The notes under the pieces: model-generated | Databases searched by the model: none | Seen by the model: the letters and a program-made list of their open reading frames with translations, nothing else | What the model was told of the DNA's origin: nothing | Assembly (NCBI GenBank): GCA_003134215.1 | Contig: PLAD01000145.1 | Span: 1-41,774, forward strand | Direction: 5' to 3' | Source: Armatimonadota bacterium | GTDB lineage: Bacteria; Armatimonadota; Armatimonadia; Armatimonadales; Capsulimonadaceae | DNA length: 41,774 bases | Shown here: positions 1 to 41,774 of the stretch, one piece after another | How the letters are laid out: the number at the start of each line of letters is the position of its first letter | Numbering within the stretch: position 1 is the first letter of the stretch | Program-made: the position numbers and the translations under genes

Positions 1-1641
1 GGACCGAAGACGCGCAAGGTTGAAGGCATTACGTCTTGCTACGACTACTCCGACCGAACCGGTATGCGAGTGGTCATCGAATTGCGGCGAGATGCGTATC
101 CTAAGAAAATCCTGAACTTCCTGCTGAAGCATACGCCGATGCGGATGAACTTCAGTGTAAACATGTTGGCCCTGGTTAACAACCAGCCGCGCCTACTGAC
201 ACTCAAAGATGCTCTGGTCCACTATATCGAGCATCGCCGAGAAGTGATCCGCAGACGGACATTGTTCGACCTGAACCGACTCAAGAGCCGCGCCCACTTA
301 CTCGAAGGTTTACAGATCGCGCTCGATGTACTCGACGATATCATCGCGCTGATCCGCCGGTCGCGAACCCCGGAGATAGCTCGCACGGAAATGATGGCGC
401 GCTGGGCGCTGTCGCAACTCCAAGCCGACGCGATCCTGGCTATGCAGCTTCGACAGTTGACTTCGCTCGAGCGTGAAAAGATCGAGAGCGACTACAAAGA
501 AGTCCTCAAGCAGATCGCCTTCCTCGAAGATATTCTGTCGTCCGCAGTGCGGGTCAATCAGATCTTGAAGCAGGAACTTCGTGGACTGCGGGACAAACAC
601 GGCGACGAGCGCCGCACCAGGCTCATTCCCACCGAAGCCGATGAAATCGGCGAAGAGGACATGATCCCGGAAGAAGAGACTATTATCTCGATTACGCGCG
701 ATGGTTATATTAAGAGGGTCGATAAAGACACCTATCCGACACAGCATCGGGCAGGGCGCGGTCGAAAGGGAGCATCGATCAAGGAGGAAGACAGCATTGA
801 ACATCTGTTCATTGCCACCACCCACCACTTTATCCTTTTCTTTACCGATCGCGGCCGAGTGTATCGTTTAAAAGCCTACGAAGTGCCGGCAACATCGCGT
901 CAGGCCATGGGCACGGCAGTTGTCAATTTGATCAACATCCTGCCCGGAGAGCGCATAACTGCGGTTGTGCCGATGCGCGAGTACAAGGATACAGAAGGGT
1001 TCCTGCTCTTCGCGACCGAAGCCGGAGAAGTGAAGCGCTCCGCCGTCGCCGACTTCAAAAACCTTCGGGCAAGTGGGCTGGTCTGTTTCGATATCGAAGA
1101 GAACGATGCGCTAAGATGGGTTGCCCATACGACCGGTGAAAACGAAGTCGTGCTGGTAACACGCAAGGGCATGTCCATTAGGTTTGCCGAGTCGGATGTT
1201 CCGGTCCGTGGTCGAACCGCCGGCGGTGTTCGCGGTATCCGCCTGTCGGTGGCGAAGGGCGACCAGGTGGTGGGAATGGGACTGGTAGACTCCGTGCAGG
1301 ATCTGCTGGTCATCAGCGAACTCGGTCTTGGTAAACGCACGAAGCTGAAAGAATACCGTTCCCAGACACGCGGCGGCATTGGGCTAAGAACGGTTAACTT
1401 GAACTCGAAAACCGGCGATCTGGTGGATGCCAAGGTGGTGACATCGGACGATCGGTTATTGATTATGACCCGCAACGGCGTGACTATCAGAATTAATGTC
1501 GGCGATGTGCGTGAAACCAAGGGCCGAAACACTGCGGGGGTCAAGATGATCAATCTCGATTCCGGGGACAGCGTCGCTACTGTCGAGCGAGTGACCGCAC
1601 AGAAAGAACCCGATGAGATCGGCGAAATCATTACGCCGTAG
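1..1641 (+). CDS. gyrA: DNA gyrase subunit A, C-terminal part (5-prime end lies outside the window)
   Basis: Frame 1 is open from base 1. The translation ...DYSDRTGMRVVIELRRDAYPKKILNFLLKHTPM...LLTLKDALVHYIEHRREVIRRR matches the GyrA tower and coiled-coil region. It is followed by repeated GyrA C-terminal beta-pinwheel blades (ITRDGYIKR, VTRKGMSIRF, MTRNGVTIRI). Stop is TAG at 1639-1641. Confidence 0.93.
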   Translation, partial: GPKTRKVEGITSCYDYSDRTGMRVVIELRRDAYPKKILNFLLKHTPMRMNFSVNMLALVNNQPRLLTLKDALVHYIEHRREVIRRRTLFDLNRLKSRAHLLEGLQIALDVLDDIIALIRRSRTPEIARTEMMARWALSQLQADAILAMQLRQLTSLEREKIESDYKEVLKQIAFLEDILSSAVRVNQILKQELRGLRDKHGDERRTRLIPTEADEIGEEDMIPEEETIISITRDGYIKRVDKDTYPTQHRAGRGRKGASIKEEDSIEHLFIATTHHFILFFTDRGRVYRLKAYEVPATSRQAMGTAVVNLINILPGERITAVVPMREYKDTEGFLLFATEAGEVKRSAVADFKNLRASGLVCFDIEENDALRWVAHTTGENEVVLVTRKGMSIRFAESDVPVRGRTAGGVRGIRLSVAKGDQVVGMGLVDSVQDLLVISELGLGKRTKLKEYRSQTRGGIGLRTVNLNSKTGDLVDAKVVTSDDRLLIMTRNGVTIRINVGDVRETKGRNTAGVKMINLDSGDSVATVERVTAQKEPDEIGEIITP

Positions 1642-1668
1642 TTGTTTCCACTCCCTGATAGTTAAATA

Positions 1669-1716
1669 AGTTCCGTCAACCTGGCCGTAACGCCTGGATG
1701 ACGGAACTTTTTGTTT
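1669..1716 (+). terminator. Rho-independent terminator after gyrA
   Basis: Perfect 10-bp stem AGTTCCGTCA (1669-1678) / TGACGGAACT (1699-1708) with a 20-nt loop, followed directly by TTTTGTTT. Confidence 0.65.
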
Positions 1717-1777
1717 ACGTCATTTGCATGACTATCCGTAGGCGACTACGCAAACTATCTAAAGAGGATAAAAGATA

Positions 1778-2065
1778 ATGAAAAATATTACCAAAGGTTT
1801 AACGGTGCTGGCGCTGCTGACCTGTCTTACTGCTTCCGCATTTGCTCAGGGAACAATGGGAACCATGTCAGACTCCAAAATGTCGTCTCCCATGGCTGGA
1901 AAGATGTCCGACAGCAAGATGTCCGATCATAAGATGATGAGTCACAAAATGATGGACCACAAAATGATGATGTCGCACAAAATGATGATGTCAAAGAAGA
2001 TGAAGGAAGAGTCGATGAAAAAGAAGATGATGATGAAAAAAGATTCGATGAAGCCGACCATGTAG
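1778..2065 (+). CDS. Small secreted methionine/lysine/histidine-rich protein (95 aa), function unknown
   Basis: AGAGGA Shine-Dalgarno sits 9 nt before the ATG. Sec-type signal peptide MKNITKGLTVLALLTCLTASAFA-QG. The mature part carries 23 Met in about 71 residues, with repeated (D/S)HKMM(M) units. Confidence 0.6.
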   Translation: MKNITKGLTVLALLTCLTASAFAQGTMGTMSDSKMSSPMAGKMSDSKMSDHKMMSHKMMDHKMMMSHKMMMSKKMKEESMKKKMMMKKDSMKPTM

Positions 2066-2094
2066 TCGTCCGCTTTCGCATCGCACAAGAGGAA

Positions 2095-2115
2095 AGCCCC
2101 GATATTGTCGGGGCT
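2095..2115. terminator. Hairpin between convergent genes, probable terminator for the minus-strand Lpt operon
   Basis: Stem AGCCCCG (2095-2101) / CGGGGCT (2109-2115) with a 7-nt loop. On the minus strand it is followed by TTTCCTCTT. The plus-strand T tract is poor. Confidence 0.45.
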
Positions 2116-2141
2116 TATGCTGACTTCGCTAATTTAGTCGG

Positions 2142-2432
2142 CTACTCTTCGTCGTAATTTTCTTCCTGCAGTTTGCTTGCATTAATCGTATAGCGCACCG
2201 AGTTTTCCACAAATTCCGCAACTGCCTCTTCGATGCGAATCGTTTCGACTTGAGCTTCCAGCGTCTCAATTTGTCGAGCAAGCCGTATCTGCTCATCCAG
2301 GTCAGTAGTACGAGCCCCGGCCTCACGCAGGTTTCGAAGCCGTTCGACCAGCGCCTTACGCAGTGATTTCCATTCCGCAGCGCGGGTTTGATTTCCCAGC
2401 GCCTCATCGATATCATCAGGCAAATTGGACAT
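2142..2432 (-). CDS. Hypothetical acidic coiled-coil protein (96 aa), last gene of the Lpt cluster
   Basis: The ORF starts 5 nt downstream of the LptD-like gene stop. There is no signal peptide. Heptad-like stretch LDEQIRLARQIETLEAQVETIRIEE. I recognise no family. Confidence 0.45.
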   Translation of the reverse strand: MSNLPDDIDEALGNQTRAAEWKSLRKALVERLRNLREAGARTTDLDEQIRLARQIETLEAQVETIRIEEAVAEFVENSVRYTINASKLQEENYDEE

Positions 2433-2437
2433 TTTTT

Positions 2438-5002
2438 CTAATATACCTGTCCTATTCCAGTATCAAGCCCTTGTCCAAACTGGCCGACTCCAAATGGTTC
2501 GTAACCTGGGAATGCCTTTAACCGGAAATTGAGATAAAAGGAACTGCCTGGAGCAAGGTTTTGGTCGTTGCTTTGGTAGATACCGCTCAGCTCCCAGTCA
2601 TGCCAGCTTCGCGTTACTTCCAATCCTTTGTAGGTGATCTGGTCGGTCAGTCCGTCATATCCGGCGAGTGCTCTAATCGTGTATCCTGCCTGTTCGCGTT
2701 TGTCGGTAATCCAGGGGACAACCAGGTCGCCGTTAACATTCGAGAACCGGGCCGACTGCGGCACATAGTTCAGCGCCGAATTGAACGCCAGACCCCACGG
2801 AAGGGTGACGCGCGTCGTGTCGGCAACATTGAAGAGCATTCCGCGGTTTGGGTCGTAGCTTCCAGTCAGGACATTTAAAAGCCGTTTGTCAATTCTGTAC
2901 TGGACCTGACCGTTGATATCGATCCAGGGAGTGCCCGGAACACCGTCAATTTCATGGTCGGCTCCAATGTCGAATCCGCTGGAGAAAGTGGCCTCGAACC
3001 GGTTCGTGGGCTGCAGGTTTAAATTGACATTGACGTTGTTATAGCTGCCGCTTTCGTCGAAAAGAAAGGGCGTATAGCCGTAAGGGCGCAAATAGGAGTA
3101 ATCAGCGCCAAAGCTTGAGTGCTTCTGAAAGCTATAAGTCGCTCCCATCTGGTTTTGTAAGATGTATTGCGCAGTATTATTGCTGTACAGCGACTGCAAG
3201 AACGAGCCGGAAAAGCTGGTGGTGACGGCCTTCGCTTGATGCTGGTTATTACCCAGGTCGAGGCCGAGCTGCATTCGCATGTCTTCGGCATTGTCCAGCG
3301 TCTCCTTGAAGTATCCGATGTCCAGTATATATTTAGAAAGCGCAGGCAGCAGTTGCGGCAGGAGGCGATCGGTTGTGGAAGGGACGCTTTGGACATTGAT
3401 CTCGGGAAGGCGCTGCACTCCTCCGCTGATCAGTCCACTCGAACCGGATGCCGATGCATTAAAGGTGTTGGTCAAGAGTTCGAGCTGATAACCCTTGGGG
3501 TGTGAAGTGATATCAAGATTGGTCGCGAGGGTCTGCTGATAAGTGCCGGCGGCGTCTCCGATGCCCGGAGTTCCAAATTGACTCAGGTTCAGTTTGAGGT
3601 CCATGTTCGTAATACTGGAAAGTGCGTTACTCTCGTCGAAGGAAGATGTAATCGTCCGCGACGTTCCGTCACCGTAATCGCTTTGCTGGACATTCGTGTT
3701 GAGTGTTGTCGAAGCGCCCCTCACTGCTCGACTGACGGTGAACAGTCCAGAAATTGCGTTCGATTGCCCCAAACTCGATTGGTAGGAATCGTTTTGGAAC
3801 TGCGTATCAACCGACAAGCGAACATTATGAAAAAGGAGCTGGTTGTCAGTGAGAGAACCGGTTGTAGTGTTCAGGCCGGCAGAGCTGTCATTCACATGAT
3901 AAATCTGCACTTGACCGCCATTGCCCGATGTCAAACCACTGGTTCCAGTGGCATACGACTGCCCGGCAGTCGAGATCGTCGGCCCGATTGTCGGTGCATT
4001 GCCGTTCGATTGTGCGCCGTTTCCCTTCCGCCCTCCGCCGGTGGTGAAGGATTGGGTGAGTCCTGTCCCAACGCCGGCCTGGGACATAAGGTCAAGTCTG
4101 AGAATTCCGACAGCCGAAGCCGCGAGGACATAAGGGACGGCAAATTTGGCGAAGTATCCTTCTTCCTGGTCGTATCCAACCTGGGGCGTTATTCCCTGAC
4201 GCGCATAGCGGTTGTCGAGGGGAAAGAGCAAATACGGAATAGTAATAACCTTGTGGTGACGGCGGTAGAGGGTCACATCACGCGCGATTAATCGTTTGCC
4301 GGGAATGATGATCGTACTCCTAGCCTTGAAAAAGTAGTGCGGGCTCGCAAAGTCGCACGTAGTCACCGAAGTGTCTCTCGCATCGATAAATCGCGGCGTG
4401 TCTTCGATGTCGCCGCCGTACAGTCTGATTGGGAGGGCGAGGCCGGTGAGTGATGGCAGATCCGAAGGTGCGATAACCGCTGAGCCTCCAATGACGTCGT
4501 AGACTCCGCTGCGCAGGTTGAGAGTGAGTTTGCTGTTTTTTGCCAGCGAGTTTACTACTACTTTTCCGTCGTCAGAGCGCAGTCTGACATTACCCGTAAG
4601 CGCTCCGATCCCGGTGTCCGTATTTATCGTTGCGTTATCGCAGTACAGCGTGTAAGTTCGATATCTGAGACTCACATTACCATTAACGGTTGTAATGCCG
4701 TCATTGTCCATCTGAGCGCTGTCTGCAGTTTCTAGTCCTATATCATTTGGCCCCAGTTCATCTACCGGCGGCTCAAACGCCGGTGGCGCGATTACAGATG
4801 TAGGTCCTAAAGGATTGGTCGGAGCGGCGGATACATGCTGAAGCGGCGGAATTTGCGCCTGGCTTGGGGAAGGCAGGCCGGGCGGAGTACTCGATGGTGG
4901 GTTTTGGGAAAGATCTGCAGCTGAATTCGCTGTCGAAGTTGTCGACTGTGCCATGACGGGAGATGCCGCTAGCAGAAGCATAATTCCGAGAAGCCGGTAC
5001 AC
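2438..5002 (-). CDS. lptD: LptD/OstA-like outer-membrane beta-barrel protein
   Basis: Signal peptide MYRLLGIMLLLAASPVMA-Q, then a Pro/Ser-rich linker. OstA-like N-terminal domain (TVNGNVSLRYRTYTLYCDNATINTDTGIGALTGNVRLRSDDGKVVV). A long barrel follows with alternating aromatic/hydrophilic residues and a C-terminal ...GIGQVY. Its start abuts the stop of the LptF/G permease gene (5002/5003). Confidence 0.6.
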   Translation of the reverse strand: MYRLLGIMLLLAASPVMAQSTTSTANSAADLSQNPPSSTPPGLPSPSQAQIPPLQHVSAAPTNPLGPTSVIAPPAFEPPVDELGPNDIGLETADSAQMDNDGITTVNGNVSLRYRTYTLYCDNATINTDTGIGALTGNVRLRSDDGKVVVNSLAKNSKLTLNLRSGVYDVIGGSAVIAPSDLPSLTGLALPIRLYGGDIEDTPRFIDARDTSVTTCDFASPHYFFKARSTIIIPGKRLIARDVTLYRRHHKVITIPYLLFPLDNRYARQGITPQVGYDQEEGYFAKFAVPYVLAASAVGILRLDLMSQAGVGTGLTQSFTTGGGRKGNGAQSNGNAPTIGPTISTAGQSYATGTSGLTSGNGGQVQIYHVNDSSAGLNTTTGSLTDNQLLFHNVRLSVDTQFQNDSYQSSLGQSNAISGLFTVSRAVRGASTTLNTNVQQSDYGDGTSRTITSSFDESNALSSITNMDLKLNLSQFGTPGIGDAAGTYQQTLATNLDITSHPKGYQLELLTNTFNASASGSSGLISGGVQRLPEINVQSVPSTTDRLLPQLLPALSKYILDIGYFKETLDNAEDMRMQLGLDLGNNQHQAKAVTTSFSGSFLQSLYSNNTAQYILQNQMGATYSFQKHSSFGADYSYLRPYGYTPFLFDESGSYNNVNVNLNLQPTNRFEATFSSGFDIGADHEIDGVPGTPWIDINGQVQYRIDKRLLNVLTGSYDPNRGMLFNVADTTRVTLPWGLAFNSALNYVPQSARFSNVNGDLVVPWITDKREQAGYTIRALAGYDGLTDQITYKGLEVTRSWHDWELSGIYQSNDQNLAPGSSFYLNFRLKAFPGYEPFGVGQFGQGLDTGIGQVY

Positions 5003-6112
5003 CTACTCCGTTCTCCAGATAACCAGCACACCGACAGCCGCAAACACGAGATCTGGAGTCCACGCGGCGAAAAACGGAGGAACATATCCGGAAAGCCCTA
5101 AGGCCTTGGTGAGAAGCAGTGTATTCCAGGCGACGAACACCATGATAATGCTCAAGAAAACCCCCATGAACGAGCCGGTTTTTGCGAATCGAACTGCCAG
5201 AGCCGGAGAACAAAGGGCAAACGCAAAGCACAAAAAGGGCAATGCCATTTTAAACTGGTAGGCGACTTCCAGGCTGGTGGCATCGAGTCCGGTTCTCTTG
5301 AGTACAGAAATCTGTTCTTGAAGCTGTGCCATTGTGTATTGATCGGGCTGGCCGGCGAATCCGCTGCTCGGGTCCGAAAGAACTGGAATGGGAGCGCGCA
5401 GATCGAGAGTCATGGTCGATGCTCTTGCTTCTGTCGTGGTAAATCCTGCATCATCCAGCATATGCACAACCACGTTGTTCAAAGTCCAGTTTCCGTTGTC
5501 GTAGATCGCGGACTCTGCCGTAATAAACCTCGGGAAGCTGTTGATGTCCTCCGGGTTCTCGTAGATCATCACCCCTCGCACAGCCAGCGCGTTTGGATTC
5601 CCGGGGACGCCTTTTGTGGCTTCTCTGACAAAAAATGAGTAATTTTGATAATTGAAGACCCGGTTGGAGACCAGCGTGGGACTCGCAGTGATGGCATAAC
5701 CGATCATTGCTGACTGCGTCTTTTGGAACTGCACCTGCGCACGTGGGACCACCTGCTCACTCATCCAAAATGAAAATACCGACAAGACGGCGCCGAAGAT
5801 GTAAATAGGCAGAAATATTCTGGTAAGAGGTGTGCCGCTCATCCGGATCGGCGTCAGTTCGCTGTCCCGGCTCAGCCGATTCACAGCAAGCGCGGATGAT
5901 AATGCAATGCCGACAGGCAGTGTCAGTACTACGAGAGCAGGGATATTAAAAACGATCAGCCGACAGATAATCGGCAGTGGAATGTGGTTTTTGAGAATTT
6001 GGTCGAGAAGCGCATAGAGCGTGTTTCCGACCAACATCGTTATAACCGCAAAAATCCCTGCGAGAAATGGCAGGACCATTTCACCTAGCAGATAGCGGTC
6101 GAGCAGTCGCAG
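5003..6112 (-). CDS. LptF/LptG (YjgP/YjgQ) family LPS export permease
   Basis: N-terminal signature RLLDRYLLGEMVLPFL, six predicted TM segments and a central periplasmic domain. The track ORF reaches 6289 but would overlap the GH57 gene by 170 nt. A CTG at 6112-6110 preceded by GGAG at an 8-nt spacing gives the canonical N-terminus. The first ATG is at 6082. Confidence 0.75.
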   Translation of the reverse strand: MRLLDRYLLGEMVLPFLAGIFAVITMLVGNTLYALLDQILKNHIPLPIICRLIVFNIPALVVLTLPVGIALSSALAVNRLSRDSELTPIRMSGTPLTRIFLPIYIFGAVLSVFSFWMSEQVVPRAQVQFQKTQSAMIGYAITASPTLVSNRVFNYQNYSFFVREATKGVPGNPNALAVRGVMIYENPEDINSFPRFITAESAIYDNGNWTLNNVVVHMLDDAGFTTTEARASTMTLDLRAPIPVLSDPSSGFAGQPDQYTMAQLQEQISVLKRTGLDATSLEVAYQFKMALPFLCFAFALCSPALAVRFAKTGSFMGVFLSIIMVFVAWNTLLLTKALGLSGYVPPFFAAWTPDLVFAAVGVLVIWRTE

Positions 6113-6117
6113 GACAG

Positions 6118-7341
6118 TTACTCCGTGTAGTTTTCTGCTCGCCGTCGCAAGTCGTACAGCGCGGTGTGAAGGCGGGTGAAGGATTCCACTAGCGATCCGT
6201 AGGCGGAGAAATATTTGTGCACATCCCCGTCGGACAGGCTTTTGTCGCTCAGGTAGTAGAGATGGTCGCTCGTCTGCATTTTTCTCCAAATGTCGATGTA
6301 ATAGGGATTTCCTGTTTTAATAACCGAATCTTCCATTCGCTTCATCTCTTCAAAGCAGAACTGCTGCATCTCATTGCGCAGCCATGCGCTTGTATCGCGT
6401 TCTTGGTCGGCCCAGGATATGGTTTGAAAGTCGTCGACTGAGATAGTGCCGGTGACCGGAACTCGCTCAATCACATCCGAAGGTGTAGACCATTCGAGCT
6501 GCGGAAATTGCGCGACATTTTCAGGGAGGTTCCAGAGAAAATCAAAAATACCTTTTTCGGCCCAGATATGCTCGCCGATTGCTTCATAGTCCATTGCGAG
6601 AAGCACTGAGGGATCGGTATTTCCGGCAAGCCATCCCGCGAATGTCTCCGCTTTCAACGGGTAGCTGCTCCAGTTTTCGTTTGGGAAGCGATAACCGATA
6701 TCGTCAGACAGGCGGTAGTTTCTCAGCAGAATCGGAAGTCCGCACTCCGAGCCGTAGACGAAGTCTGTGGAACGCCAACCCTGCATCAGCCAGTCAACGC
6801 CCTCAGTAATGATGGCTTTGAACCCGAGCTCTTTGACTGCTATTGCAACCCCTTCGTTGTAAAGCATTTCGGTATTCCGAAAAACAGACGGACGCTGACC
6901 GAAGAGCTCGTAGACTAGATCGGAATGTTTGCCGACCTGGGTCTTGAAGTCGTTCTTTTTTGCATCGAAAAGGGACGAAAGGCTATGGTAGTAAGTTTCG
7001 CCGCAGAACTCAACCATTCCGGAGTCCGCAAGTTCCTTAAAAATGTCAATCAGGGTGGGAGCATAACGTTTGGCCTGCTCGAGGAAGGTTCCGCTTAGCC
7101 CATAAGAGAGGCGAAATGGCTTTTCGTCCATCTGATAACGCTTCACTGCGTCACGGATCATGGTAGTCGCAGGGAAATAGCACTTTTCAGCAACTTTTAG
7201 AAAGACCTCCTTGTTTAAAGGATCTTCGAAATAATAATTTTCAAGCTTCTCCTGCGGGACACTAGTTAAGCCTGTTCGTTGCTCATATGGCCGAAGGCGA
7301 AATGGCTGGTGCGCGAAAAAGTACAGTGAGACAAGAGTCAT
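6118..7341 (-). CDS. Glycoside hydrolase family 57 protein (alpha-amylase / branching-enzyme-like)
   Basis: N-terminal FFAHQPFRLRPY (the HQP motif). Also ...FCGETYYHS..., FRNTEMLYN, ...AMDYEAIGEHIW..., typical of GH57 catalytic domains. Confidence 0.78.
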   Translation of the reverse strand: MTLVSLYFFAHQPFRLRPYEQRTGLTSVPQEKLENYYFEDPLNKEVFLKVAEKCYFPATTMIRDAVKRYQMDEKPFRLSYGLSGTFLEQAKRYAPTLIDIFKELADSGMVEFCGETYYHSLSSLFDAKKNDFKTQVGKHSDLVYELFGQRPSVFRNTEMLYNEGVAIAVKELGFKAIITEGVDWLMQGWRSTDFVYGSECGLPILLRNYRLSDDIGYRFPNENWSSYPLKAETFAGWLAGNTDPSVLLAMDYEAIGEHIWAEKGIFDFLWNLPENVAQFPQLEWSTPSDVIERVPVTGTISVDDFQTISWADQERDTSAWLRNEMQQFCFEEMKRMEDSVIKTGNPYYIDIWRKMQTSDHLYYLSDKSLSDGDVHKYFSAYGSLVESFTRLHTALYDLRRRAENYTE

Positions 7342-7398
7342 ATTGCGTTATCGATTCGACAGGCAGCAGGCAATCACCTGCTTGAAAACGTTACCCAT

Positions 7399-8145
7399 CT
7401 AATTGGTTACTTGAATGCTCCAGGCCGAAATGTCGACATCTGGATCGTTAACAGGAGAGTACCCGCCGCTTCCGTTCGTTACTTCTTCGTCGCCTGTCGG
7501 TTCGTCACCTGTGGAAGTGCTGGAGTAAGTGTTGCTTTGAGTAGTCGGAATGGTAATATAGTCGTTCAGTTGGCCGGTTCCAGGGCGGCTGTCTCCAAGC
7601 GCATCGAACTCCTTGGGTGTCGTATCTTCCGGGTTGACTGGAATACGATTGGTGGCGATAAAGTTTACCTGGATATAGTTCGTTGAAGCCGCGTTTACAG
7701 TACTTGTCGCAAGTTCCGAAACGGGAATTCGAAACTGAATGGTATTGCCTCCGGACTGTACCGCCGTGTCCTGACTGGGCGCACCTACCGCCGAGCTGCT
7801 TTGCAACGTCGAGTTCGTGAAGTTGTACAGCAAATATCCGTCGCCTGGCAGCGCCGAAGAATACTCGACATAGCTTGTGGCGGCGCCGGCAACAAAGCCG
7901 TTTCCCCATGGAGGTGCGATTACCGGTATAGGGCCGGTTACGCCGTGTGGATCGTTGATATTGTTGAAGGTGACAAAGTAGAAATAGTTCGGATTGATCG
8001 TGCCTGAGACGGACATGGTAATGTTGAGCATCGCGCCTGAGCCGCTCCCGCTGCCGCTGGACGGATATTCAGCACATCCTGAAACGAGCATCAGGGTAGC
8101 GACTAGGATTACGGAGCGTAATCGATATAACATTTTCATGATCAT
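7399..8145 (-). CDS. Hypothetical lipoprotein with a Ser/Gly tether
   Basis: Lipobox LVSG-C followed by AEYPSSGSGSGSG. The rest is a beta-rich domain of unknown family. The start is uncertain (ATGs at 8187, 8145, 8139 and 8133). Confidence 0.5.
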   Translation of the reverse strand: MIMKMLYRLRSVILVATLMLVSGCAEYPSSGSGSGSGAMLNITMSVSGTINPNYFYFVTFNNINDPHGVTGPIPVIAPPWGNGFVAGAATSYVEYSSALPGDGYLLYNFTNSTLQSSSAVGAPSQDTAVQSGGNTIQFRIPVSELATSTVNAASTNYIQVNFIATNRIPVNPEDTTPKEFDALGDSRPGTGQLNDYITIPTTQSNTYSSTSTGDEPTGDEEVTNGSGGYSPVNDPDVDISAWSIQVTN

Positions 8146-8220
8146 CACACATTTGGTACCAGATAATTTGAGGATTGTTTTGAGCATTAGTTTCAGTATT
8201 TTTACCGGTTCCCCCGTTCG

Positions 8221-9804
8221 ATGACCGAATCCAAGTTGGAGCCCGGCAATGCTGGGCTCTTAGCTAAAACGGTGGAAACGACAATCTGTTCTCGTAGCCA
8301 GTCAGTTCCGCCGATCCTTTTCTCAATGCTTTCCGGCGGGCTTATGTCTTTGTGCTATCCGCACGCCGACTTCGGTTGGCTGGCATTCGTCGCGATGACG
8401 CCTTTTCTGCGGACTTTCCCTTACGTCCGTACGCGAACCGCCTTTGCATACGGGTTTGTCTGTGGCCTGACGTACTTCACTTGCCTCCTCTATTGGATCG
8501 CTGTCTTTGCAGCGACCAAAATCGGCGGCTTCGGTGTCGCAGCCTGGATTATTCTCTCGGCTCGCGAAGCCTTATGGTCAGGGCTCTTCGCCGCTCTGGT
8601 CAATGTGCTGTGGAAGAAGTCAGGCCCGCTTATTCGGTGCATTGGAGCAGCTTCGATCTGGACGTCCTGTGAGTGGCTGCGACAGCTCGGACCGCTTGGA
8701 TTCGGATGGGGTGACCTTGCTTATTCGCAGTGGCATTTTCTTCCGTTCATACAGATCGCATCGATCACCGGCATCTGGGGAATTACCTGGCTCATTGTAT
8801 ATATCAATGCTGCAGTTGCTTCGATGGATCGAAGAACACTCGCACTTGCGTGCGTACTTTCATCAATCGTGCTTATCAATGGAGGGCTGAAAATACAACA
8901 AGAAAATGCTGTTGGTGTGAAAACCGTCGCGGCATCGCTTCAGGCAAACATCAGTGAGGACGTGCCTTATGCCGGGCTGAGGCCGGCAAGCAGTGACTAC
9001 TTTTACGGCACTTTGAGTCAATTCGATCGCATGGCACAGGCGGCGAAAGACCGCTGTGGAGCGACAATCTGTGTAACTGCGGAAACTTCTATCCCGGGAT
9101 ATCCAAACTTGGACCTGCCGTTGAAATCGATCTTGCGCGGCATCTCTCAAAAGGATGGCGTCGCCCTGATAGTTGGAGCAAGGGATGTAGATTTCAAGTC
9201 TGGCCTGGATACCAACTCGGTTTTCACGTTTCTCCCCGATGGAACGGAATATGGTCCATACAATAAGTCACAACTGGTGCCGTTTGGGGAGTACGTGCCG
9301 TATCGCAAAGATCTTCCCTTTCTGAACTCATTTCATGTGCTGAACTTTGAAATGCAGCCTGGCTCCGCGGACCAGGCGCCGCTTCCGGTCGGCGGAGGAA
9401 ACAAGGCTGGAATCGCTGTCTGCTATGAGTCGACTTATCCGCGCTTCTTGCGAGAACAAGTACTGCGCGGTGCGACCTTCGATGTGGTGGTGACAGACGA
9501 TACCTGGTATGGAAGAACTGCCGCGGCTGAGCAGCATCTAGCGATGTCGATACTTCGCGCTGTCGAAACCGATCGGTACCTCGTGCGCTGCGCTTCCACA
9601 GGAGTGTCGGCAGTCATTTCGCCAACCGGAAAGGTGCTTTCAAGAGCCAATATCTTTACTTGCGCTGTTGTTTCTGCGCCAATCGAGCAGCGTCGCGACT
9701 TAACATTTTATGTGTGCCACGGCGACTGGTTTGCAGTACTGTGCACTGCCGCATCGGTCATAGTTTTAATATTTCTCAAGGAGAACTTAAATCGAATTGA
9801 GTGA
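8221..9804 (+). CDS. lnt: Apolipoprotein N-acyltransferase
   Basis: N-terminal polytopic membrane domain plus a C-terminal CN-hydrolase domain with LVPFGEYVPYR and the catalytic-Cys context AVCYESTYPRF. Stop is TGA at 9802-9804. Confidence 0.88.
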   Translation: MTESKLEPGNAGLLAKTVETTICSRSQSVPPILFSMLSGGLMSLCYPHADFGWLAFVAMTPFLRTFPYVRTRTAFAYGFVCGLTYFTCLLYWIAVFAATKIGGFGVAAWIILSAREALWSGLFAALVNVLWKKSGPLIRCIGAASIWTSCEWLRQLGPLGFGWGDLAYSQWHFLPFIQIASITGIWGITWLIVYINAAVASMDRRTLALACVLSSIVLINGGLKIQQENAVGVKTVAASLQANISEDVPYAGLRPASSDYFYGTLSQFDRMAQAAKDRCGATICVTAETSIPGYPNLDLPLKSILRGISQKDGVALIVGARDVDFKSGLDTNSVFTFLPDGTEYGPYNKSQLVPFGEYVPYRKDLPFLNSFHVLNFEMQPGSADQAPLPVGGGNKAGIAVCYESTYPRFLREQVLRGATFDVVVTDDTWYGRTAAAEQHLAMSILRAVETDRYLVRCASTGVSAVISPTGKVLSRANIFTCAVVSAPIEQRRDLTFYVCHGDWFAVLCTAASVIVLIFLKENLNRIE

Positions 9805-12103
9805 GTTGGGACGGACTTCAAAGCAGTGGTTCGGGCCGCATCTCCTGCTGATCGCTTTGCCATGCGTATTATTCTGGCAAGTCTTTACGGGGCATTGCCT
9901 CCTGCCGGCAAACCAGCTCAAAGATGTTTATCCATGGCGAACGGGGAATTCGGGCGACCTTGTTCCCTGGAACGTTTTGCAGTTTGACGGTATTACGCAG
10001 TTTTATCCGTGGCGTCTGCTTGCGGCTGAAACCTGGCTTTCCGGGTATGTGCCGCTTTGGAACCCACACCAATTTTGCGGTACACCTTTCCTTGCCAATT
10101 GTCAGTCGGCGGTGCTCTACCCGCCGAACCTGATATTTTTGTTGATGCCGGTGAAGTTTGCATTCGGCTGGAGCGACCTCCTGCATCTAGCCTTTACCGG
10201 TCTCTGTGCTTACTGGTTTTTTCGAAAGGCAATAAACTGCAGCGCGTGGGCCGGAGTGATCGGGGCTTCATGCTGGCAGCTTTCGACATGGCAAATCAGT
10301 TGGATCGCGCTGCCGACGTTTCTGGATACGTCATCCTGGCTGCCTGCCGCCCTCATTTGTGTCCATGTTCTCGCTCGCCGTCCTACAGCAGTAAACGCTG
10401 CGGGATCAGCAGTTATGCTGGCGATGATGATTCTCGCCGGACACCTGCAGATTGCATTTTACTGTTTGGCGCTGACTTCTGCTTATGCCGTGTTCGAAGT
10501 TATTAAAAATAATGTACCTGCCGAGAAGTGGCTGAAATCGGCAACCGTAGTCGCCGGTCTGACATTCCTGCTGACAGCAGCGCAGATTTTGCCGACCATC
10601 GAACTGTCGAGGCTTTCACATCGGGCAGGCGGAACAGCGGATTCAGCCGGCTACGCTGCCTACACGGCGCTGGCAATGCCGGTTGAGCAGATTGCCGGTT
10701 TGTTCATTCCCGGCTATTTTGGACATCCGCAGGTTGGAACCTATTGGGGTGCAACAAATTATGCAGAAAATGCCGGGTATATCGGCTCTGTCGGCCTTCT
10801 TCTCGCTGTAGTCGGACTTTTCTCACCTATGGAAAAGAAGTCGAAGTGGTTTTTCGTCGCTGTTTCTTGCTTTGCCCTGCTAATTGCCGTCGGCTCGCCT
10901 CTTAACTATCTTTTATACTACGGCATCCCTGGTTTTTCACACACAGGGTCGCCTGCGCGTATTCTGGTTATATGGACCTTCGGCACAGCATACTTGGCCG
11001 CCGCGGGCGTAGATTTACTGTTAACTCGCACCAGAGAAGTATGGCTTGGTGCGGGCTTGTATGTGGCAGCCGCACTCGCTGCCTGTGGGAGCACCGCATT
11101 CGTTCTGCTGGGCAGCAACCCTGGATTCGCAACGAATTTGGCTAACGGAACGAGGGACTATCGGCTCTGGGCGGGGATGATTATCGGAGCCCTCGCTGTC
11201 CACTGGCTTTTGACCCGTAAATTAATATCCCTGCAGACAGCGGCACCGATCCTCTTTTTGTTCGTTGCCGCGGACCTGCTCCTCGCGAACTACGGCTACA
11301 ATCCAACGGTGAGTCCGGTGGAAGTCTATCCAATTACCCCAGTCATCCGCTGGCTGCAGTCGCACGCCGGTGATGACCGAATAATGCCGGTCAATGGCCG
11401 ATGGAGCTTAACTCAGCCGCCGAATGCCGTACTTCCTCCGAATTCCGCCACCGTGTACGGGCTATACGATCTGCAAGGCTATGACTCGCTGCAGACGAAG
11501 CGCTACAAGCAGTTTGCCAATGAACTGGACGGCAATATCGACTCCAGTCCGGTGGAGAACGGGAATATTGTCTTCACTAACGGAGTTGGGTCGCGCGATT
11601 CGGAAGAAGCTGACGCGAAGTATCTAGTGACCCTAGGACCACTGGACGGTTTTGGCGACCCAGTTACAAGTGACGGTCACGTGTTCGTCTATCTTGACGA
11701 AAAGGCGGAGCCGGTTGGCGGTACGCGTGCTTTCAGTCAGACTTCACCAACAAGGATTAAGTTCGGAGTCAATGTACGTTCGTCCAACAATGTGTCAGGT
11801 ATCAATCTATTCTCGAACACGGCTGCCCGAGGGAGTTATGATGCGGCCATTCAATGGTATCCCGGATGGCGCTCATTCGACAGCGGTGGTTCGCCATCTG
11901 ATACATCGGGAGCATCGGTTACTCCAGCAGTCAGTTCGCCGTTCATGCACGTCACGGCCGGAACAAAGCAAGTCGCAGACCTTGCTTTCCAACCCGATTC
12001 GTTTCGCGTGGGCGTGTTTTTGACGCTGCTCGGATTACTATCGACCGTAGGTACTGCGCTCGGGACTCTACTGTCGAAAACTCGTTCAACCTATAGTCCA
12101 TAA
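9797..12103 (+). CDS. YfhO-family polytopic membrane protein (GT-C-like glycosyl transfer)
   Basis: The segment FDGITQFYPWRLLAAETWLSGYVPLWNPHQFCGTPFLANCQSAVLYPPN resembles the YfhO signature. More than 10 TM segments and a large C-terminal extracytoplasmic domain. TTG start overlaps the lnt stop by 8 nt. Confidence 0.65.
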   Translation: MSELGRTSKQWFGPHLLLIALPCVLFWQVFTGHCLLPANQLKDVYPWRTGNSGDLVPWNVLQFDGITQFYPWRLLAAETWLSGYVPLWNPHQFCGTPFLANCQSAVLYPPNLIFLLMPVKFAFGWSDLLHLAFTGLCAYWFFRKAINCSAWAGVIGASCWQLSTWQISWIALPTFLDTSSWLPAALICVHVLARRPTAVNAAGSAVMLAMMILAGHLQIAFYCLALTSAYAVFEVIKNNVPAEKWLKSATVVAGLTFLLTAAQILPTIELSRLSHRAGGTADSAGYAAYTALAMPVEQIAGLFIPGYFGHPQVGTYWGATNYAENAGYIGSVGLLLAVVGLFSPMEKKSKWFFVAVSCFALLIAVGSPLNYLLYYGIPGFSHTGSPARILVIWTFGTAYLAAAGVDLLLTRTREVWLGAGLYVAAALAACGSTAFVLLGSNPGFATNLANGTRDYRLWAGMIIGALAVHWLLTRKLISLQTAAPILFLFVAADLLLANYGYNPTVSPVEVYPITPVIRWLQSHAGDDRIMPVNGRWSLTQPPNAVLPPNSATVYGLYDLQGYDSLQTKRYKQFANELDGNIDSSPVENGNIVFTNGVGSRDSEEADAKYLVTLGPLDGFGDPVTSDGHVFVYLDEKAEPVGGTRAFSQTSPTRIKFGVNVRSSNNVSGINLFSNTAARGSYDAAIQWYPGWRSFDSGGSPSDTSGASVTPAVSSPFMHVTAGTKQVADLAFQPDSFRVGVFLTLLGLLSTVGTALGTLLSKTRSTYSP

Positions 12104-13470
12104 ACCTTCGAGTTGGCGTTCAGTCCGACGCCTCGAAAGCTCACCGTAAATACAGTGCCATTTCCCGAGGCGCCACCCTGCGTAGTAGTGCCGTAAAGTG
12201 CGTTGTTGAAGACGGTCAAGCTAATTGGAATTGCGCCGTTCTCGCCGTTAAAGTCGGCGATGTCTTTGACGGTATTGCCGGCCACCTCAAAGACCTCGCC
12301 TCGCCCATTAGCTCCGCCGAATGGCGTTGTACCGTATAGGTTTCCGTCGAATACGACGAGACTCGCGCCAGGCGCGGTAAAGTTGCCATAAAAGTCGACG
12401 TTTGCATACGGGTCCAATGGATTGATTGAACCTACTTGCGCTCGCGCACCGCCGCTGTCCGAACCGGTGAAGTCGGCAACATCGACAATATTATTACCGG
12501 AAACCTCGTAGACGTCGCCATGACCGGTTCCCCCTCCGAACGATGTGGCCCCGTAGAGGGCACCGTTAAATGGAACCAGGCTCGTCTCAGGAAATTGTCC
12601 GTTTTGTCCGTCGAAGCTGGCGATATCCAATATCCCGATATTCCGATGAAGGACGTGGTCGATCTTTCCGCCGAAGGGATTGGCAACCTCGAATACCACA
12701 CCGTTTCCCGTTTGACCGCCGCCGGTTGCAACGCCATACAGGTGACCCCCGAATACAGTAAGACTTCCCGCTGGTTCCATGCCGTTGCCGCCAATGCCAT
12801 TGTAACTGGTAGTGTCGAACTGAGAGATATCGTTCAAACTGCTGCCTGAGAGAACAAAGACGCTGCTAATCGCTTGAATTGCTCCGCCTGCATTTTCCTC
12901 CTGCCACTCATAACCGTACAAATTCCCGCCGAGTGGGGTAAGGAACTGGTCGATTCCACTACCCCCGCCGGAGAAAGGCGCTACCGCCGATACACTGTTT
13001 CCGGTCACCTCATAGATACATCCAGTATTTTTGGGGCCTCCCGAAGTAGTAGTGCCGTATAGACGATTATTGAAGACGGTCAATCCTCCGGTGGGTTCCA
13101 ACCCGTCATTACCGTTGAACACGGCGACGGGCACAACGCTGTTCCCGACTACTTTGAACACAGCGCCGGCACCGATGGTAGAACTATAAAAACCGCCTCC
13201 ACGGTCCGGCCCATCCGATGCGGTTCCGAATAGGCTGCCATCATAGACGGTTAAACCGGAACACGGCCATGCCATGTTGGAGCCGAAAGAGGCAACATCC
13301 GTAATTACTGCGCTCGGGGTAATTGGCCCTCCCGATGCGCTGGCGCACGGCACTGCACCGAAAACACCCGAGCAAAGCACGCAAGTCGCCAATACTATCT
13401 TTACAAAGTTATAGCCAGGGTCAGAATGGTAAAGCCGCCGGCGAATTAGTAACGGAAAGATGCGGTTCAT
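12091..13470 (-). CDS. Secreted Gloeo_Verruco (GloVer) tandem-repeat protein
   Basis: At least 6 repeats of the LYGTTxxGGxxGxGxVFEV type (RLYGTTTSGGPKNTGCIYEV, HLYGVATGGGQTGNGVVFEV, ALYGATSFGGGTGHGDVYEV, NLYGTTPFGGANGRGEVFEV, ALYGTTTQGGASGNGTVFTV). N-terminal hydrophobic signal. Confidence 0.7.
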   Translation of the reverse strand: MNRIFPLLIRRRLYHSDPGYNFVKIVLATCVLCSGVFGAVPCASASGGPITPSAVITDVASFGSNMAWPCSGLTVYDGSLFGTASDGPDRGGGFYSSTIGAGAVFKVVGNSVVPVAVFNGNDGLEPTGGLTVFNNRLYGTTTSGGPKNTGCIYEVTGNSVSAVAPFSGGGSGIDQFLTPLGGNLYGYEWQEENAGGAIQAISSVFVLSGSSLNDISQFDTTSYNGIGGNGMEPAGSLTVFGGHLYGVATGGGQTGNGVVFEVANPFGGKIDHVLHRNIGILDIASFDGQNGQFPETSLVPFNGALYGATSFGGGTGHGDVYEVSGNNIVDVADFTGSDSGGARAQVGSINPLDPYANVDFYGNFTAPGASLVVFDGNLYGTTPFGGANGRGEVFEVAGNTVKDIADFNGENGAIPISLTVFNNALYGTTTQGGASGNGTVFTVSFRGVGLNANSKVYGL

Positions 13471-13525
13471 GTTAAATTATCTCCTGACTGTTTGACTGCA
13501 ATCCGGGTAGCGCCGCCTTAGTCTA

Positions 13526-14446
13526 TCATGTTGCCGGCTTGACTATATCTTTGATATCGAACTTGCTGCCGGTGACGACATCGCAGTAAGAAGCGTACCT
13601 CTCCGTACGAACTACTCTCACTCGGCCGACGATAGTCGGGTCACCCTGAGAAATTGTGGCTCCGGTGACTGGATCAAGGATCGGCGTGCCGGGCTGATAG
13701 ATGTCGAACAATTCACCGACGACTACTCCTGCAATGTAGCCCGCATTAATGACGACTCGTCACGTTGTGTGATCCTGCGCCGCTACAAAGGCGTTCCAGG
13801 GTTCACGTGAGAGACGAGCCGAGGCCTTTGTCACCGCACTGTCGAGCGCCGTGTCGACCGCCTTGCCTGCTGGAGTAGCTAAGAATTGGTCATCAGTGAA
13901 CGCAACTCCTACAAGTGAGTCCTCGTCGTGATTTGACTTGATATGAATCTTACCGGTCGATGTTTCAAGGTCGAGGAACTCGTCGGTCTTTGCATCGGAG
14001 ATTTGCACCGTGATAGTCGCCTTAGCCTCGCCAAAGTCCCCACCTAGCCGTACGTCGCCAATATTAAGGCCCTTCTTTGACACTTTAGTCTCGGAGTAAT
14101 CTATATTTACTGGGGTCAGTACAAAGTCGGCATCCGAACGAGTTTTATCGGCATCGGTATCGTCCTGGACCACCACGATAAATGAACCCGAGTGCTGCAG
14201 CTTCTCGACAAATTGATCTTGTATCGCCGCAGCAACTTCCGGCGGGAGATTCCACTGATTAGTTTTAATCTGGTCCCATTTGCCCTGATTGACAATGATC
14301 CGGTACTTTAGTTTCGGCGTCGCAACTGCCTGTGCCGATGCCGTGGCCGAAGAAAAAACGGCCGTCGCGCTGATCGCTGTAAGGAATATGGCGGCGGCGC
14401 AAAGCTGAGACTTCATAGAGGCCAGGCAAATCTGCCGTGAGTTCAT
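13526..14446 (-). pseudogene. CsgG-family periplasmic protein interrupted by an in-frame TGA (13760-13762); alternatively two ORFs or a readthrough gene
   Basis: ORFs 13760..14446 and 13526..13711 are in the same frame. The first has a signal peptide and a CsgG-like domain. Reading through the TGA gives ...QDHTT*RVVINAGYIAGVVVGELFDIYQPGTPILDPVTG..., the beta-domain that normally ends such proteins. The downstream piece has only a TTG start and no well-spaced SD or signal peptide. Confidence 0.5.
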
Positions 14447-14555
14447 TCAAGAGTCCTTTCAAGTAGATATGTTGATAATGATTGTACGCTAAGTTCCCAG
14501 CAATCACGCCTGTTCAGGACACTATTATATGATTAACAGCCTGCTGCAGCCTATT

Positions 14556-14858
14556 TTATTTGGAACGAGGATTGTGGTTTCGGCTCATGCTTCTGATCAA
14601 GAGGATGAGACCTACAATTAAGGCCGCATCAAGTGGTGCTGCCAAAGCTACACCTATTTCGATGGCCTGCCTTCGATTCGGTAAATCCGCCCGAGTGATG
14701 TTTATCAGTGCCTGAATTATCCAGGCATTAGCTGCGAAGATCATCGAGCCGCCGATCCAGCCGGTCTCGATCGGTGAAATCCACTCTCGCTTTGCAGCGA
14801 AAGAGAGCAGGGCGACGGCGCAGATGATCCAGATAAGCCTTTGCTCGAGAATTACCAT
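14556..14858 (-). CDS. Small membrane protein (100 aa, about 3 TM), unknown function
   Basis: ATG lies 12 nt downstream of the nicotinate PRTase stop. Hydrophobic segments are present. No family recognised. Confidence 0.4.
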   Translation of the reverse strand: MVILEQRLIWIICAVALLSFAAKREWISPIETGWIGGSMIFAANAWIIQALINITRADLPNRRQAIEIGVALAAPLDAALIVGLILLIRSMSRNHNPRSK

Positions 14859-14870
14859 ACGAGCAGAGTC

Positions 14871-16229
14871 CTAAAGGGAGTTAAGATCGACTTGCTCCAG
14901 GCCGGGATTGACGAGAGGCTGCCGGCCGGTTTTTGCCAGGTCGCGCCAATTGCCGCTAACCTTGACACGGACTACGTCGGCGGTGAAGTCGTTGTTGGTC
15001 CCGATCTCGGCAGCGTTGCTGAAGAGATAAGATCCGACGCCGTAGACATCTACCGGCACTTGCTGGTCTTCGAATGCACGTATCTTAGCAGGAGTCAGGC
15101 CGCCGGTGACCGAAATCTTTATGGACTTACAGTACTCAGATGCCCGCTTCATCCACTCTGCTGGAAGATCCCACTGCCTATATGCGTTCGTCAGCGCCGA
15201 GCGGACTTTATGCACCAATTGTGGGTTTACGCCGTGTTCATCCGGGCTGTCGGACGGATAGAGGCTGTGGTCGACAAGCGTGCTCGATGTATCCAATCTC
15301 ACTCCGTACAACATATATTTGAGCGCTTCGTCGTTGTTCCCGCCCTCAATGAAACGTCGGTATTCCGTAAATAAGGCCTGCGCCGTTCTACAGGAATCGG
15401 TGACGCAGTCATTATTGAAGTCGACCAGGGCAATGCGCGGTATGCTGCGCGGAAGGACTCTCGCGAACGATCGCATGGCTTCGGCCGTGTCTCCAAAGAA
15501 ACAGGCGATGGCAGCGTGAGCGACAGTGCCGCCTCCGGCACCGCCCCACCAGTCGCCTTGTTCATCCGTGCTGACGGTAGAGACGATCTTCTTGCCGAAG
15601 GCATTGTTAAAGGCAAGCACGGCCGTATGGTAGGCGTATCCATCGGCTGCCTGTACTTCGTGAGCATCGAAACGGGCGGGAAAGAAGAGGACATCTTTAC
15701 CGCGAGCCGCCCGCAGCACTTCGTAGACATTGGTGGCGACACGAGTGCCACGGGTCAATGCACCCAGGGTAGGAGTTTCCAGCAGCGCGAAATCACGGTA
15801 GCGGCCGCGCACCTTGAGTATAGGAACAGCGCTGTCTTGTGAGCCCTCGTAGGTCGCGACGAATCCGTCGTGCACCGCTTCGACCTCCAGTTGATCGTAA
15901 GTGGAGTTCCACACTCCGTCACTGTCGAAAAAGCCCGTACACAACTTCAATATTGCGAGCACTTTGTCGACCCCGACGACAATGCTGAACGGCGTTCGAC
16001 GGGTAAACCATTGCATCTCTACGAAGAGATCGCCAACATTTACCGATGAGACATCGTCTGCATTGAGTAATGGGTGCGAGCCTGCAAAGACGTAATCCTC
16101 TTCGGAGAGACCGGCAAGAAGGCGAACGATATTCGTAAAGTATTTGTCGGAGTACCAGCCTTCGCGCATTCTAGCGGCGTCAAGTTTGAACGTCGCGGCA
16201 GGCAGCCGTTTGCCGTCAAAAATACTCAT
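14871..16229 (-). CDS. pncB: Nicotinate phosphoribosyltransferase family protein (type II PRTase)
   Basis: N-terminus ...REGWYSDKYFTNIVRLL... and overall length fit NAPRTase-type enzymes. It lies in an operon with nadE and shares an ATGA start/stop overlap with the upstream gene. Confidence 0.75.
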   Translation of the reverse strand: MSIFDGKRLPAATFKLDAARMREGWYSDKYFTNIVRLLAGLSEEDYVFAGSHPLLNADDVSSVNVGDLFVEMQWFTRRTPFSIVVGVDKVLAILKLCTGFFDSDGVWNSTYDQLEVEAVHDGFVATYEGSQDSAVPILKVRGRYRDFALLETPTLGALTRGTRVATNVYEVLRAARGKDVLFFPARFDAHEVQAADGYAYHTAVLAFNNAFGKKIVSTVSTDEQGDWWGGAGGGTVAHAAIACFFGDTAEAMRSFARVLPRSIPRIALVDFNNDCVTDSCRTAQALFTEYRRFIEGGNNDEALKYMLYGVRLDTSSTLVDHSLYPSDSPDEHGVNPQLVHKVRSALTNAYRQWDLPAEWMKRASEYCKSIKISVTGGLTPAKIRAFEDQQVPVDVYGVGSYLFSNAAEIGTNNDFTADVVRVKVSGNWRDLAKTGRQPLVNPGLEQVDLNSL

Positions 16230-17572
16230 ATTTCTCGGATGAGGCCGGTGATTCGGCCAACGACGCGCACTGTCGCGGAGAGCGGGGTTGTTGGAAACTT
16301 AGGATCGTCGGACACCAACATTTTGCTTTCGCCGTCAATGACAAGGCGACGAACTGTTTCATCTTTACCGTCGATCACCACAGCGACGAGAGATTGATCG
16401 ACTGGAGCCAGCGCTTCGTTGACGAATACCAGGTCGCCGGGCAAAACTCCACTGGCGTCCATGCTGCTCTCAGTAACTCGGAGAAGGTAGTCGGCGCCGG
16501 CTGACGGGAGTGCAATATCTTTCGCATCATCTGTGCCGCTTATAGGAAGGCGGGCACAGTCTACTTCGAAATGCAACAGGGGTTCCTTGACTCTCGCCTT
16601 CACCGCCGGCGTCTCTGGCGGGGCGTAGTCGTAGTCCCCTACATAAACATAGAAGTCGCTGGCCCTGGCGTTGATCTGGCCGACTCTCGCGGTGCTGATC
16701 GCCTGTTTCGTTTGGTTCAGTTTCGCGCTTAAATCGTCGCAAGCAGCAAGTATGAACGCCTCCGGAGTAGCCGGCGTCTTCGGTGAACCAAACTCCCCTT
16801 TACCGTGATGTGAAAGGATCAGGTGCATGAGTAGTTTTTTGAGCAGGGGAGGGAAGTCGGGTCCGATCGCACTTAAGATAGTTTGTGTTCCGAGGACAAT
16901 ATGGCCGATCAACGCTCCGTCTGCCGTGTATTCTCCATGTTTGATCCCATGCTCGAGCTCTTCGAGTTTGCCGATATCGTGCAGGAGTGCGCAGGTGACG
17001 ACCAGGTCTCGGTTGACGGTCGGGAATACCTCGCACATCTTGTCGCACATCTCGGCGACCTCGGTTGTATGCTCAATCAGCCCGCCTCTGTGCGAATGAT
17101 GCATCGTTTTAGCCGCTACAGCATCTCGAAACCGTCGCAGCATGTCGGTCGGTGTACCAAATGCGGTCCTCAATAACTGCTTAAGGTGCGAATTCTTTAT
17201 CGATTTCACCAGATGGATAAACCGATCGTAATGGACCTGGTGGTCGTCGGGCAACGGCGCAAGGAAGTTCTTAGGGTCGATATCCGATTCGGCGACCGGC
17301 TTGATCGACGAGACCGAGACCTGTCCGGAGTACTGGCCATTATCCACCTGACCGCTCATATAGAAGAAAGTGTTGGAAAGCAGGACCTGCTGAAGGTCTG
17401 GGGTGATGTTCCAAAGCTTGGCCGGAGCGCAACCAGTTCTGTCTTCGATGTTGAACATCGCGTAAGGATTGCCGGCTTTTCCCTGTTTGACTTCAGGGTT
17501 GCGCTCGACGAATAGAGAGTGTGAGAAGGAAGAACCCGGTGTCAGTTCCTCGATATATTTGCCTTTTTGCAT
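16226..17572 (-). CDS. YhaM-like OB-fold + HD-domain 3-prime-5-prime exonuclease fused to a C-terminal LexA/UmuD-type S24 domain
   Basis: Residues 1-290 align by eye along their length with B. subtilis YhaM: an OB fold, then HH...GGLIEHT, ALLHDIGK, LILSHHGKGEFGSPKTP and DDLSAKLN. Residues about 338-448 read YLLRVTESSMDASGVLPGDLVFV...VAVVIDGKDETVRRLV...VRVVGRITGLIR, which is the LexA C-terminal domain pattern. Confidence 0.8.
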   Translation of the reverse strand: MQKGKYIEELTPGSSFSHSLFVERNPEVKQGKAGNPYAMFNIEDRTGCAPAKLWNITPDLQQVLLSNTFFYMSGQVDNGQYSGQVSVSSIKPVAESDIDPKNFLAPLPDDHQVHYDRFIHLVKSIKNSHLKQLLRTAFGTPTDMLRRFRDAVAAKTMHHSHRGGLIEHTTEVAEMCDKMCEVFPTVNRDLVVTCALLHDIGKLEELEHGIKHGEYTADGALIGHIVLGTQTILSAIGPDFPPLLKKLLMHLILSHHGKGEFGSPKTPATPEAFILAACDDLSAKLNQTKQAISTARVGQINARASDFYVYVGDYDYAPPETPAVKARVKEPLLHFEVDCARLPISGTDDAKDIALPSAGADYLLRVTESSMDASGVLPGDLVFVNEALAPVDQSLVAVVIDGKDETVRRLVIDGESKMLVSDDPKFPTTPLSATVRVVGRITGLIREI

Positions 17573-17592
17573 GGGTACTTCCTTGTACTATC

Positions 17593-18468
17593 TCAGTAGT
17601 CGACCGGACGGAGGTAGAAGTCGTTAATGGCTGTACTGGACAGCATCGCGACTGTAGGCAGGTGGCGCTTCCAATGGGTGCCGTCAAGTCTCTTTTTGAC
17701 TATATCGACATGTTCGCGCTCGAAGCCCATTTCAATCATTCTCTCCGGCGTGTAGCCCCGGACGAGGTAGCTCAGCACTTTGTCGGCAAGTTCGTATTTA
17801 ATGCCGAAGTCCGATTCGTCGGTCTGACCCACCACAAGGTCTGCAGAAGCAGGCTTATCCACAATTACTGTTGGAACACCAATGTATTTCGAAAGCTTCC
17901 ATACCTGTGTCTTGTAAAGGTCCCCGAGAGGGTTTATTGGCGGAGAATCGTCGGCGTGCCATGTAAAGTAGCCGAATAGCCGCTCAGTTTTATTTCCCGT
18001 CCCGATTGGAAGTGCTCTGTATTTTTCGGATTGGTCGAATAAAACGATCATTCGCATACGTGCCATAACATTGCCGCGCCGCCGACCGTCCGCTTCGGGC
18101 GCAAACGACTTCAGGTAACCGTCGACCGCTTCTGTAATTTCAACTGTATGAAGATTGACGCCTAAGTCGTCTGCAACAAGCTTTGCGTGCTCGAGGGACT
18201 CACACGAAGATGAACGATATGGCATTCTGATACAGTGAACGTTCTCCGGCCCGATGGCGCGAGCACAAAGATAGGCCACAAGAGCAGAATCCACACCGCC
18301 CGAGAGCCCCACCACCGCCTTGGAGAATCCCCGTCGGCGGACGAGTTCATCGCGGATGAAGTCTATCAACCACTCGGACACGAGCTGTTCGTTAATCGCT
18401 AGGGGCGACTCGCTGTTGGGATCGATTTTAGGTTGTTCGATTACATCGTACATACGTCTGTCTTTCAC
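17593..18468 (-). CDS. nadE: NAD+ synthetase (synthetase / ATP-pyrophosphatase subunit)
   Basis: P-loop SGGxDS motif (VVGLSGGVDSALVAYL) and NadE-like remainder. GTG start overlaps the CN-hydrolase stop (GTGA). Confidence 0.9.
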   Translation of the reverse strand: MKDRRMYDVIEQPKIDPNSESPLAINEQLVSEWLIDFIRDELVRRRGFSKAVVGLSGGVDSALVAYLCARAIGPENVHCIRMPYRSSSCESLEHAKLVADDLGVNLHTVEITEAVDGYLKSFAPEADGRRRGNVMARMRMIVLFDQSEKYRALPIGTGNKTERLFGYFTWHADDSPPINPLGDLYKTQVWKLSKYIGVPTVIVDKPASADLVVGQTDESDFGIKYELADKVLSYLVRGYTPERMIEMGFEREHVDIVKKRLDGTHWKRHLPTVAMLSSTAINDFYLRPVDY

Positions 18469-19370
18469 ACACGCCCTGTGCGTTCAATTTGATCTATCTC
18501 GCGACGTACATCCGCGAGATTTGCCTCCAGGTCGGCAAGCATCGGCGACGTTGCGCGAGCGACGCTGACATCATCGAGGTCTACTTCAGCATGGAGCAGT
18601 GCTTCTTTGCCGACCGGTCCTTCCAATCGAGTTACGGCGAAAGGATCGACGACAAGCGAGCAGCCAACAAATCCTTTGCCGCCTTCAAACCCGACCAATC
18701 CGGTTTGAATGACCCAAATGTTATGTTCGGCCGCAATATTGTAGACAAGCTGTTTCCACTGTGAGACATTGCCAATCAGCACTTCGCCAAAGCCGCGCGC
18801 AGGTGAAGCGCTTACGATATAGAGAATTTGCGCCCCCTTAAGTGCGGCGATCATCGGCGTGATGGAATGCCAGGCGTCCTCACAAATTAACACGGCTGCT
18901 TTCACCTGGCCGAAGCGAGTAGTGAACGAATCGATCGTCCTTCCGCGGCTGACAAATCGTTTTTCGTCGAATACGCCGTAGGTAGGTAAAAAGAACTTGC
19001 GGTGGACATGAACGATCTTCGGCGTGTCAACGCCCTCTCCGGTCCCGAGTGTTGCATAGAGGCAGGAGTTATAATATTTACGCTCCCATTGCTCGTAGAA
19101 GCCGACGACAATATCTAATGACCGGTCCGGGCCGTGTTCCAGATACTGTGCGTTAAGTTCAGCAAAGATTTCTTCTTTTGTTCGCGCAACCTCGCGTACT
19201 CCGCCTTCAAGGAAATAACCCGACATTGCCGTTTCCGGCAGTGTCAGCACATCCACATCGATGGCAGATTCTCGAATTTGGGCGAAGATCTTTCCGATCT
19301 GTGACAAATTTGCCCGGTAATCGCCCTTGTTCGGCTTGATTTGCGCAGCCAACACCGACAACTTCAGCAT
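18465..19370 (-). CDS. Carbon-nitrogen hydrolase (glutaminase partner of NadE, encoded separately)
   Basis: Nitrilase-superfamily E-K-C context: LTLPETAMSGY, HVHRKFFLPTYGVFDE, AVLICEDAWH. It sits immediately upstream of nadE, in the domain order of fused Gln-dependent NAD synthetases. Confidence 0.85.
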   Translation of the reverse strand: MLKLSVLAAQIKPNKGDYRANLSQIGKIFAQIRESAIDVDVLTLPETAMSGYFLEGGVREVARTKEEIFAELNAQYLEHGPDRSLDIVVGFYEQWERKYYNSCLYATLGTGEGVDTPKIVHVHRKFFLPTYGVFDEKRFVSRGRTIDSFTTRFGQVKAAVLICEDAWHSITPMIAALKGAQILYIVSASPARGFGEVLIGNVSQWKQLVYNIAAEHNIWVIQTGLVGFEGGKGFVGCSLVVDPFAVTRLEGPVGKEALLHAEVDLDDVSVARATSPMLADLEANLADVRREIDQIERTGRV

Positions 19371-19411
19371 GCCTTATTGTACCCGCGCACGAATCCGGCT
19401 GGCTCACAATT

Positions 19412-21220
19412 TCAGCCACCCGTATTGGTCCGTTGGGAGATCACCTCGTATTGACCGTCTGGAGAGCGATACTTGAGTGTCAAACCTTTGCCAAGATCAC
19501 TTTGGATAATCGCACTTTCATACGGCTGATCACTGGTCATGTTCGGGTCTAAAATCAAGTCTCCGATACCTTTCGTTCTCATCCAAGCCTCGACCTGCAG
19601 TCGAGTACTCAGGCTGATCGATGCGTCGCTTAAGTCGACAAAAACCCGTTTCGACATTGTGGCAGCGCCCGGGTCGTAGCCTGCGACAGCGCCTGTCGAC
19701 CGGCTGTTTTCGATATAGACCGACGCAGCCGCCTCGTCGGAATTTCCTGGACCGGGAGGAGCCGAGAAATCAATTGGCCAGTGTACTAGTATCGCAAGGG
19801 CGAAGAGGAGGACAAATTGCGTTACTCTCGCAATAAACCGGAATCGAGTACTCGAAAGTCGCCTCTCATTCGATAGAAAAGACACTGCTACCGGCAGTGC
19901 GGCTGCGAATGTTCCGTAAAGAAGGTCAGTCTGCTGTAACACGAAACCGCCTAATACGAATGGAAAGTTCACAAAGGCGATTATAAAAGCCTGAACAACC
20001 CTCGACTTCCTCAACGTCACGCTCAGACCAACCGCCGAAAGGGCAGTTAGTGTGACGATCGGCAGCAAAAAGTAGCCTTCCCGGAAGAACGTGAAGAAAT
20101 AACAGCATAGGTGCAGGTGCCAAAGTGCCAGTACTATTGCCTGGTCGAAATTCTTCTGATCGATCAGGATGACCATGCCGCACAGAGCGGCACCAAGCAG
20201 GAGCGTGGTAAATCCATACGACCAGTCGCTGTCATTGACAAACTCTAGAACCGTCTCCGGCAGATACCGGATCAGGTGCACCAACCTGATTAAATAACTA
20301 TGAGGATGGTGGACCACAGCATCGACAATTGACCAATGGTTCGATGCTCCAACACCGTAGGTTCGATTCGACATGACGAAACCCTCATCGTAGGGGTCCC
20401 AGTCGCTGTGATGAATTGGGTTGAAGTAAGCGATGCCCTCACCCTGTTGAAAGGCTTCGTATGTGCGCTCTTGAAGTCCAAGTTGTACGGAACCTGTTTC
20501 AATCTTTGTGAGTAGGAGATACCCGCCGGTCACCAGCACAAATGGCAGCAAGGCCGCGACGGTAATTTTGGCGAGTCTCGTCAGCTTTCGGTCGAGCGTT
20601 ATGTCGACACCGCTGTTGGCCCATCGATGTTCGATGATGAGCACAGCAATCAGGAAGCAAAGCTCCATCACCACCCCGTCGTCGCGTGTCATTGCTGCAA
20701 GCGCAAGGATTAACGAGACGGCAGCTATATGCACAAGCCGGCGGCTCTGCAGGTAATTCAAGGCGAACCCCAATGCAATTCCTGAAAGACAGGCAAAAAG
20801 TGCATCGGTTGAGTTATTGAGAAGAGTATCGTAAAACGGAAAGCCCAGCAGCAGTATAGCGGCAAATACAGCTCCTGATCTGGGAAGGAGACGGTTTGAT
20901 ACAAAATAGCCGACCGCCCATAGCAGCGTGAAAATAAGGAAATGTCCCAGACGAGCCTCCTGCACAAGCCAAACGGGGGAATGCGCGAACGGAGTGAAGA
21001 GGCACCGGTAAAAAAGGGAAATTAACGGGTTCCAAGCGAACGCAGGCAGCTGAATATGGCCCAGAGTTCGGCCGGAATTGATATATCCGACCTCGTCCCA
21101 ATCGATGTTCTCCAGCGTAATGTAAAAAGTATGGAGATTGAGAAATGCTGAAATGACGTAGCAGGAAAACCAAGCGCAAATATAACGCACGCGCTCAGTT
21201 CGCGCCGGAGGAGTTCTCAT
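19412..21220 (-). CDS. Polytopic membrane protein, GT-C (ArnT/PMT)-like glycosyltransferase candidate
   Basis: More than 10 TM segments. The first loop has an acidic motif WDEVGYINSG, reminiscent of the GT-C DE/DD loop. There is a C-terminal soluble domain. Family assignment is tentative. Confidence 0.45.
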   Translation of the reverse strand: MRTPPARTERVRYICAWFSCYVISAFLNLHTFYITLENIDWDEVGYINSGRTLGHIQLPAFAWNPLISLFYRCLFTPFAHSPVWLVQEARLGHFLIFTLLWAVGYFVSNRLLPRSGAVFAAILLLGFPFYDTLLNNSTDALFACLSGIALGFALNYLQSRRLVHIAAVSLILALAAMTRDDGVVMELCFLIAVLIIEHRWANSGVDITLDRKLTRLAKITVAALLPFVLVTGGYLLLTKIETGSVQLGLQERTYEAFQQGEGIAYFNPIHHSDWDPYDEGFVMSNRTYGVGASNHWSIVDAVVHHPHSYLIRLVHLIRYLPETVLEFVNDSDWSYGFTTLLLGAALCGMVILIDQKNFDQAIVLALWHLHLCCYFFTFFREGYFLLPIVTLTALSAVGLSVTLRKSRVVQAFIIAFVNFPFVLGGFVLQQTDLLYGTFAAALPVAVSFLSNERRLSSTRFRFIARVTQFVLLFALAILVHWPIDFSAPPGPGNSDEAAASVYIENSRSTGAVAGYDPGAATMSKRVFVDLSDASISLSTRLQVEAWMRTKGIGDLILDPNMTSDQPYESAIIQSDLGKGLTLKYRSPDGQYEVISQRTNTGG

Positions 21221-21773
21221 CTAAGGTTTCTGCATTCTCCAGATTTCTTTTCAGCTCTTCCACCACAGAAAGCGGGTCGGTATTCTGCGCCATTAACTCC
21301 GCTTCAGGGTCGCGTCGATTGCGCACGTTAGGCAGGTCCTTGCGCAGCTCTTCGACGAGGACAATTAGTTTGGTGATCTTTTGCTCCGCAAGCAGATTCA
21401 CTTGAATGTCTAAATGAGACCGCTGTTCGGCCAGAGCCGCCTGACGATTTTGCGTGAACAGCACCATCGTTGTGACAATCAACGCCGACAAACTGACTGC
21501 GCCTTGCAGCCATTCAAATGGGGGACGATCGAACTGCGGCCACCTGTGCGCCGGGGCCGCTCCGTTGTAAACGATCCAACTGGCGACTGCTCCGAGCATC
21601 AGATAGAGAAATAGCGGCCGGCCGATGTTCCTTGTAAAGGCTTCGATGATCCGTTGATGGCGGGGGGTGGAACGGACTGAGCTCGCATGCAGCGCGACGA
21701 TAGCTTCAATGTTTGTTGCGACCTGTTCATTCGACAGACCGGAGCTATTTGCGGTCGATTGACTGTTAGTCAC
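21195..21773 (-). CDS. DUF1003-family membrane protein
   Basis: The segment FDRPPFEWLQGAVSLSALIVTTMVLFTQNRQAALAEQRSHLDIQVNLLAEQKI matches the DUF1003 pattern (fD.yPf..L....S......I...QNRq). Confidence 0.6.
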   Translation of the reverse strand: MTNSQSTANSSGLSNEQVATNIEAIVALHASSVRSTPRHQRIIEAFTRNIGRPLFLYLMLGAVASWIVYNGAAPAHRWPQFDRPPFEWLQGAVSLSALIVTTMVLFTQNRQAALAEQRSHLDIQVNLLAEQKITKLIVLVEELRKDLPNVRNRRDPEAELMAQNTDPLSVVEELKRNLENAETLDENSSGAN

Positions 21774-21777
21774 CGGG

Positions 21778-22449
21778 TCAGAGTGTTTCAGCTGCCGTTC
21801 GTATTTCGGCGAGAGCTGCTGCAGGCCCTGAAATGTGTGAGAATACTGCGCTCCCGGCGATCAAAACATCTGCGCCTGCTTTTACTACGAACGGGGCCGT
21901 TTTCGCGCTGATGCCTCCATCGACGCCGATTTCGAAATCGAGGCCGTCGCGCTCTTCAAGCCGTCGCAACGCGATAATCTTTGGAATCATGCTGTGCAAG
22001 AACGACTGACCGCCGAATCCCGGGTTGACTGTCATAATCAGAACCCTGTCTACCAACGGCAGCACCCATTCAATCAACTCAATGGGTGTTCCCGGGTTTA
22101 AAGCGACACCGGCTTTCATTCCGGCGTCATGAATTTGACCGAGTACCCGATGAATATGGTAAGTTGCCTCAGGATGAATTGTGAGCATGTCGCTTCCGGC
22201 TTCGGCAAATTCTTCAACAACTGATTCGGGGCGTTCGATCATAAGGTGAACATCAAACTTGGCATCGCTCCGCTTGCGAAGCGCTCGGACTAGATCTGGC
22301 CCGAAAGTTAAATTTGGAACATAGTGATTGTCCATAATATCAAAGTGCAGATATTCAGCGCCTGCGTCACGTACTTTGACCGCATCGTCTGCAAATGCGC
22401 CAAAGTCAGCAGCAAGCAGGGATGGGCTGAGTTTGACAGGCTTTGACAT
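21778..22449 (-). CDS. rpe: Ribulose-phosphate 3-epimerase
   Basis: PSLLAADF, HFDIMDNHYVPNLTFGP, MTVNPGFGGQSF and VDGGI motifs. Confidence 0.93.
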   Translation of the reverse strand: MSKPVKLSPSLLAADFGAFADDAVKVRDAGAEYLHFDIMDNHYVPNLTFGPDLVRALRKRSDAKFDVHLMIERPESVVEEFAEAGSDMLTIHPEATYHIHRVLGQIHDAGMKAGVALNPGTPIELIEWVLPLVDRVLIMTVNPGFGGQSFLHSMIPKIIALRRLEERDGLDFEIGVDGGISAKTAPFVVKAGADVLIAGSAVFSHISGPAAALAEIRTAAETL

Positions 22450-22450
22450 A

Positions 22451-24451
22451 TTACTTAGTATCCTGGCGAATAAGTTTTCCGTCTATAAAGATCCGGAAGA
22501 TAATCTTGTTACCGAATCCGATGACGGAATCGTCGACGATATCGTCGCTGTCGCGGTCTTGGTCGTAGACGATATTTGTGCCGGTGGTATCCTGGACTTC
22601 GATCTGACAATTGTGCGGCCCATTAGATGGAACCCGGAACCGAATTTCAAAGCGTCTCTGTTTTGGAGCGCTGGGGTCAATTGGAGCGCTGGAACTATTA
22701 TCCGAGTTATCGGTTGGCGGCGCCGTGTCCTCCACAGGCGGCGCGCCTTCGATCATGGTGGTAGCTTTCGCCGGGTCGCTCTGTGTGGACTCTCCGTTTT
22801 CATTCACACCGGTGACTGTGTATGAGTGGCTTTCCCCCGGCTGCAAGTTGACATCAGAGTAAGCGGCCTGCGGGAGGCCGGACTGCAGCTTAACACCGTC
22901 TCGATAGATATTATATGTGACCGCGTCAGGATCGTCATTCCACGTCAAGTCGATTTCACCGTCCAACGAACTGGTGGCTGATAGTCCTGTCGGCGCTCCC
23001 GGCGGCGGCGGTCCCTTGCTAACAACGATGTTGACCGGCGTGTCGTGCGCGATGTTGGAGCTTGCAGTTGGCTCCTCGCTAACCACAATGCCTTTAGCAA
23101 TCGCTTCGTCGTAGTTGTATGTAATTGTCCCTTGCGGCAAGCCGGACTGAGCCAGCGTTTCGGTCGCCCTCCCGAGAGTCATCTGACTGAGATCCGGAAC
23201 AGTAATAAGTCGAGGACCGTCACTCACCGAAACGCTCACATCTTTGCCGGCCTTTATTGATCTCCCAGGCGCGGGATCTTCCTGATAAATCGAGCCCGCC
23301 GGCAGGACATCACTGTAGTCATCCTCTGACTTTACAAGATTAAAGTGGCCTGACTGAGCAATTTTTTGGGCGTCGCTGAACTGTTTGCCGATGAGGTTTG
23401 GGACGACAATATCTGACGGAACGCTGAACATCGTGAAAAGATACGCTCCGGCGAACACAAGCCCTAAGACGATGACGCCGAGAACCATCAACAGGAACTT
23501 GCCCCAAACAGGATAATCGGATTCCTCGTACTCTTCCGTATCGCGCTCCATGCGCCCAGTCTTCATCATAGTGTTTTCGTCCGCGTCCGCCAAGGGCTTC
23601 GGATTCGCCGGGACAGCTTTGGCCGCAGTGCGCCCAGCAACGGAATTCGACGAAGCACCAAGAGGAGACCAGCCAAGCGACTTTCCTGTCTTCAAGTCTT
23701 CTCGTGCGTTTTGCAGATCAGTAAGTATCTGCGATATATCAGTATACTGTCTCGCTGTATCAAGCCTGGTAGCCTTCTTAACGATTCCGTCGAGCGCGGG
23801 AGGGACTCCTGAGTTGAGAGCTTTAGGAGAGTGATCGTTGGCGACATCCAGCTGATCGGGAGCGACGCCGGTGAGCATTTCGTATAGAATAAGTCCTACT
23901 GCTCTCCGATCGTCACGATTGAATGATTCTCTACCTAGCGCTGAGTAGACTGCCGCAGCGATCTGAAATTCGCCGACTTTCACAAGTCCTTCCGGGGTCA
24001 ACACGACATACTCAGGCTTCAATGCAAGATGCGGATAGCCAGCCGTTTCTGATCGAATTAAGGCGTGGCAGATTGAGATCGCGATGTCCAGACTGACTGC
24101 CAGGCTGAACGGAGCTACCCGCCTAATTCTTTCTCGAAGCGATATTCCCCGGGTGAACTCACTGACGAGATAGACACCGTTTTGAATTCCGGGTTCTCCG
24201 CTTAGCTCGGATAGACCGTAAAACAGCAGAATATTAGACGAAATAGGCAAGGAAGCAGCGCGGTCAGCTGCGGCTCTTACCGACGGAGTGTCGGCTTCCG
24301 GCGGCAGCAAGTCAAGCCAAACTAATCGAGGTTCTTGTCCATCTTCCGATTTTGGCAGCACCCTCGCCTTATACGAGAGCCGTGTAATATCCTCGTCGGT
24401 GACAGGCTGGCTATCGATAATTTCGTAGCGTTCGTTTAGAATGCTCGCCAT
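22451..24451 (-). CDS. PknB-like transmembrane protein with a degenerate (pseudo)kinase domain, 2 PASTA domains, Fn3 and a C-terminal beta domain
   Basis: The kinase-fold N-terminus (LNERYEIID...LILYEMLTG) lacks the Gly-rich loop. It has HLALKPEY instead of HRDLKPEN (24031-24023) and EFQ instead of DFG (23971-23963). A TM helix FLLMVLGVIVLGLVFAGAYLF follows. The two PASTA repeats are VPNLIGKQFSDAQ... and VPDLSQMTLGRAT.... The Fn3 domain reads PTGLSATSSLDGEIDLTWNDDPDAVTYNIYRDG. Confidence 0.75.
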   Translation of the reverse strand: MASILNERYEIIDSQPVTDEDITRLSYKARVLPKSEDGQEPRLVWLDLLPPEADTPSVRAAADRAASLPISSNILLFYGLSELSGEPGIQNGVYLVSEFTRGISLRERIRRVAPFSLAVSLDIAISICHALIRSETAGYPHLALKPEYVVLTPEGLVKVGEFQIAAAVYSALGRESFNRDDRRAVGLILYEMLTGVAPDQLDVANDHSPKALNSGVPPALDGIVKKATRLDTARQYTDISQILTDLQNAREDLKTGKSLGWSPLGASSNSVAGRTAAKAVPANPKPLADADENTMMKTGRMERDTEEYEESDYPVWGKFLLMVLGVIVLGLVFAGAYLFTMFSVPSDIVVPNLIGKQFSDAQKIAQSGHFNLVKSEDDYSDVLPAGSIYQEDPAPGRSIKAGKDVSVSVSDGPRLITVPDLSQMTLGRATETLAQSGLPQGTITYNYDEAIAKGIVVSEEPTASSNIAHDTPVNIVVSKGPPPPGAPTGLSATSSLDGEIDLTWNDDPDAVTYNIYRDGVKLQSGLPQAAYSDVNLQPGESHSYTVTGVNENGESTQSDPAKATTMIEGAPPVEDTAPPTDNSDNSSSAPIDPSAPKQRRFEIRFRVPSNGPHNCQIEVQDTTGTNIVYDQDRDSDDIVDDSVIGFGNKIIFRIFIDGKLIRQDTK

Positions 24452-24478
24452 GTTGTTCTACATTGCTTGGGCACGAGG

Positions 24479-24751
24479 CTAATTTTTATCCTGTGTTCGA
24501 GTTACCGATGTTATTGGAGCTGATCGCGCCTGTCGCTGGCGTGACAGTCTTAAAGATACTGAAAGAACCGATAGCAAGACCATCAGAGCATAGACCGGGG
24601 CTAGAACTTCAGCCGATCGGCCAAGACTGGGATTAATTATTGGGCCGTAGTAAGCTGCCGAAACGACGATAATCCAAAAAGTCAAAACAAGGTCAGCGCC
24701 GCGTCCAATTCGCGGAGCCTCACTCACCGAGTTTTCCAGTTCTTGGTTCAT
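24479..24751 (-). CDS. Small membrane protein (90 aa, 2 TM), unknown function
   Basis: ORF lies between aroB and the pseudokinase on the same strand, with gaps of 15 and 27 nt. Two hydrophobic helices. Confidence 0.4.
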   Translation of the reverse strand: MNQELENSVSEAPRIGRGADLVLTFWIIVVSAAYYGPIINPSLGRSAEVLAPVYALMVLLSVLSVSLRLSRQRQARSAPITSVTRTQDKN

Positions 24752-24766
24752 CTTTAAATGATTGCA

Positions 24767-25978
24767 TCAAAGCTTGCGCTGGCGAAGCAATGCTGCCTTA
24801 ATTATATCATTGGATACATCATGTCCTGCGGTGGCTTTGCCCAAACGTTCCAGCAGTACAAACCGGGCCGATCCTCCGACTGACTTTTTATCCAGCGCTG
24901 TGACTCGAATAACATCGTTAGGATAGATTCGCTCGTCAAGGTGAAACGGAAAGCCGGCCTTCTGCAGCACGTCAAGAATGGCGGATGTAGCCGAAGGAGG
25001 AGTAATTCCCATCTCTTCGCCGATTAAACAGGCGCTGACCATGCCAACGGCGACCGCTTCACCATGCCGATAAACGTGATAGCCGGTAAGGGCCTCTACC
25101 GCATGACCTACCGTATGCCCGAAGTTCAAGATTGCACGGATACCATTGTCACGTTCATCTTGCTCGACTACTCTTGCCTTTATCTTTATTGAAGTCGCAA
25201 TTGCCGATTCCAGTCGGTTGGATGACAAACGAAGCATCCCGGTTACATCTTCTGCAACGAATTTGAAGAAATCTGCGTCCGCGATAGCGCCGCATTTAAT
25301 TATTTCGGCAAGTCCGGATCGCCGCTCGCGGAATGGGAGCGAACTAAGAGTAACCGGATCGGCAACAACAACTCGGGGCTGATAAAAAGCTCCAATAAGA
25401 TTTTTGGCCTGCTCCAGATTGACGCCAACTTTGCCGCCGACACTGCTGTCGACTTGAGCAAGCAGCGTCGTGGGCACTTGAACGAAATCTAACCCGCGCT
25501 GATAGGTTGCCGCAACGTATCCAGCAACATCGCCGATAACGCCGCCGCCGACGGCGACGATCACGGTTCGACGATCGACGGCCTGATCATAGAGAATACG
25601 GTAAATTCGCCGCACCGTCTGCAGCGTTTTATAGGTTTCGCCCGCAACCAGAACGATCGGCAGGTAGGTAAAGCCGGCGTCTTCAAGGCTGGCCTGGACA
25701 ATCTTGCCGTAATAGTTTTCTATTTTAGGGTTGATCAAAACTGCGGCGACTCTGCCCTCGGCCCCGGAAGTCAGCTTCAGATCTTTCAGAACGATAGAAC
25801 CAAGCTTGCTCAGACTGTTTCGCTCAATATAGATGTTGTACGAACGTTTATCGAGATTTACTCGAACTGTCTCAGGTTTCGGGGCCGTAGGTGATTTTCC
25901 GTTTGACTTCGCTGGGCTATGTCTTATACTTCTGATAGTAGTAATATCCATTTTATTTCGGTCCGCTCCTATGCGCAC
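24767..25978 (-). CDS. aroB: 3-dehydroquinate synthase
   Basis: GGGVIGDVAGYVAATYQRG, VPTTLLAQVDSSVGGK and FGHTVGHAVE motifs. There is an N-terminal extension of about 35 aa; an alternative ATG at 25951 would remove the overlap with aroK. Confidence 0.9.
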   Translation of the reverse strand: MRIGADRNKMDITTIRSIRHSPAKSNGKSPTAPKPETVRVNLDKRSYNIYIERNSLSKLGSIVLKDLKLTSGAEGRVAAVLINPKIENYYGKIVQASLEDAGFTYLPIVLVAGETYKTLQTVRRIYRILYDQAVDRRTVIVAVGGGVIGDVAGYVAATYQRGLDFVQVPTTLLAQVDSSVGGKVGVNLEQAKNLIGAFYQPRVVVADPVTLSSLPFRERRSGLAEIIKCGAIADADFFKFVAEDVTGMLRLSSNRLESAIATSIKIKARVVEQDERDNGIRAILNFGHTVGHAVEALTGYHVYRHGEAVAVGMVSACLIGEEMGITPPSATSAILDVLQKAGFPFHLDERIYPNDVIRVTALDKKSVGGSARFVLLERLGKATAGHDVSNDIIKAALLRQRKL

Positions 25979-26550
25979 TTTTCCAATATGGCCTCGGCGA
26001 CGACAGAGGCATGTACATCATGAACACTGTCGAACACAAAATCGGCGAGATTCTCGTAAACGGAGTTTCGCTCCTCGCAAAGTCTCGTCATGCGTTCATG
26101 GATGCTGAGGTCGTCCTGAGAAAGCAGCGGCCTAACGGCTATTTTGCGCTCCACTCGTTTGACCAGCGTCTCGGGATCTGCGCGCAGCCAGACGATTGAA
26201 CCAATCTGGCGCAGTAAAGCGGCGTTCTCGTCGCGAAGCGGCAAACCTCCCCCTGTCGACAAAATGAGCCTACGGTTTGGAGGTCGCTGCTTAATGCGCC
26301 TGACAACGTCGGTCTCCGCGTCCCGAAAGTACGCCTCGCCTTTTTCGGCGAACAACTGAGCGATTGTCATGTTTTCCCGCCGCTCGATCTCGCCGTCCGT
26401 GTCCAGGTGTAACGCGTGCAGCCGGTTGGCAATCAATCGTCCAACGGTAGTTTTACCAGTGCCCATCAAGCCAATGAGGACAATTGCGCGGCGTCGTCGT
26501 CCCCGGTCTTCTGGCTGTCGGCGTGGAACCGGCGGGTTATCGGCCATCAC
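25969..26550 (-). CDS. aroK: Shikimate kinase
   Basis: Walker A LIGLMGTGKTTVGRLIA, followed by DTD...E and STGGG motifs. Confidence 0.9.
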   Translation of the reverse strand: MMADNPPVPRRQPEDRGRRRRAIVLIGLMGTGKTTVGRLIANRLHALHLDTDGEIERRENMTIAQLFAEKGEAYFRDAETDVVRRIKQRPPNRRLILSTGGGLPLRDENAALLRQIGSIVWLRADPETLVKRVERKIAVRPLLSQDDLSIHERMTRLCEERNSVYENLADFVFDSVHDVHASVVAEAILEKCA

Positions 26551-27730
26551 TCTCCGACTGCGTTCGCTGCTTTACCGTCTGAATATAGTTATCGAAGTTA
26601 GCCCGCATCTCGCCGATGCTGTCGCCGCCGAACTTCTCAGTGAATGCCTGAGCAACGACTATGGCGACCATTGCTTCACCGACGATGCCGGCGGCCGGTA
26701 CCGCGCAGACATCCGAGCGTTCAGCAAAGGCCGGAACGCCCTCTTTAGTTGCTAGGTTGACCGACGGCAGCTGCTTCATCAACGTCGCAATCGGCTTCAT
26801 GACCGCACGGACAACGATCGGCTCTCCATTAGTCATGCCGCCTTCGGTACCTCCTGCATTGTTCGAACCCCGGATGAAGCGCTGATCGTCGCCATCATAA
26901 AAGAATGGATCATGTACTTCCGATCCTGGAATATCTGCGCTGTGAAAGCCCATGCCCACCTCGACACCTTTTATTGCCTGTATACTCATCAAAGCTTGCG
27001 CCAGGAGGCCGTCAATTCGTTTGTCCCAATGTACGTGACTGCCAAGGCCTACCGGGGCGCCGAGGACAACCACCTCGAAGACGCCGCCGAGGGTATCACC
27101 GCGGTACTTTGCAGCATCAATCGCTTCGATAATCTTGGCTTCGGCCGCCTTGTCGACGACACGTACCGGGGATGCGTCGCTAAGTTCACTCAATCGCCGA
27201 AGGTCTATCTGGTCAGCTTCTACGGTAATGCCGCCGATGTTGACTACATGCGACGCCACGGTTATTCCGAACTCAGCCAGCAGAAGTCTCGCAACCGAAC
27301 CCACCGCGACAATAGTCGCCGTGTTGCGTGCGGAAGCTCGTTCGAGGATATTGCGAAGGTCGTGATGACCGTACTTCAGCATTCCCGCAAAGTCGGCATG
27401 GCCTGGGCGAGGAACTGTAATTTCTTTAGGCGAGTCGACATCGTCGGCCAGCGGTTCGATCGACATGCGCGTTGTCCAGTTAGCCCAGTCGCGGTTCCGA
27501 ACGACCATTGTTACCGGGCTGCCAAGAGTTTCTCCGAACCGGATACCGGAAAGGAACTCCACCGTGTCGCTTTCGATCTTCTGCCGAGCGCCCCGACCGT
27601 AGCCGCCCTGTCGGCGTTTCAAATGAGCATTTATTGAATCTGCTTCAACCCGCAGCCCTGCGGGGATGCCCTCAATAACGGCTGTCAGGGCAGGGCCGTG
27701 AGATTCACCGGCCGTAAGAAAACGAAACAC
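26537..27730 (-). CDS. aroC: Chorismate synthase
   Basis: N-terminus FRFLTAGESHGPALTAVIEG. Also RRQGGYGRG, RPGHAD, ERSSAR-like ERASARNTA and GGMTNG motifs. GTG start preceded by GGAAGGA. Confidence 0.93.
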   Translation of the reverse strand: MFRFLTAGESHGPALTAVIEGIPAGLRVEADSINAHLKRRQGGYGRGARQKIESDTVEFLSGIRFGETLGSPVTMVVRNRDWANWTTRMSIEPLADDVDSPKEITVPRPGHADFAGMLKYGHHDLRNILERASARNTATIVAVGSVARLLLAEFGITVASHVVNIGGITVEADQIDLRRLSELSDASPVRVVDKAAEAKIIEAIDAAKYRGDTLGGVFEVVVLGAPVGLGSHVHWDKRIDGLLAQALMSIQAIKGVEVGMGFHSADIPGSEVHDPFFYDGDDQRFIRGSNNAGGTEGGMTNGEPIVVRAVMKPIATLMKQLPSVNLATKEGVPAFAERSDVCAVPAAGIVGEAMVAIVVAQAFTEKFGGDSIGEMRANFDNYIQTVKQRTQSESDGR

Positions 27731-27788
27731 AAATAGTCCTTCCGATATGCGCGCAAGCGATAGTGCTTACCACGAAAAATAGTACAGT

Positions 27789-27818
27789 ATTATAGCGACA
27801 AGGGTGTTGCTTTGTCAA
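27789..27818 (-). promoter_or_regulatory. Near-consensus sigma-70 promoter upstream of aroC
   Basis: The minus strand reads TTGACA (27818-27813), an 18-nt spacer, then TATAAT (27794-27789). This lies about 60 nt upstream of the aroC GTG. The -35 and -10 hexamers are both perfect; the spacer is 1 nt longer than optimal. Confidence 0.5.
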
Positions 27819-27862
27819 AAAAGAGAGTCCTTCAATGAAACCGTAAGACTGCCCACGCTGCC

Positions 27863-29065
27863 TTAATCGCCGACGCTACCGGTTTGGGGTCGTCGCCCGG
27901 AAAGCGTTGCTGCAGCATCTGCGAGTTCGCGGTTGCCAACAACAGACATCACCTTAACGTCGTCTGCGAGTGAGTCATTTTCCGAAAGGAAACGAATTAG
28001 TAAATCAGGAGGAAGCCGGTCAACCATTCTCAATACGGTTTGAGTGAAGAACTTCTTGTTGATGGCTGAGGCAGTTAGGAATACATCGTCAATCCACTCA
28101 CGCCGTTGATCGGTTGACGATGGTCGATAGGAAAGTGGTCTACCAAACTTAATCATTTCGGCGGCAATCCTTTTGGTGTGGCGCTGAATGCGCGTAAATG
28201 CATATCCAGTCGATGGTTTCGCGGCGCCGCCTAATATACCGATGTAGTAGCGGCCTGGCGTGGTGCTGAACGGAAACTTAGTCGTTGTCATCGGTATGAT
28301 GCCGGTCTCCGTTGAGTGTACAGTGACGGATGACTTCACCTTCGTTTCGATATACCAATTTACGCGAGTCAGATGTTCGTCCGTCTCTTCCCGGTCTACT
28401 GAGATCAAAGTACTCTCGATTAACGCCGAGTTTTGTGAGTAAGGAAGAACGTAAATAAACGCGCCCTCGTTACCGTCAGGTACTCGAAAGTCCATGAGCG
28501 TCACGGCATCGGTATCAAAAACGTCTTTGGAAGTCGTAATAGTGAGTCCCGCGAACGATTGGTGAAGCCAGGGGGCTGCACTGTCAGACGAACCCGTGAA
28601 TCCTCTGAGGTTACGCGCATCGAAAACCAATTTTGCTGCAACATCTCCGCAATCCGTACCGATATTCCACACATGATTCGCCGGGTCCCGAGTCGTCTTG
28701 TGGACGGTAACTCCCATACGAAGGTAAAAGTTGTTTGCAGTGGACAGCTTCTCGCGGATCGCGTTGAGAAACGAAGGCGCAGACACCTGATAATATTTTG
28801 CCCCTGCGGGACGAACGAACTCTAATGAGCCGCCGGCGACGAGAAATTTTGACCACGTCTTAGACACGAATGGTGTTATGTCTTTGTCGATAGGGCCCCA
28901 GAAACACCAGCGTTGTTCACGATCAAAGTCGACGGCGCGTTCCAGAACGACGACGCTTCCACGATATCCGCCAAGCAACAGCCGGTAAGCCAGGCTCATA
29001 CCGGCGCATCCGCCGCCGAGTATGGCCGCATCCACTTGTCGTGGAAGATAAATTTGGTTGCTCAT
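27863..29065 (-). CDS. Lycopene cyclase (CrtY-type) family FAD-dependent protein
   Basis: N-terminal dinucleotide-binding motif DAAILGGGCAGMSLAYRL. Length and pattern are typical of the lycopene cyclase family. The substrate cannot be inferred from sequence alone. Confidence 0.65.
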   Translation of the reverse strand: MSNQIYLPRQVDAAILGGGCAGMSLAYRLLLGGYRGSVVVLERAVDFDREQRWCFWGPIDKDITPFVSKTWSKFLVAGGSLEFVRPAGAKYYQVSAPSFLNAIREKLSTANNFYLRMGVTVHKTTRDPANHVWNIGTDCGDVAAKLVFDARNLRGFTGSSDSAAPWLHQSFAGLTITTSKDVFDTDAVTLMDFRVPDGNEGAFIYVLPYSQNSALIESTLISVDREETDEHLTRVNWYIETKVKSSVTVHSTETGIIPMTTTKFPFSTTPGRYYIGILGGAAKPSTGYAFTRIQRHTKRIAAEMIKFGRPLSYRPSSTDQRREWIDDVFLTASAINKKFFTQTVLRMVDRLPPDLLIRFLSENDSLADDVKVMSVVGNRELADAAATLSGRRPQTGSVGD

Positions 29066-30576
29066 TTAGTTGCTGCGGCGGGCGATGAGGTCGCTGTTCG
29101 CTCAAAAATGTAGCCGTCGTTGAATGTCGATGCGAGCTGCATGCCGCACTGAGTAACAATTTGTTTTGGATCGAAGTTCGCCGGTTCGATCGCATTTGTT
29201 AACCAGATAACATAGCATGGGCCTTCGAGACCATTGATCCTGGCTACGACGTAAGCCATGCCTGGATTGTGCGTATCGTCGGCGACCCAACTCGAGACTT
29301 TATGTCCAATCAAATAGGTGGCTGCACTGTCATTGCTGTACAGGGGGTAGGCAAAGGCCGTCTTGCTAACATAGCTGAGGGTCGGCGATTGCTGCCAGGC
29401 AGGTGAGAGATAGCCGCCTGTTTTGATCTGCGCTGCCGTCAACGACTCTGCCGCGACCAGAAGGAAAAATGCTGTGGCGACTCCAGAGATGACCAGAGCA
29501 ATCGGTCTGATCATGATTGCACGCAGATATTCGATAAACCCTATCGCTGTCAGAATGAGTGGGACGAACAGCGGCGAGGTTAATCTGTCATCTATCATAT
29601 CGATGTTGTAGTTCGCCGAAGAGAAAACAATCATGAAAGCGTAGATAGCAGCGAATAGTGGTGCTGAGCGCAAATACGGAGAGTCCGTCTCCCGTCGCGT
29701 AAGCAGCCAAATCGCCAAGCCAATCGCGGCGGCGCACGCAAGTATTATCGCAAAAATCGGCTGTACCATAGCTGCACCCAGGCAGTTCCAGAGGGAGTTC
29801 AAGCAATCGCTTATCGAACTCGTTCCAGGGTTTCGCTGTCCCATCATGGTGCCGCTGTAGTGTTTGTTGATCAAACACCAGACCGTAAGAGGCGTCAGTG
29901 TGATCATAAGAAACAATGCCCCGTGCAGCAGTCGCTTACCGAAAGTCAGCGTCGGACAAATCAAAATCGAAACAAGCAAAGCGGCAACGACTGAAACTCC
30001 AATATATCGGGTCATGCAGCACAGCAGTGCAAAGAGAGCTGCGGGAAGAAAATAAAACAGGCTGCTTCGCTCTTGATATTGTCCGACAAAATAGATGCTT
30101 AACAAGCTGAGAGGAATAAACAGCGTTTCGGAAAGTCCAGAGTTCGCAATGTTCGTCAGCGGTACGGACAATGCCAGTGCAATCATGACGCCGCATCGCA
30201 ATGCGGCGCTTCTGGTCAATTTGAAAAGAAGAGCATTGGAAACGATGAGTGTACCGGCTAAGCATATTCCTCCGACAACTCCCAGCGCCTTGATGGCCTG
30301 CCCATGCAAAAGCATCTCTACAAGGCCAAAAACAAGGGGATAGAACGGCGGCCAATCGCTGCACCAGTTACCGCTAAAATCGGAGAAACCTTGTCCGTTC
30401 CACACGCGATCCCCTAATGACATGTAACCAACAGAGTCAGGCTCAATGAAGAAGTGACCGTGGAAAGCATGAATGATCGGACGAACCGATGCGAAAACTA
30501 TAACGCCGGCCACAATAAGATTGGAAAAAAAGTGCGTTGTTTGAAAACCGGTGTCTTCGTCTTCTTCTATGCTCAA
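29062..30576 (-). CDS. Polytopic membrane protein, GT-C-like glycosyltransferase candidate
   Basis: More than 10 TM helices. The first loop reads FIEPDSVGYMSLGDRVWNG, with an acidic motif as in ArnT/PMT-like enzymes. Its stop overlaps the lycopene-cyclase-family start (ATGA). Confidence 0.45.
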   Translation of the reverse strand: MSIEEDEDTGFQTTHFFSNLIVAGVIVFASVRPIIHAFHGHFFIEPDSVGYMSLGDRVWNGQGFSDFSGNWCSDWPPFYPLVFGLVEMLLHGQAIKALGVVGGICLAGTLIVSNALLFKLTRSAALRCGVMIALALSVPLTNIANSGLSETLFIPLSLLSIYFVGQYQERSSLFYFLPAALFALLCCMTRYIGVSVVAALLVSILICPTLTFGKRLLHGALFLMITLTPLTVWCLINKHYSGTMMGQRNPGTSSISDCLNSLWNCLGAAMVQPIFAIILACAAAIGLAIWLLTRRETDSPYLRSAPLFAAIYAFMIVFSSANYNIDMIDDRLTSPLFVPLILTAIGFIEYLRAIMIRPIALVISGVATAFFLLVAAESLTAAQIKTGGYLSPAWQQSPTLSYVSKTAFAYPLYSNDSAATYLIGHKVSSWVADDTHNPGMAYVVARINGLEGPCYVIWLTNAIEPANFDPKQIVTQCGMQLASTFNDGYIFERTATSSPAAATK

Positions 30577-30724
30577 ATCAGCTCATTGACATCGGCAGCT
30601 TCGCCTCGCAATATCCTCCTGGCAGCGTATTGTCAAGTATCGTTGTGCAACAGTGTATTATACAACCAGTGGAGCAGAGAAGCTATCGAGTAATCTTCAG
30701 AGCTACCCGTAGAGGCGATCCTGG

Positions 30725-31555
30725 GTGACGTATAACGTGAAGGCAACCGAGCATACCGGCTCTCATCAATCTCGTGAAAGAGATCGGAAACCGTCGAGCC
30801 TGCCTGGCTACCGGCACGATCCCATCGTTTACCTTCAGTTTTCCGAGTGCATTCGGCTCCCGCCGAGCCGTTTACTTGATCGACTCACCAGCCGCTGGAA
30901 CGATACCGCCAAGATTAAAGAAGAGACACTGGTCATGCTTGCGCGCGAATACAGTCGGTGTGGAAATGACGGGCTAGCTTGGAAGCTGGTCCTTGCGATC
31001 TGCGAGCGTGTTCAGCCCAGTATAGAGCGCTCAATTAAGCTTTGGCGACTTCCGCCTCATATGGCGGACGAGCTTGTCGAATCCCTGGTGGCGGGCATGT
31101 ACGATGCTGTATTGAATAACGGTGAGGCAGGGGCTTTCTGGGAAATAAAATTCTGGGTCTGTTTTGAACGAAGACTGCTCAGCGCCCTCAGGAAATACCG
31201 CCAACTTTCTGATCGCGGCTTTGAGTCGGAGACTGCCGACGAAGGACCTCAGTCACTGCTGGAATCGACTCAGGAACGACAAAGCGAATGGAAAGACCCG
31301 GCGATGAGGGCGGTTATTGCCGATGGTCTCGCGCAGCTTCCTGAAACACTTCGAACGGCGTTCATGCTGAAGCATTGGGCCGGTTTTGCCGAATACAGCT
31401 CCGATCCATCCGAACGCTTTACGATCGCTCATGTTATGGGCGTCTCTTCCAGGACGGTCCGCAATTACCTTATGCGTGCGGAAGTACTCCTTAATGAATG
31501 GCGTGAGGGACCGACGGATGCGCGGAACAGAGTAGGAGAGCAAGATGGTCGATGA
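30725..31555 (+). CDS. Divergent ECF-like sigma-70 family protein
   Basis: Region-2-like segment ADELVESLVAGMYDAVL...FWEIKFWVCFERRLLSALRKYRQ. Region-4 HTH LPETLRTAFMLKHWAGF...IAHVMGVSSRTVRNYLMRAEVLL. Start is uncertain: GTG at 30725 gives a 70-aa N-terminal extension, while ATG at 30935 gives about 206 aa. Confidence 0.6.
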   Translation: MTYNVKATEHTGSHQSRERDRKPSSLPGYRHDPIVYLQFSECIRLPPSRLLDRLTSRWNDTAKIKEETLVMLAREYSRCGNDGLAWKLVLAICERVQPSIERSIKLWRLPPHMADELVESLVAGMYDAVLNNGEAGAFWEIKFWVCFERRLLSALRKYRQLSDRGFESETADEGPQSLLESTQERQSEWKDPAMRAVIADGLAQLPETLRTAFMLKHWAGFAEYSSDPSERFTIAHVMGVSSRTVRNYLMRAEVLLNEWREGPTDARNRVGEQDGR

Positions 31556-32174
31556 CGTGAAGCCCGAACGGTCGGACCTGGCGCTTTTATCACTAGACAG
31601 CCTATTGGAAAGCGGAAACTCGATAGAAATGTCTTTGGCCGAAGCAGTCAAGTTGTTTCCTGATCAGTCAGCGGTACTAACTGATGCGGCTCTGCTGCGA
31701 AAGTTCGAAATGTGCGACGCGACAACGGACATGAGTATTTCTGAACTCGTCTCAAATGCGATCGGTCGGACGGCGGCAGCGAGGCGGCCAAAGCCAATTG
31801 CTAAGCTGGTCGATTCTGTTAAGGCCGTCGGACTTAAAACGTCGGACATTGTGAGCCATCTCAAAATCGGTACTTCGATCTTCATCAAGCTGGATCGCCG
31901 AATGATCGAGCCTGCGAGCATTCCTGACGAGCTGCTGTCATCACTCGCAGATCAGCTTTACGAGCCACTGGATAGACTTCTTGAATATCTAAGTCGCCCA
32001 GCAACTGCTTCCAGCGCAGTCACTTTCAAAGCCGACGAACAGCCGTCTGTAAAGCCCAAAGAAACTTTTCGGGCAGCTCTCAATGCTAGTCTAACTGCCG
32101 ACCACCTGGATAAATCCAGCTATGAGTACTGGCTGAGCATGGTGCAAACCGAAGTCGAGCAAGAGGGCCGGTAA
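31545..32174 (+). CDS. XRE-like helix-turn-helix protein (possible repressor / anti-sigma partner)
   Basis: ATG overlaps the sigma gene by 11 nt. The central segment IAKLVDSVKAVGLKTSDIVSHLKIGTSIFIKLDRRMIEPASIPDELLSSLADQL follows the XRE HTH pattern. The flanks are of unknown family. Confidence 0.5.
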   Translation: MVDDVKPERSDLALLSLDSLLESGNSIEMSLAEAVKLFPDQSAVLTDAALLRKFEMCDATTDMSISELVSNAIGRTAAARRPKPIAKLVDSVKAVGLKTSDIVSHLKIGTSIFIKLDRRMIEPASIPDELLSSLADQLYEPLDRLLEYLSRPATASSAVTFKADEQPSVKPKETFRAALNASLTADHLDKSSYEYWLSMVQTEVEQEGR

Positions 32175-32176
32175 AC

Positions 32177-34576
32177 GTGCACACGGAAGACATTCGGGCG
32201 CGACTGGCTGCAAGATATTTCCGTTCCACACTGAAAAGTCAATATTTGGATTCCCTCGTATCCGCTGAGACTTTGCTGGCTGATGCAGAAAGAGTAACCG
32301 GAATTAGGCGATCGATATTGCCTGGCGGCGATCCTCTGCTGTCCGGCGCACACGCATTACTCGACCGCGAATTCAATACGATTTGGCTGAGCGCTGACCG
32401 GCCGCCAGTATTACGACTTTCTGATGCCGCTCATGAGTTCGGGCATGCAGTGATGCATCAACATAACGCAATTTCTAGTCTGGATGAAGACGACGAGTCG
32501 CTTGCCGGATACTCAAAAAATCAACGGGATGAGGTGGATGCCCACCGGTTTGCCGCTGAATTCCTGCTCCCTCTCGACCTGTTAAAATCCAGATTTCTAG
32601 CAGGTGACAGTCTCGACCTTATTGCCGATACCTGCTGTGTAGCGCGTAAATTGGCGCTAAAGCAGCTCATTACCGCCTTTTCCTCTGAAGACGAGCTTCT
32701 GAGAAAGCTGTCAAATGAGCCGGCGCCTTGCGACTCTTGGCAACATGATGCGGCGCATTCAGCCGGGCCGTGCTTGGTTTGCGGTGCGTCCGGTACAGGG
32801 AAGACGACGACCTTAATCGAACGGTGTCGTGTTCTAATCGAACGCGACGGTACATCGGCAGCCGAGATCCTGGTCGTCGCCCACAGTAAACGTTCAGCAG
32901 CATTGTTAAGAGACTCCCTGGCGAGCGGAGGAAACCTATTGCTGCACCTTGTTCCAGTAGCCACACCTTATCAGCTTGCTTATGACCTTGTGGTTCGATT
33001 TCCTGAGGCTGCTGGACTTGACGTCCGTTGGGAAGAGTCCTGCGGGGGAGACCAGTTGACGCCGAGCAGGATGCTGGAACTTGCCAATGAACTTTTTCAG
33101 AGCATAGCAGCCCCGCGTGAAAGATACCGTCACATACTAATTGACGATTTCGACAAGTTCAATCTTGAGTCACTCCAGTTTATCGCGAAGATGGCCCGAA
33201 ATCAATCGCCTGTATTCTGGGCGGCCGCGTCCCAAACAAACGAAAAACAAAGCAAGAAGTTGTTCACCAGTTTGTTTGAAGGTGAACCGTCGGCCAATAA
33301 GGTTCAGATTCATTTTCTTCCGTTCGAGTACCGGTCTTCAACCACATTATTCAACTTTCGCCGGCTAATCAATCCGCCCGACAGCCGTCGCGAAATTTCC
33401 CGTCGGCCGTTCAGCGATCGATGTGGACCCGGTTCTATCACCCTTTCGGTTTCCAGAGACTTCAATGAAGTTGCAATAGGTGTCGCAGACTATGTCGAGA
33501 AAAAAGTGAAATCGGGTTATGCGCCTGAAGACCTTGTCGTTTTAATGTCGGACAACACGACAAAAAATGCTGCGAACCGTGATAAGCTGGCGTCCGTTCT
33601 TAACGGTATCTCAGTTGCACGCTCTCGAAGAACTCCGGTTTTGGATCTTTTGGCCATTGTTCAGCTTTGCTTTGGCCAATTCAGCCTCGCGACGATAGTT
33701 CGAGCTGCGACTCTCCCAGGTTATCGAAGTCCCATTCGGGAGATACTGGAATACTGCAAGAGCAGAGAGGCAGGAGAGGATGTCAAAGGGAGGACTTGGG
33801 GACGCGGCTTGACCAAATGCCTGGACGATATTCGCCGATGCCGGTCAACCGGAACGCCGAAGGATGCGCTGGTCAGGTACTTGTTCCAAGTTTCGGACTA
33901 TCTGAGAACAACAGTTGATTCCAATCTGGCTGTCGAATATTTGCTCAGGCATTTACCCGATGATCCGGCGCAGTTATCCGATTTTTGCGGGAGCCGCCGG
34001 GCTGTCGTCCGCGAAAGCTTTCCTTCATATGGCGAGTCTATTGAGATACATATAGTATCACCCTTAAGGTTTGCCGGACGCCATGTTCCGATCGTCATAG
34101 TAGTAGGCACTGACCTGGCACGATTACAAAAATTGGTGACAGGGAAGGGGAAAGGTGAATTGCAGAATGTACCGAGATCCGCCGAAAGCGTCGCGGCTGA
34201 GAGTGCGGACGATCATCTCGTATATGCTTACTATTCAAGCGATCCAGAGAAAGCGATCGGTGCGGCCGGCCGAATGGCGCGTTTGGTGCCAGAACTTCAG
34301 ATTGAATCGTGGGCTGAAACCTCACTGCGGCAGGTCAACGCGTATAAACTCACGCGGATAGACAGCGATGGACTGGCGCAGGACGAGATTTCTCTTCACC
34401 ATCAATGCCCGAGGCGGGTCTACTACCGCCGCATCCTTGACCTCGACACACAAACTTCTAGTTATGCCTACATTCATAACAGCGACTGCTCTGATCGATT
34501 TCCCCCGATTCCAGCCGATAACGCGCTCTGTTTGTCGTGCCGATATTCGGAGATTTGCCCGATCGAACTTTACTAG
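32177..34576 (+). CDS. ImmA/IrrE (COG2856) zinc-metalloprotease domain fused to a UvrD/Rep-like SF1 helicase domain, with a Cys-rich C-terminal tail
   Basis: GTG start is 2 nt after the previous stop. HEFGH at 32432-32446, followed by EVDAHRFAAEFLLPLDLL (ImmA/IrrE signature). Walker A GPCLVCGASGTGKTT (32783-32806), motif Ia-like ILVVAHSKRSAALLRDSL and motif II variant ILIDDFDKFN. The tail is CPRRVYYRRIL...CLSCRYSEIC. Confidence 0.75.
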   Translation: MHTEDIRARLAARYFRSTLKSQYLDSLVSAETLLADAERVTGIRRSILPGGDPLLSGAHALLDREFNTIWLSADRPPVLRLSDAAHEFGHAVMHQHNAISSLDEDDESLAGYSKNQRDEVDAHRFAAEFLLPLDLLKSRFLAGDSLDLIADTCCVARKLALKQLITAFSSEDELLRKLSNEPAPCDSWQHDAAHSAGPCLVCGASGTGKTTTLIERCRVLIERDGTSAAEILVVAHSKRSAALLRDSLASGGNLLLHLVPVATPYQLAYDLVVRFPEAAGLDVRWEESCGGDQLTPSRMLELANELFQSIAAPRERYRHILIDDFDKFNLESLQFIAKMARNQSPVFWAAASQTNEKQSKKLFTSLFEGEPSANKVQIHFLPFEYRSSTTLFNFRRLINPPDSRREISRRPFSDRCGPGSITLSVSRDFNEVAIGVADYVEKKVKSGYAPEDLVVLMSDNTTKNAANRDKLASVLNGISVARSRRTPVLDLLAIVQLCFGQFSLATIVRAATLPGYRSPIREILEYCKSREAGEDVKGRTWGRGLTKCLDDIRRCRSTGTPKDALVRYLFQVSDYLRTTVDSNLAVEYLLRHLPDDPAQLSDFCGSRRAVVRESFPSYGESIEIHIVSPLRFAGRHVPIVIVVGTDLARLQKLVTGKGKGELQNVPRSAESVAAESADDHLVYAYYSSDPEKAIGAAGRMARLVPELQIESWAETSLRQVNAYKLTRIDSDGLAQDEISLHHQCPRRVYYRRILDLDTQTSSYAYIHNSDCSDRFPPIPADNALCLSCRYSEICPIELY

Positions 34577-34584
34577 TTCAGATC

Positions 34585-34869
34585 TTACAGCAGGTCCTTA
34601 ATAGACGGCTGGTATTTCACTGGGTCAAACTCGATAACTGTGTAATCAGCAATGCCTTCCAGCGCGAACGGGTCCTTCGCCAGATGTGCTTGAAGTTCCT
34701 GTTTGTCAATTCCTTTTGCCAGGAGGACTCCGCCGGTTCGGGGAACTTGCGGTCCAGAAGCCAGCAAGACACCTTCAGCGTAGAGCGTATCGAGGTAAGA
34801 ACGATGAGCCGCCACAACGCGATCTACTTCTTCTGTCGGCTTGAGATATTTGAGCAAAATGACGTACAC
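34585..34869 (-). CDS. YciI-family protein
   Basis: VYVILLKYLKPTEEVDRVVAAHRSYLDTLYAEGVLLASGP...DPFALEGIADYTVIEF fits YciI-like domains. GTG at 34869 is preceded by GGAGG at a 6-nt spacing, and I prefer it over the longer track ORF. Confidence 0.75.
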   Translation of the reverse strand: MYVILLKYLKPTEEVDRVVAAHRSYLDTLYAEGVLLASGPQVPRTGGVLLAKGIDKQELQAHLAKDPFALEGIADYTVIEFDPVKYQPSIKDLL

Positions 34870-34930
34870 GGTGAACCTCCGGACGGAACATGTTAAAAGC
34901 AGATAATACCCGCGCACGACCGCGAAGAAG

Positions 34931-36343
34931 TTAGGCGGCGAGTGATGCCTGGCCGTTGGGTTGACGGGGTGCAGTTACTGCCTTGATAGCATGGATGCAC
35001 TCTGCATCGAGTGCAATGTCCGCGTCCTTGTCGATAATCTCAAATACTCGTTCGAGCGGCATCGCATCTCGGTAAGGCCGTTTCGCGGACAGAGCATCAA
35101 AAACGTCCGCGACAGCGACGATACGCATATCCAAATCAAGCTGCTCCGCACTCAACCCCTGAAAATAGCCTTTGCCGTCAAGGCGTTCATGATGCGCCCC
35201 GGCAATTGCGGAGATGCGGGAGAAGCCGTCAATCTTTCCGAGTATCTGCGCCGAATAGTAGGGATGTTTTTTGATTGCAGCCCACTCGTCGGGTTCTAGT
35301 TTTCCTGGTTTATCCAAAATAGTGTTTGGGACGCCAAGCTTGCCGATGTCGTGAAGTAGAGATGCGCGCCGCAGAGTAACCAGTCGATTGCCGGTTATAT
35401 TCATATACTGAGCTATCTCAACCGAATATCTGCAGACGCGGAATGAGTGAGCGCCGGTGAACGGTGACTTCGCATCGACGATTTCCGCAAATGCATTACA
35501 CACAGCATCTATTCGATCGTCGGTGGCGTCCTGTACAGCAGCTCTGCAGTCTAGAGCAAGGAGTGCACGTTCAGGTGAGCTTTTGAGGTCGTCCCAAAAT
35601 TGAGAATCACTTTGAAAGGCCGTCGAAGCCCTGACCATTTCCGGGTCAAACCATCGTCCAGAACGTTTATTGATTATCTCGTAGGCGGTATTGCGGTCGA
35701 ATGTACACGAGAAGACCTCTAGATTTTGGGCGAGGGCGGCAACACGGCTGAGCAGGGGAATTTGCTCGCGTGACAGGTGATTTGGAGATCCGGTTCCGTC
35801 CCACCGCTCTTCAAGTGAGGCGATGCAGTCCGCAGACTCCTTGCCCATACCGAGTGATAACGCAATTTGCGCTCCGCGGTTGCACCTTGTTTCCGAAAGC
35901 TCATCCGTGTTGCCCGAACCATGGGCTGCGACATCTACCATTTTCTTTGCGCGCTCGAGAAAGGAGCCCTTTGGCAATGAACGCGCTACGACGTATCGGA
36001 CGCATTCGGCGAGATTATTCCAGTCGGTAACGCGCGAAAGGCGTTTACTTTCGATATCGTCGCCGCCGAAGATCTCGTACATGCGGGCTGCATTACTGGA
36101 GCAGCCTGAGTCCTTGAGCAGGAGAGCAAAATAGAGATCTGTGATTTGCTGTTCGGATAGTTGGAGCTCGCGCGCAAGGCGGACGCCGATAAGACATGTG
36201 CGCTGCGCATGCCCCATCGAGTAGCCGCTCGTTAGATCGAGGGCATAACTGAGCGATGACAATATTTGAGAGAAATTGAGTACCGCGGGGTGCTGATAGT
36301 GCTCGTCAGATTCGTTGGAATTTATCGGTCCTGATGTCGGCAA
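34931..36343 (-). CDS. Tandem HD-GYP-type phosphohydrolase (degenerate N-terminal module plus an apparently intact C-terminal module)
   Basis: C-terminal module: HSFRVCRYS...LLHDIGKLGVP...KHPYYSAQIL...GAHHERLDGKGYFQGL. N-terminal module: GHAQRT...LLLKDSGCS...LEERWDGTGSPNHL (HD to KD, HHE to LEE, GYP to GSP). Apparent TTG start. Confidence 0.82.
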   Translation of the reverse strand: MPTSGPINSNESDEHYQHPAVLNFSQILSSLSYALDLTSGYSMGHAQRTCLIGVRLARELQLSEQQITDLYFALLLKDSGCSSNAARMYEIFGGDDIESKRLSRVTDWNNLAECVRYVVARSLPKGSFLERAKKMVDVAAHGSGNTDELSETRCNRGAQIALSLGMGKESADCIASLEERWDGTGSPNHLSREQIPLLSRVAALAQNLEVFSCTFDRNTAYEIINKRSGRWFDPEMVRASTAFQSDSQFWDDLKSSPERALLALDCRAAVQDATDDRIDAVCNAFAEIVDAKSPFTGAHSFRVCRYSVEIAQYMNITGNRLVTLRRASLLHDIGKLGVPNTILDKPGKLEPDEWAAIKKHPYYSAQILGKIDGFSRISAIAGAHHERLDGKGYFQGLSAEQLDLDMRIVAVADVFDALSAKRPYRDAMPLERVFEIIDKDADIALDAECIHAIKAVTAPRQPNGQASLAA

Positions 36344-36442
36344 TTCTTCGCCATCGTTTCTGTTGAACCGTTTGATGGGCTCGCGTACACAGAATTATTG
36401 GCGAAAAGCAGCTAATCTTTAATATACTTTGTTTGCGTTTCT

Positions 36443-36856
36443 TTACTTTATTGCCGCTCCAGGGCTGCTGGGCGGCGCTGGCGGCCCAAGTGTAATCGTT
36501 CCGATATTTTGTGTGCCTCCGCTCGCTGCAGTTATCGAAAACGATTCAACGGAAACAAGCTGGTTGCTTGAGTTGTAAAAATCGATCACTGCGGTATTGC
36601 CGGAAGCTGACGCCGGTACCTCCAGCGCAAACGTGCCGTCCTGGGCAGACGTTGTCGAAGTGGCGGCGATTGGATCAGATACCTTGTCACCGCTCAGAGC
36701 AATCCCGTTTCCATCGTGTATCGTACCGGTCAGGGTAATCGCTGACGGTGTGGGTGTGCTCCCCCCGCCGCCTCCGCCTCCGCCGCCGCACCCGGAGAGA
36801 ATGGACATGGCGGAAAGGAGTATCATCAGTGACGGTATAGGCAGCTTCCTTGGCAT
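36443..36856 (-). CDS. Lipoprotein with a Gly9 tether and a carboxypeptidase-regulatory-like beta-sandwich
   Basis: Lipobox ILSG-C followed by GGGGGGGGG. The stretch LTGTIHDGNGIALSGDKV...QDGTFALEV resembles CarboxypepD_reg-type domains. It lies 14 nt downstream of the S53 peptidase gene. Confidence 0.6.
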   Translation of the reverse strand: MPRKLPIPSLMILLSAMSILSGCGGGGGGGGGSTPTPSAITLTGTIHDGNGIALSGDKVSDPIAATSTTSAQDGTFALEVPASASGNTAVIDFYNSSNQLVSVESFSITAASGGTQNIGTITLGPPAPPSSPGAAIK

Positions 36857-36870
36857 CTTTCGATAACTTT

Positions 36871-39156
36871 CTACGGAGAAGTGAATATTAATTGGCAGCT
36901 TTGCGCAGCGTCGATCCAGTAACCGTCGAACGGATTCAGGACGTCGCCTGAGCCGTGAGGCACATAAATCGATCCATTATAATCGTAAAATTCCGGCAGG
37001 ACAATTCCGGAACCAGCGGCATTGGCGAACGATGTCGTCGAGCCTGATGCAGCGATCTGCAGCGAGTCGATCGTGACTGAATTCATGTACGGATCGCCAA
37101 CCATGTTCCATCCCGGCGATAAAGTATCGACGAAAGTGGGGGAAGTCACGGCTGTCCCGGATACTGCAAGCTTGCCGCCGGAGCTCGCATTGAATCGAGC
37201 CCAATAACCGATTCCCGGAGACAGCGTGTTAGCCGGGGCGGTAGGGGAAATTGCATATTCCGATGTCAACGGCAGGTAGGCAGCCACAACATACGCCGGA
37301 GCGCCGGCTGGCGTGACTAAGCCGGACAATTCCTCAGCAGGCGTCGTACCTGCGTCAAAACTGAAGGGGACTGAAAACATTTGGAGACCAGAGCCAAATG
37401 AATGTACCCCGCTGGGATTAACCGTTAAATTCTGAAAAGCCAGAGCCAATTTCGCAAAGTCGGGAGATCCCCATCCTGTAACGAAATCCCAATTAGGTGT
37501 GCAGTAATAGACCCCGTTATTGCCCGATATAATATCGTGATAGACGGAAGCGTTGTTCATTCCGTAGTTGTAAAGATCGGGATCTATGTTGCCGAGCTTT
37601 TCGCCAAGCTGTTCCTCGATCAGCGCAAGGCTGCCGCCAAAAAATTGACAAGCGCAACTCGTGCCGCCGTATTCGCCGAACTGACCGCCCGAGTAGATGC
37701 TGTAAAAGGGGGTGGATGCCAGCGTGGAAACATCGGGAATCTGTCTCATTCCATTACTGTCAGCATTGGAAACGCCTGGCCCTGTCTGCCACGACGGTTG
37801 AGAATAGTAGATACTCAAGCCGCCGCCCGATCCTGAGTTCGTTCCAAGTGTGCCGTCGTTATATGTCCACGCTATTTCGCCGTTCCATGTGTCGTTGATG
37901 AACGGGCTTAACTCTGTGCCTCCGATGGCGGTGACATAAGCGCTGGAAGCGTCGACTGAGACGGTCACGGTGGATTGGTTGTTCGAGTCGTAGGCACCGT
38001 TGTCGCCGCCGGCTACAATAATTGAAATCCCCTCGGCCGCCATCTGCTCGCGTAAACTCTCATAGCTGTCGGCATACGCTGCGGTCACCGAGTTTTCATC
38101 GGCGCCGTAACTCTCCGTTACTATTCCAGGATCGTCGGAAGCCATCTGATTGAAAATATCCAGGCTCCCGTCGTTCGGGCCTTCATAGACCTTTATTGCA
38201 GCGGCCGGCGCCTGTCCGACTACCGCTTCGATATCAAGGCATGCCTCTTCCGAGTTACTAAGATCCGAGTTCCCGCCGTTTACATTGACAATAGTGATAT
38301 CGGTGCCATTTAGTTTGTTGTACGATAAAAACGAATTGACATCGCTCGTCGAGTATGCTGTCGGAGAAAAAATCGCAACTGTGACTCCCGCACCTTCATA
38401 GCCTGCTGTGTGCAGAGCGGCGCCACTGTACAATTCCGCAAGGTCGGACGGATTTAAGCCGCCTGCAGGATTTGCGTCGGCGACAGCAGGAGCTCGTTTA
38501 AGCAGAGGGCGATGCTGCGCCGCGTTGCTCAGGCCGAATATCCCGCTCAGGCGGGAAGCGATAGCCGTGCCGATTTTGGGTTCGGCGTCCGGTGCGTAAA
38601 AGTCGGGGCTAAAACCGCGGGCAATCTCCGCGGCGCTGCGCCGGTAGCTGCCAATTTTTACCTTGAAAAGCGCCTCCGCAGCAGAGGTTGGCGTTTCGGC
38701 CGAAATAAACAGCTTGTTTGGCCATACCTTCACTTTGGAGAAACCGTTTTGGTTGAGGTACTGCACGACAGCATCGATATCGGAAGTCGTTGCGCCGAAC
38801 CTTTGTCCGTACTGATCCGGAGTCAGCCAATGGTGGTAGTTAGGTGACTTTGGATCGCTCAAAGAATTGACGAACCTCGCGGCATTCTGCTGCGCTGTCG
38901 ACTTTAGCGCGAATGTGAGATGAAGTGTGCCGGCAGCGTTCGGAGCCATCGCAGATGCAGAGTCAAGCGACATTCTGCTGCCTACGGCCTCTGTAGGAAC
39001 CGAGGAGATCGATTCCTGCGATGCAAACGATCGCTGCGGCAACTGGATTGCGGTGGCTGCCAAGAGCGACCAAAACAAAACTTTTGCGAAACGGAAATAG
39101 CTTTTCAAAATCACCTTAGCTGTCTTACCTAATGAAGATGCAACTTCCGATTGCAA
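36871..39156 (-). CDS. Sedolisin (peptidase S53) with a pro-kumamolisin activation domain and a C-terminal extension of about 200 aa
   Basis: Prodomain: LSDPKSPNYHHWLTPDQYGQRFGATTSDIDAVVQYL...VWPNKLFISA. Catalytic domain: EACLDIE, SYG and the catalytic-Ser context EYGGTSCACQFFGG. Start is uncertain (TTG at 39156; the signal-like segment is KVLFWSLLAATAIQLPQRSFA). Confidence 0.85.
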   Translation of the reverse strand: MQSEVASSLGKTAKVILKSYFRFAKVLFWSLLAATAIQLPQRSFASQESISSVPTEAVGSRMSLDSASAMAPNAAGTLHLTFALKSTAQQNAARFVNSLSDPKSPNYHHWLTPDQYGQRFGATTSDIDAVVQYLNQNGFSKVKVWPNKLFISAETPTSAAEALFKVKIGSYRRSAAEIARGFSPDFYAPDAEPKIGTAIASRLSGIFGLSNAAQHRPLLKRAPAVADANPAGGLNPSDLAELYSGAALHTAGYEGAGVTVAIFSPTAYSTSDVNSFLSYNKLNGTDITIVNVNGGNSDLSNSEEACLDIEAVVGQAPAAAIKVYEGPNDGSLDIFNQMASDDPGIVTESYGADENSVTAAYADSYESLREQMAAEGISIIVAGGDNGAYDSNNQSTVTVSVDASSAYVTAIGGTELSPFINDTWNGEIAWTYNDGTLGTNSGSGGGLSIYYSQPSWQTGPGVSNADSNGMRQIPDVSTLASTPFYSIYSGGQFGEYGGTSCACQFFGGSLALIEEQLGEKLGNIDPDLYNYGMNNASVYHDIISGNNGVYYCTPNWDFVTGWGSPDFAKLALAFQNLTVNPSGVHSFGSGLQMFSVPFSFDAGTTPAEELSGLVTPAGAPAYVVAAYLPLTSEYAISPTAPANTLSPGIGYWARFNASSGGKLAVSGTAVTSPTFVDTLSPGWNMVGDPYMNSVTIDSLQIAASGSTTSFANAAGSGIVLPEFYDYNGSIYVPHGSGDVLNPFDGYWIDAAQSCQLIFTSP

Positions 39157-39182
39157 GGATACCGCTTTTCAAGGCGGTATCC
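39157..39182 (-). other. Perfect 9-bp stem-loop between the two S53 paralogs (weak terminator or RNA processing/attenuation site)
   Basis: GGATACCGC (39157-39165) / GCGGTATCC (39174-39182) with an 8-nt loop. There is no clear U tract on the minus strand (followed by TTGCAAT). Confidence 0.35.
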
Positions 39183-39212
39183 CACAGTTGTCAAGCACTG
39201 TCGCTTACGGCG

Positions 39213-41594
39213 TCAGTTTTGAGGACCCAAGAACGTTAACTGTGTGTTGACAGTTGAGTAAAGCCAGTATCCGTCGAACGGCTTTAGTACATCGCCGGTG
39301 GTGTGCTGGATGTATTCTGCGCCATCGTAATCATAAAACTCAGGGCCAATCATGCCCTGCTGAACCGCCGTCGTATAAGGCACATTGGTGCTTCCGGATG
39401 TGACTTCAAGACCAGAGTTGCTAATAGCGATGTTGGAGTTGTATGGATCGGCAACCATATTCCAGCCTGGCACAAGGGAAACGGAATAGCTCAAAGCGCC
39501 TTCCGTCGCACCGGCGTAGCTCAAGCCGCCTCCTGTGGATGCAAACCGAGCCCAATAGGCCTGACCCGGAACCGGCACGTTTGCCGGCGCTGTCGGGGTT
39601 ACTACGTAATCGTTAAGCAGAGGCTCCCAGGCAGCAATCGCAGACGATGATTTGCCGGCGGCTGTCTCCAACCCGGTAAAGAGGTCGCCGGTTGTGTAAG
39701 TCGTTGACGAATAGTCATAAGGAGTGGAAATCATCTGCTCGCCCGGGTTCCACAGGTAGGCTGAGTTACTAATTGGGGTGCTGATCGGTAGGTTGCCGCT
39801 GATCGCCTCCATCATTTGATTGAAGTCACATGAGCCCCAGCCGGTTACAAAGTCCCACCCTGCGTTGCAGTTGTACACCCCATTGTTACCGCTGGTGATG
39901 TCATGGTAGACGGTTGGGGAAGACGCCGCGACGGTATAGAGGGTCGGATTAAGACACCCCAGGTAAGCTCCGACCTGGTCCTCGATCAATGCAAAAGAGG
40001 ACGCCCATAGAGGACAGGATGCGCTCGTTCCTCCATAGGGCACATAAGCGCCTCCAGTATAGATGTAATAATAGGGCGTGCTGGCGCAAGCGGCAACGTC
40101 CGGCACCTGCCGATAACCGTCACTGGCCGTTTGCTGTACTCCTACGCCGTACTGCCAGGACGGGATCGAATAATAGATACTCAATCCACCGCCTGAGCCG
40201 CCGGGTGATCCGAGTGTCCCATCATTATAAGTCCACGCAATTTCCCCGTTCCAATAGTCGGTTGTTGCAGTTATATTGGTCAACTCAGTCCCACCAACCG
40301 ACGTCACATACGGGCTGGAAGCATCTATTGAAACAGCGACAACAGTTGGTGCATCATCGGAGTAGGCTCCGGTATCTCCACTGGATACGAATATCGAGAT
40401 GCCTTCCGCCGCCATGTTCGCTCGGATAACATCGTAGCTCTGTGCGTACGCTGCAGTGATTCCGGCGTCTGTCTCCGGCGTACCATAACTCATTGACACG
40501 ATATCCGGCTTATCGGCGAGCATTCGGCTGAAAATGTCGAAACTGCCGTCATTGGGCCCTTCGTAAACGTTCAAAGTCACTGCGGGCGCCTGGCCGATAA
40601 TAGTTTCGATATCGAGACATGCCTCGTCAGCGTCAGTCGCGTCGGTTGCTCCGCCGTTGACCGATATAATATTGATATTCGGCTTCGTAACATTTATGGC
40701 GGCAAAAAAGGTGTCGACGTCGGACTCTGCATATGTGGTCGGAGAAAACAGTCCGATGGTGATGCCGGCTCCGTAATATCCGTCGTTGTGAAGTGCGGCC
40801 TCATTGTAAATGGCCGACAAGTCTGACGGATAAAGGTATCCATCCGGCGACTCGAGGTTGGGGTGGGCAGCCGGTTTGACGAGAGATGGCTTACGCTGTG
40901 CCATGTTGCTCAGACCAAACAAGCCCGACACCACAGATGCCACCCTGGCATCCAGCTTGGGGCTGCTGTCCGGGCCGTAGTAGGTGGCGCTATATCCTTG
41001 CCTCACTTTTGCGGCCGAGCGGTTGTACCCATGTATCGTTACACCAAATGCTTTTTCAGCCTGGGCTCTTGTAGCGTACGCAGAGACGAAGAGCTTGTTC
41101 GGCCAGACCGTGACACCGGTAAAGTTACTGCTTTTAAGATAGCTGGTGACAGTGCTGATGTCGCTTGGGTTCGCCCCAAATTTCTCTCCGAACTGTGCTT
41201 CGGTTAGCCATTTATGATAGTTGGGCGACTTCGGGTCCGTCAACGTGGCGACATAGGCTGCGATATTGTTGGCGGAAGCCGACGTGACTGCAAATGTAAG
41301 ATGGAGGGGCTTATCCGCCGGCGGCCGCGCGCTGTCGTTGATTGATTGCGCATCACCAATTGCGTCACCGGGGACGGCTATTACTAACGGCTGCGATGCC
41401 ATGACGTGCTGCGTCGGAGCAGAGATGGCGGCAAACAACAGTGCTGCGGTGAAAATATTCCGCGCAGTAAGATAAGAAGGAAACAACGGGCGCCTCTTTC
41501 CCTTGGAAGTACTGAAAATTTTGTCTAGACTTTCATGCGCGTGGGACAAAGAAACGCTTTGTTCACGCTGATAGCTACTATGATAATACACCAC
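39213..41594 (-). CDS. Sedolisin (peptidase S53) paralog with the same prodomain and C-terminal extension
   Basis: LTDPKSPNYHKWLTEAQFGEKFGANPSDISTVTSYL...VWPNKLFVSA, EACLDIE and PYGGTSASCPLWASSFALIE. The C-terminal ...PGWNMVADPY...EFYDYDGAEYIQHTTGDVLKPFDGYWLY parallels the neighbouring paralog. GTG start at 41594 is uncertain. Confidence 0.85.
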   Translation of the reverse strand: MVYYHSSYQREQSVSLSHAHESLDKIFSTSKGKRRPLFPSYLTARNIFTAALLFAAISAPTQHVMASQPLVIAVPGDAIGDAQSINDSARPPADKPLHLTFAVTSASANNIAAYVATLTDPKSPNYHKWLTEAQFGEKFGANPSDISTVTSYLKSSNFTGVTVWPNKLFVSAYATRAQAEKAFGVTIHGYNRSAAKVRQGYSATYYGPDSSPKLDARVASVVSGLFGLSNMAQRKPSLVKPAAHPNLESPDGYLYPSDLSAIYNEAALHNDGYYGAGITIGLFSPTTYAESDVDTFFAAINVTKPNINIISVNGGATDATDADEACLDIETIIGQAPAVTLNVYEGPNDGSFDIFSRMLADKPDIVSMSYGTPETDAGITAAYAQSYDVIRANMAAEGISIFVSSGDTGAYSDDAPTVVAVSIDASSPYVTSVGGTELTNITATTDYWNGEIAWTYNDGTLGSPGGSGGGLSIYYSIPSWQYGVGVQQTASDGYRQVPDVAACASTPYYYIYTGGAYVPYGGTSASCPLWASSFALIEDQVGAYLGCLNPTLYTVAASSPTVYHDITSGNNGVYNCNAGWDFVTGWGSCDFNQMMEAISGNLPISTPISNSAYLWNPGEQMISTPYDYSSTTYTTGDLFTGLETAAGKSSSAIAAWEPLLNDYVVTPTAPANVPVPGQAYWARFASTGGGLSYAGATEGALSYSVSLVPGWNMVADPYNSNIAISNSGLEVTSGSTNVPYTTAVQQGMIGPEFYDYDGAEYIQHTTGDVLKPFDGYWLYSTVNTQLTFLGPQN

Positions 41595-41690
41595 GTTTGT
41601 ACCTTCAATAGCATAGAAGGGATTGAACGTGTTGAAACCGAACTATCGTACGTAAGTTTTCTGAAGAGAATCTAAAACCAATGTTCTATA

Positions 41691-41774
41691 TGCCGAAGGG
41701 GGGACTCGAACCCCCACACCCTTGCGAGTACATGGACCTGAACCATGCGCGTCTGCCAATTCCGCCACTTCGGC
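41691..41774 (-). tRNA. tRNA-Leu (anticodon CAG), type II with a long variable arm; its 5-prime end coincides with the window edge
   Basis: The reverse complement folds as acceptor GCCGAAG/CTTCGGC, anticodon stem CATGG/CCATG with loop TTCAGGT (CAG), a 15-nt variable arm, T arm GGGGG-TTCGAGT-CCCCC and discriminator A. No CCA is encoded. Confidence 0.9.

What the first reader, a model, noticed from the sequence alone, without database searches (positions are those of the whole stretch)
16226..17572. YhaM-type OB/HD exonuclease fused to a LexA/UmuD-like S24 domain with a Ser-Arg rather than Ser-Lys dyad, embedded in NAD salvage genes
Seen in the sequence:
- Residues 1-290 are collinear with the 3-prime-5-prime exonuclease YhaM (OB fold plus HD domain with HH, LLHDIGK, SHHGKGEFGSPK and DDLSAK).
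- The C-terminal 110 residues follow the LexA/UmuD cleavage-domain pattern: YLLRVTESSMDASGVLPGDLVFV...VAVVIDGKDETVRRLV...VVGRITGLIR.
- The nucleophile Ser is retained (S370, 16465-16463).
- The general-base Lys of the TVKRL motif is Arg (R408, 16351-16349).
- An Ala-Gly pair (SAGAD) sits only about 12 residues upstream of the Ser. In LexA and UmuD the cleavage site is about 35 residues upstream.

Established knowledge: S24 domains mediate RecA*-stimulated self-cleavage and dimerisation. As I recall, B. subtilis yhaM belongs to a LexA-controlled operon.

Inference: this fusion could place a nuclease under post-translational SOS-type control or dimerisation control.

The gene is wedged by start/stop overlap between nadE and the nicotinate PRTase gene. 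I cannot explain that pairing.
Basis: partly seen in the sequence, partly recalled or inferred. Interest (0 to 1): 0.7.

Follow-up and report, generated by a model that had tools for sequence, protein, structure and literature searches.

The report
YhaM nuclease with dead LexA-type domain
This gene really does fuse a YhaM-type 3'-end nuclease to a LexA-like self-cleavage domain, but in this lineage that domain has lost its cut site and catalytic lysine, whereas about 44 related, apparently undescribed fusions keep a complete LexA-style self-cleavage kit.

Summary
The ORF at 16226-17572 (-) is real. It encodes an OB+HD nuclease of the YhaM family (residues 1-~320), a disordered linker (322-337) and a Peptidase_S24/LexA-fold domain (338-448). 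Profile and fold searches confirm both halves.

The fusion is not an artefact. It recurs in about 46 clusters at 50% identity. The six genome-derived fusion loci are all titled Armatimonadota, one on a complete chromosome.

About 44 of these fusions carry the full LexA catalytic set: an (V/I)AAG cleavage loop, G[D/E]SM serine and V-K-R lysine. Only the window's small clade differs:
- a ~15-residue deletion removes the cleavage loop;
- Lys is Arg in 9 of 9 aligned members;
- the Ser is lost in 3 of 9;
- the S24 domain evolves much faster than the HD domain.

So this protein is most likely an active nuclease carrying a catalytically dead, LexA-derived domain, probably kept for dimerisation. SOS-type self-cleavage is plausible for its relatives, not for it.

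The link to a conserved NaPRTase gene is real (three gene arrangements, two clades) but not universal, and remains unexplained.

The parts
16226..17572 (-). Whole fusion ORF, 448 aa: YhaM-type OB+HD nuclease, linker and degenerate S24 domain
   Evidence: ORF list. Pfam HD plus Peptidase_S24. NCBIfam YhaM, UmuD and LexA. AF2 model with pLDDT 90.4. The N-terminus MxKGxxxxxLxPG is shared with all homologues.
17294..17530 (-). OB-fold, residues ~15-93
   Evidence: Five-strand beta barrel in the AF2 model. Weak Pfam tRNA_anti-codon hit at 32-92. Foldseek hits to SSB/RPA OB folds. The Trp (W54) and Tyr (Y81) align with the same residues in B. subtilis YhaM.
16694..17242 (-). HD phosphohydrolase domain, residues ~111-293, with all metal-ligand motifs
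   Evidence: Pfam HD at 166-283, E 1.7e-13. H158, H159, H168, H198, D199, K202, H224, H250, H255 and D279 are invariant in 52 homologues. Foldseek top hit is YhaM 9h3f with TM 0.83.
16562..16609 (-). Disordered interdomain linker, residues 322-337
   Evidence: pLDDT below 50 for 322-337. It is the least conserved region, with 0.32 identity within the clade.
16229..16561 (-). LexA/UmuD-fold (Peptidase_S24) domain, residues 338-448, predicted non-catalytic
   Evidence: Pfam PF00717 above gathering. Foldseek hits to LexA CTD, UmuD' and lambda CI CTD. Identity within the clade is 0.45 against 0.74 for HD.
16532..16537 (-). G346/T347 junction, where ~15 residues holding the LexA-type (V/I)AAG cleavage loop are missing relative to canonical fusions and LexA
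   Evidence: Alignments A1, A3 and the LexA-anchored alignment.
16463..16465 (-). Ser370 (AGC), aligned with the LexA Ser119 nucleophile
   Evidence: Direct reading and the LexA-anchored alignment. It is replaced by Gly, Gln or Glu in P0008, P0009 and P0010.
16349..16351 (-). Arg408 (CGT), aligned with the LexA Lys156 general base
   Evidence: Direct reading. It is Arg in 9 of 9 aligned clade members and Lys in 45 of 46 other fusion representatives.
14871..16229 (-). NaPRTase-family gene (452 aa), translationally coupled to the fusion by an ATGA overlap
   Evidence: NCBIfam PRK07188, E 7e-61 over nearly the full length but below the equivalog cut-off. PDB hits 2i14 and 1ytd. More than 7,800 conserved homologues, which sources name nicotinate phosphoribosyltransferase. 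Found next to the fusion in both clades.
17593..18468 (-). NAD+ synthase (NadE synthetase subunit), 20 nt upstream of the fusion
   Evidence: Pfam NAD_synthase, E 8e-69. NCBIfam PRK13980 at 275 bits, above its cut-off of 255.
18465..19370 (-). CN_hydrolase (glutaminase partner of NadE), first gene of the operon
   Evidence: Pfam CN_hydrolase, E 1e-20. Matches the N-terminal half of the fused NadE model PRK13981. Overlaps nadE by 4 nt.
19376..19384 (-). GGGTACAAT, a -10-like box 5 nt upstream of the operon's first ATG (probable promoter, near-leaderless transcript)
   Evidence: It is the only conserved block in the upstream alignment of window, L001 and L004. The promoter role is inferred.
14556..14858 (-). 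Small hydrophobic protein (100 aa, no family), last gene of the conserved block
   Evidence: Conserved downstream of the NaPRTase gene in L001 and L004. A 30%-identical homologue lies directly downstream of the canonical fusion in L009.

Best explanation
The gene encodes an active YhaM-family, metal-dependent 3'-to-5' exonuclease. An OB fold feeds single-stranded DNA or RNA 3' ends to an HD active site, and by homology the enzyme probably forms a hexameric ring. Its C-terminus carries a LexA-derived S24 domain that has become a pseudo-protease.

Shown here:
- Both domains are present and fold confidently.
- Every HD metal ligand is conserved.
- The fusion belongs to a family of about 46 clusters at 50% identity, and about 44 of them keep the full LexA self-cleavage apparatus (AAG loop, Ser, Lys).
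- The window's clade is a monophyletic offshoot that deleted the cleavage loop, fixed Arg for Lys, loses the Ser in some members, and shows relaxed constraint on the S24 domain.

Inferred:
- The ancestral fusion was a nuclease that cuts itself between the nuclease and S24 parts in response to RecA filaments or DNA damage.
- In the window's lineage this switch was lost. The S24 fold is retained as a non-catalytic dimerisation or assembly module, since LexA, UmuD' and lambda-CI C-domains all dimerise. It could pair subunits across the two-fold axes of a YhaM-type trimer-of-dimers ring.

The gene is expressed constitutively as the third cistron of a tight glutaminase-nadE-fusion-NaPRTase-small membrane protein operon, from a promoter directly in front of the first gene.
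For: Domains:
- Pfam HD and Peptidase_S24, both above gathering.
- NCBIfam YhaM, E 2e-44.
- PDB YhaM, E about 1e-35, and LexA, E 5e-5.
- AF2 pLDDT 90.4 with a disordered linker at 322-337.
- Foldseek: YhaM 9h3f first, then LexA, UmuD' and CI C-terminal domains.

Active nuclease: the HD ligands are invariant in 52 homologues.

Recurrence:
- 22 clusters at 90% identity.
- About 46 representatives at 50% identity.
- Genome-derived loci, including the chromosome OZ241338.

Canonical versus degenerate: see the motif tables.

Monophyly: the window clade is recovered in 100 of 100 bootstraps and is nested among canonical fusions.

Relaxed constraint: S24/HD identity is 0.45/0.74 in the window clade against 0.51/0.51 in the canonical clade.

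Operon:
- Overlaps or gaps of 20 nt or less between cistrons.
- The same block in L001-L005.
- A conserved GGGTACAAT box.

YhaM biochemistry and the hexamer: PMC12107432.
Against: - Ser370 is retained in 6 of 9 clade members and Arg408 is strictly conserved, so some residual or altered chemistry cannot be excluded.
- Dimerisation by the S24 domain and hexamer formation are inferred from homologues.
- Deep nodes of the tree are unsupported. 'Ancestral catalytic fusion followed by degeneration' is the parsimonious reading, not a proven one.
- The NCBIfam YhaM score (152 bits) is far below the equivalog cut-off (460), so substrate specificity may differ from B. subtilis YhaM.
- No self-cleavage has been demonstrated for any member of the family.
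Confidence: 0.68

Rival explanations
1. The S24 domain of this protein is still a working protease. It would use Ser370 with Arg408 as the base and cut at the nearby Ala358-Gly359, or cut another protein in trans. The nuclease would then remain under SOS-type proteolytic control.
For: - Ser370 is present, and Arg408 is strictly conserved in the clade.
- An Ala-Gly exists 11-12 residues upstream.
- The S24 fold is confidently predicted.
Against: - The Ala-Gly occurs in only 3 of 9 clade members (window, P0009, P0010). It sits in the strand that aligns with LexA 'NADFLLRV', not in the cleavage loop.
- The true cleavage loop is deleted.
- The Ser is replaced in 3 of 9 members.
- Canonical relatives that have 'GGADYLL' at the same place still carry a separate AAG loop.
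- From memory, not retrievable in the library: LexA Lys156 substitutions, including Arg, abolish cleavage at physiological pH, because Arg stays protonated.
Confidence: 0.05
2. The nuclease is a functional component of an NAD/ADP-ribose-linked nucleic-acid pathway together with the NaPRTase, NadE and (in relatives) Macro-domain genes. Examples would be trimming 3' ends that carry ADP-ribose or NAD-derived adducts, or coupling DNA-end processing to the NAD+ supply for the NAD-dependent ligase. On this reading the operon position reflects function, not just co-expression.
For: - The fusion lies next to the same conserved NaPRTase gene in three different arrangements across two clades that share only about 35% identity: nadE|fusion|NaPRT (window, L001-5), fusion|Macro|NaPRT (L012), and fusion|3 genes|Macro|Macro|NaPRT (L011, L013).
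- The fusion and the NaPRTase gene share an ATGA translational coupling.
- S24-less YhaM loci in the same phylum lack the NaPRTase gene within their flanks.
Against: - Six of 12 fusion loci, and both second-tier loci, have no NaPRTase, Macro or nadE gene nearby.
- Macro|NaPRT is a housekeeping pair that also occurs without the fusion, so part of the adjacency may be inherited synteny.
- There is no match to known defence or counter-defence systems, and no biochemical precedent for YhaM acting on ADP-ribosylated substrates.
Confidence: 0.15
3. The fusion is an assembly or gene-calling artefact, and is really two separate genes (yhaM and a lexA/umuD-like gene).
For: None found.
Against: - The reading frame is uninterrupted across the junction in the window.
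- The same architecture appears on dozens of independent contigs from JGI, ENA, Logan and NCBI, including a 4.1-Mb chromosome.
- There is no N-terminal DNA-binding domain between the two parts.
- The junction region (YVGDxG hairpin) is conserved across the family.
Confidence: 0.01
4. The protein is primarily a LexA-like regulator of the NAD operon rather than a nuclease. The OB/HD part would bind nucleic acid or a nucleotide ligand and the S24 part would provide repressor-style dimerisation.
For: - S24 domains are typical repressor dimerisation modules.
- S. aureus YhaM was first described as a DNA-binding factor; the PDB name of 9o7t is 'Cmp-binding-factor 1'.
- The gene sits inside the operon it would regulate.
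Against: - All HD catalytic ligands are invariant, which argues for catalysis.
- There is no HTH domain.
- No conserved palindrome or operator lies upstream of the operon; only a -10 box is conserved.
- No riboswitch or RNA element was found.
Confidence: 0.05

Closest known systems
YhaM / Cbf1 3'-5' exonuclease (B. subtilis, S. aureus; PDB 9h3f, 9o7t)
   Same: - The N-terminal OB fold and HD domain are collinear over residues 5-303, at about 32% identity, with all HD motifs and the aligned OB aromatic residues.
- The expected activity is Mn-dependent 3'-exonuclease on ssDNA or RNA, with a D3 hexamer (PMC12107432).
   Different: - It carries about 130 extra C-terminal residues (linker plus S24 domain) that the characterised YhaM proteins (313-321 aa) lack.
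- It scores far below the NCBIfam equivalog cut-off (152 against 460 bits).
- It comes from a different lineage, inferred to be Armatimonadota-related, and sits in a different gene context (an NAD operon rather than yhaONM).
LexA / UmuD / lambda CI C-terminal domain (MEROPS family S24)
   Same: - Same fold (Pfam above gathering; Foldseek probability 1.0, TM 0.65-0.79 normalised to the target).
- The motifs GADYLLRV, xSM, GDLVFV, TVxRL and the C-terminal GxxxGLIR are all in register.
   Different: - It is attached to an enzyme rather than to a winged-helix or HTH DNA-binding domain.
- The Ala-Gly cleavage loop is deleted.
- The general-base Lys is Arg.
- The Ser is not conserved in the clade.
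Canonical YhaM-S24 fusions of Armatimonadota and other bacteria (for example P0016, P0042, and the homologue on Capsulimonadaceae chromosome OZ241338); apparently undescribed
   Same: - Same three-part architecture and the same family.
- The window clade nests among them in the nuclease tree.
- Several share the neighbouring NaPRTase gene.
   Different: - They keep the (V/I)AAG loop, G[D/E]SM and the Lys (about 44 of 46 representatives), so they are predicted to self-cleave.
- They are 470-540 aa long.
- They are mostly standalone genes or lie near restriction/McrBC, recA or Macro genes.
UmuD, the best-known S24 protein that is not a repressor
   Same: It is the precedent for RecA*-stimulated S24 self-cleavage acting as a post-translational switch on a DNA-metabolism activity (UmuD to UmuD' activates Pol V). 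This is established knowledge. UmuD models hit the domain.
   Different: UmuD is a small stand-alone subunit in which cleavage removes an N-terminal tail. Here the S24 domain is C-terminal to a complete enzyme, and in the window protein it cannot cleave.
Non-cleavable LexA paralogues, for example Synechocystis LexA (from memory, not checked here)
   Same: An S24 domain that has lost cleavage determinants but is kept as a structural or dimerisation module.
   Different: Those are still transcription factors with an N-terminal DNA-binding domain. The comparison is an analogy only.

Membership tests
YhaM family (OB + HD 3'-5' exonuclease; NCBIfam PRK13480) | N-terminal OB fold | tested here: met
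   AF2 beta-barrel at residues 15-93. Foldseek SSB/RPA hits. Weak Pfam tRNA_anti-codon hit. Collinear alignment to YhaM from residue 6.
YhaM family (OB + HD 3'-5' exonuclease; NCBIfam PRK13480) | HD domain with complete metal-binding motifs (H...HD...H...H...D) | tested here: met
   Pfam HD, E 1.7e-13. H158/H159, H198-D199, H224, H250, H255 and D279 are invariant in 52 homologues.
YhaM family (OB + HD 3'-5' exonuclease; NCBIfam PRK13480) | Score above the curated equivalog cut-off (same function as B. subtilis YhaM) | tested here: not met
   151.8 bits against a cut-off of 460. This makes it a family member, not an equivalog.
YhaM family (OB + HD 3'-5' exonuclease; NCBIfam PRK13480) | Mn-dependent 3'-exonuclease activity on ssDNA/RNA and a hexameric ring | not testable with these tools
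   Known for B. subtilis YhaM (PMC12107432). Here it is only inferred from 32% identity and TM 0.83 to 9h3f.
Peptidase S24 (LexA/UmuD self-cleaving domain) | S24 beta-fold | tested here: met
   Pfam PF00717 at 45.4 bits against a gathering cut-off of 23.3. Foldseek hits to LexA, UmuD' and CI C-terminal domains at probability 1.00.
Peptidase S24 (LexA/UmuD self-cleaving domain) | Nucleophile Ser in the G-x-S-M motif | tested here: inconclusive
   It is present in the window protein (S370) but replaced in 3 of 9 clade members, so it is not under family-like constraint.
Peptidase S24 (LexA/UmuD self-cleaving domain) | General-base Lys in the V-K-R-L motif | tested here: not met
   R408 (CGT). Arg in 9 of 9 clade members against Lys in 45 of 46 other fusion representatives and in LexA.
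Peptidase S24 (LexA/UmuD self-cleaving domain) | Ala-Gly (or Cys-Gly) scissile bond in a strand-loop-strand about 35 residues upstream of the Ser | tested here: not met
   A deletion of about 15 residues after LPISG346 removes the loop. The A358-G359 pair aligns with LexA Pro-Asn of 'KPNADF' and is not conserved.
Peptidase S24 (LexA/UmuD self-cleaving domain) | RecA*-stimulated or alkaline self-cleavage | not testable with these tools
   This needs biochemistry. The three failed sequence determinants predict it to be absent.
LexA regulon member (SOS-controlled gene) | LexA operator upstream of the gene or operon | tested here: inconclusive
   No match to the Cheo-box, E. coli, alphaproteobacterial or cyanobacterial consensus, and no conserved palindrome upstream. 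The LexA motif of this lineage is unknown.
Nicotinate phosphoribosyltransferase (neighbour gene, PRK07188 type) | Full-length match to a curated NaPRTase model above its cut-off | tested here: not met
   206 bits against a cut-off of 378, though E is 7e-61 over nearly the whole model. Sources name close homologues NaPRTase. The activity has not been tested.
Known anti-phage defence or counter-defence systems (PADLOC, PHROGs, NARP-type) | Match of the fusion or its partners to a system-specific model | tested here: not met
   Only generic Cas3-HD and UmuD/repressor domain hits, and nothing for the NaPRTase-like or small protein. No fusion was found on viral contigs.

The most novel reading that the evidence does not exclude
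The YhaM-S24 family would be a previously unrecognised class of SOS effector: a 3'-end nuclease switched on or off directly by RecA-filament-stimulated self-cleavage. That would make it an enzyme regulated the way UmuD is.

The window's lineage would have converted this switch into a permanently uncleavable form. Its dead S24 domain would act as a docking or dimerisation module, and the gene would have been wired into the NAD salvage operon because the nuclease works together with the NAD/ADP-ribose enzymes (NaPRTase, NadE, and Macro in relatives) on damaged or ADP-ribose-modified nucleic-acid ends.
Probability: 0.12. Interest if true: 0.8.

Novelty: new variant of a known kind. Interest (0 to 1): 0.52.

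Why it matters
LexA-type S24 domains are known almost only as the switch of repressors (LexA, phage CI) and of UmuD. A complete nuclease carrying an intact LexA self-cleavage module would be a direct, transcription-independent output of RecA activation. It is found in about 44 sequence clusters across at least Armatimonadota, and probably other phyla. It is also easy to test, because the predicted cut site, Ser and Lys are obvious.

The window's protein is the natural 'uncleavable' control for that family: loop deleted, Lys to Arg. It shows how a self-cleaving module decays into a structural domain.

YhaM itself was recently tied to ssDNA processing in transformation and is LexA-regulated in Bacillus. 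The fusion therefore suggests that the link between YhaM and the DNA-damage response is older and wider than Firmicutes.

The recurrent adjacency to NaPRTase, Macro and nadE genes hints at a connection between NAD metabolism and 3'-end processing that nobody has examined.

Tried and rejected
- **Metagenome scan for more fusion loci.** The first attempt with A3 failed because no stretch was conserved enough. The second, with A4, returned 80 loci, all ordinary LexA-type genes without an HD domain.
- **Viral contigs.** 25 YhaM-like hits, none extending past residue ~311, so the fusion is not phage-borne in IMG/VR.
- **PADLOC and PHROGs.** Only generic domain hits, so I rejected a known defence or counter-defence system, including a NARP/Namat-like role for the NaPRTase-like gene.
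- **LexA-box search.** Four published consensus types and a perfect-palindrome scan upstream of the operon and of nine canonical fusions found nothing shared.
- **Rfam scan of 14000-22000 at E up to 1.** No NAD riboswitch or other element.
- **Promoter/terminator scan inside the operon.** Nothing above the shuffle expectation.
- **Organism name.** Exact-sequence look-ups found the proteins but no names. The Armatimonadota assignment of the window is therefore inferred, not shown.
- **Literature.** Nothing on a YhaM-S24 or HD-S24 fusion, and the classic LexA K156R work is not in the library.
- **Model coordinates.** They are not exposed, so the Ser370-Arg408 distance could not be measured.
- **Assembly artefact.** Considered and rejected; see the rival explanations.

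Full report

Yes. The ORF at 16226..17572 on the minus strand encodes 448 aa.
- Pfam finds an HD domain (166-283, E 1.7e-13) and Peptidase_S24 (356-441, E 7.5e-12; 45.4 bits against a gathering score of 23.3).
- NCBIfam's YhaM model aligns residues 5-303 (E 2e-44). The UmuD and LexA models align 355-448.
- Against solved structures, the best sequence hits are YhaM/Cbf1 (9o7t, 9h3f; E about 1e-35, residues 6-303), followed by LexA C-terminal domains.
- Reading the DNA directly:
  - S370 is AGC at 16465-16463, immediately before Met.
  - R408 is CGT at 16351-16349 in T-V-R-R-L, at least two substitutions away from any Lys codon.
  - The ATGA stop/start overlap with the next gene is at 16229-16226.
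- One small correction: nadE ends 20 nt upstream of the fusion, so it does not overlap it.

**2. Structure**

An AlphaFold2 model built on a 52-sequence alignment is confident (mean pLDDT 90.4). It shows an OB barrel (15-93), a helical HD domain (about 111-293), a short hairpin, a disordered linker (322-337) and a beta-rich C-terminal domain (338-448).

Foldseek against the PDB puts B. subtilis YhaM (9h3f) first, with TM 0.83 normalised to the target. About 38 LexA, UmuD' and lambda-CI C-terminal domains follow at probability 1.00.

**3. Is the fusion an artefact?**

No.
- The word-indexed protein search found 22 clusters at 90% identity that carry both PF01966 and PF00717.
- An exhaustive HMMER search of 1.84 billion representatives found about 41 full-length and 5 fragmentary fusion representatives at 50% identity.
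- They lie on independent contigs from JGI, ENA, Logan and NCBI.
- In the GTDB genome collection, the six loci with a full-length match are all titled Armatimonadota (Capsulimonadaceae, Armatimonadaceae, Chthonomonadales, Armatimonadales). One of them is a complete 4.1-Mb chromosome.
- No viral contig carries the fusion.

**4. The key finding: two kinds of fusion**

I aligned the C-termini of all representatives to E. coli LexA.

Canonical fusions (about 44 of 46 representatives):
- They have an (V/I)AAG motif aligned with the LexA Ala84-Gly85 cleavage site.
- They have G[D/E]SM aligned with Ser119.
- They have x-V-K-R-x aligned with Lys156.
- These proteins carry everything LexA needs to cut itself.

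The window's clade (the window, P0001-P0010, represented by P0005 at 50% identity) is the exception:
- About 15 residues, including the whole RVAAGxPxxSxEE loop, are missing after L-P-I-S-G346.
- Lys is Arg in all 9 aligned members.
- The Ser is replaced by Gly, Gln or Glu in three of them (P0008, P0009, P0010).

Other clade members have GG, KG, NG or RG there, and canonical fusions with the same strand still have their own AAG loop. It is therefore not a cleavage site.

Domain-wise identity points the same way. In canonical fusions the S24 domain is as conserved as the HD domain (0.51 and 0.51). In the window clade it is much less conserved (0.45 against 0.74 for HD and 0.68 for OB). Constraint on the S24 domain has relaxed, yet the fold has been kept intact in every member.

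In a neighbour-joining tree of the nuclease portion:
- The window clade is monophyletic (100 of 100 bootstraps).
- It sits among canonical fusions.
- A few S24-less lineages are interleaved.
- Deep nodes are unsupported.

The most economical reading is an ancestral catalytic fusion, with degeneration in this lineage and loss in some others.

**5. What it most likely does**

The nuclease part has every HD metal ligand invariant across 52 homologues. It also conserves the Trp and Tyr of the OB fold that align with B. subtilis YhaM.

B. subtilis YhaM is a 3'-exonuclease acting on ssDNA and RNA. It forms a D3 hexamer (a trimer of dimers), is LexA-regulated, and is needed for transformation (PMC12107432).

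I therefore take the window protein to be an active 3'-end exonuclease. Its S24 domain fails three of the four sequence determinants of self-cleavage, so I regard it as a pseudo-protease. The domain is probably retained because S24 domains dimerise, and three such dimers could bridge the two-fold axes of a YhaM-type ring. This last step is inference, because no multimer modelling or coordinates were available.

For the canonical relatives, RecA-stimulated self-cleavage that separates the nuclease from the S24 domain is the obvious prediction. Whether that activates, releases or destabilises the nuclease cannot be decided here.

**6. The NAD context**

The window is ordinary chromosome (aroC, aroK, aroB, PASTA kinase, rpe, DUF1003) and is syntenic with L001.

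The fusion is the third cistron of a tight block: CN_hydrolase (glutaminase) | NadE | fusion | NaPRTase-family protein | 100-aa hydrophobic protein. Neighbouring cistrons overlap or lie 20 nt or less apart. The same block occurs in relatives whose fusion protein is 63-67% identical. By matching contig lengths, it probably also occurs in P0004, P0005 and P0010.

The only conserved upstream element is GGGTACAAT, 5-10 nt before the first start codon. This suggests a near-leaderless operon transcript. I found no LexA-box consensus, no conserved palindrome and no Rfam element.

The NaPRTase-like protein belongs to a very large, highly conserved ~450-aa family that sources name nicotinate phosphoribosyltransferase. 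It is distantly related to the archaeal NaPRTase structures 2i14 and 1ytd.

Its orthologue (64-67% identical) also lies downstream of canonical fusions that share only about 35% identity with the window protein:
- fusion | Macro | NaPRTase in L012;
- fusion | 3 genes | Macro | Macro | NaPRTase in L011 and L013.

However, several observations weaken the link:
- Six other fusion loci and two second-tier loci lack it.
- Macro|NaPRTase is a common pair without the fusion.
- S24-less YhaM loci in the fetched set never have the NaPRTase gene nearby.

So the pairing is conserved and probably reflects at least co-regulation, but it is not a defining feature of the family. I cannot explain it mechanistically. 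The ideas considered were NAD supply for the NAD-dependent ligase, and processing of ADP-ribose-modified ends together with Macro proteins. Both are speculative.

**7. Comparison with what is known**

The protein works like YhaM and is a family member, but not an equivalog: 152 bits against the cut-off of 460. Its C-domain has the S24 fold but fails the catalytic membership tests (no scissile loop, no Lys).

No paper in the searchable library describes a YhaM-S24 or HD-S24 fusion. PADLOC and PHROGs hold no matching system.

I file it as a new variant of known kinds. The window protein is the degenerate member of an apparently undescribed family, and it is the canonical members that deserve experiments.

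**8. Verdict**

SOS-type proteolytic control is plausible for the family but not for this protein. A dimerisation role is plausible but untested.
- Interest is moderate (0.52). The specific gene is a decayed version, but it led to a coherent family of nucleases with an intact LexA-type switch, and to an unexplained, recurrent link to NAD salvage genes.

Noticed in passing
window 19376-19384 (-); also L001 ~6185-6195 and L004 ~6180-6190: GGGTACAAT lies 5-10 nt upstream of the start codon of the first operon gene (CN_hydrolase). It is the only conserved block in three diverged upstream regions, so it is probably a -10 element giving a leaderless or near-leaderless mRNA. A similar GGGTAAAAT lies about 75 nt upstream of the canonical fusions in L011 and L013.
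   Followed up: partly
window 17593-19370 (-): The glutamine-dependent NAD synthetase is split into two overlapping ORFs, CN_hydrolase/glutaminase (18465-19370) and the NadE synthetase (17593-18468). The single-polypeptide model PRK13981 matches each ORF by one half.
   Followed up: partly
window 14556-14858 (-); L009 9454-9843: A 100-aa hydrophobic protein with no family match is conserved as the last gene of the NAD/fusion block. A 30%-identical homologue lies directly downstream of a canonical fusion in L009, a locus with no NaPRTase gene. It may be a second recurring partner of the fusion.
   Followed up: partly
L011 3300-4423; L012 1526-2092; L013 10942-12122; L092 7402-8076; L094 5456-6004: Macro-domain genes are recurrently adjacent to the ~450-aa NaPRTase gene, often overlapping it. 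This holds in named Armatimonadota loci and in the unnamed metagenome locus L094, with or without the fusion nearby. It suggests an ADP-ribose/NAD recycling pair.
   Followed up: partly
L122 6764-7837: recA lies two genes downstream of a second-tier canonical YhaM-S24 fusion (P0272), in convergent orientation. This is a single observation.
   Followed up: no
L006 3981-7906; L008 1542-5304; L011 2283-3272: Several canonical fusions sit beside restriction or defence-type genes: an Eco57I-type methyltransferase and an HI1420-type antitoxin (L006), McrBC (L008), and an HSDR_N-like endonuclease (L011). These may be variable-island locations.
   Followed up: no
window 19412-21220 (-): A 602-aa PMT_2-type membrane glycosyltransferase lies between DUF1003 and the NAD operon. 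In the syntenic locus L001, DUF1003 directly precedes the operon, so this looks like a lineage-specific insertion.
   Followed up: no
window 12091-13470 (-) and 13760-14446 (-): A 459-aa Gly-rich repeat protein with a signal-peptide-like N-terminus and no Pfam hit, and a 228-aa protein whose L001/L004 counterparts carry CsgG hits, lie downstream of the operon.
   Followed up: no
L123-L202: Ordinary LexA-type genes from many metagenomes share the motifs GGADYLLRV and GDSMxGAGI with the canonical fusion S24 domain, at up to 48% identity over about 120 aa. This is consistent with the fusion's S24 domain deriving from a bona fide LexA rather than from UmuD or a phage repressor.
   Followed up: partly

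Follow-up and report, generated by a model that had tools for sequence, protein, structure and literature searches.

A three-gene operon with a sigma factor, a partner protein and an M78-UvrD fusion: a candidate sigma-based switch found beside ubiquitin-like immune operons and, stripped down, in Armatimonadota

CapH/CapP regulate CBASS, DISARM and ubiquitin-like operons. Activation of CapP by ssDNA leads it to cut CapH, and in 24 CBASS systems a sigma factor lies beside capH/capP (Lau et al. 2022). The regulators CapW/BrxR and CapK/CapS occur with Bub, Bil and CBASS operons, and sense DNA damage or ssDNA (PMC13373217). In ImmR/ImmA of ICEBs1 and DdrO/IrrE(PprI) of Deinococcus, proteases of the COG2856/M78 family cut a neighbouring regulator upon DNA damage. 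Here we analysed a three-gene operon located in a stretch of 41,774 nucleotides (the window) from a Capsulimonadaceae-like Armatimonadota MAG. An earlier note, made from the letters of this DNA, had proposed three plus-strand ORFs, which we re-found with the same 11-nt overlap between ORF1 and ORF2 and 2-nt gap between ORF2 and ORF3:

30725-31555, plus strand: ORF1, 276 aa, GTG start, ECF-type sigma factor (predicted)
31545-32174, plus strand: ORF2, 209 aa, ATG start, partner protein
32177-34576, plus strand: ORF3, 799 aa, GTG start, M78-UvrD fusion (predicted)

They had also been described as a single plus-strand block amid minus-strand genes. This holds for the span 12091-41594, where ORF1-ORF3 form the sole long plus-strand block and every other plus-strand ORF of at least 150 aa overlaps a longer minus-strand ORF. 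We favour, with moderate confidence, a model where these genes make up a sigma-based signalling switch, consisting of a sigma factor, a partner of ~210 aa and an M78 protease with a helicase-nuclease module.

ORF1 is predicted to be a dedicated ECF-type sigma factor. It matches Pfam Sigma70_r4_2 at 30.2 bits (cut-off 25.7) and TIGR02937 at 28 bits, under the cut-off of that model, and its family profile (A4) aligns to E. coli sigma-E (1or7) over regions 2 to 4 (E 1e-12), in agreement with the region 2 and region 4 signatures first read in it. An N-terminal extension of ~70-90 aa is kept in homologues; the product in the NCBI annotation is shorter (206 aa).

around 31136-31174, plus strand: ORF1 region 2 core
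around 31421-31483, plus strand: ORF1 region 4 helix-turn-helix (HTH)

As judged from sequence, ORF3 joins an M78 metalloprotease to a helicase-nuclease scaffold that is UvrD/AddB-like but degenerate, with the following features:

32342-32671, plus strand: M78 (ImmA/IrrE/CapP-type) domain, ORF3 residues 56-165
32432-32446, plus strand: HEFGH, M78 active-site motif
32531-32572, plus strand: E..AHRFAAEFLLP block within the M78 domain
32732-32755, plus strand: Q motif DSWQHDAA, retained
32783-32806, plus strand: Walker A GASGTGKT, retained
33140-33157, plus strand: degenerate Walker B (motif II) IDDFDK, family consensus VDEYQD
34403-34558, plus strand: Cas4/AddB-type four-Cys motif, C744 in QCPRRVYY, then C785-X2-C788-X5-C794

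The ImmA/IrrE-type HEXXH domain already suspected at HEFGH is borne out by residues 61-144, which match Pfam Peptidase_M78 (PF06114) above cut-off (E 4e-10). ORF3 also matches the PADLOC capP model (E 6e-11) and CapP in the PDB (7t5t, E 2e-4), and IrrE structures are among the PDB matches of its family profile (3dte, E 3e-4). H86, E87, H90, Y112, R117 and E119 are unchanged in 23 family members (alignment A1), and the protease site is intact.

The remainder of ORF3 had been taken for an SF1 UvrD/Rep-like ATPase, of which Walker A and a match of residues 192-274 to the Pfam UvrD-helicase N-terminal model (E 5e-12, above cut-off) stand; yet what is left is a remnant, since by itself ORF3 aligns with UvrD along just 57 residues (E 3e-5). 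The wider-family profile, dominated by full-length members, covers ~650 residues of PcrA (E 1e-132), and PDDEXK_1 is found in the M78-UvrD family. In alignment A1, Q189, G206, G208, K209 and T210 are unchanged. The catalytic Glu of Walker B is lost, with DDIDI in P0001 and DNFDE in P0002 and P0003; motif III is missing, motif IV keeps just its Arg (EYRSS, 33326-33340), and none of the four subfamily members has motif V or VI (THxSKGLEF, SRAR) or the 1B insertion (alignment A1). The four Cys, a motif of the Fe-S kind known from AddB and Cas4 nuclease domains, are unchanged in 23/23 sequences, and the PADLOC Cas4 model matches residues 771-796 weakly. The PD-(D/E)XK core is deleted: 40 residues separate the first Cys from CX2CX5C, versus ~190 or more in full-length relatives. 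Since residues 166-185 are just a short linker, the helicase stands where CapP/IrrE carry a GAF-like sensor domain. It is plausible that it serves as a built-in DNA sensor, in the window copy without translocation; given its degeneracy, DNA binding by this part is uncertain.

The complete UvrD helicase and PD-(D/E)XK nuclease of full-length relatives, their occurrence in islands that also contain integrases and further defence genes (L010, L022) and the resemblance of the helicase domain to GajB would suit a self-contained anti-phage system, an option raised in the earlier note; ORF3 itself would then be the effector, its helicase-nuclease attacking phage DNA. We regard this as very improbable. 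The nuclease core and motor motifs of the window copy (the Walker B Glu, motifs III, V and VI) are gone, which leaves it without an effector, PADLOC yielded neither a system nor a model covering ORF1 or ORF2, and the locus belongs to core synteny and not to an island. The sigma factor, together with the motif preceding Bil genes, points instead to regulation, the trio being better seen as a transcriptional switch for immune operons than as a system that itself provides defence.

The earlier note had named ORF3 homologues lacking sigma or HTH neighbours as evidence against its reading; both neighbours are kept at every locus examined. The trio of sigma factor, ORF2-type protein and M78-UvrD fusion was found at every M78-UvrD locus examined (the window, L001-L006, L007/8, L009, L010/11, L012-L016, L021-L024 and L026, with L012-L016 assigned by ORF1 and ORF2 HMMs; L025 ends just upstream of ORF3), ORF2 always lying between the other two genes, and loci picked via ORF2 alone (L027, Xanthomonas; L028, B. 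pseudomallei) carry this trio as well. BilA/B/C/D follow directly downstream in L007/8, L021, L022, L024-26, L027 and L028, an arrangement spanning Variovorax, Pelomonas, Xanthomonas, Burkholderia and several metagenome contigs, with PADLOC recognizing the cargo (BilA 6e-57, BilD 2e-172). In one lineage (L010/11) a Bub-type operon is divergent from the trio. Overall, most of the proteobacterial loci and of the related metagenome contigs have the trio either directly ahead of BilABCD or facing a Bub operon, and it most likely switches on these ubiquitin-like anti-phage operons in other bacteria. We found no description of it in the literature, in keeping with the initial impression that it is not a characterised system; it is apparently a widespread, undescribed module.

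Regulator and cargo share more than position. The bipartite motif TTCCGA-N16-CGACTTA occurs before the sigma gene, bilA and bilD, with two exact copies per Bil cassette and a third, bearing 1-3 mismatches, at the bilC 3' end just before bilD. It is non-palindromic, with fixed spacing, constant orientation and an N16 as in ECF promoters; L022 carries its own shared motif, TTTTCG-N16-GGCTTG, the version changing along with the sigma lineage. The repeated motif appears promoter-like and common to regulator and cargo operons and, given its location before the sigma gene, bilA and bilD, the module would drive the immune operon of these relatives as well as the operon that encodes it. It could, alternatively, be an operator. 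The window subfamily shows a different element:

30652-30663, plus strand: conserved element AGTGTATTATAC, ahead of the first plus-strand gene of the operon

This element resembles an extended -10 box and includes a short palindrome, GTAT-N-ATAC, which overlaps the -10-like box. A related block, GAGTATCATAC/G, is present once per locus, always shortly before whichever plus-strand gene comes first, be it a sigma factor (L005), an amidase (L006) or an epimerase (L001-L004). The window contains one copy (chance expectation 0.5), and a second copy of any promoter-like motif was not found there. AGTGTATTATAC looks like a housekeeping -10 box and not an ECF promoter, and autoregulation therefore lacks support in the window subfamily.

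Less clear-cut is the nature of ORF2. Its family is large, with no fewer than 215 clusters counted at 90% identity and 697 at 50%, almost every one within 200-230 aa, but neither a match nor an HTH_3 or HTH_31 signal was obtained in Pfam, NCBIfam, PADLOC or PHROGs; the family profile has no sequence match in the PDB, and no anti-sigma domain is recognisable.

31818-31958, plus strand: possible XRE-like HTH in ORF2, from weak hhalign and Foldseek results
around 32043-32081, plus strand: conserved C-terminal P..ETF..A motif in ORF2

The central XRE-type HTH first attributed to ORF2 is weakly supported: libraries and PDB gave nothing, while hhalign places the SinR N-terminal domain in register (P 0.0018, probability 15%) and Foldseek with the model of a homologue retrieves XRE-type domains, including the CapH N-terminal domain, DdrO and SinR, none significantly; the AlphaFold model of the window ORF2 itself is poor (pLDDT 48). 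If these resemblances are genuine, ORF2 might repress transcription by binding DNA in the classical manner of CapH, ImmR or DdrO; the repeated element would be its operator and cleavage by ORF3 the de-repressing step, with the sigma factor a co-expressed extra specificity factor not restrained by ORF2. The shared element of L010, which faces both operons and forms a perfect 16-bp inverted repeat typical of operators, the GTAT-N-ATAC overlapping the -10-like box in the window subfamily and the existence of CapH/CapP systems with an extra sigma factor agree with such a scheme. Yet the Bil-cassette motif is bipartite, non-palindromic, in one orientation, with ECF-like N16 spacing, and tracks the sigma lineage in L022; ORF2 lacks any HTH_3 or HTH_31 signal; and directly after an ECF sigma gene, translationally coupled to it, is the canonical position of an anti-sigma gene. 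We consider the repressor scheme rather unlikely, and ORF2 may be an anti-sigma factor and/or a repressor, and a candidate substrate of the protease.

The window copy is a stripped-down module, vertically inherited and without neighbouring target genes. Where variable islands had been envisaged, it lies in core synteny common to at least 4 diverged genomes, with aroB, aroK and aroC upstream (in 2 of these) and YCII (in 3), HD-GYP and two sedolisins downstream; no cargo genes were found in the window. Could it be what remains of a decaying cassette of the Bil or Bub type, its cargo lost and no function left? Nuclease core, 1B domain and helicase motor motifs have all gone from ORF3, homologues illustrate intermediate stages of reduction (1156 aa in L009, 1025 aa in L023, ~790 aa in the window subfamily), and ORF2 and ORF3 are just 29-34% identical between genomes versus 56-85% for neighbouring genes, a divergence that could reflect relaxed constraint. 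Nevertheless, no fewer than 4 genomes at such divergence keep the three ORFs collinear and unbroken (aroC 83-85% identical), the translational coupling and upstream element are conserved, and HExxH, Walker A and the four Cys are invariant. Moreover, loss within ORF3 is selective: in the window subfamily the M78 domain, its best-conserved part, retains 45-56% identity, the Q motif/Walker A segment 37-46% and the four-Cys region 39-52%, against 16-32% in the helicase remnant, a 2- to 3-fold difference. A functionless relic is, in our view, improbable.

The sigma-based switch was the reading first put forward, and it has been strengthened by the conservation of both neighbours, the placement before Bil or facing Bub operons and the promoter-like motif in both operons. 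In this model, a DNA signal (ssDNA or DNA ends, upon damage or infection) would be bound by the helicase-nuclease part of ORF3 and activate its protease, which would then cleave ORF2; the freed sigma factor would transcribe its promoters. By analogy with the dead helicases AddB/RecC, which act as ssDNA-binding scaffolds, the window ORF3 is probably a non-translocating sensor-protease, and its trio would control a sigma regulon lying outside the window.

Compared with CapH/CapP, the trio shares the M78 protease, a small partner encoded next to it, in relatives a location where immune operons, ubiquitin-like ones among them, have their promoter end, and the expected logic of a DNA signal leading to proteolysis. 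CapP, however, has ~290 aa with a C-terminal GAF-like domain instead of a UvrD/AddB-like helicase-nuclease; ORF2 has neither a detectable HTH_3 nor a capH model match, the sigma factor is obligatory, the repeated element is promoter-like and not a palindromic operator, and the window trio has no immune operon. ImmR/ImmA and DdrO/IrrE, of the same protease family, lack both sigma factor and helicase fusion and act on clear XRE repressors; the window has neither a mobile element nor an RDRM-type regulon. CapW/BrxR and CapK/CapS share the trio's genomic niche, being encoded upstream of immune operons of these kinds, yet are unrelated proteins (WYL repressors; a GHKL kinase with a STAS-wHTH partner) working by de-repression and not through a dedicated sigma factor. 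For ORF3, a parallel is AddB/RecC, with a UvrD-like fold and a C-terminal C-Xn-CX2CX5C; AddB has a Walker A without motor activity, and ORF3 similarly keeps Walker A and Cys ligands with its motor motifs lost. AddB nuclease, by contrast, is active and works with AddA in recombination, whereas ORF3 has an N-terminal protease but no nuclease core or partner helicase. Finally, RpoE-RseA (DegS/RseP) and SigW-RsiW (PrsW/RasP) likewise combine an ECF-type sigma2-sigma4 protein, a coupled partner gene immediately downstream and a dedicated protease, and the bipartite promoter motif of the trio's relatives, one copy of which precedes the sigma operon, is a further likeness. The trio differs in a cytoplasmic partner without recognisable anti-sigma domain or zinc motif, in the N-terminal extension of ORF1 and in its protease, a cytoplasmic M78 enzyme on a DNA-enzyme scaffold encoded in the same operon. 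If our reading is true, the trio would represent a candidate kind of switch, joining the logic of CapH/CapP with that of ECF sigma/anti-sigma pairs.

The trio of coupled genes in the window is a real finding, and its interest lies mainly in the family to which it leads; in the window the trio has a reduced form that lacks cargo genes, that is, the immune operon that adjoins the trio in relatives. The three plus-strand ORFs were recovered as the earlier note had described them, with the same coordinates, overlap and gap.

Genes of the trio in the window
30725-31555, plus strand: ORF1, sigma factor, 276 aa, GTG start
31545-32174, plus strand: ORF2, partner protein, 209 aa, ATG start, 11-nt overlap with ORF1
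32177-34576, plus strand: ORF3, M78 protease fused to a UvrD-like helicase part, 799 aa, GTG start, 2 nt past the ORF2 stop

All other long ORFs in 12091-41594 lie on the minus strand, leaving the trio as the sole plus-strand block, as had been claimed, and on re-mapping the motifs HEFGH (32432-32446) and GASGTGKT (32783-32806) of ORF3 fell at the same positions. Base composition is flat throughout the locus, and a tRNA-Leu at the window end was the only find of the Rfam and tRNA scans.

ORF1 is an ECF-type sigma factor, because it passes the Pfam Sigma70_r4_2 threshold and because the profile of its family (A4, built from 15 homologues) aligns with residues 23-187 of E. coli sigma-E (1or7), from region 2 to region 4 (E 1e-12), which bears out the two region signatures first read by eye. 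Pfam alone did not detect Sigma70_r2 in window ORF1, and the TIGR02937 match, at 28 bits, is under its cut-off; the presence of regions 2 and 4 and the absence of regions 1.1 and 3 fit the ECF group (group 4). ORF1 also has an N-terminal extension of ~70-90 aa that is conserved in homologues. The NCBI call of 206 aa, 70 residues shorter (without 30725-30934), drops this extension; since the missing stretch is kept in homologues, from about residue 29, the 276-aa product is more likely to be right.

The ORF2 gene always lies directly 3' of the sigma gene and is coupled to it, and adjacency to the M78 gene is likewise present. Clustering places its product in a large, uniform family: a 90% identity level gives at least 215 clusters, and a 50% level 697, nearly all of 200-230 aa. 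ORF2 had no match in Pfam, NCBIfam, PADLOC or PHROGs, and its profile no PDB sequence match; an anti-sigma domain was found neither in Pfam nor in NCBIfam nor in the PDB profile search, and HTH_3 (Pfam) and capH (PADLOC) gave no match at E up to 1. The central XRE-type HTH previously assigned to ORF2 is therefore weakly supported. For it speak the N-terminal domain of SinR, which hhalign places in register with ORF2 (P 0.0018, probability 15%), and the AlphaFold model of a Variovorax homologue, usable at pLDDT 75, with which Foldseek retrieved from the PDB mostly XRE-type domains, including those of the CapH N-terminus, DdrO and SinR. Against it stand the missing library match and the Foldseek values, none significant (best E 0.19), and the call stays weak because, besides, the model of window ORF2 itself (pLDDT 48) is unusable.

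The N-terminus of ORF3 is clearly an M78 protease (PF06114, E 4e-10, 39.9 bits vs a cut-off of 22), and further matches to PADLOC capP (6e-11) and to CapP in the PDB (7t5t, E 2e-4) substantiate the ImmA/IrrE assignment. Motifs were called from an alignment with 22 homologues, in which the zinc-site residues H86, E87 and H90 and the downstream E119 are invariant (23/23 sequences). Of the SF1 UvrD/Rep-like ATPase proposed for the remainder, the Q motif and Walker A stand, and are retained, with the Arg of motif IV, in window ORF3 and its three close relatives (hereafter the window subfamily); the Walker B Glu is lost (DEYQD to DDFDK or DNFDE), and motifs III, V and VI and the 1B insertion are absent. 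The SF1A motif set of UvrD/PcrA/Rep (Q, I, Ia, II, III-VI, 1B, 2B) is found in full-length relatives but not in window ORF3. Four cysteines (C744, C785, C788, C794) are invariant in the pattern C-Xn-CX2CX5C of AddB/Cas4 type, so that ORF3 has the Cys ligands of these nucleases but not their catalytic core: in the window subfamily the PD-(D/E)XK core is wholly gone, and C744 and C785 are spaced by 40 residues in window ORF3 vs ~190 or more in relatives. Pfam found neither PDDEXK_1 nor UvrD_C in window ORF3. The family profile matches PcrA at E 1e-132 over ~650 residues, being dominated by full-length members; window ORF3 alone aligns with UvrD (PDB) over 57 residues only (E 3e-5). PADLOC gave domain-level matches only (capP, RmrA, weak GajB), and for full-length relatives, too, nothing beyond the level of domains.

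Identity within window-subfamily ORF3, by segment
M78 protease segment: 45-56%
P-loop segment: 37-46%
Cys region: 39-52%
remainder: 16-32%

Such selective conservation, together with ORFs that are intact in four diverged genomes, argues against the window copy being a functionless relic, a reading that we regard as quite improbable. What is kept (protease, P-loop, Fe-S ligands) is what a sensor-protease would need, and the catalytic DNA-enzyme parts are what was shed.

The three close relatives of window ORF3 (30-36% identity, ~790 aa) are its only ones, and the contigs of all three carry the sigma and ORF2 genes in collinear order. The trio of the window has as neighbours aro genes, a lycopene cyclase, YCII, HD-GYP and sedolisins; upstream, two of the four window-subfamily genomes have aroB, aroK and aroC, while the downstream side holds HD-GYP and two sedolisin-like genes, joined in three of the four by YCII.

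Identity between window-subfamily genomes, by gene
aroC: 85%
HD-GYP: 70-75%
sigma (ORF1): 50-55%
ORF2: 29-34%
ORF3: 30-34%

ORF2 and ORF3 evolve fast. Judged by the named relatives of its aroC, the window belongs to Capsulimonadaceae-like Armatimonadota. From the shared gene order and these gene-by-gene identities it follows that the window locus is core, vertically inherited and no island; the variable-island placement raised earlier does not apply to the window copy, which sits in synteny common to four genomes. None of BilA, BilB, BilC and BilD is among the window genes, and no immune operon adjoins the trio there, the promoter end of such an operon being occupied by the trio in relatives. 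The suggestion of a self-contained anti-phage module finds no support: an effector is missing, the locus lies in core synteny, and PADLOC v2 reported no system with all components, ORF1 and ORF2 remaining unmatched in the window and in full-length relatives alike. A stand-alone defence system is accordingly very improbable. The regulon that the window copy would control is not within the window.

Several further genes accompany the locus. A divergent multi-pass membrane protein of 504 aa, unmatched in Pfam (29062-30576, minus strand), whose gene starts only ~150 nt from ORF1, is kept beside the trio in two relative loci (L005 and L006) at 40-48% identity. HD_5 (HD-GYP-type) proteins lie near the trio in the window (34931-36343, minus strand), in L006 (1-41) and in L014 (14363-17263, minus strand), the last an Armatimonadales MAG with full-length ORF3; this proximity could be shared synteny or a cyclic-di-GMP signalling link. 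Further away, a 448-aa ORF (16226-17572, minus strand) joins an HD phosphohydrolase (E 2e-13) to a C-terminal LexA-like Peptidase_S24 (E 8e-12), an unusual fusion that could be a second damage-responsive, self-cleaving protein.

In the wider family ORF3 measures ~1100 aa and comprises M78, a complete UvrD helicase and PDDEXK_1. Sigma-like and ORF2-like genes lie directly upstream of it in every locus examined, which confirms the consistent neighbourhood that the earlier note had asked about, and the same trio was recovered at loci picked via ORF2 alone (Xanthomonas arboricola, Burkholderia pseudomallei). BilABCD comes directly downstream, on the same strand, in Variovorax, Pelomonas, Xanthomonas, B. 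pseudomallei and a number of metagenome contigs, Bil genes adjoining the trio in eight distinct relative loci (PADLOC BilA 6e-57, BilD 2e-172). One other lineage has the trio facing away from a Multi_ubiq/E2/E1-JAB/BubE operon in divergent orientation, with an integrase adjoining. No recognisable cargo stands beside the intermediate-length forms of ORF3, and because its length falls from 1156 aa (L009) through 1025 aa (L023) to ~790 aa (window subfamily), the series suggests a stepwise reduction. Just upstream of the trio, on the same strand, three lineages share an orthologous amidase-signature gene (62-67% identity).

Amidase-signature gene in three relative loci
L006 2137-3582, same strand as trio
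L009 2549-3976, same strand as trio
L023 4094-5512, same strand as trio

As cargo the amidase was rejected: because it is absent from the window, L001 and L005, it is more likely old synteny, or else it may be a lost co-regulated gene. At L015, three same-strand ORFs (13313-16134; 178, 189 and 451 aa, no Pfam match) directly 3' of a full-length trio could be unrecognised cargo.

The strongest evidence that the trio may regulate both itself and the adjacent immune operon comes from shared cis-elements. Bil cassettes carry exactly two copies of TTCCGATTTC-N10-TGCGACTTA (core TTCCGA-N16-CGACTTA), one ahead of the sigma gene at a distance of ~70 nt, the other in the ORF3-bilA gap. The core is non-palindromic, always in gene direction and of ECF-like spacing. 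In L022, a Bil-linked locus of a different sigma lineage, those two positions share TTTTCG-N16-GGCTTG instead. The core recurs a third time, with 1-3 mismatches, within bilC at its 3' end, shortly ahead of bilD; this copy is conserved from Burkholderia to Xanthomonas and suggests that the E1-like gene has a promoter inside the cassette.

bilC-internal motif at Bil-linked loci
L007 10815-10843
L021 11814-11842
L024 11814-11842
L027 (Xanthomonas) 14530-14558
L028 (B. pseudomallei) 14456-14484

At the Bub-type locus a shared element faces both divergent operons, one pair forming a 16-bp inverted repeat. That ORF2 is instead a repressor, and the repeated motif its operator, is a plausible reading, though one that we consider unlikely.

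Other elements were noted beside these. In L010 the divergent intergenic region that separates the sigma gene from the Bub-type operon (4243-4479) has GTCACGCCTTTRCATA three times, and two of these copies make up a perfect 16-bp inverted repeat with 11 bp between them. The 5' leader of bilA (CATGAGCAGCGCATCCCGCGCAGCTCACC...), which fills the gap from motif to bilA start (L007 9373-9427; also L021, L024, L027, L028), is near-identical in Xanthomonas and Burkholderiales cassettes, contains imperfect inverted repeats and may act as an operator or fold into an RNA structure. In L001 (about 3000-3600) and also L004, both of the window subfamily, ~3 tandem ~170-bp units (GCCGCGACTTCAGTCGACGGAAGACGGCC...) stand upstream of an epimerase gene that precedes the sigma gene. 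The window subfamily has a conserved block resembling a -10 box, AGTGTATTATAC at 30652-30663 in the window and GAGTATCATAC in relatives, one copy per locus, ahead of the first gene of the plus-strand operon, whichever that is. Within the window no second sigma-promoter site emerged, hexamer pairs from 30577-30724 recurring at the same spacing only at chance level, and a generic promoter and terminator scan gave no more than in shuffled sequence.

We lean slightly towards reading the trio as a sigma-based signalling switch. The components observed are an ECF sigma, a partner gene that is always present and takes the anti-sigma position, an M78 protease left intact and a helicase-nuclease module in the place of a sensor domain, and the observed links are Bil/Bub operon adjacency and the shared promoter-like motif. 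By analogy with CapH/CapP, ImmR/ImmA, DdrO/IrrE and ECF sigma factors that proteolysis sets free, DNA that the helicase-nuclease part binds or processes would activate the M78 protease, the activated protease would cleave ORF2, for which the invariant Pro and the ETF motif around residues 167-178 are candidate sites, and the sigma factor, once ORF2 is gone, would transcribe its promoters. How bacteria silence toxic immune operons and later turn them on is under active study, and the signalling switch, if true, would add an activation route via a dedicated sigma factor to the de-repressing regulators. Sensing would fall to a helicase-nuclease joined to the protease, which makes DNA ends or intermediates of unwinding, beyond free ssDNA, the likely signal, and a testable promoter motif is gained for many BilABCD cassettes, including those of Burkholderia pseudomallei and Xanthomonas. 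The window copy would represent the module after cargo loss, with protease, P-loop and Fe-S ligands kept and enzyme activities shed; as such it would mark out the minimal sensing core and, in a phylum that has received little study, may lead to a new DNA-stress regulon.

Among known systems, CapH/CapP and the proteolytic ECF sigma/anti-sigma switches are those that the trio is taken to resemble in operation. CapP, which is activated by ssDNA to cleave CapH (Lau et al.), matches the M78 part of ORF3; yet CapP is an M78 protein of ~290 aa with a GAF-like sensor domain, whereas ORF3 has, from residue 186 onwards, the helicase Q motif and Walker A in place of a GAF domain. CapH is an HTH_3 repressor with a C-terminal oligomerisation domain, while ORF2 has only a non-significant fold likeness to the CapH N-terminus, and the CapH/CapP module heads an immune operon on its promoter side, unlike the window trio. 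With no GAF domain, no HTH_3 partner and no immune operon in the window, the window trio falls outside the CapH/CapP module. Window ORF3 likewise falls outside active UvrD helicases and AddB/Cas4 nucleases, and is reminiscent of AddB and RecC in that a dead helicase fold there serves as an ssDNA-binding scaffold. The literature comes closest in Lau et al., where a sigma factor gene is reported to adjoin capH/capP in 24 CBASS systems; a full-text search of a limited body of papers returned no description of the trio. The 2026 CapK/CapS paper names CapW, CapH/CapP and CapK/CapS as regulators at Bub operons, and a term search of it found no mention of a helicase or M78 protease (PMC13373217). It is quite possible, if short of probable, that two things hold together: that the trio is a fourth, hitherto undescribed class of immune-operon regulator beside CapW/BrxR, CapH/CapP and CapK/CapS, activating via a private sigma factor freed by a protease under the control of a DNA-processing module, and that in Capsulimonadaceae-like Armatimonadota it was co-opted as a chromosomal stress regulator in which sensing alone is left to the dead helicase and Fe-S scaffold. 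To our knowledge, the regulator types at CBASS, Bub and Bil loci number three, and all of them act by de-repression.
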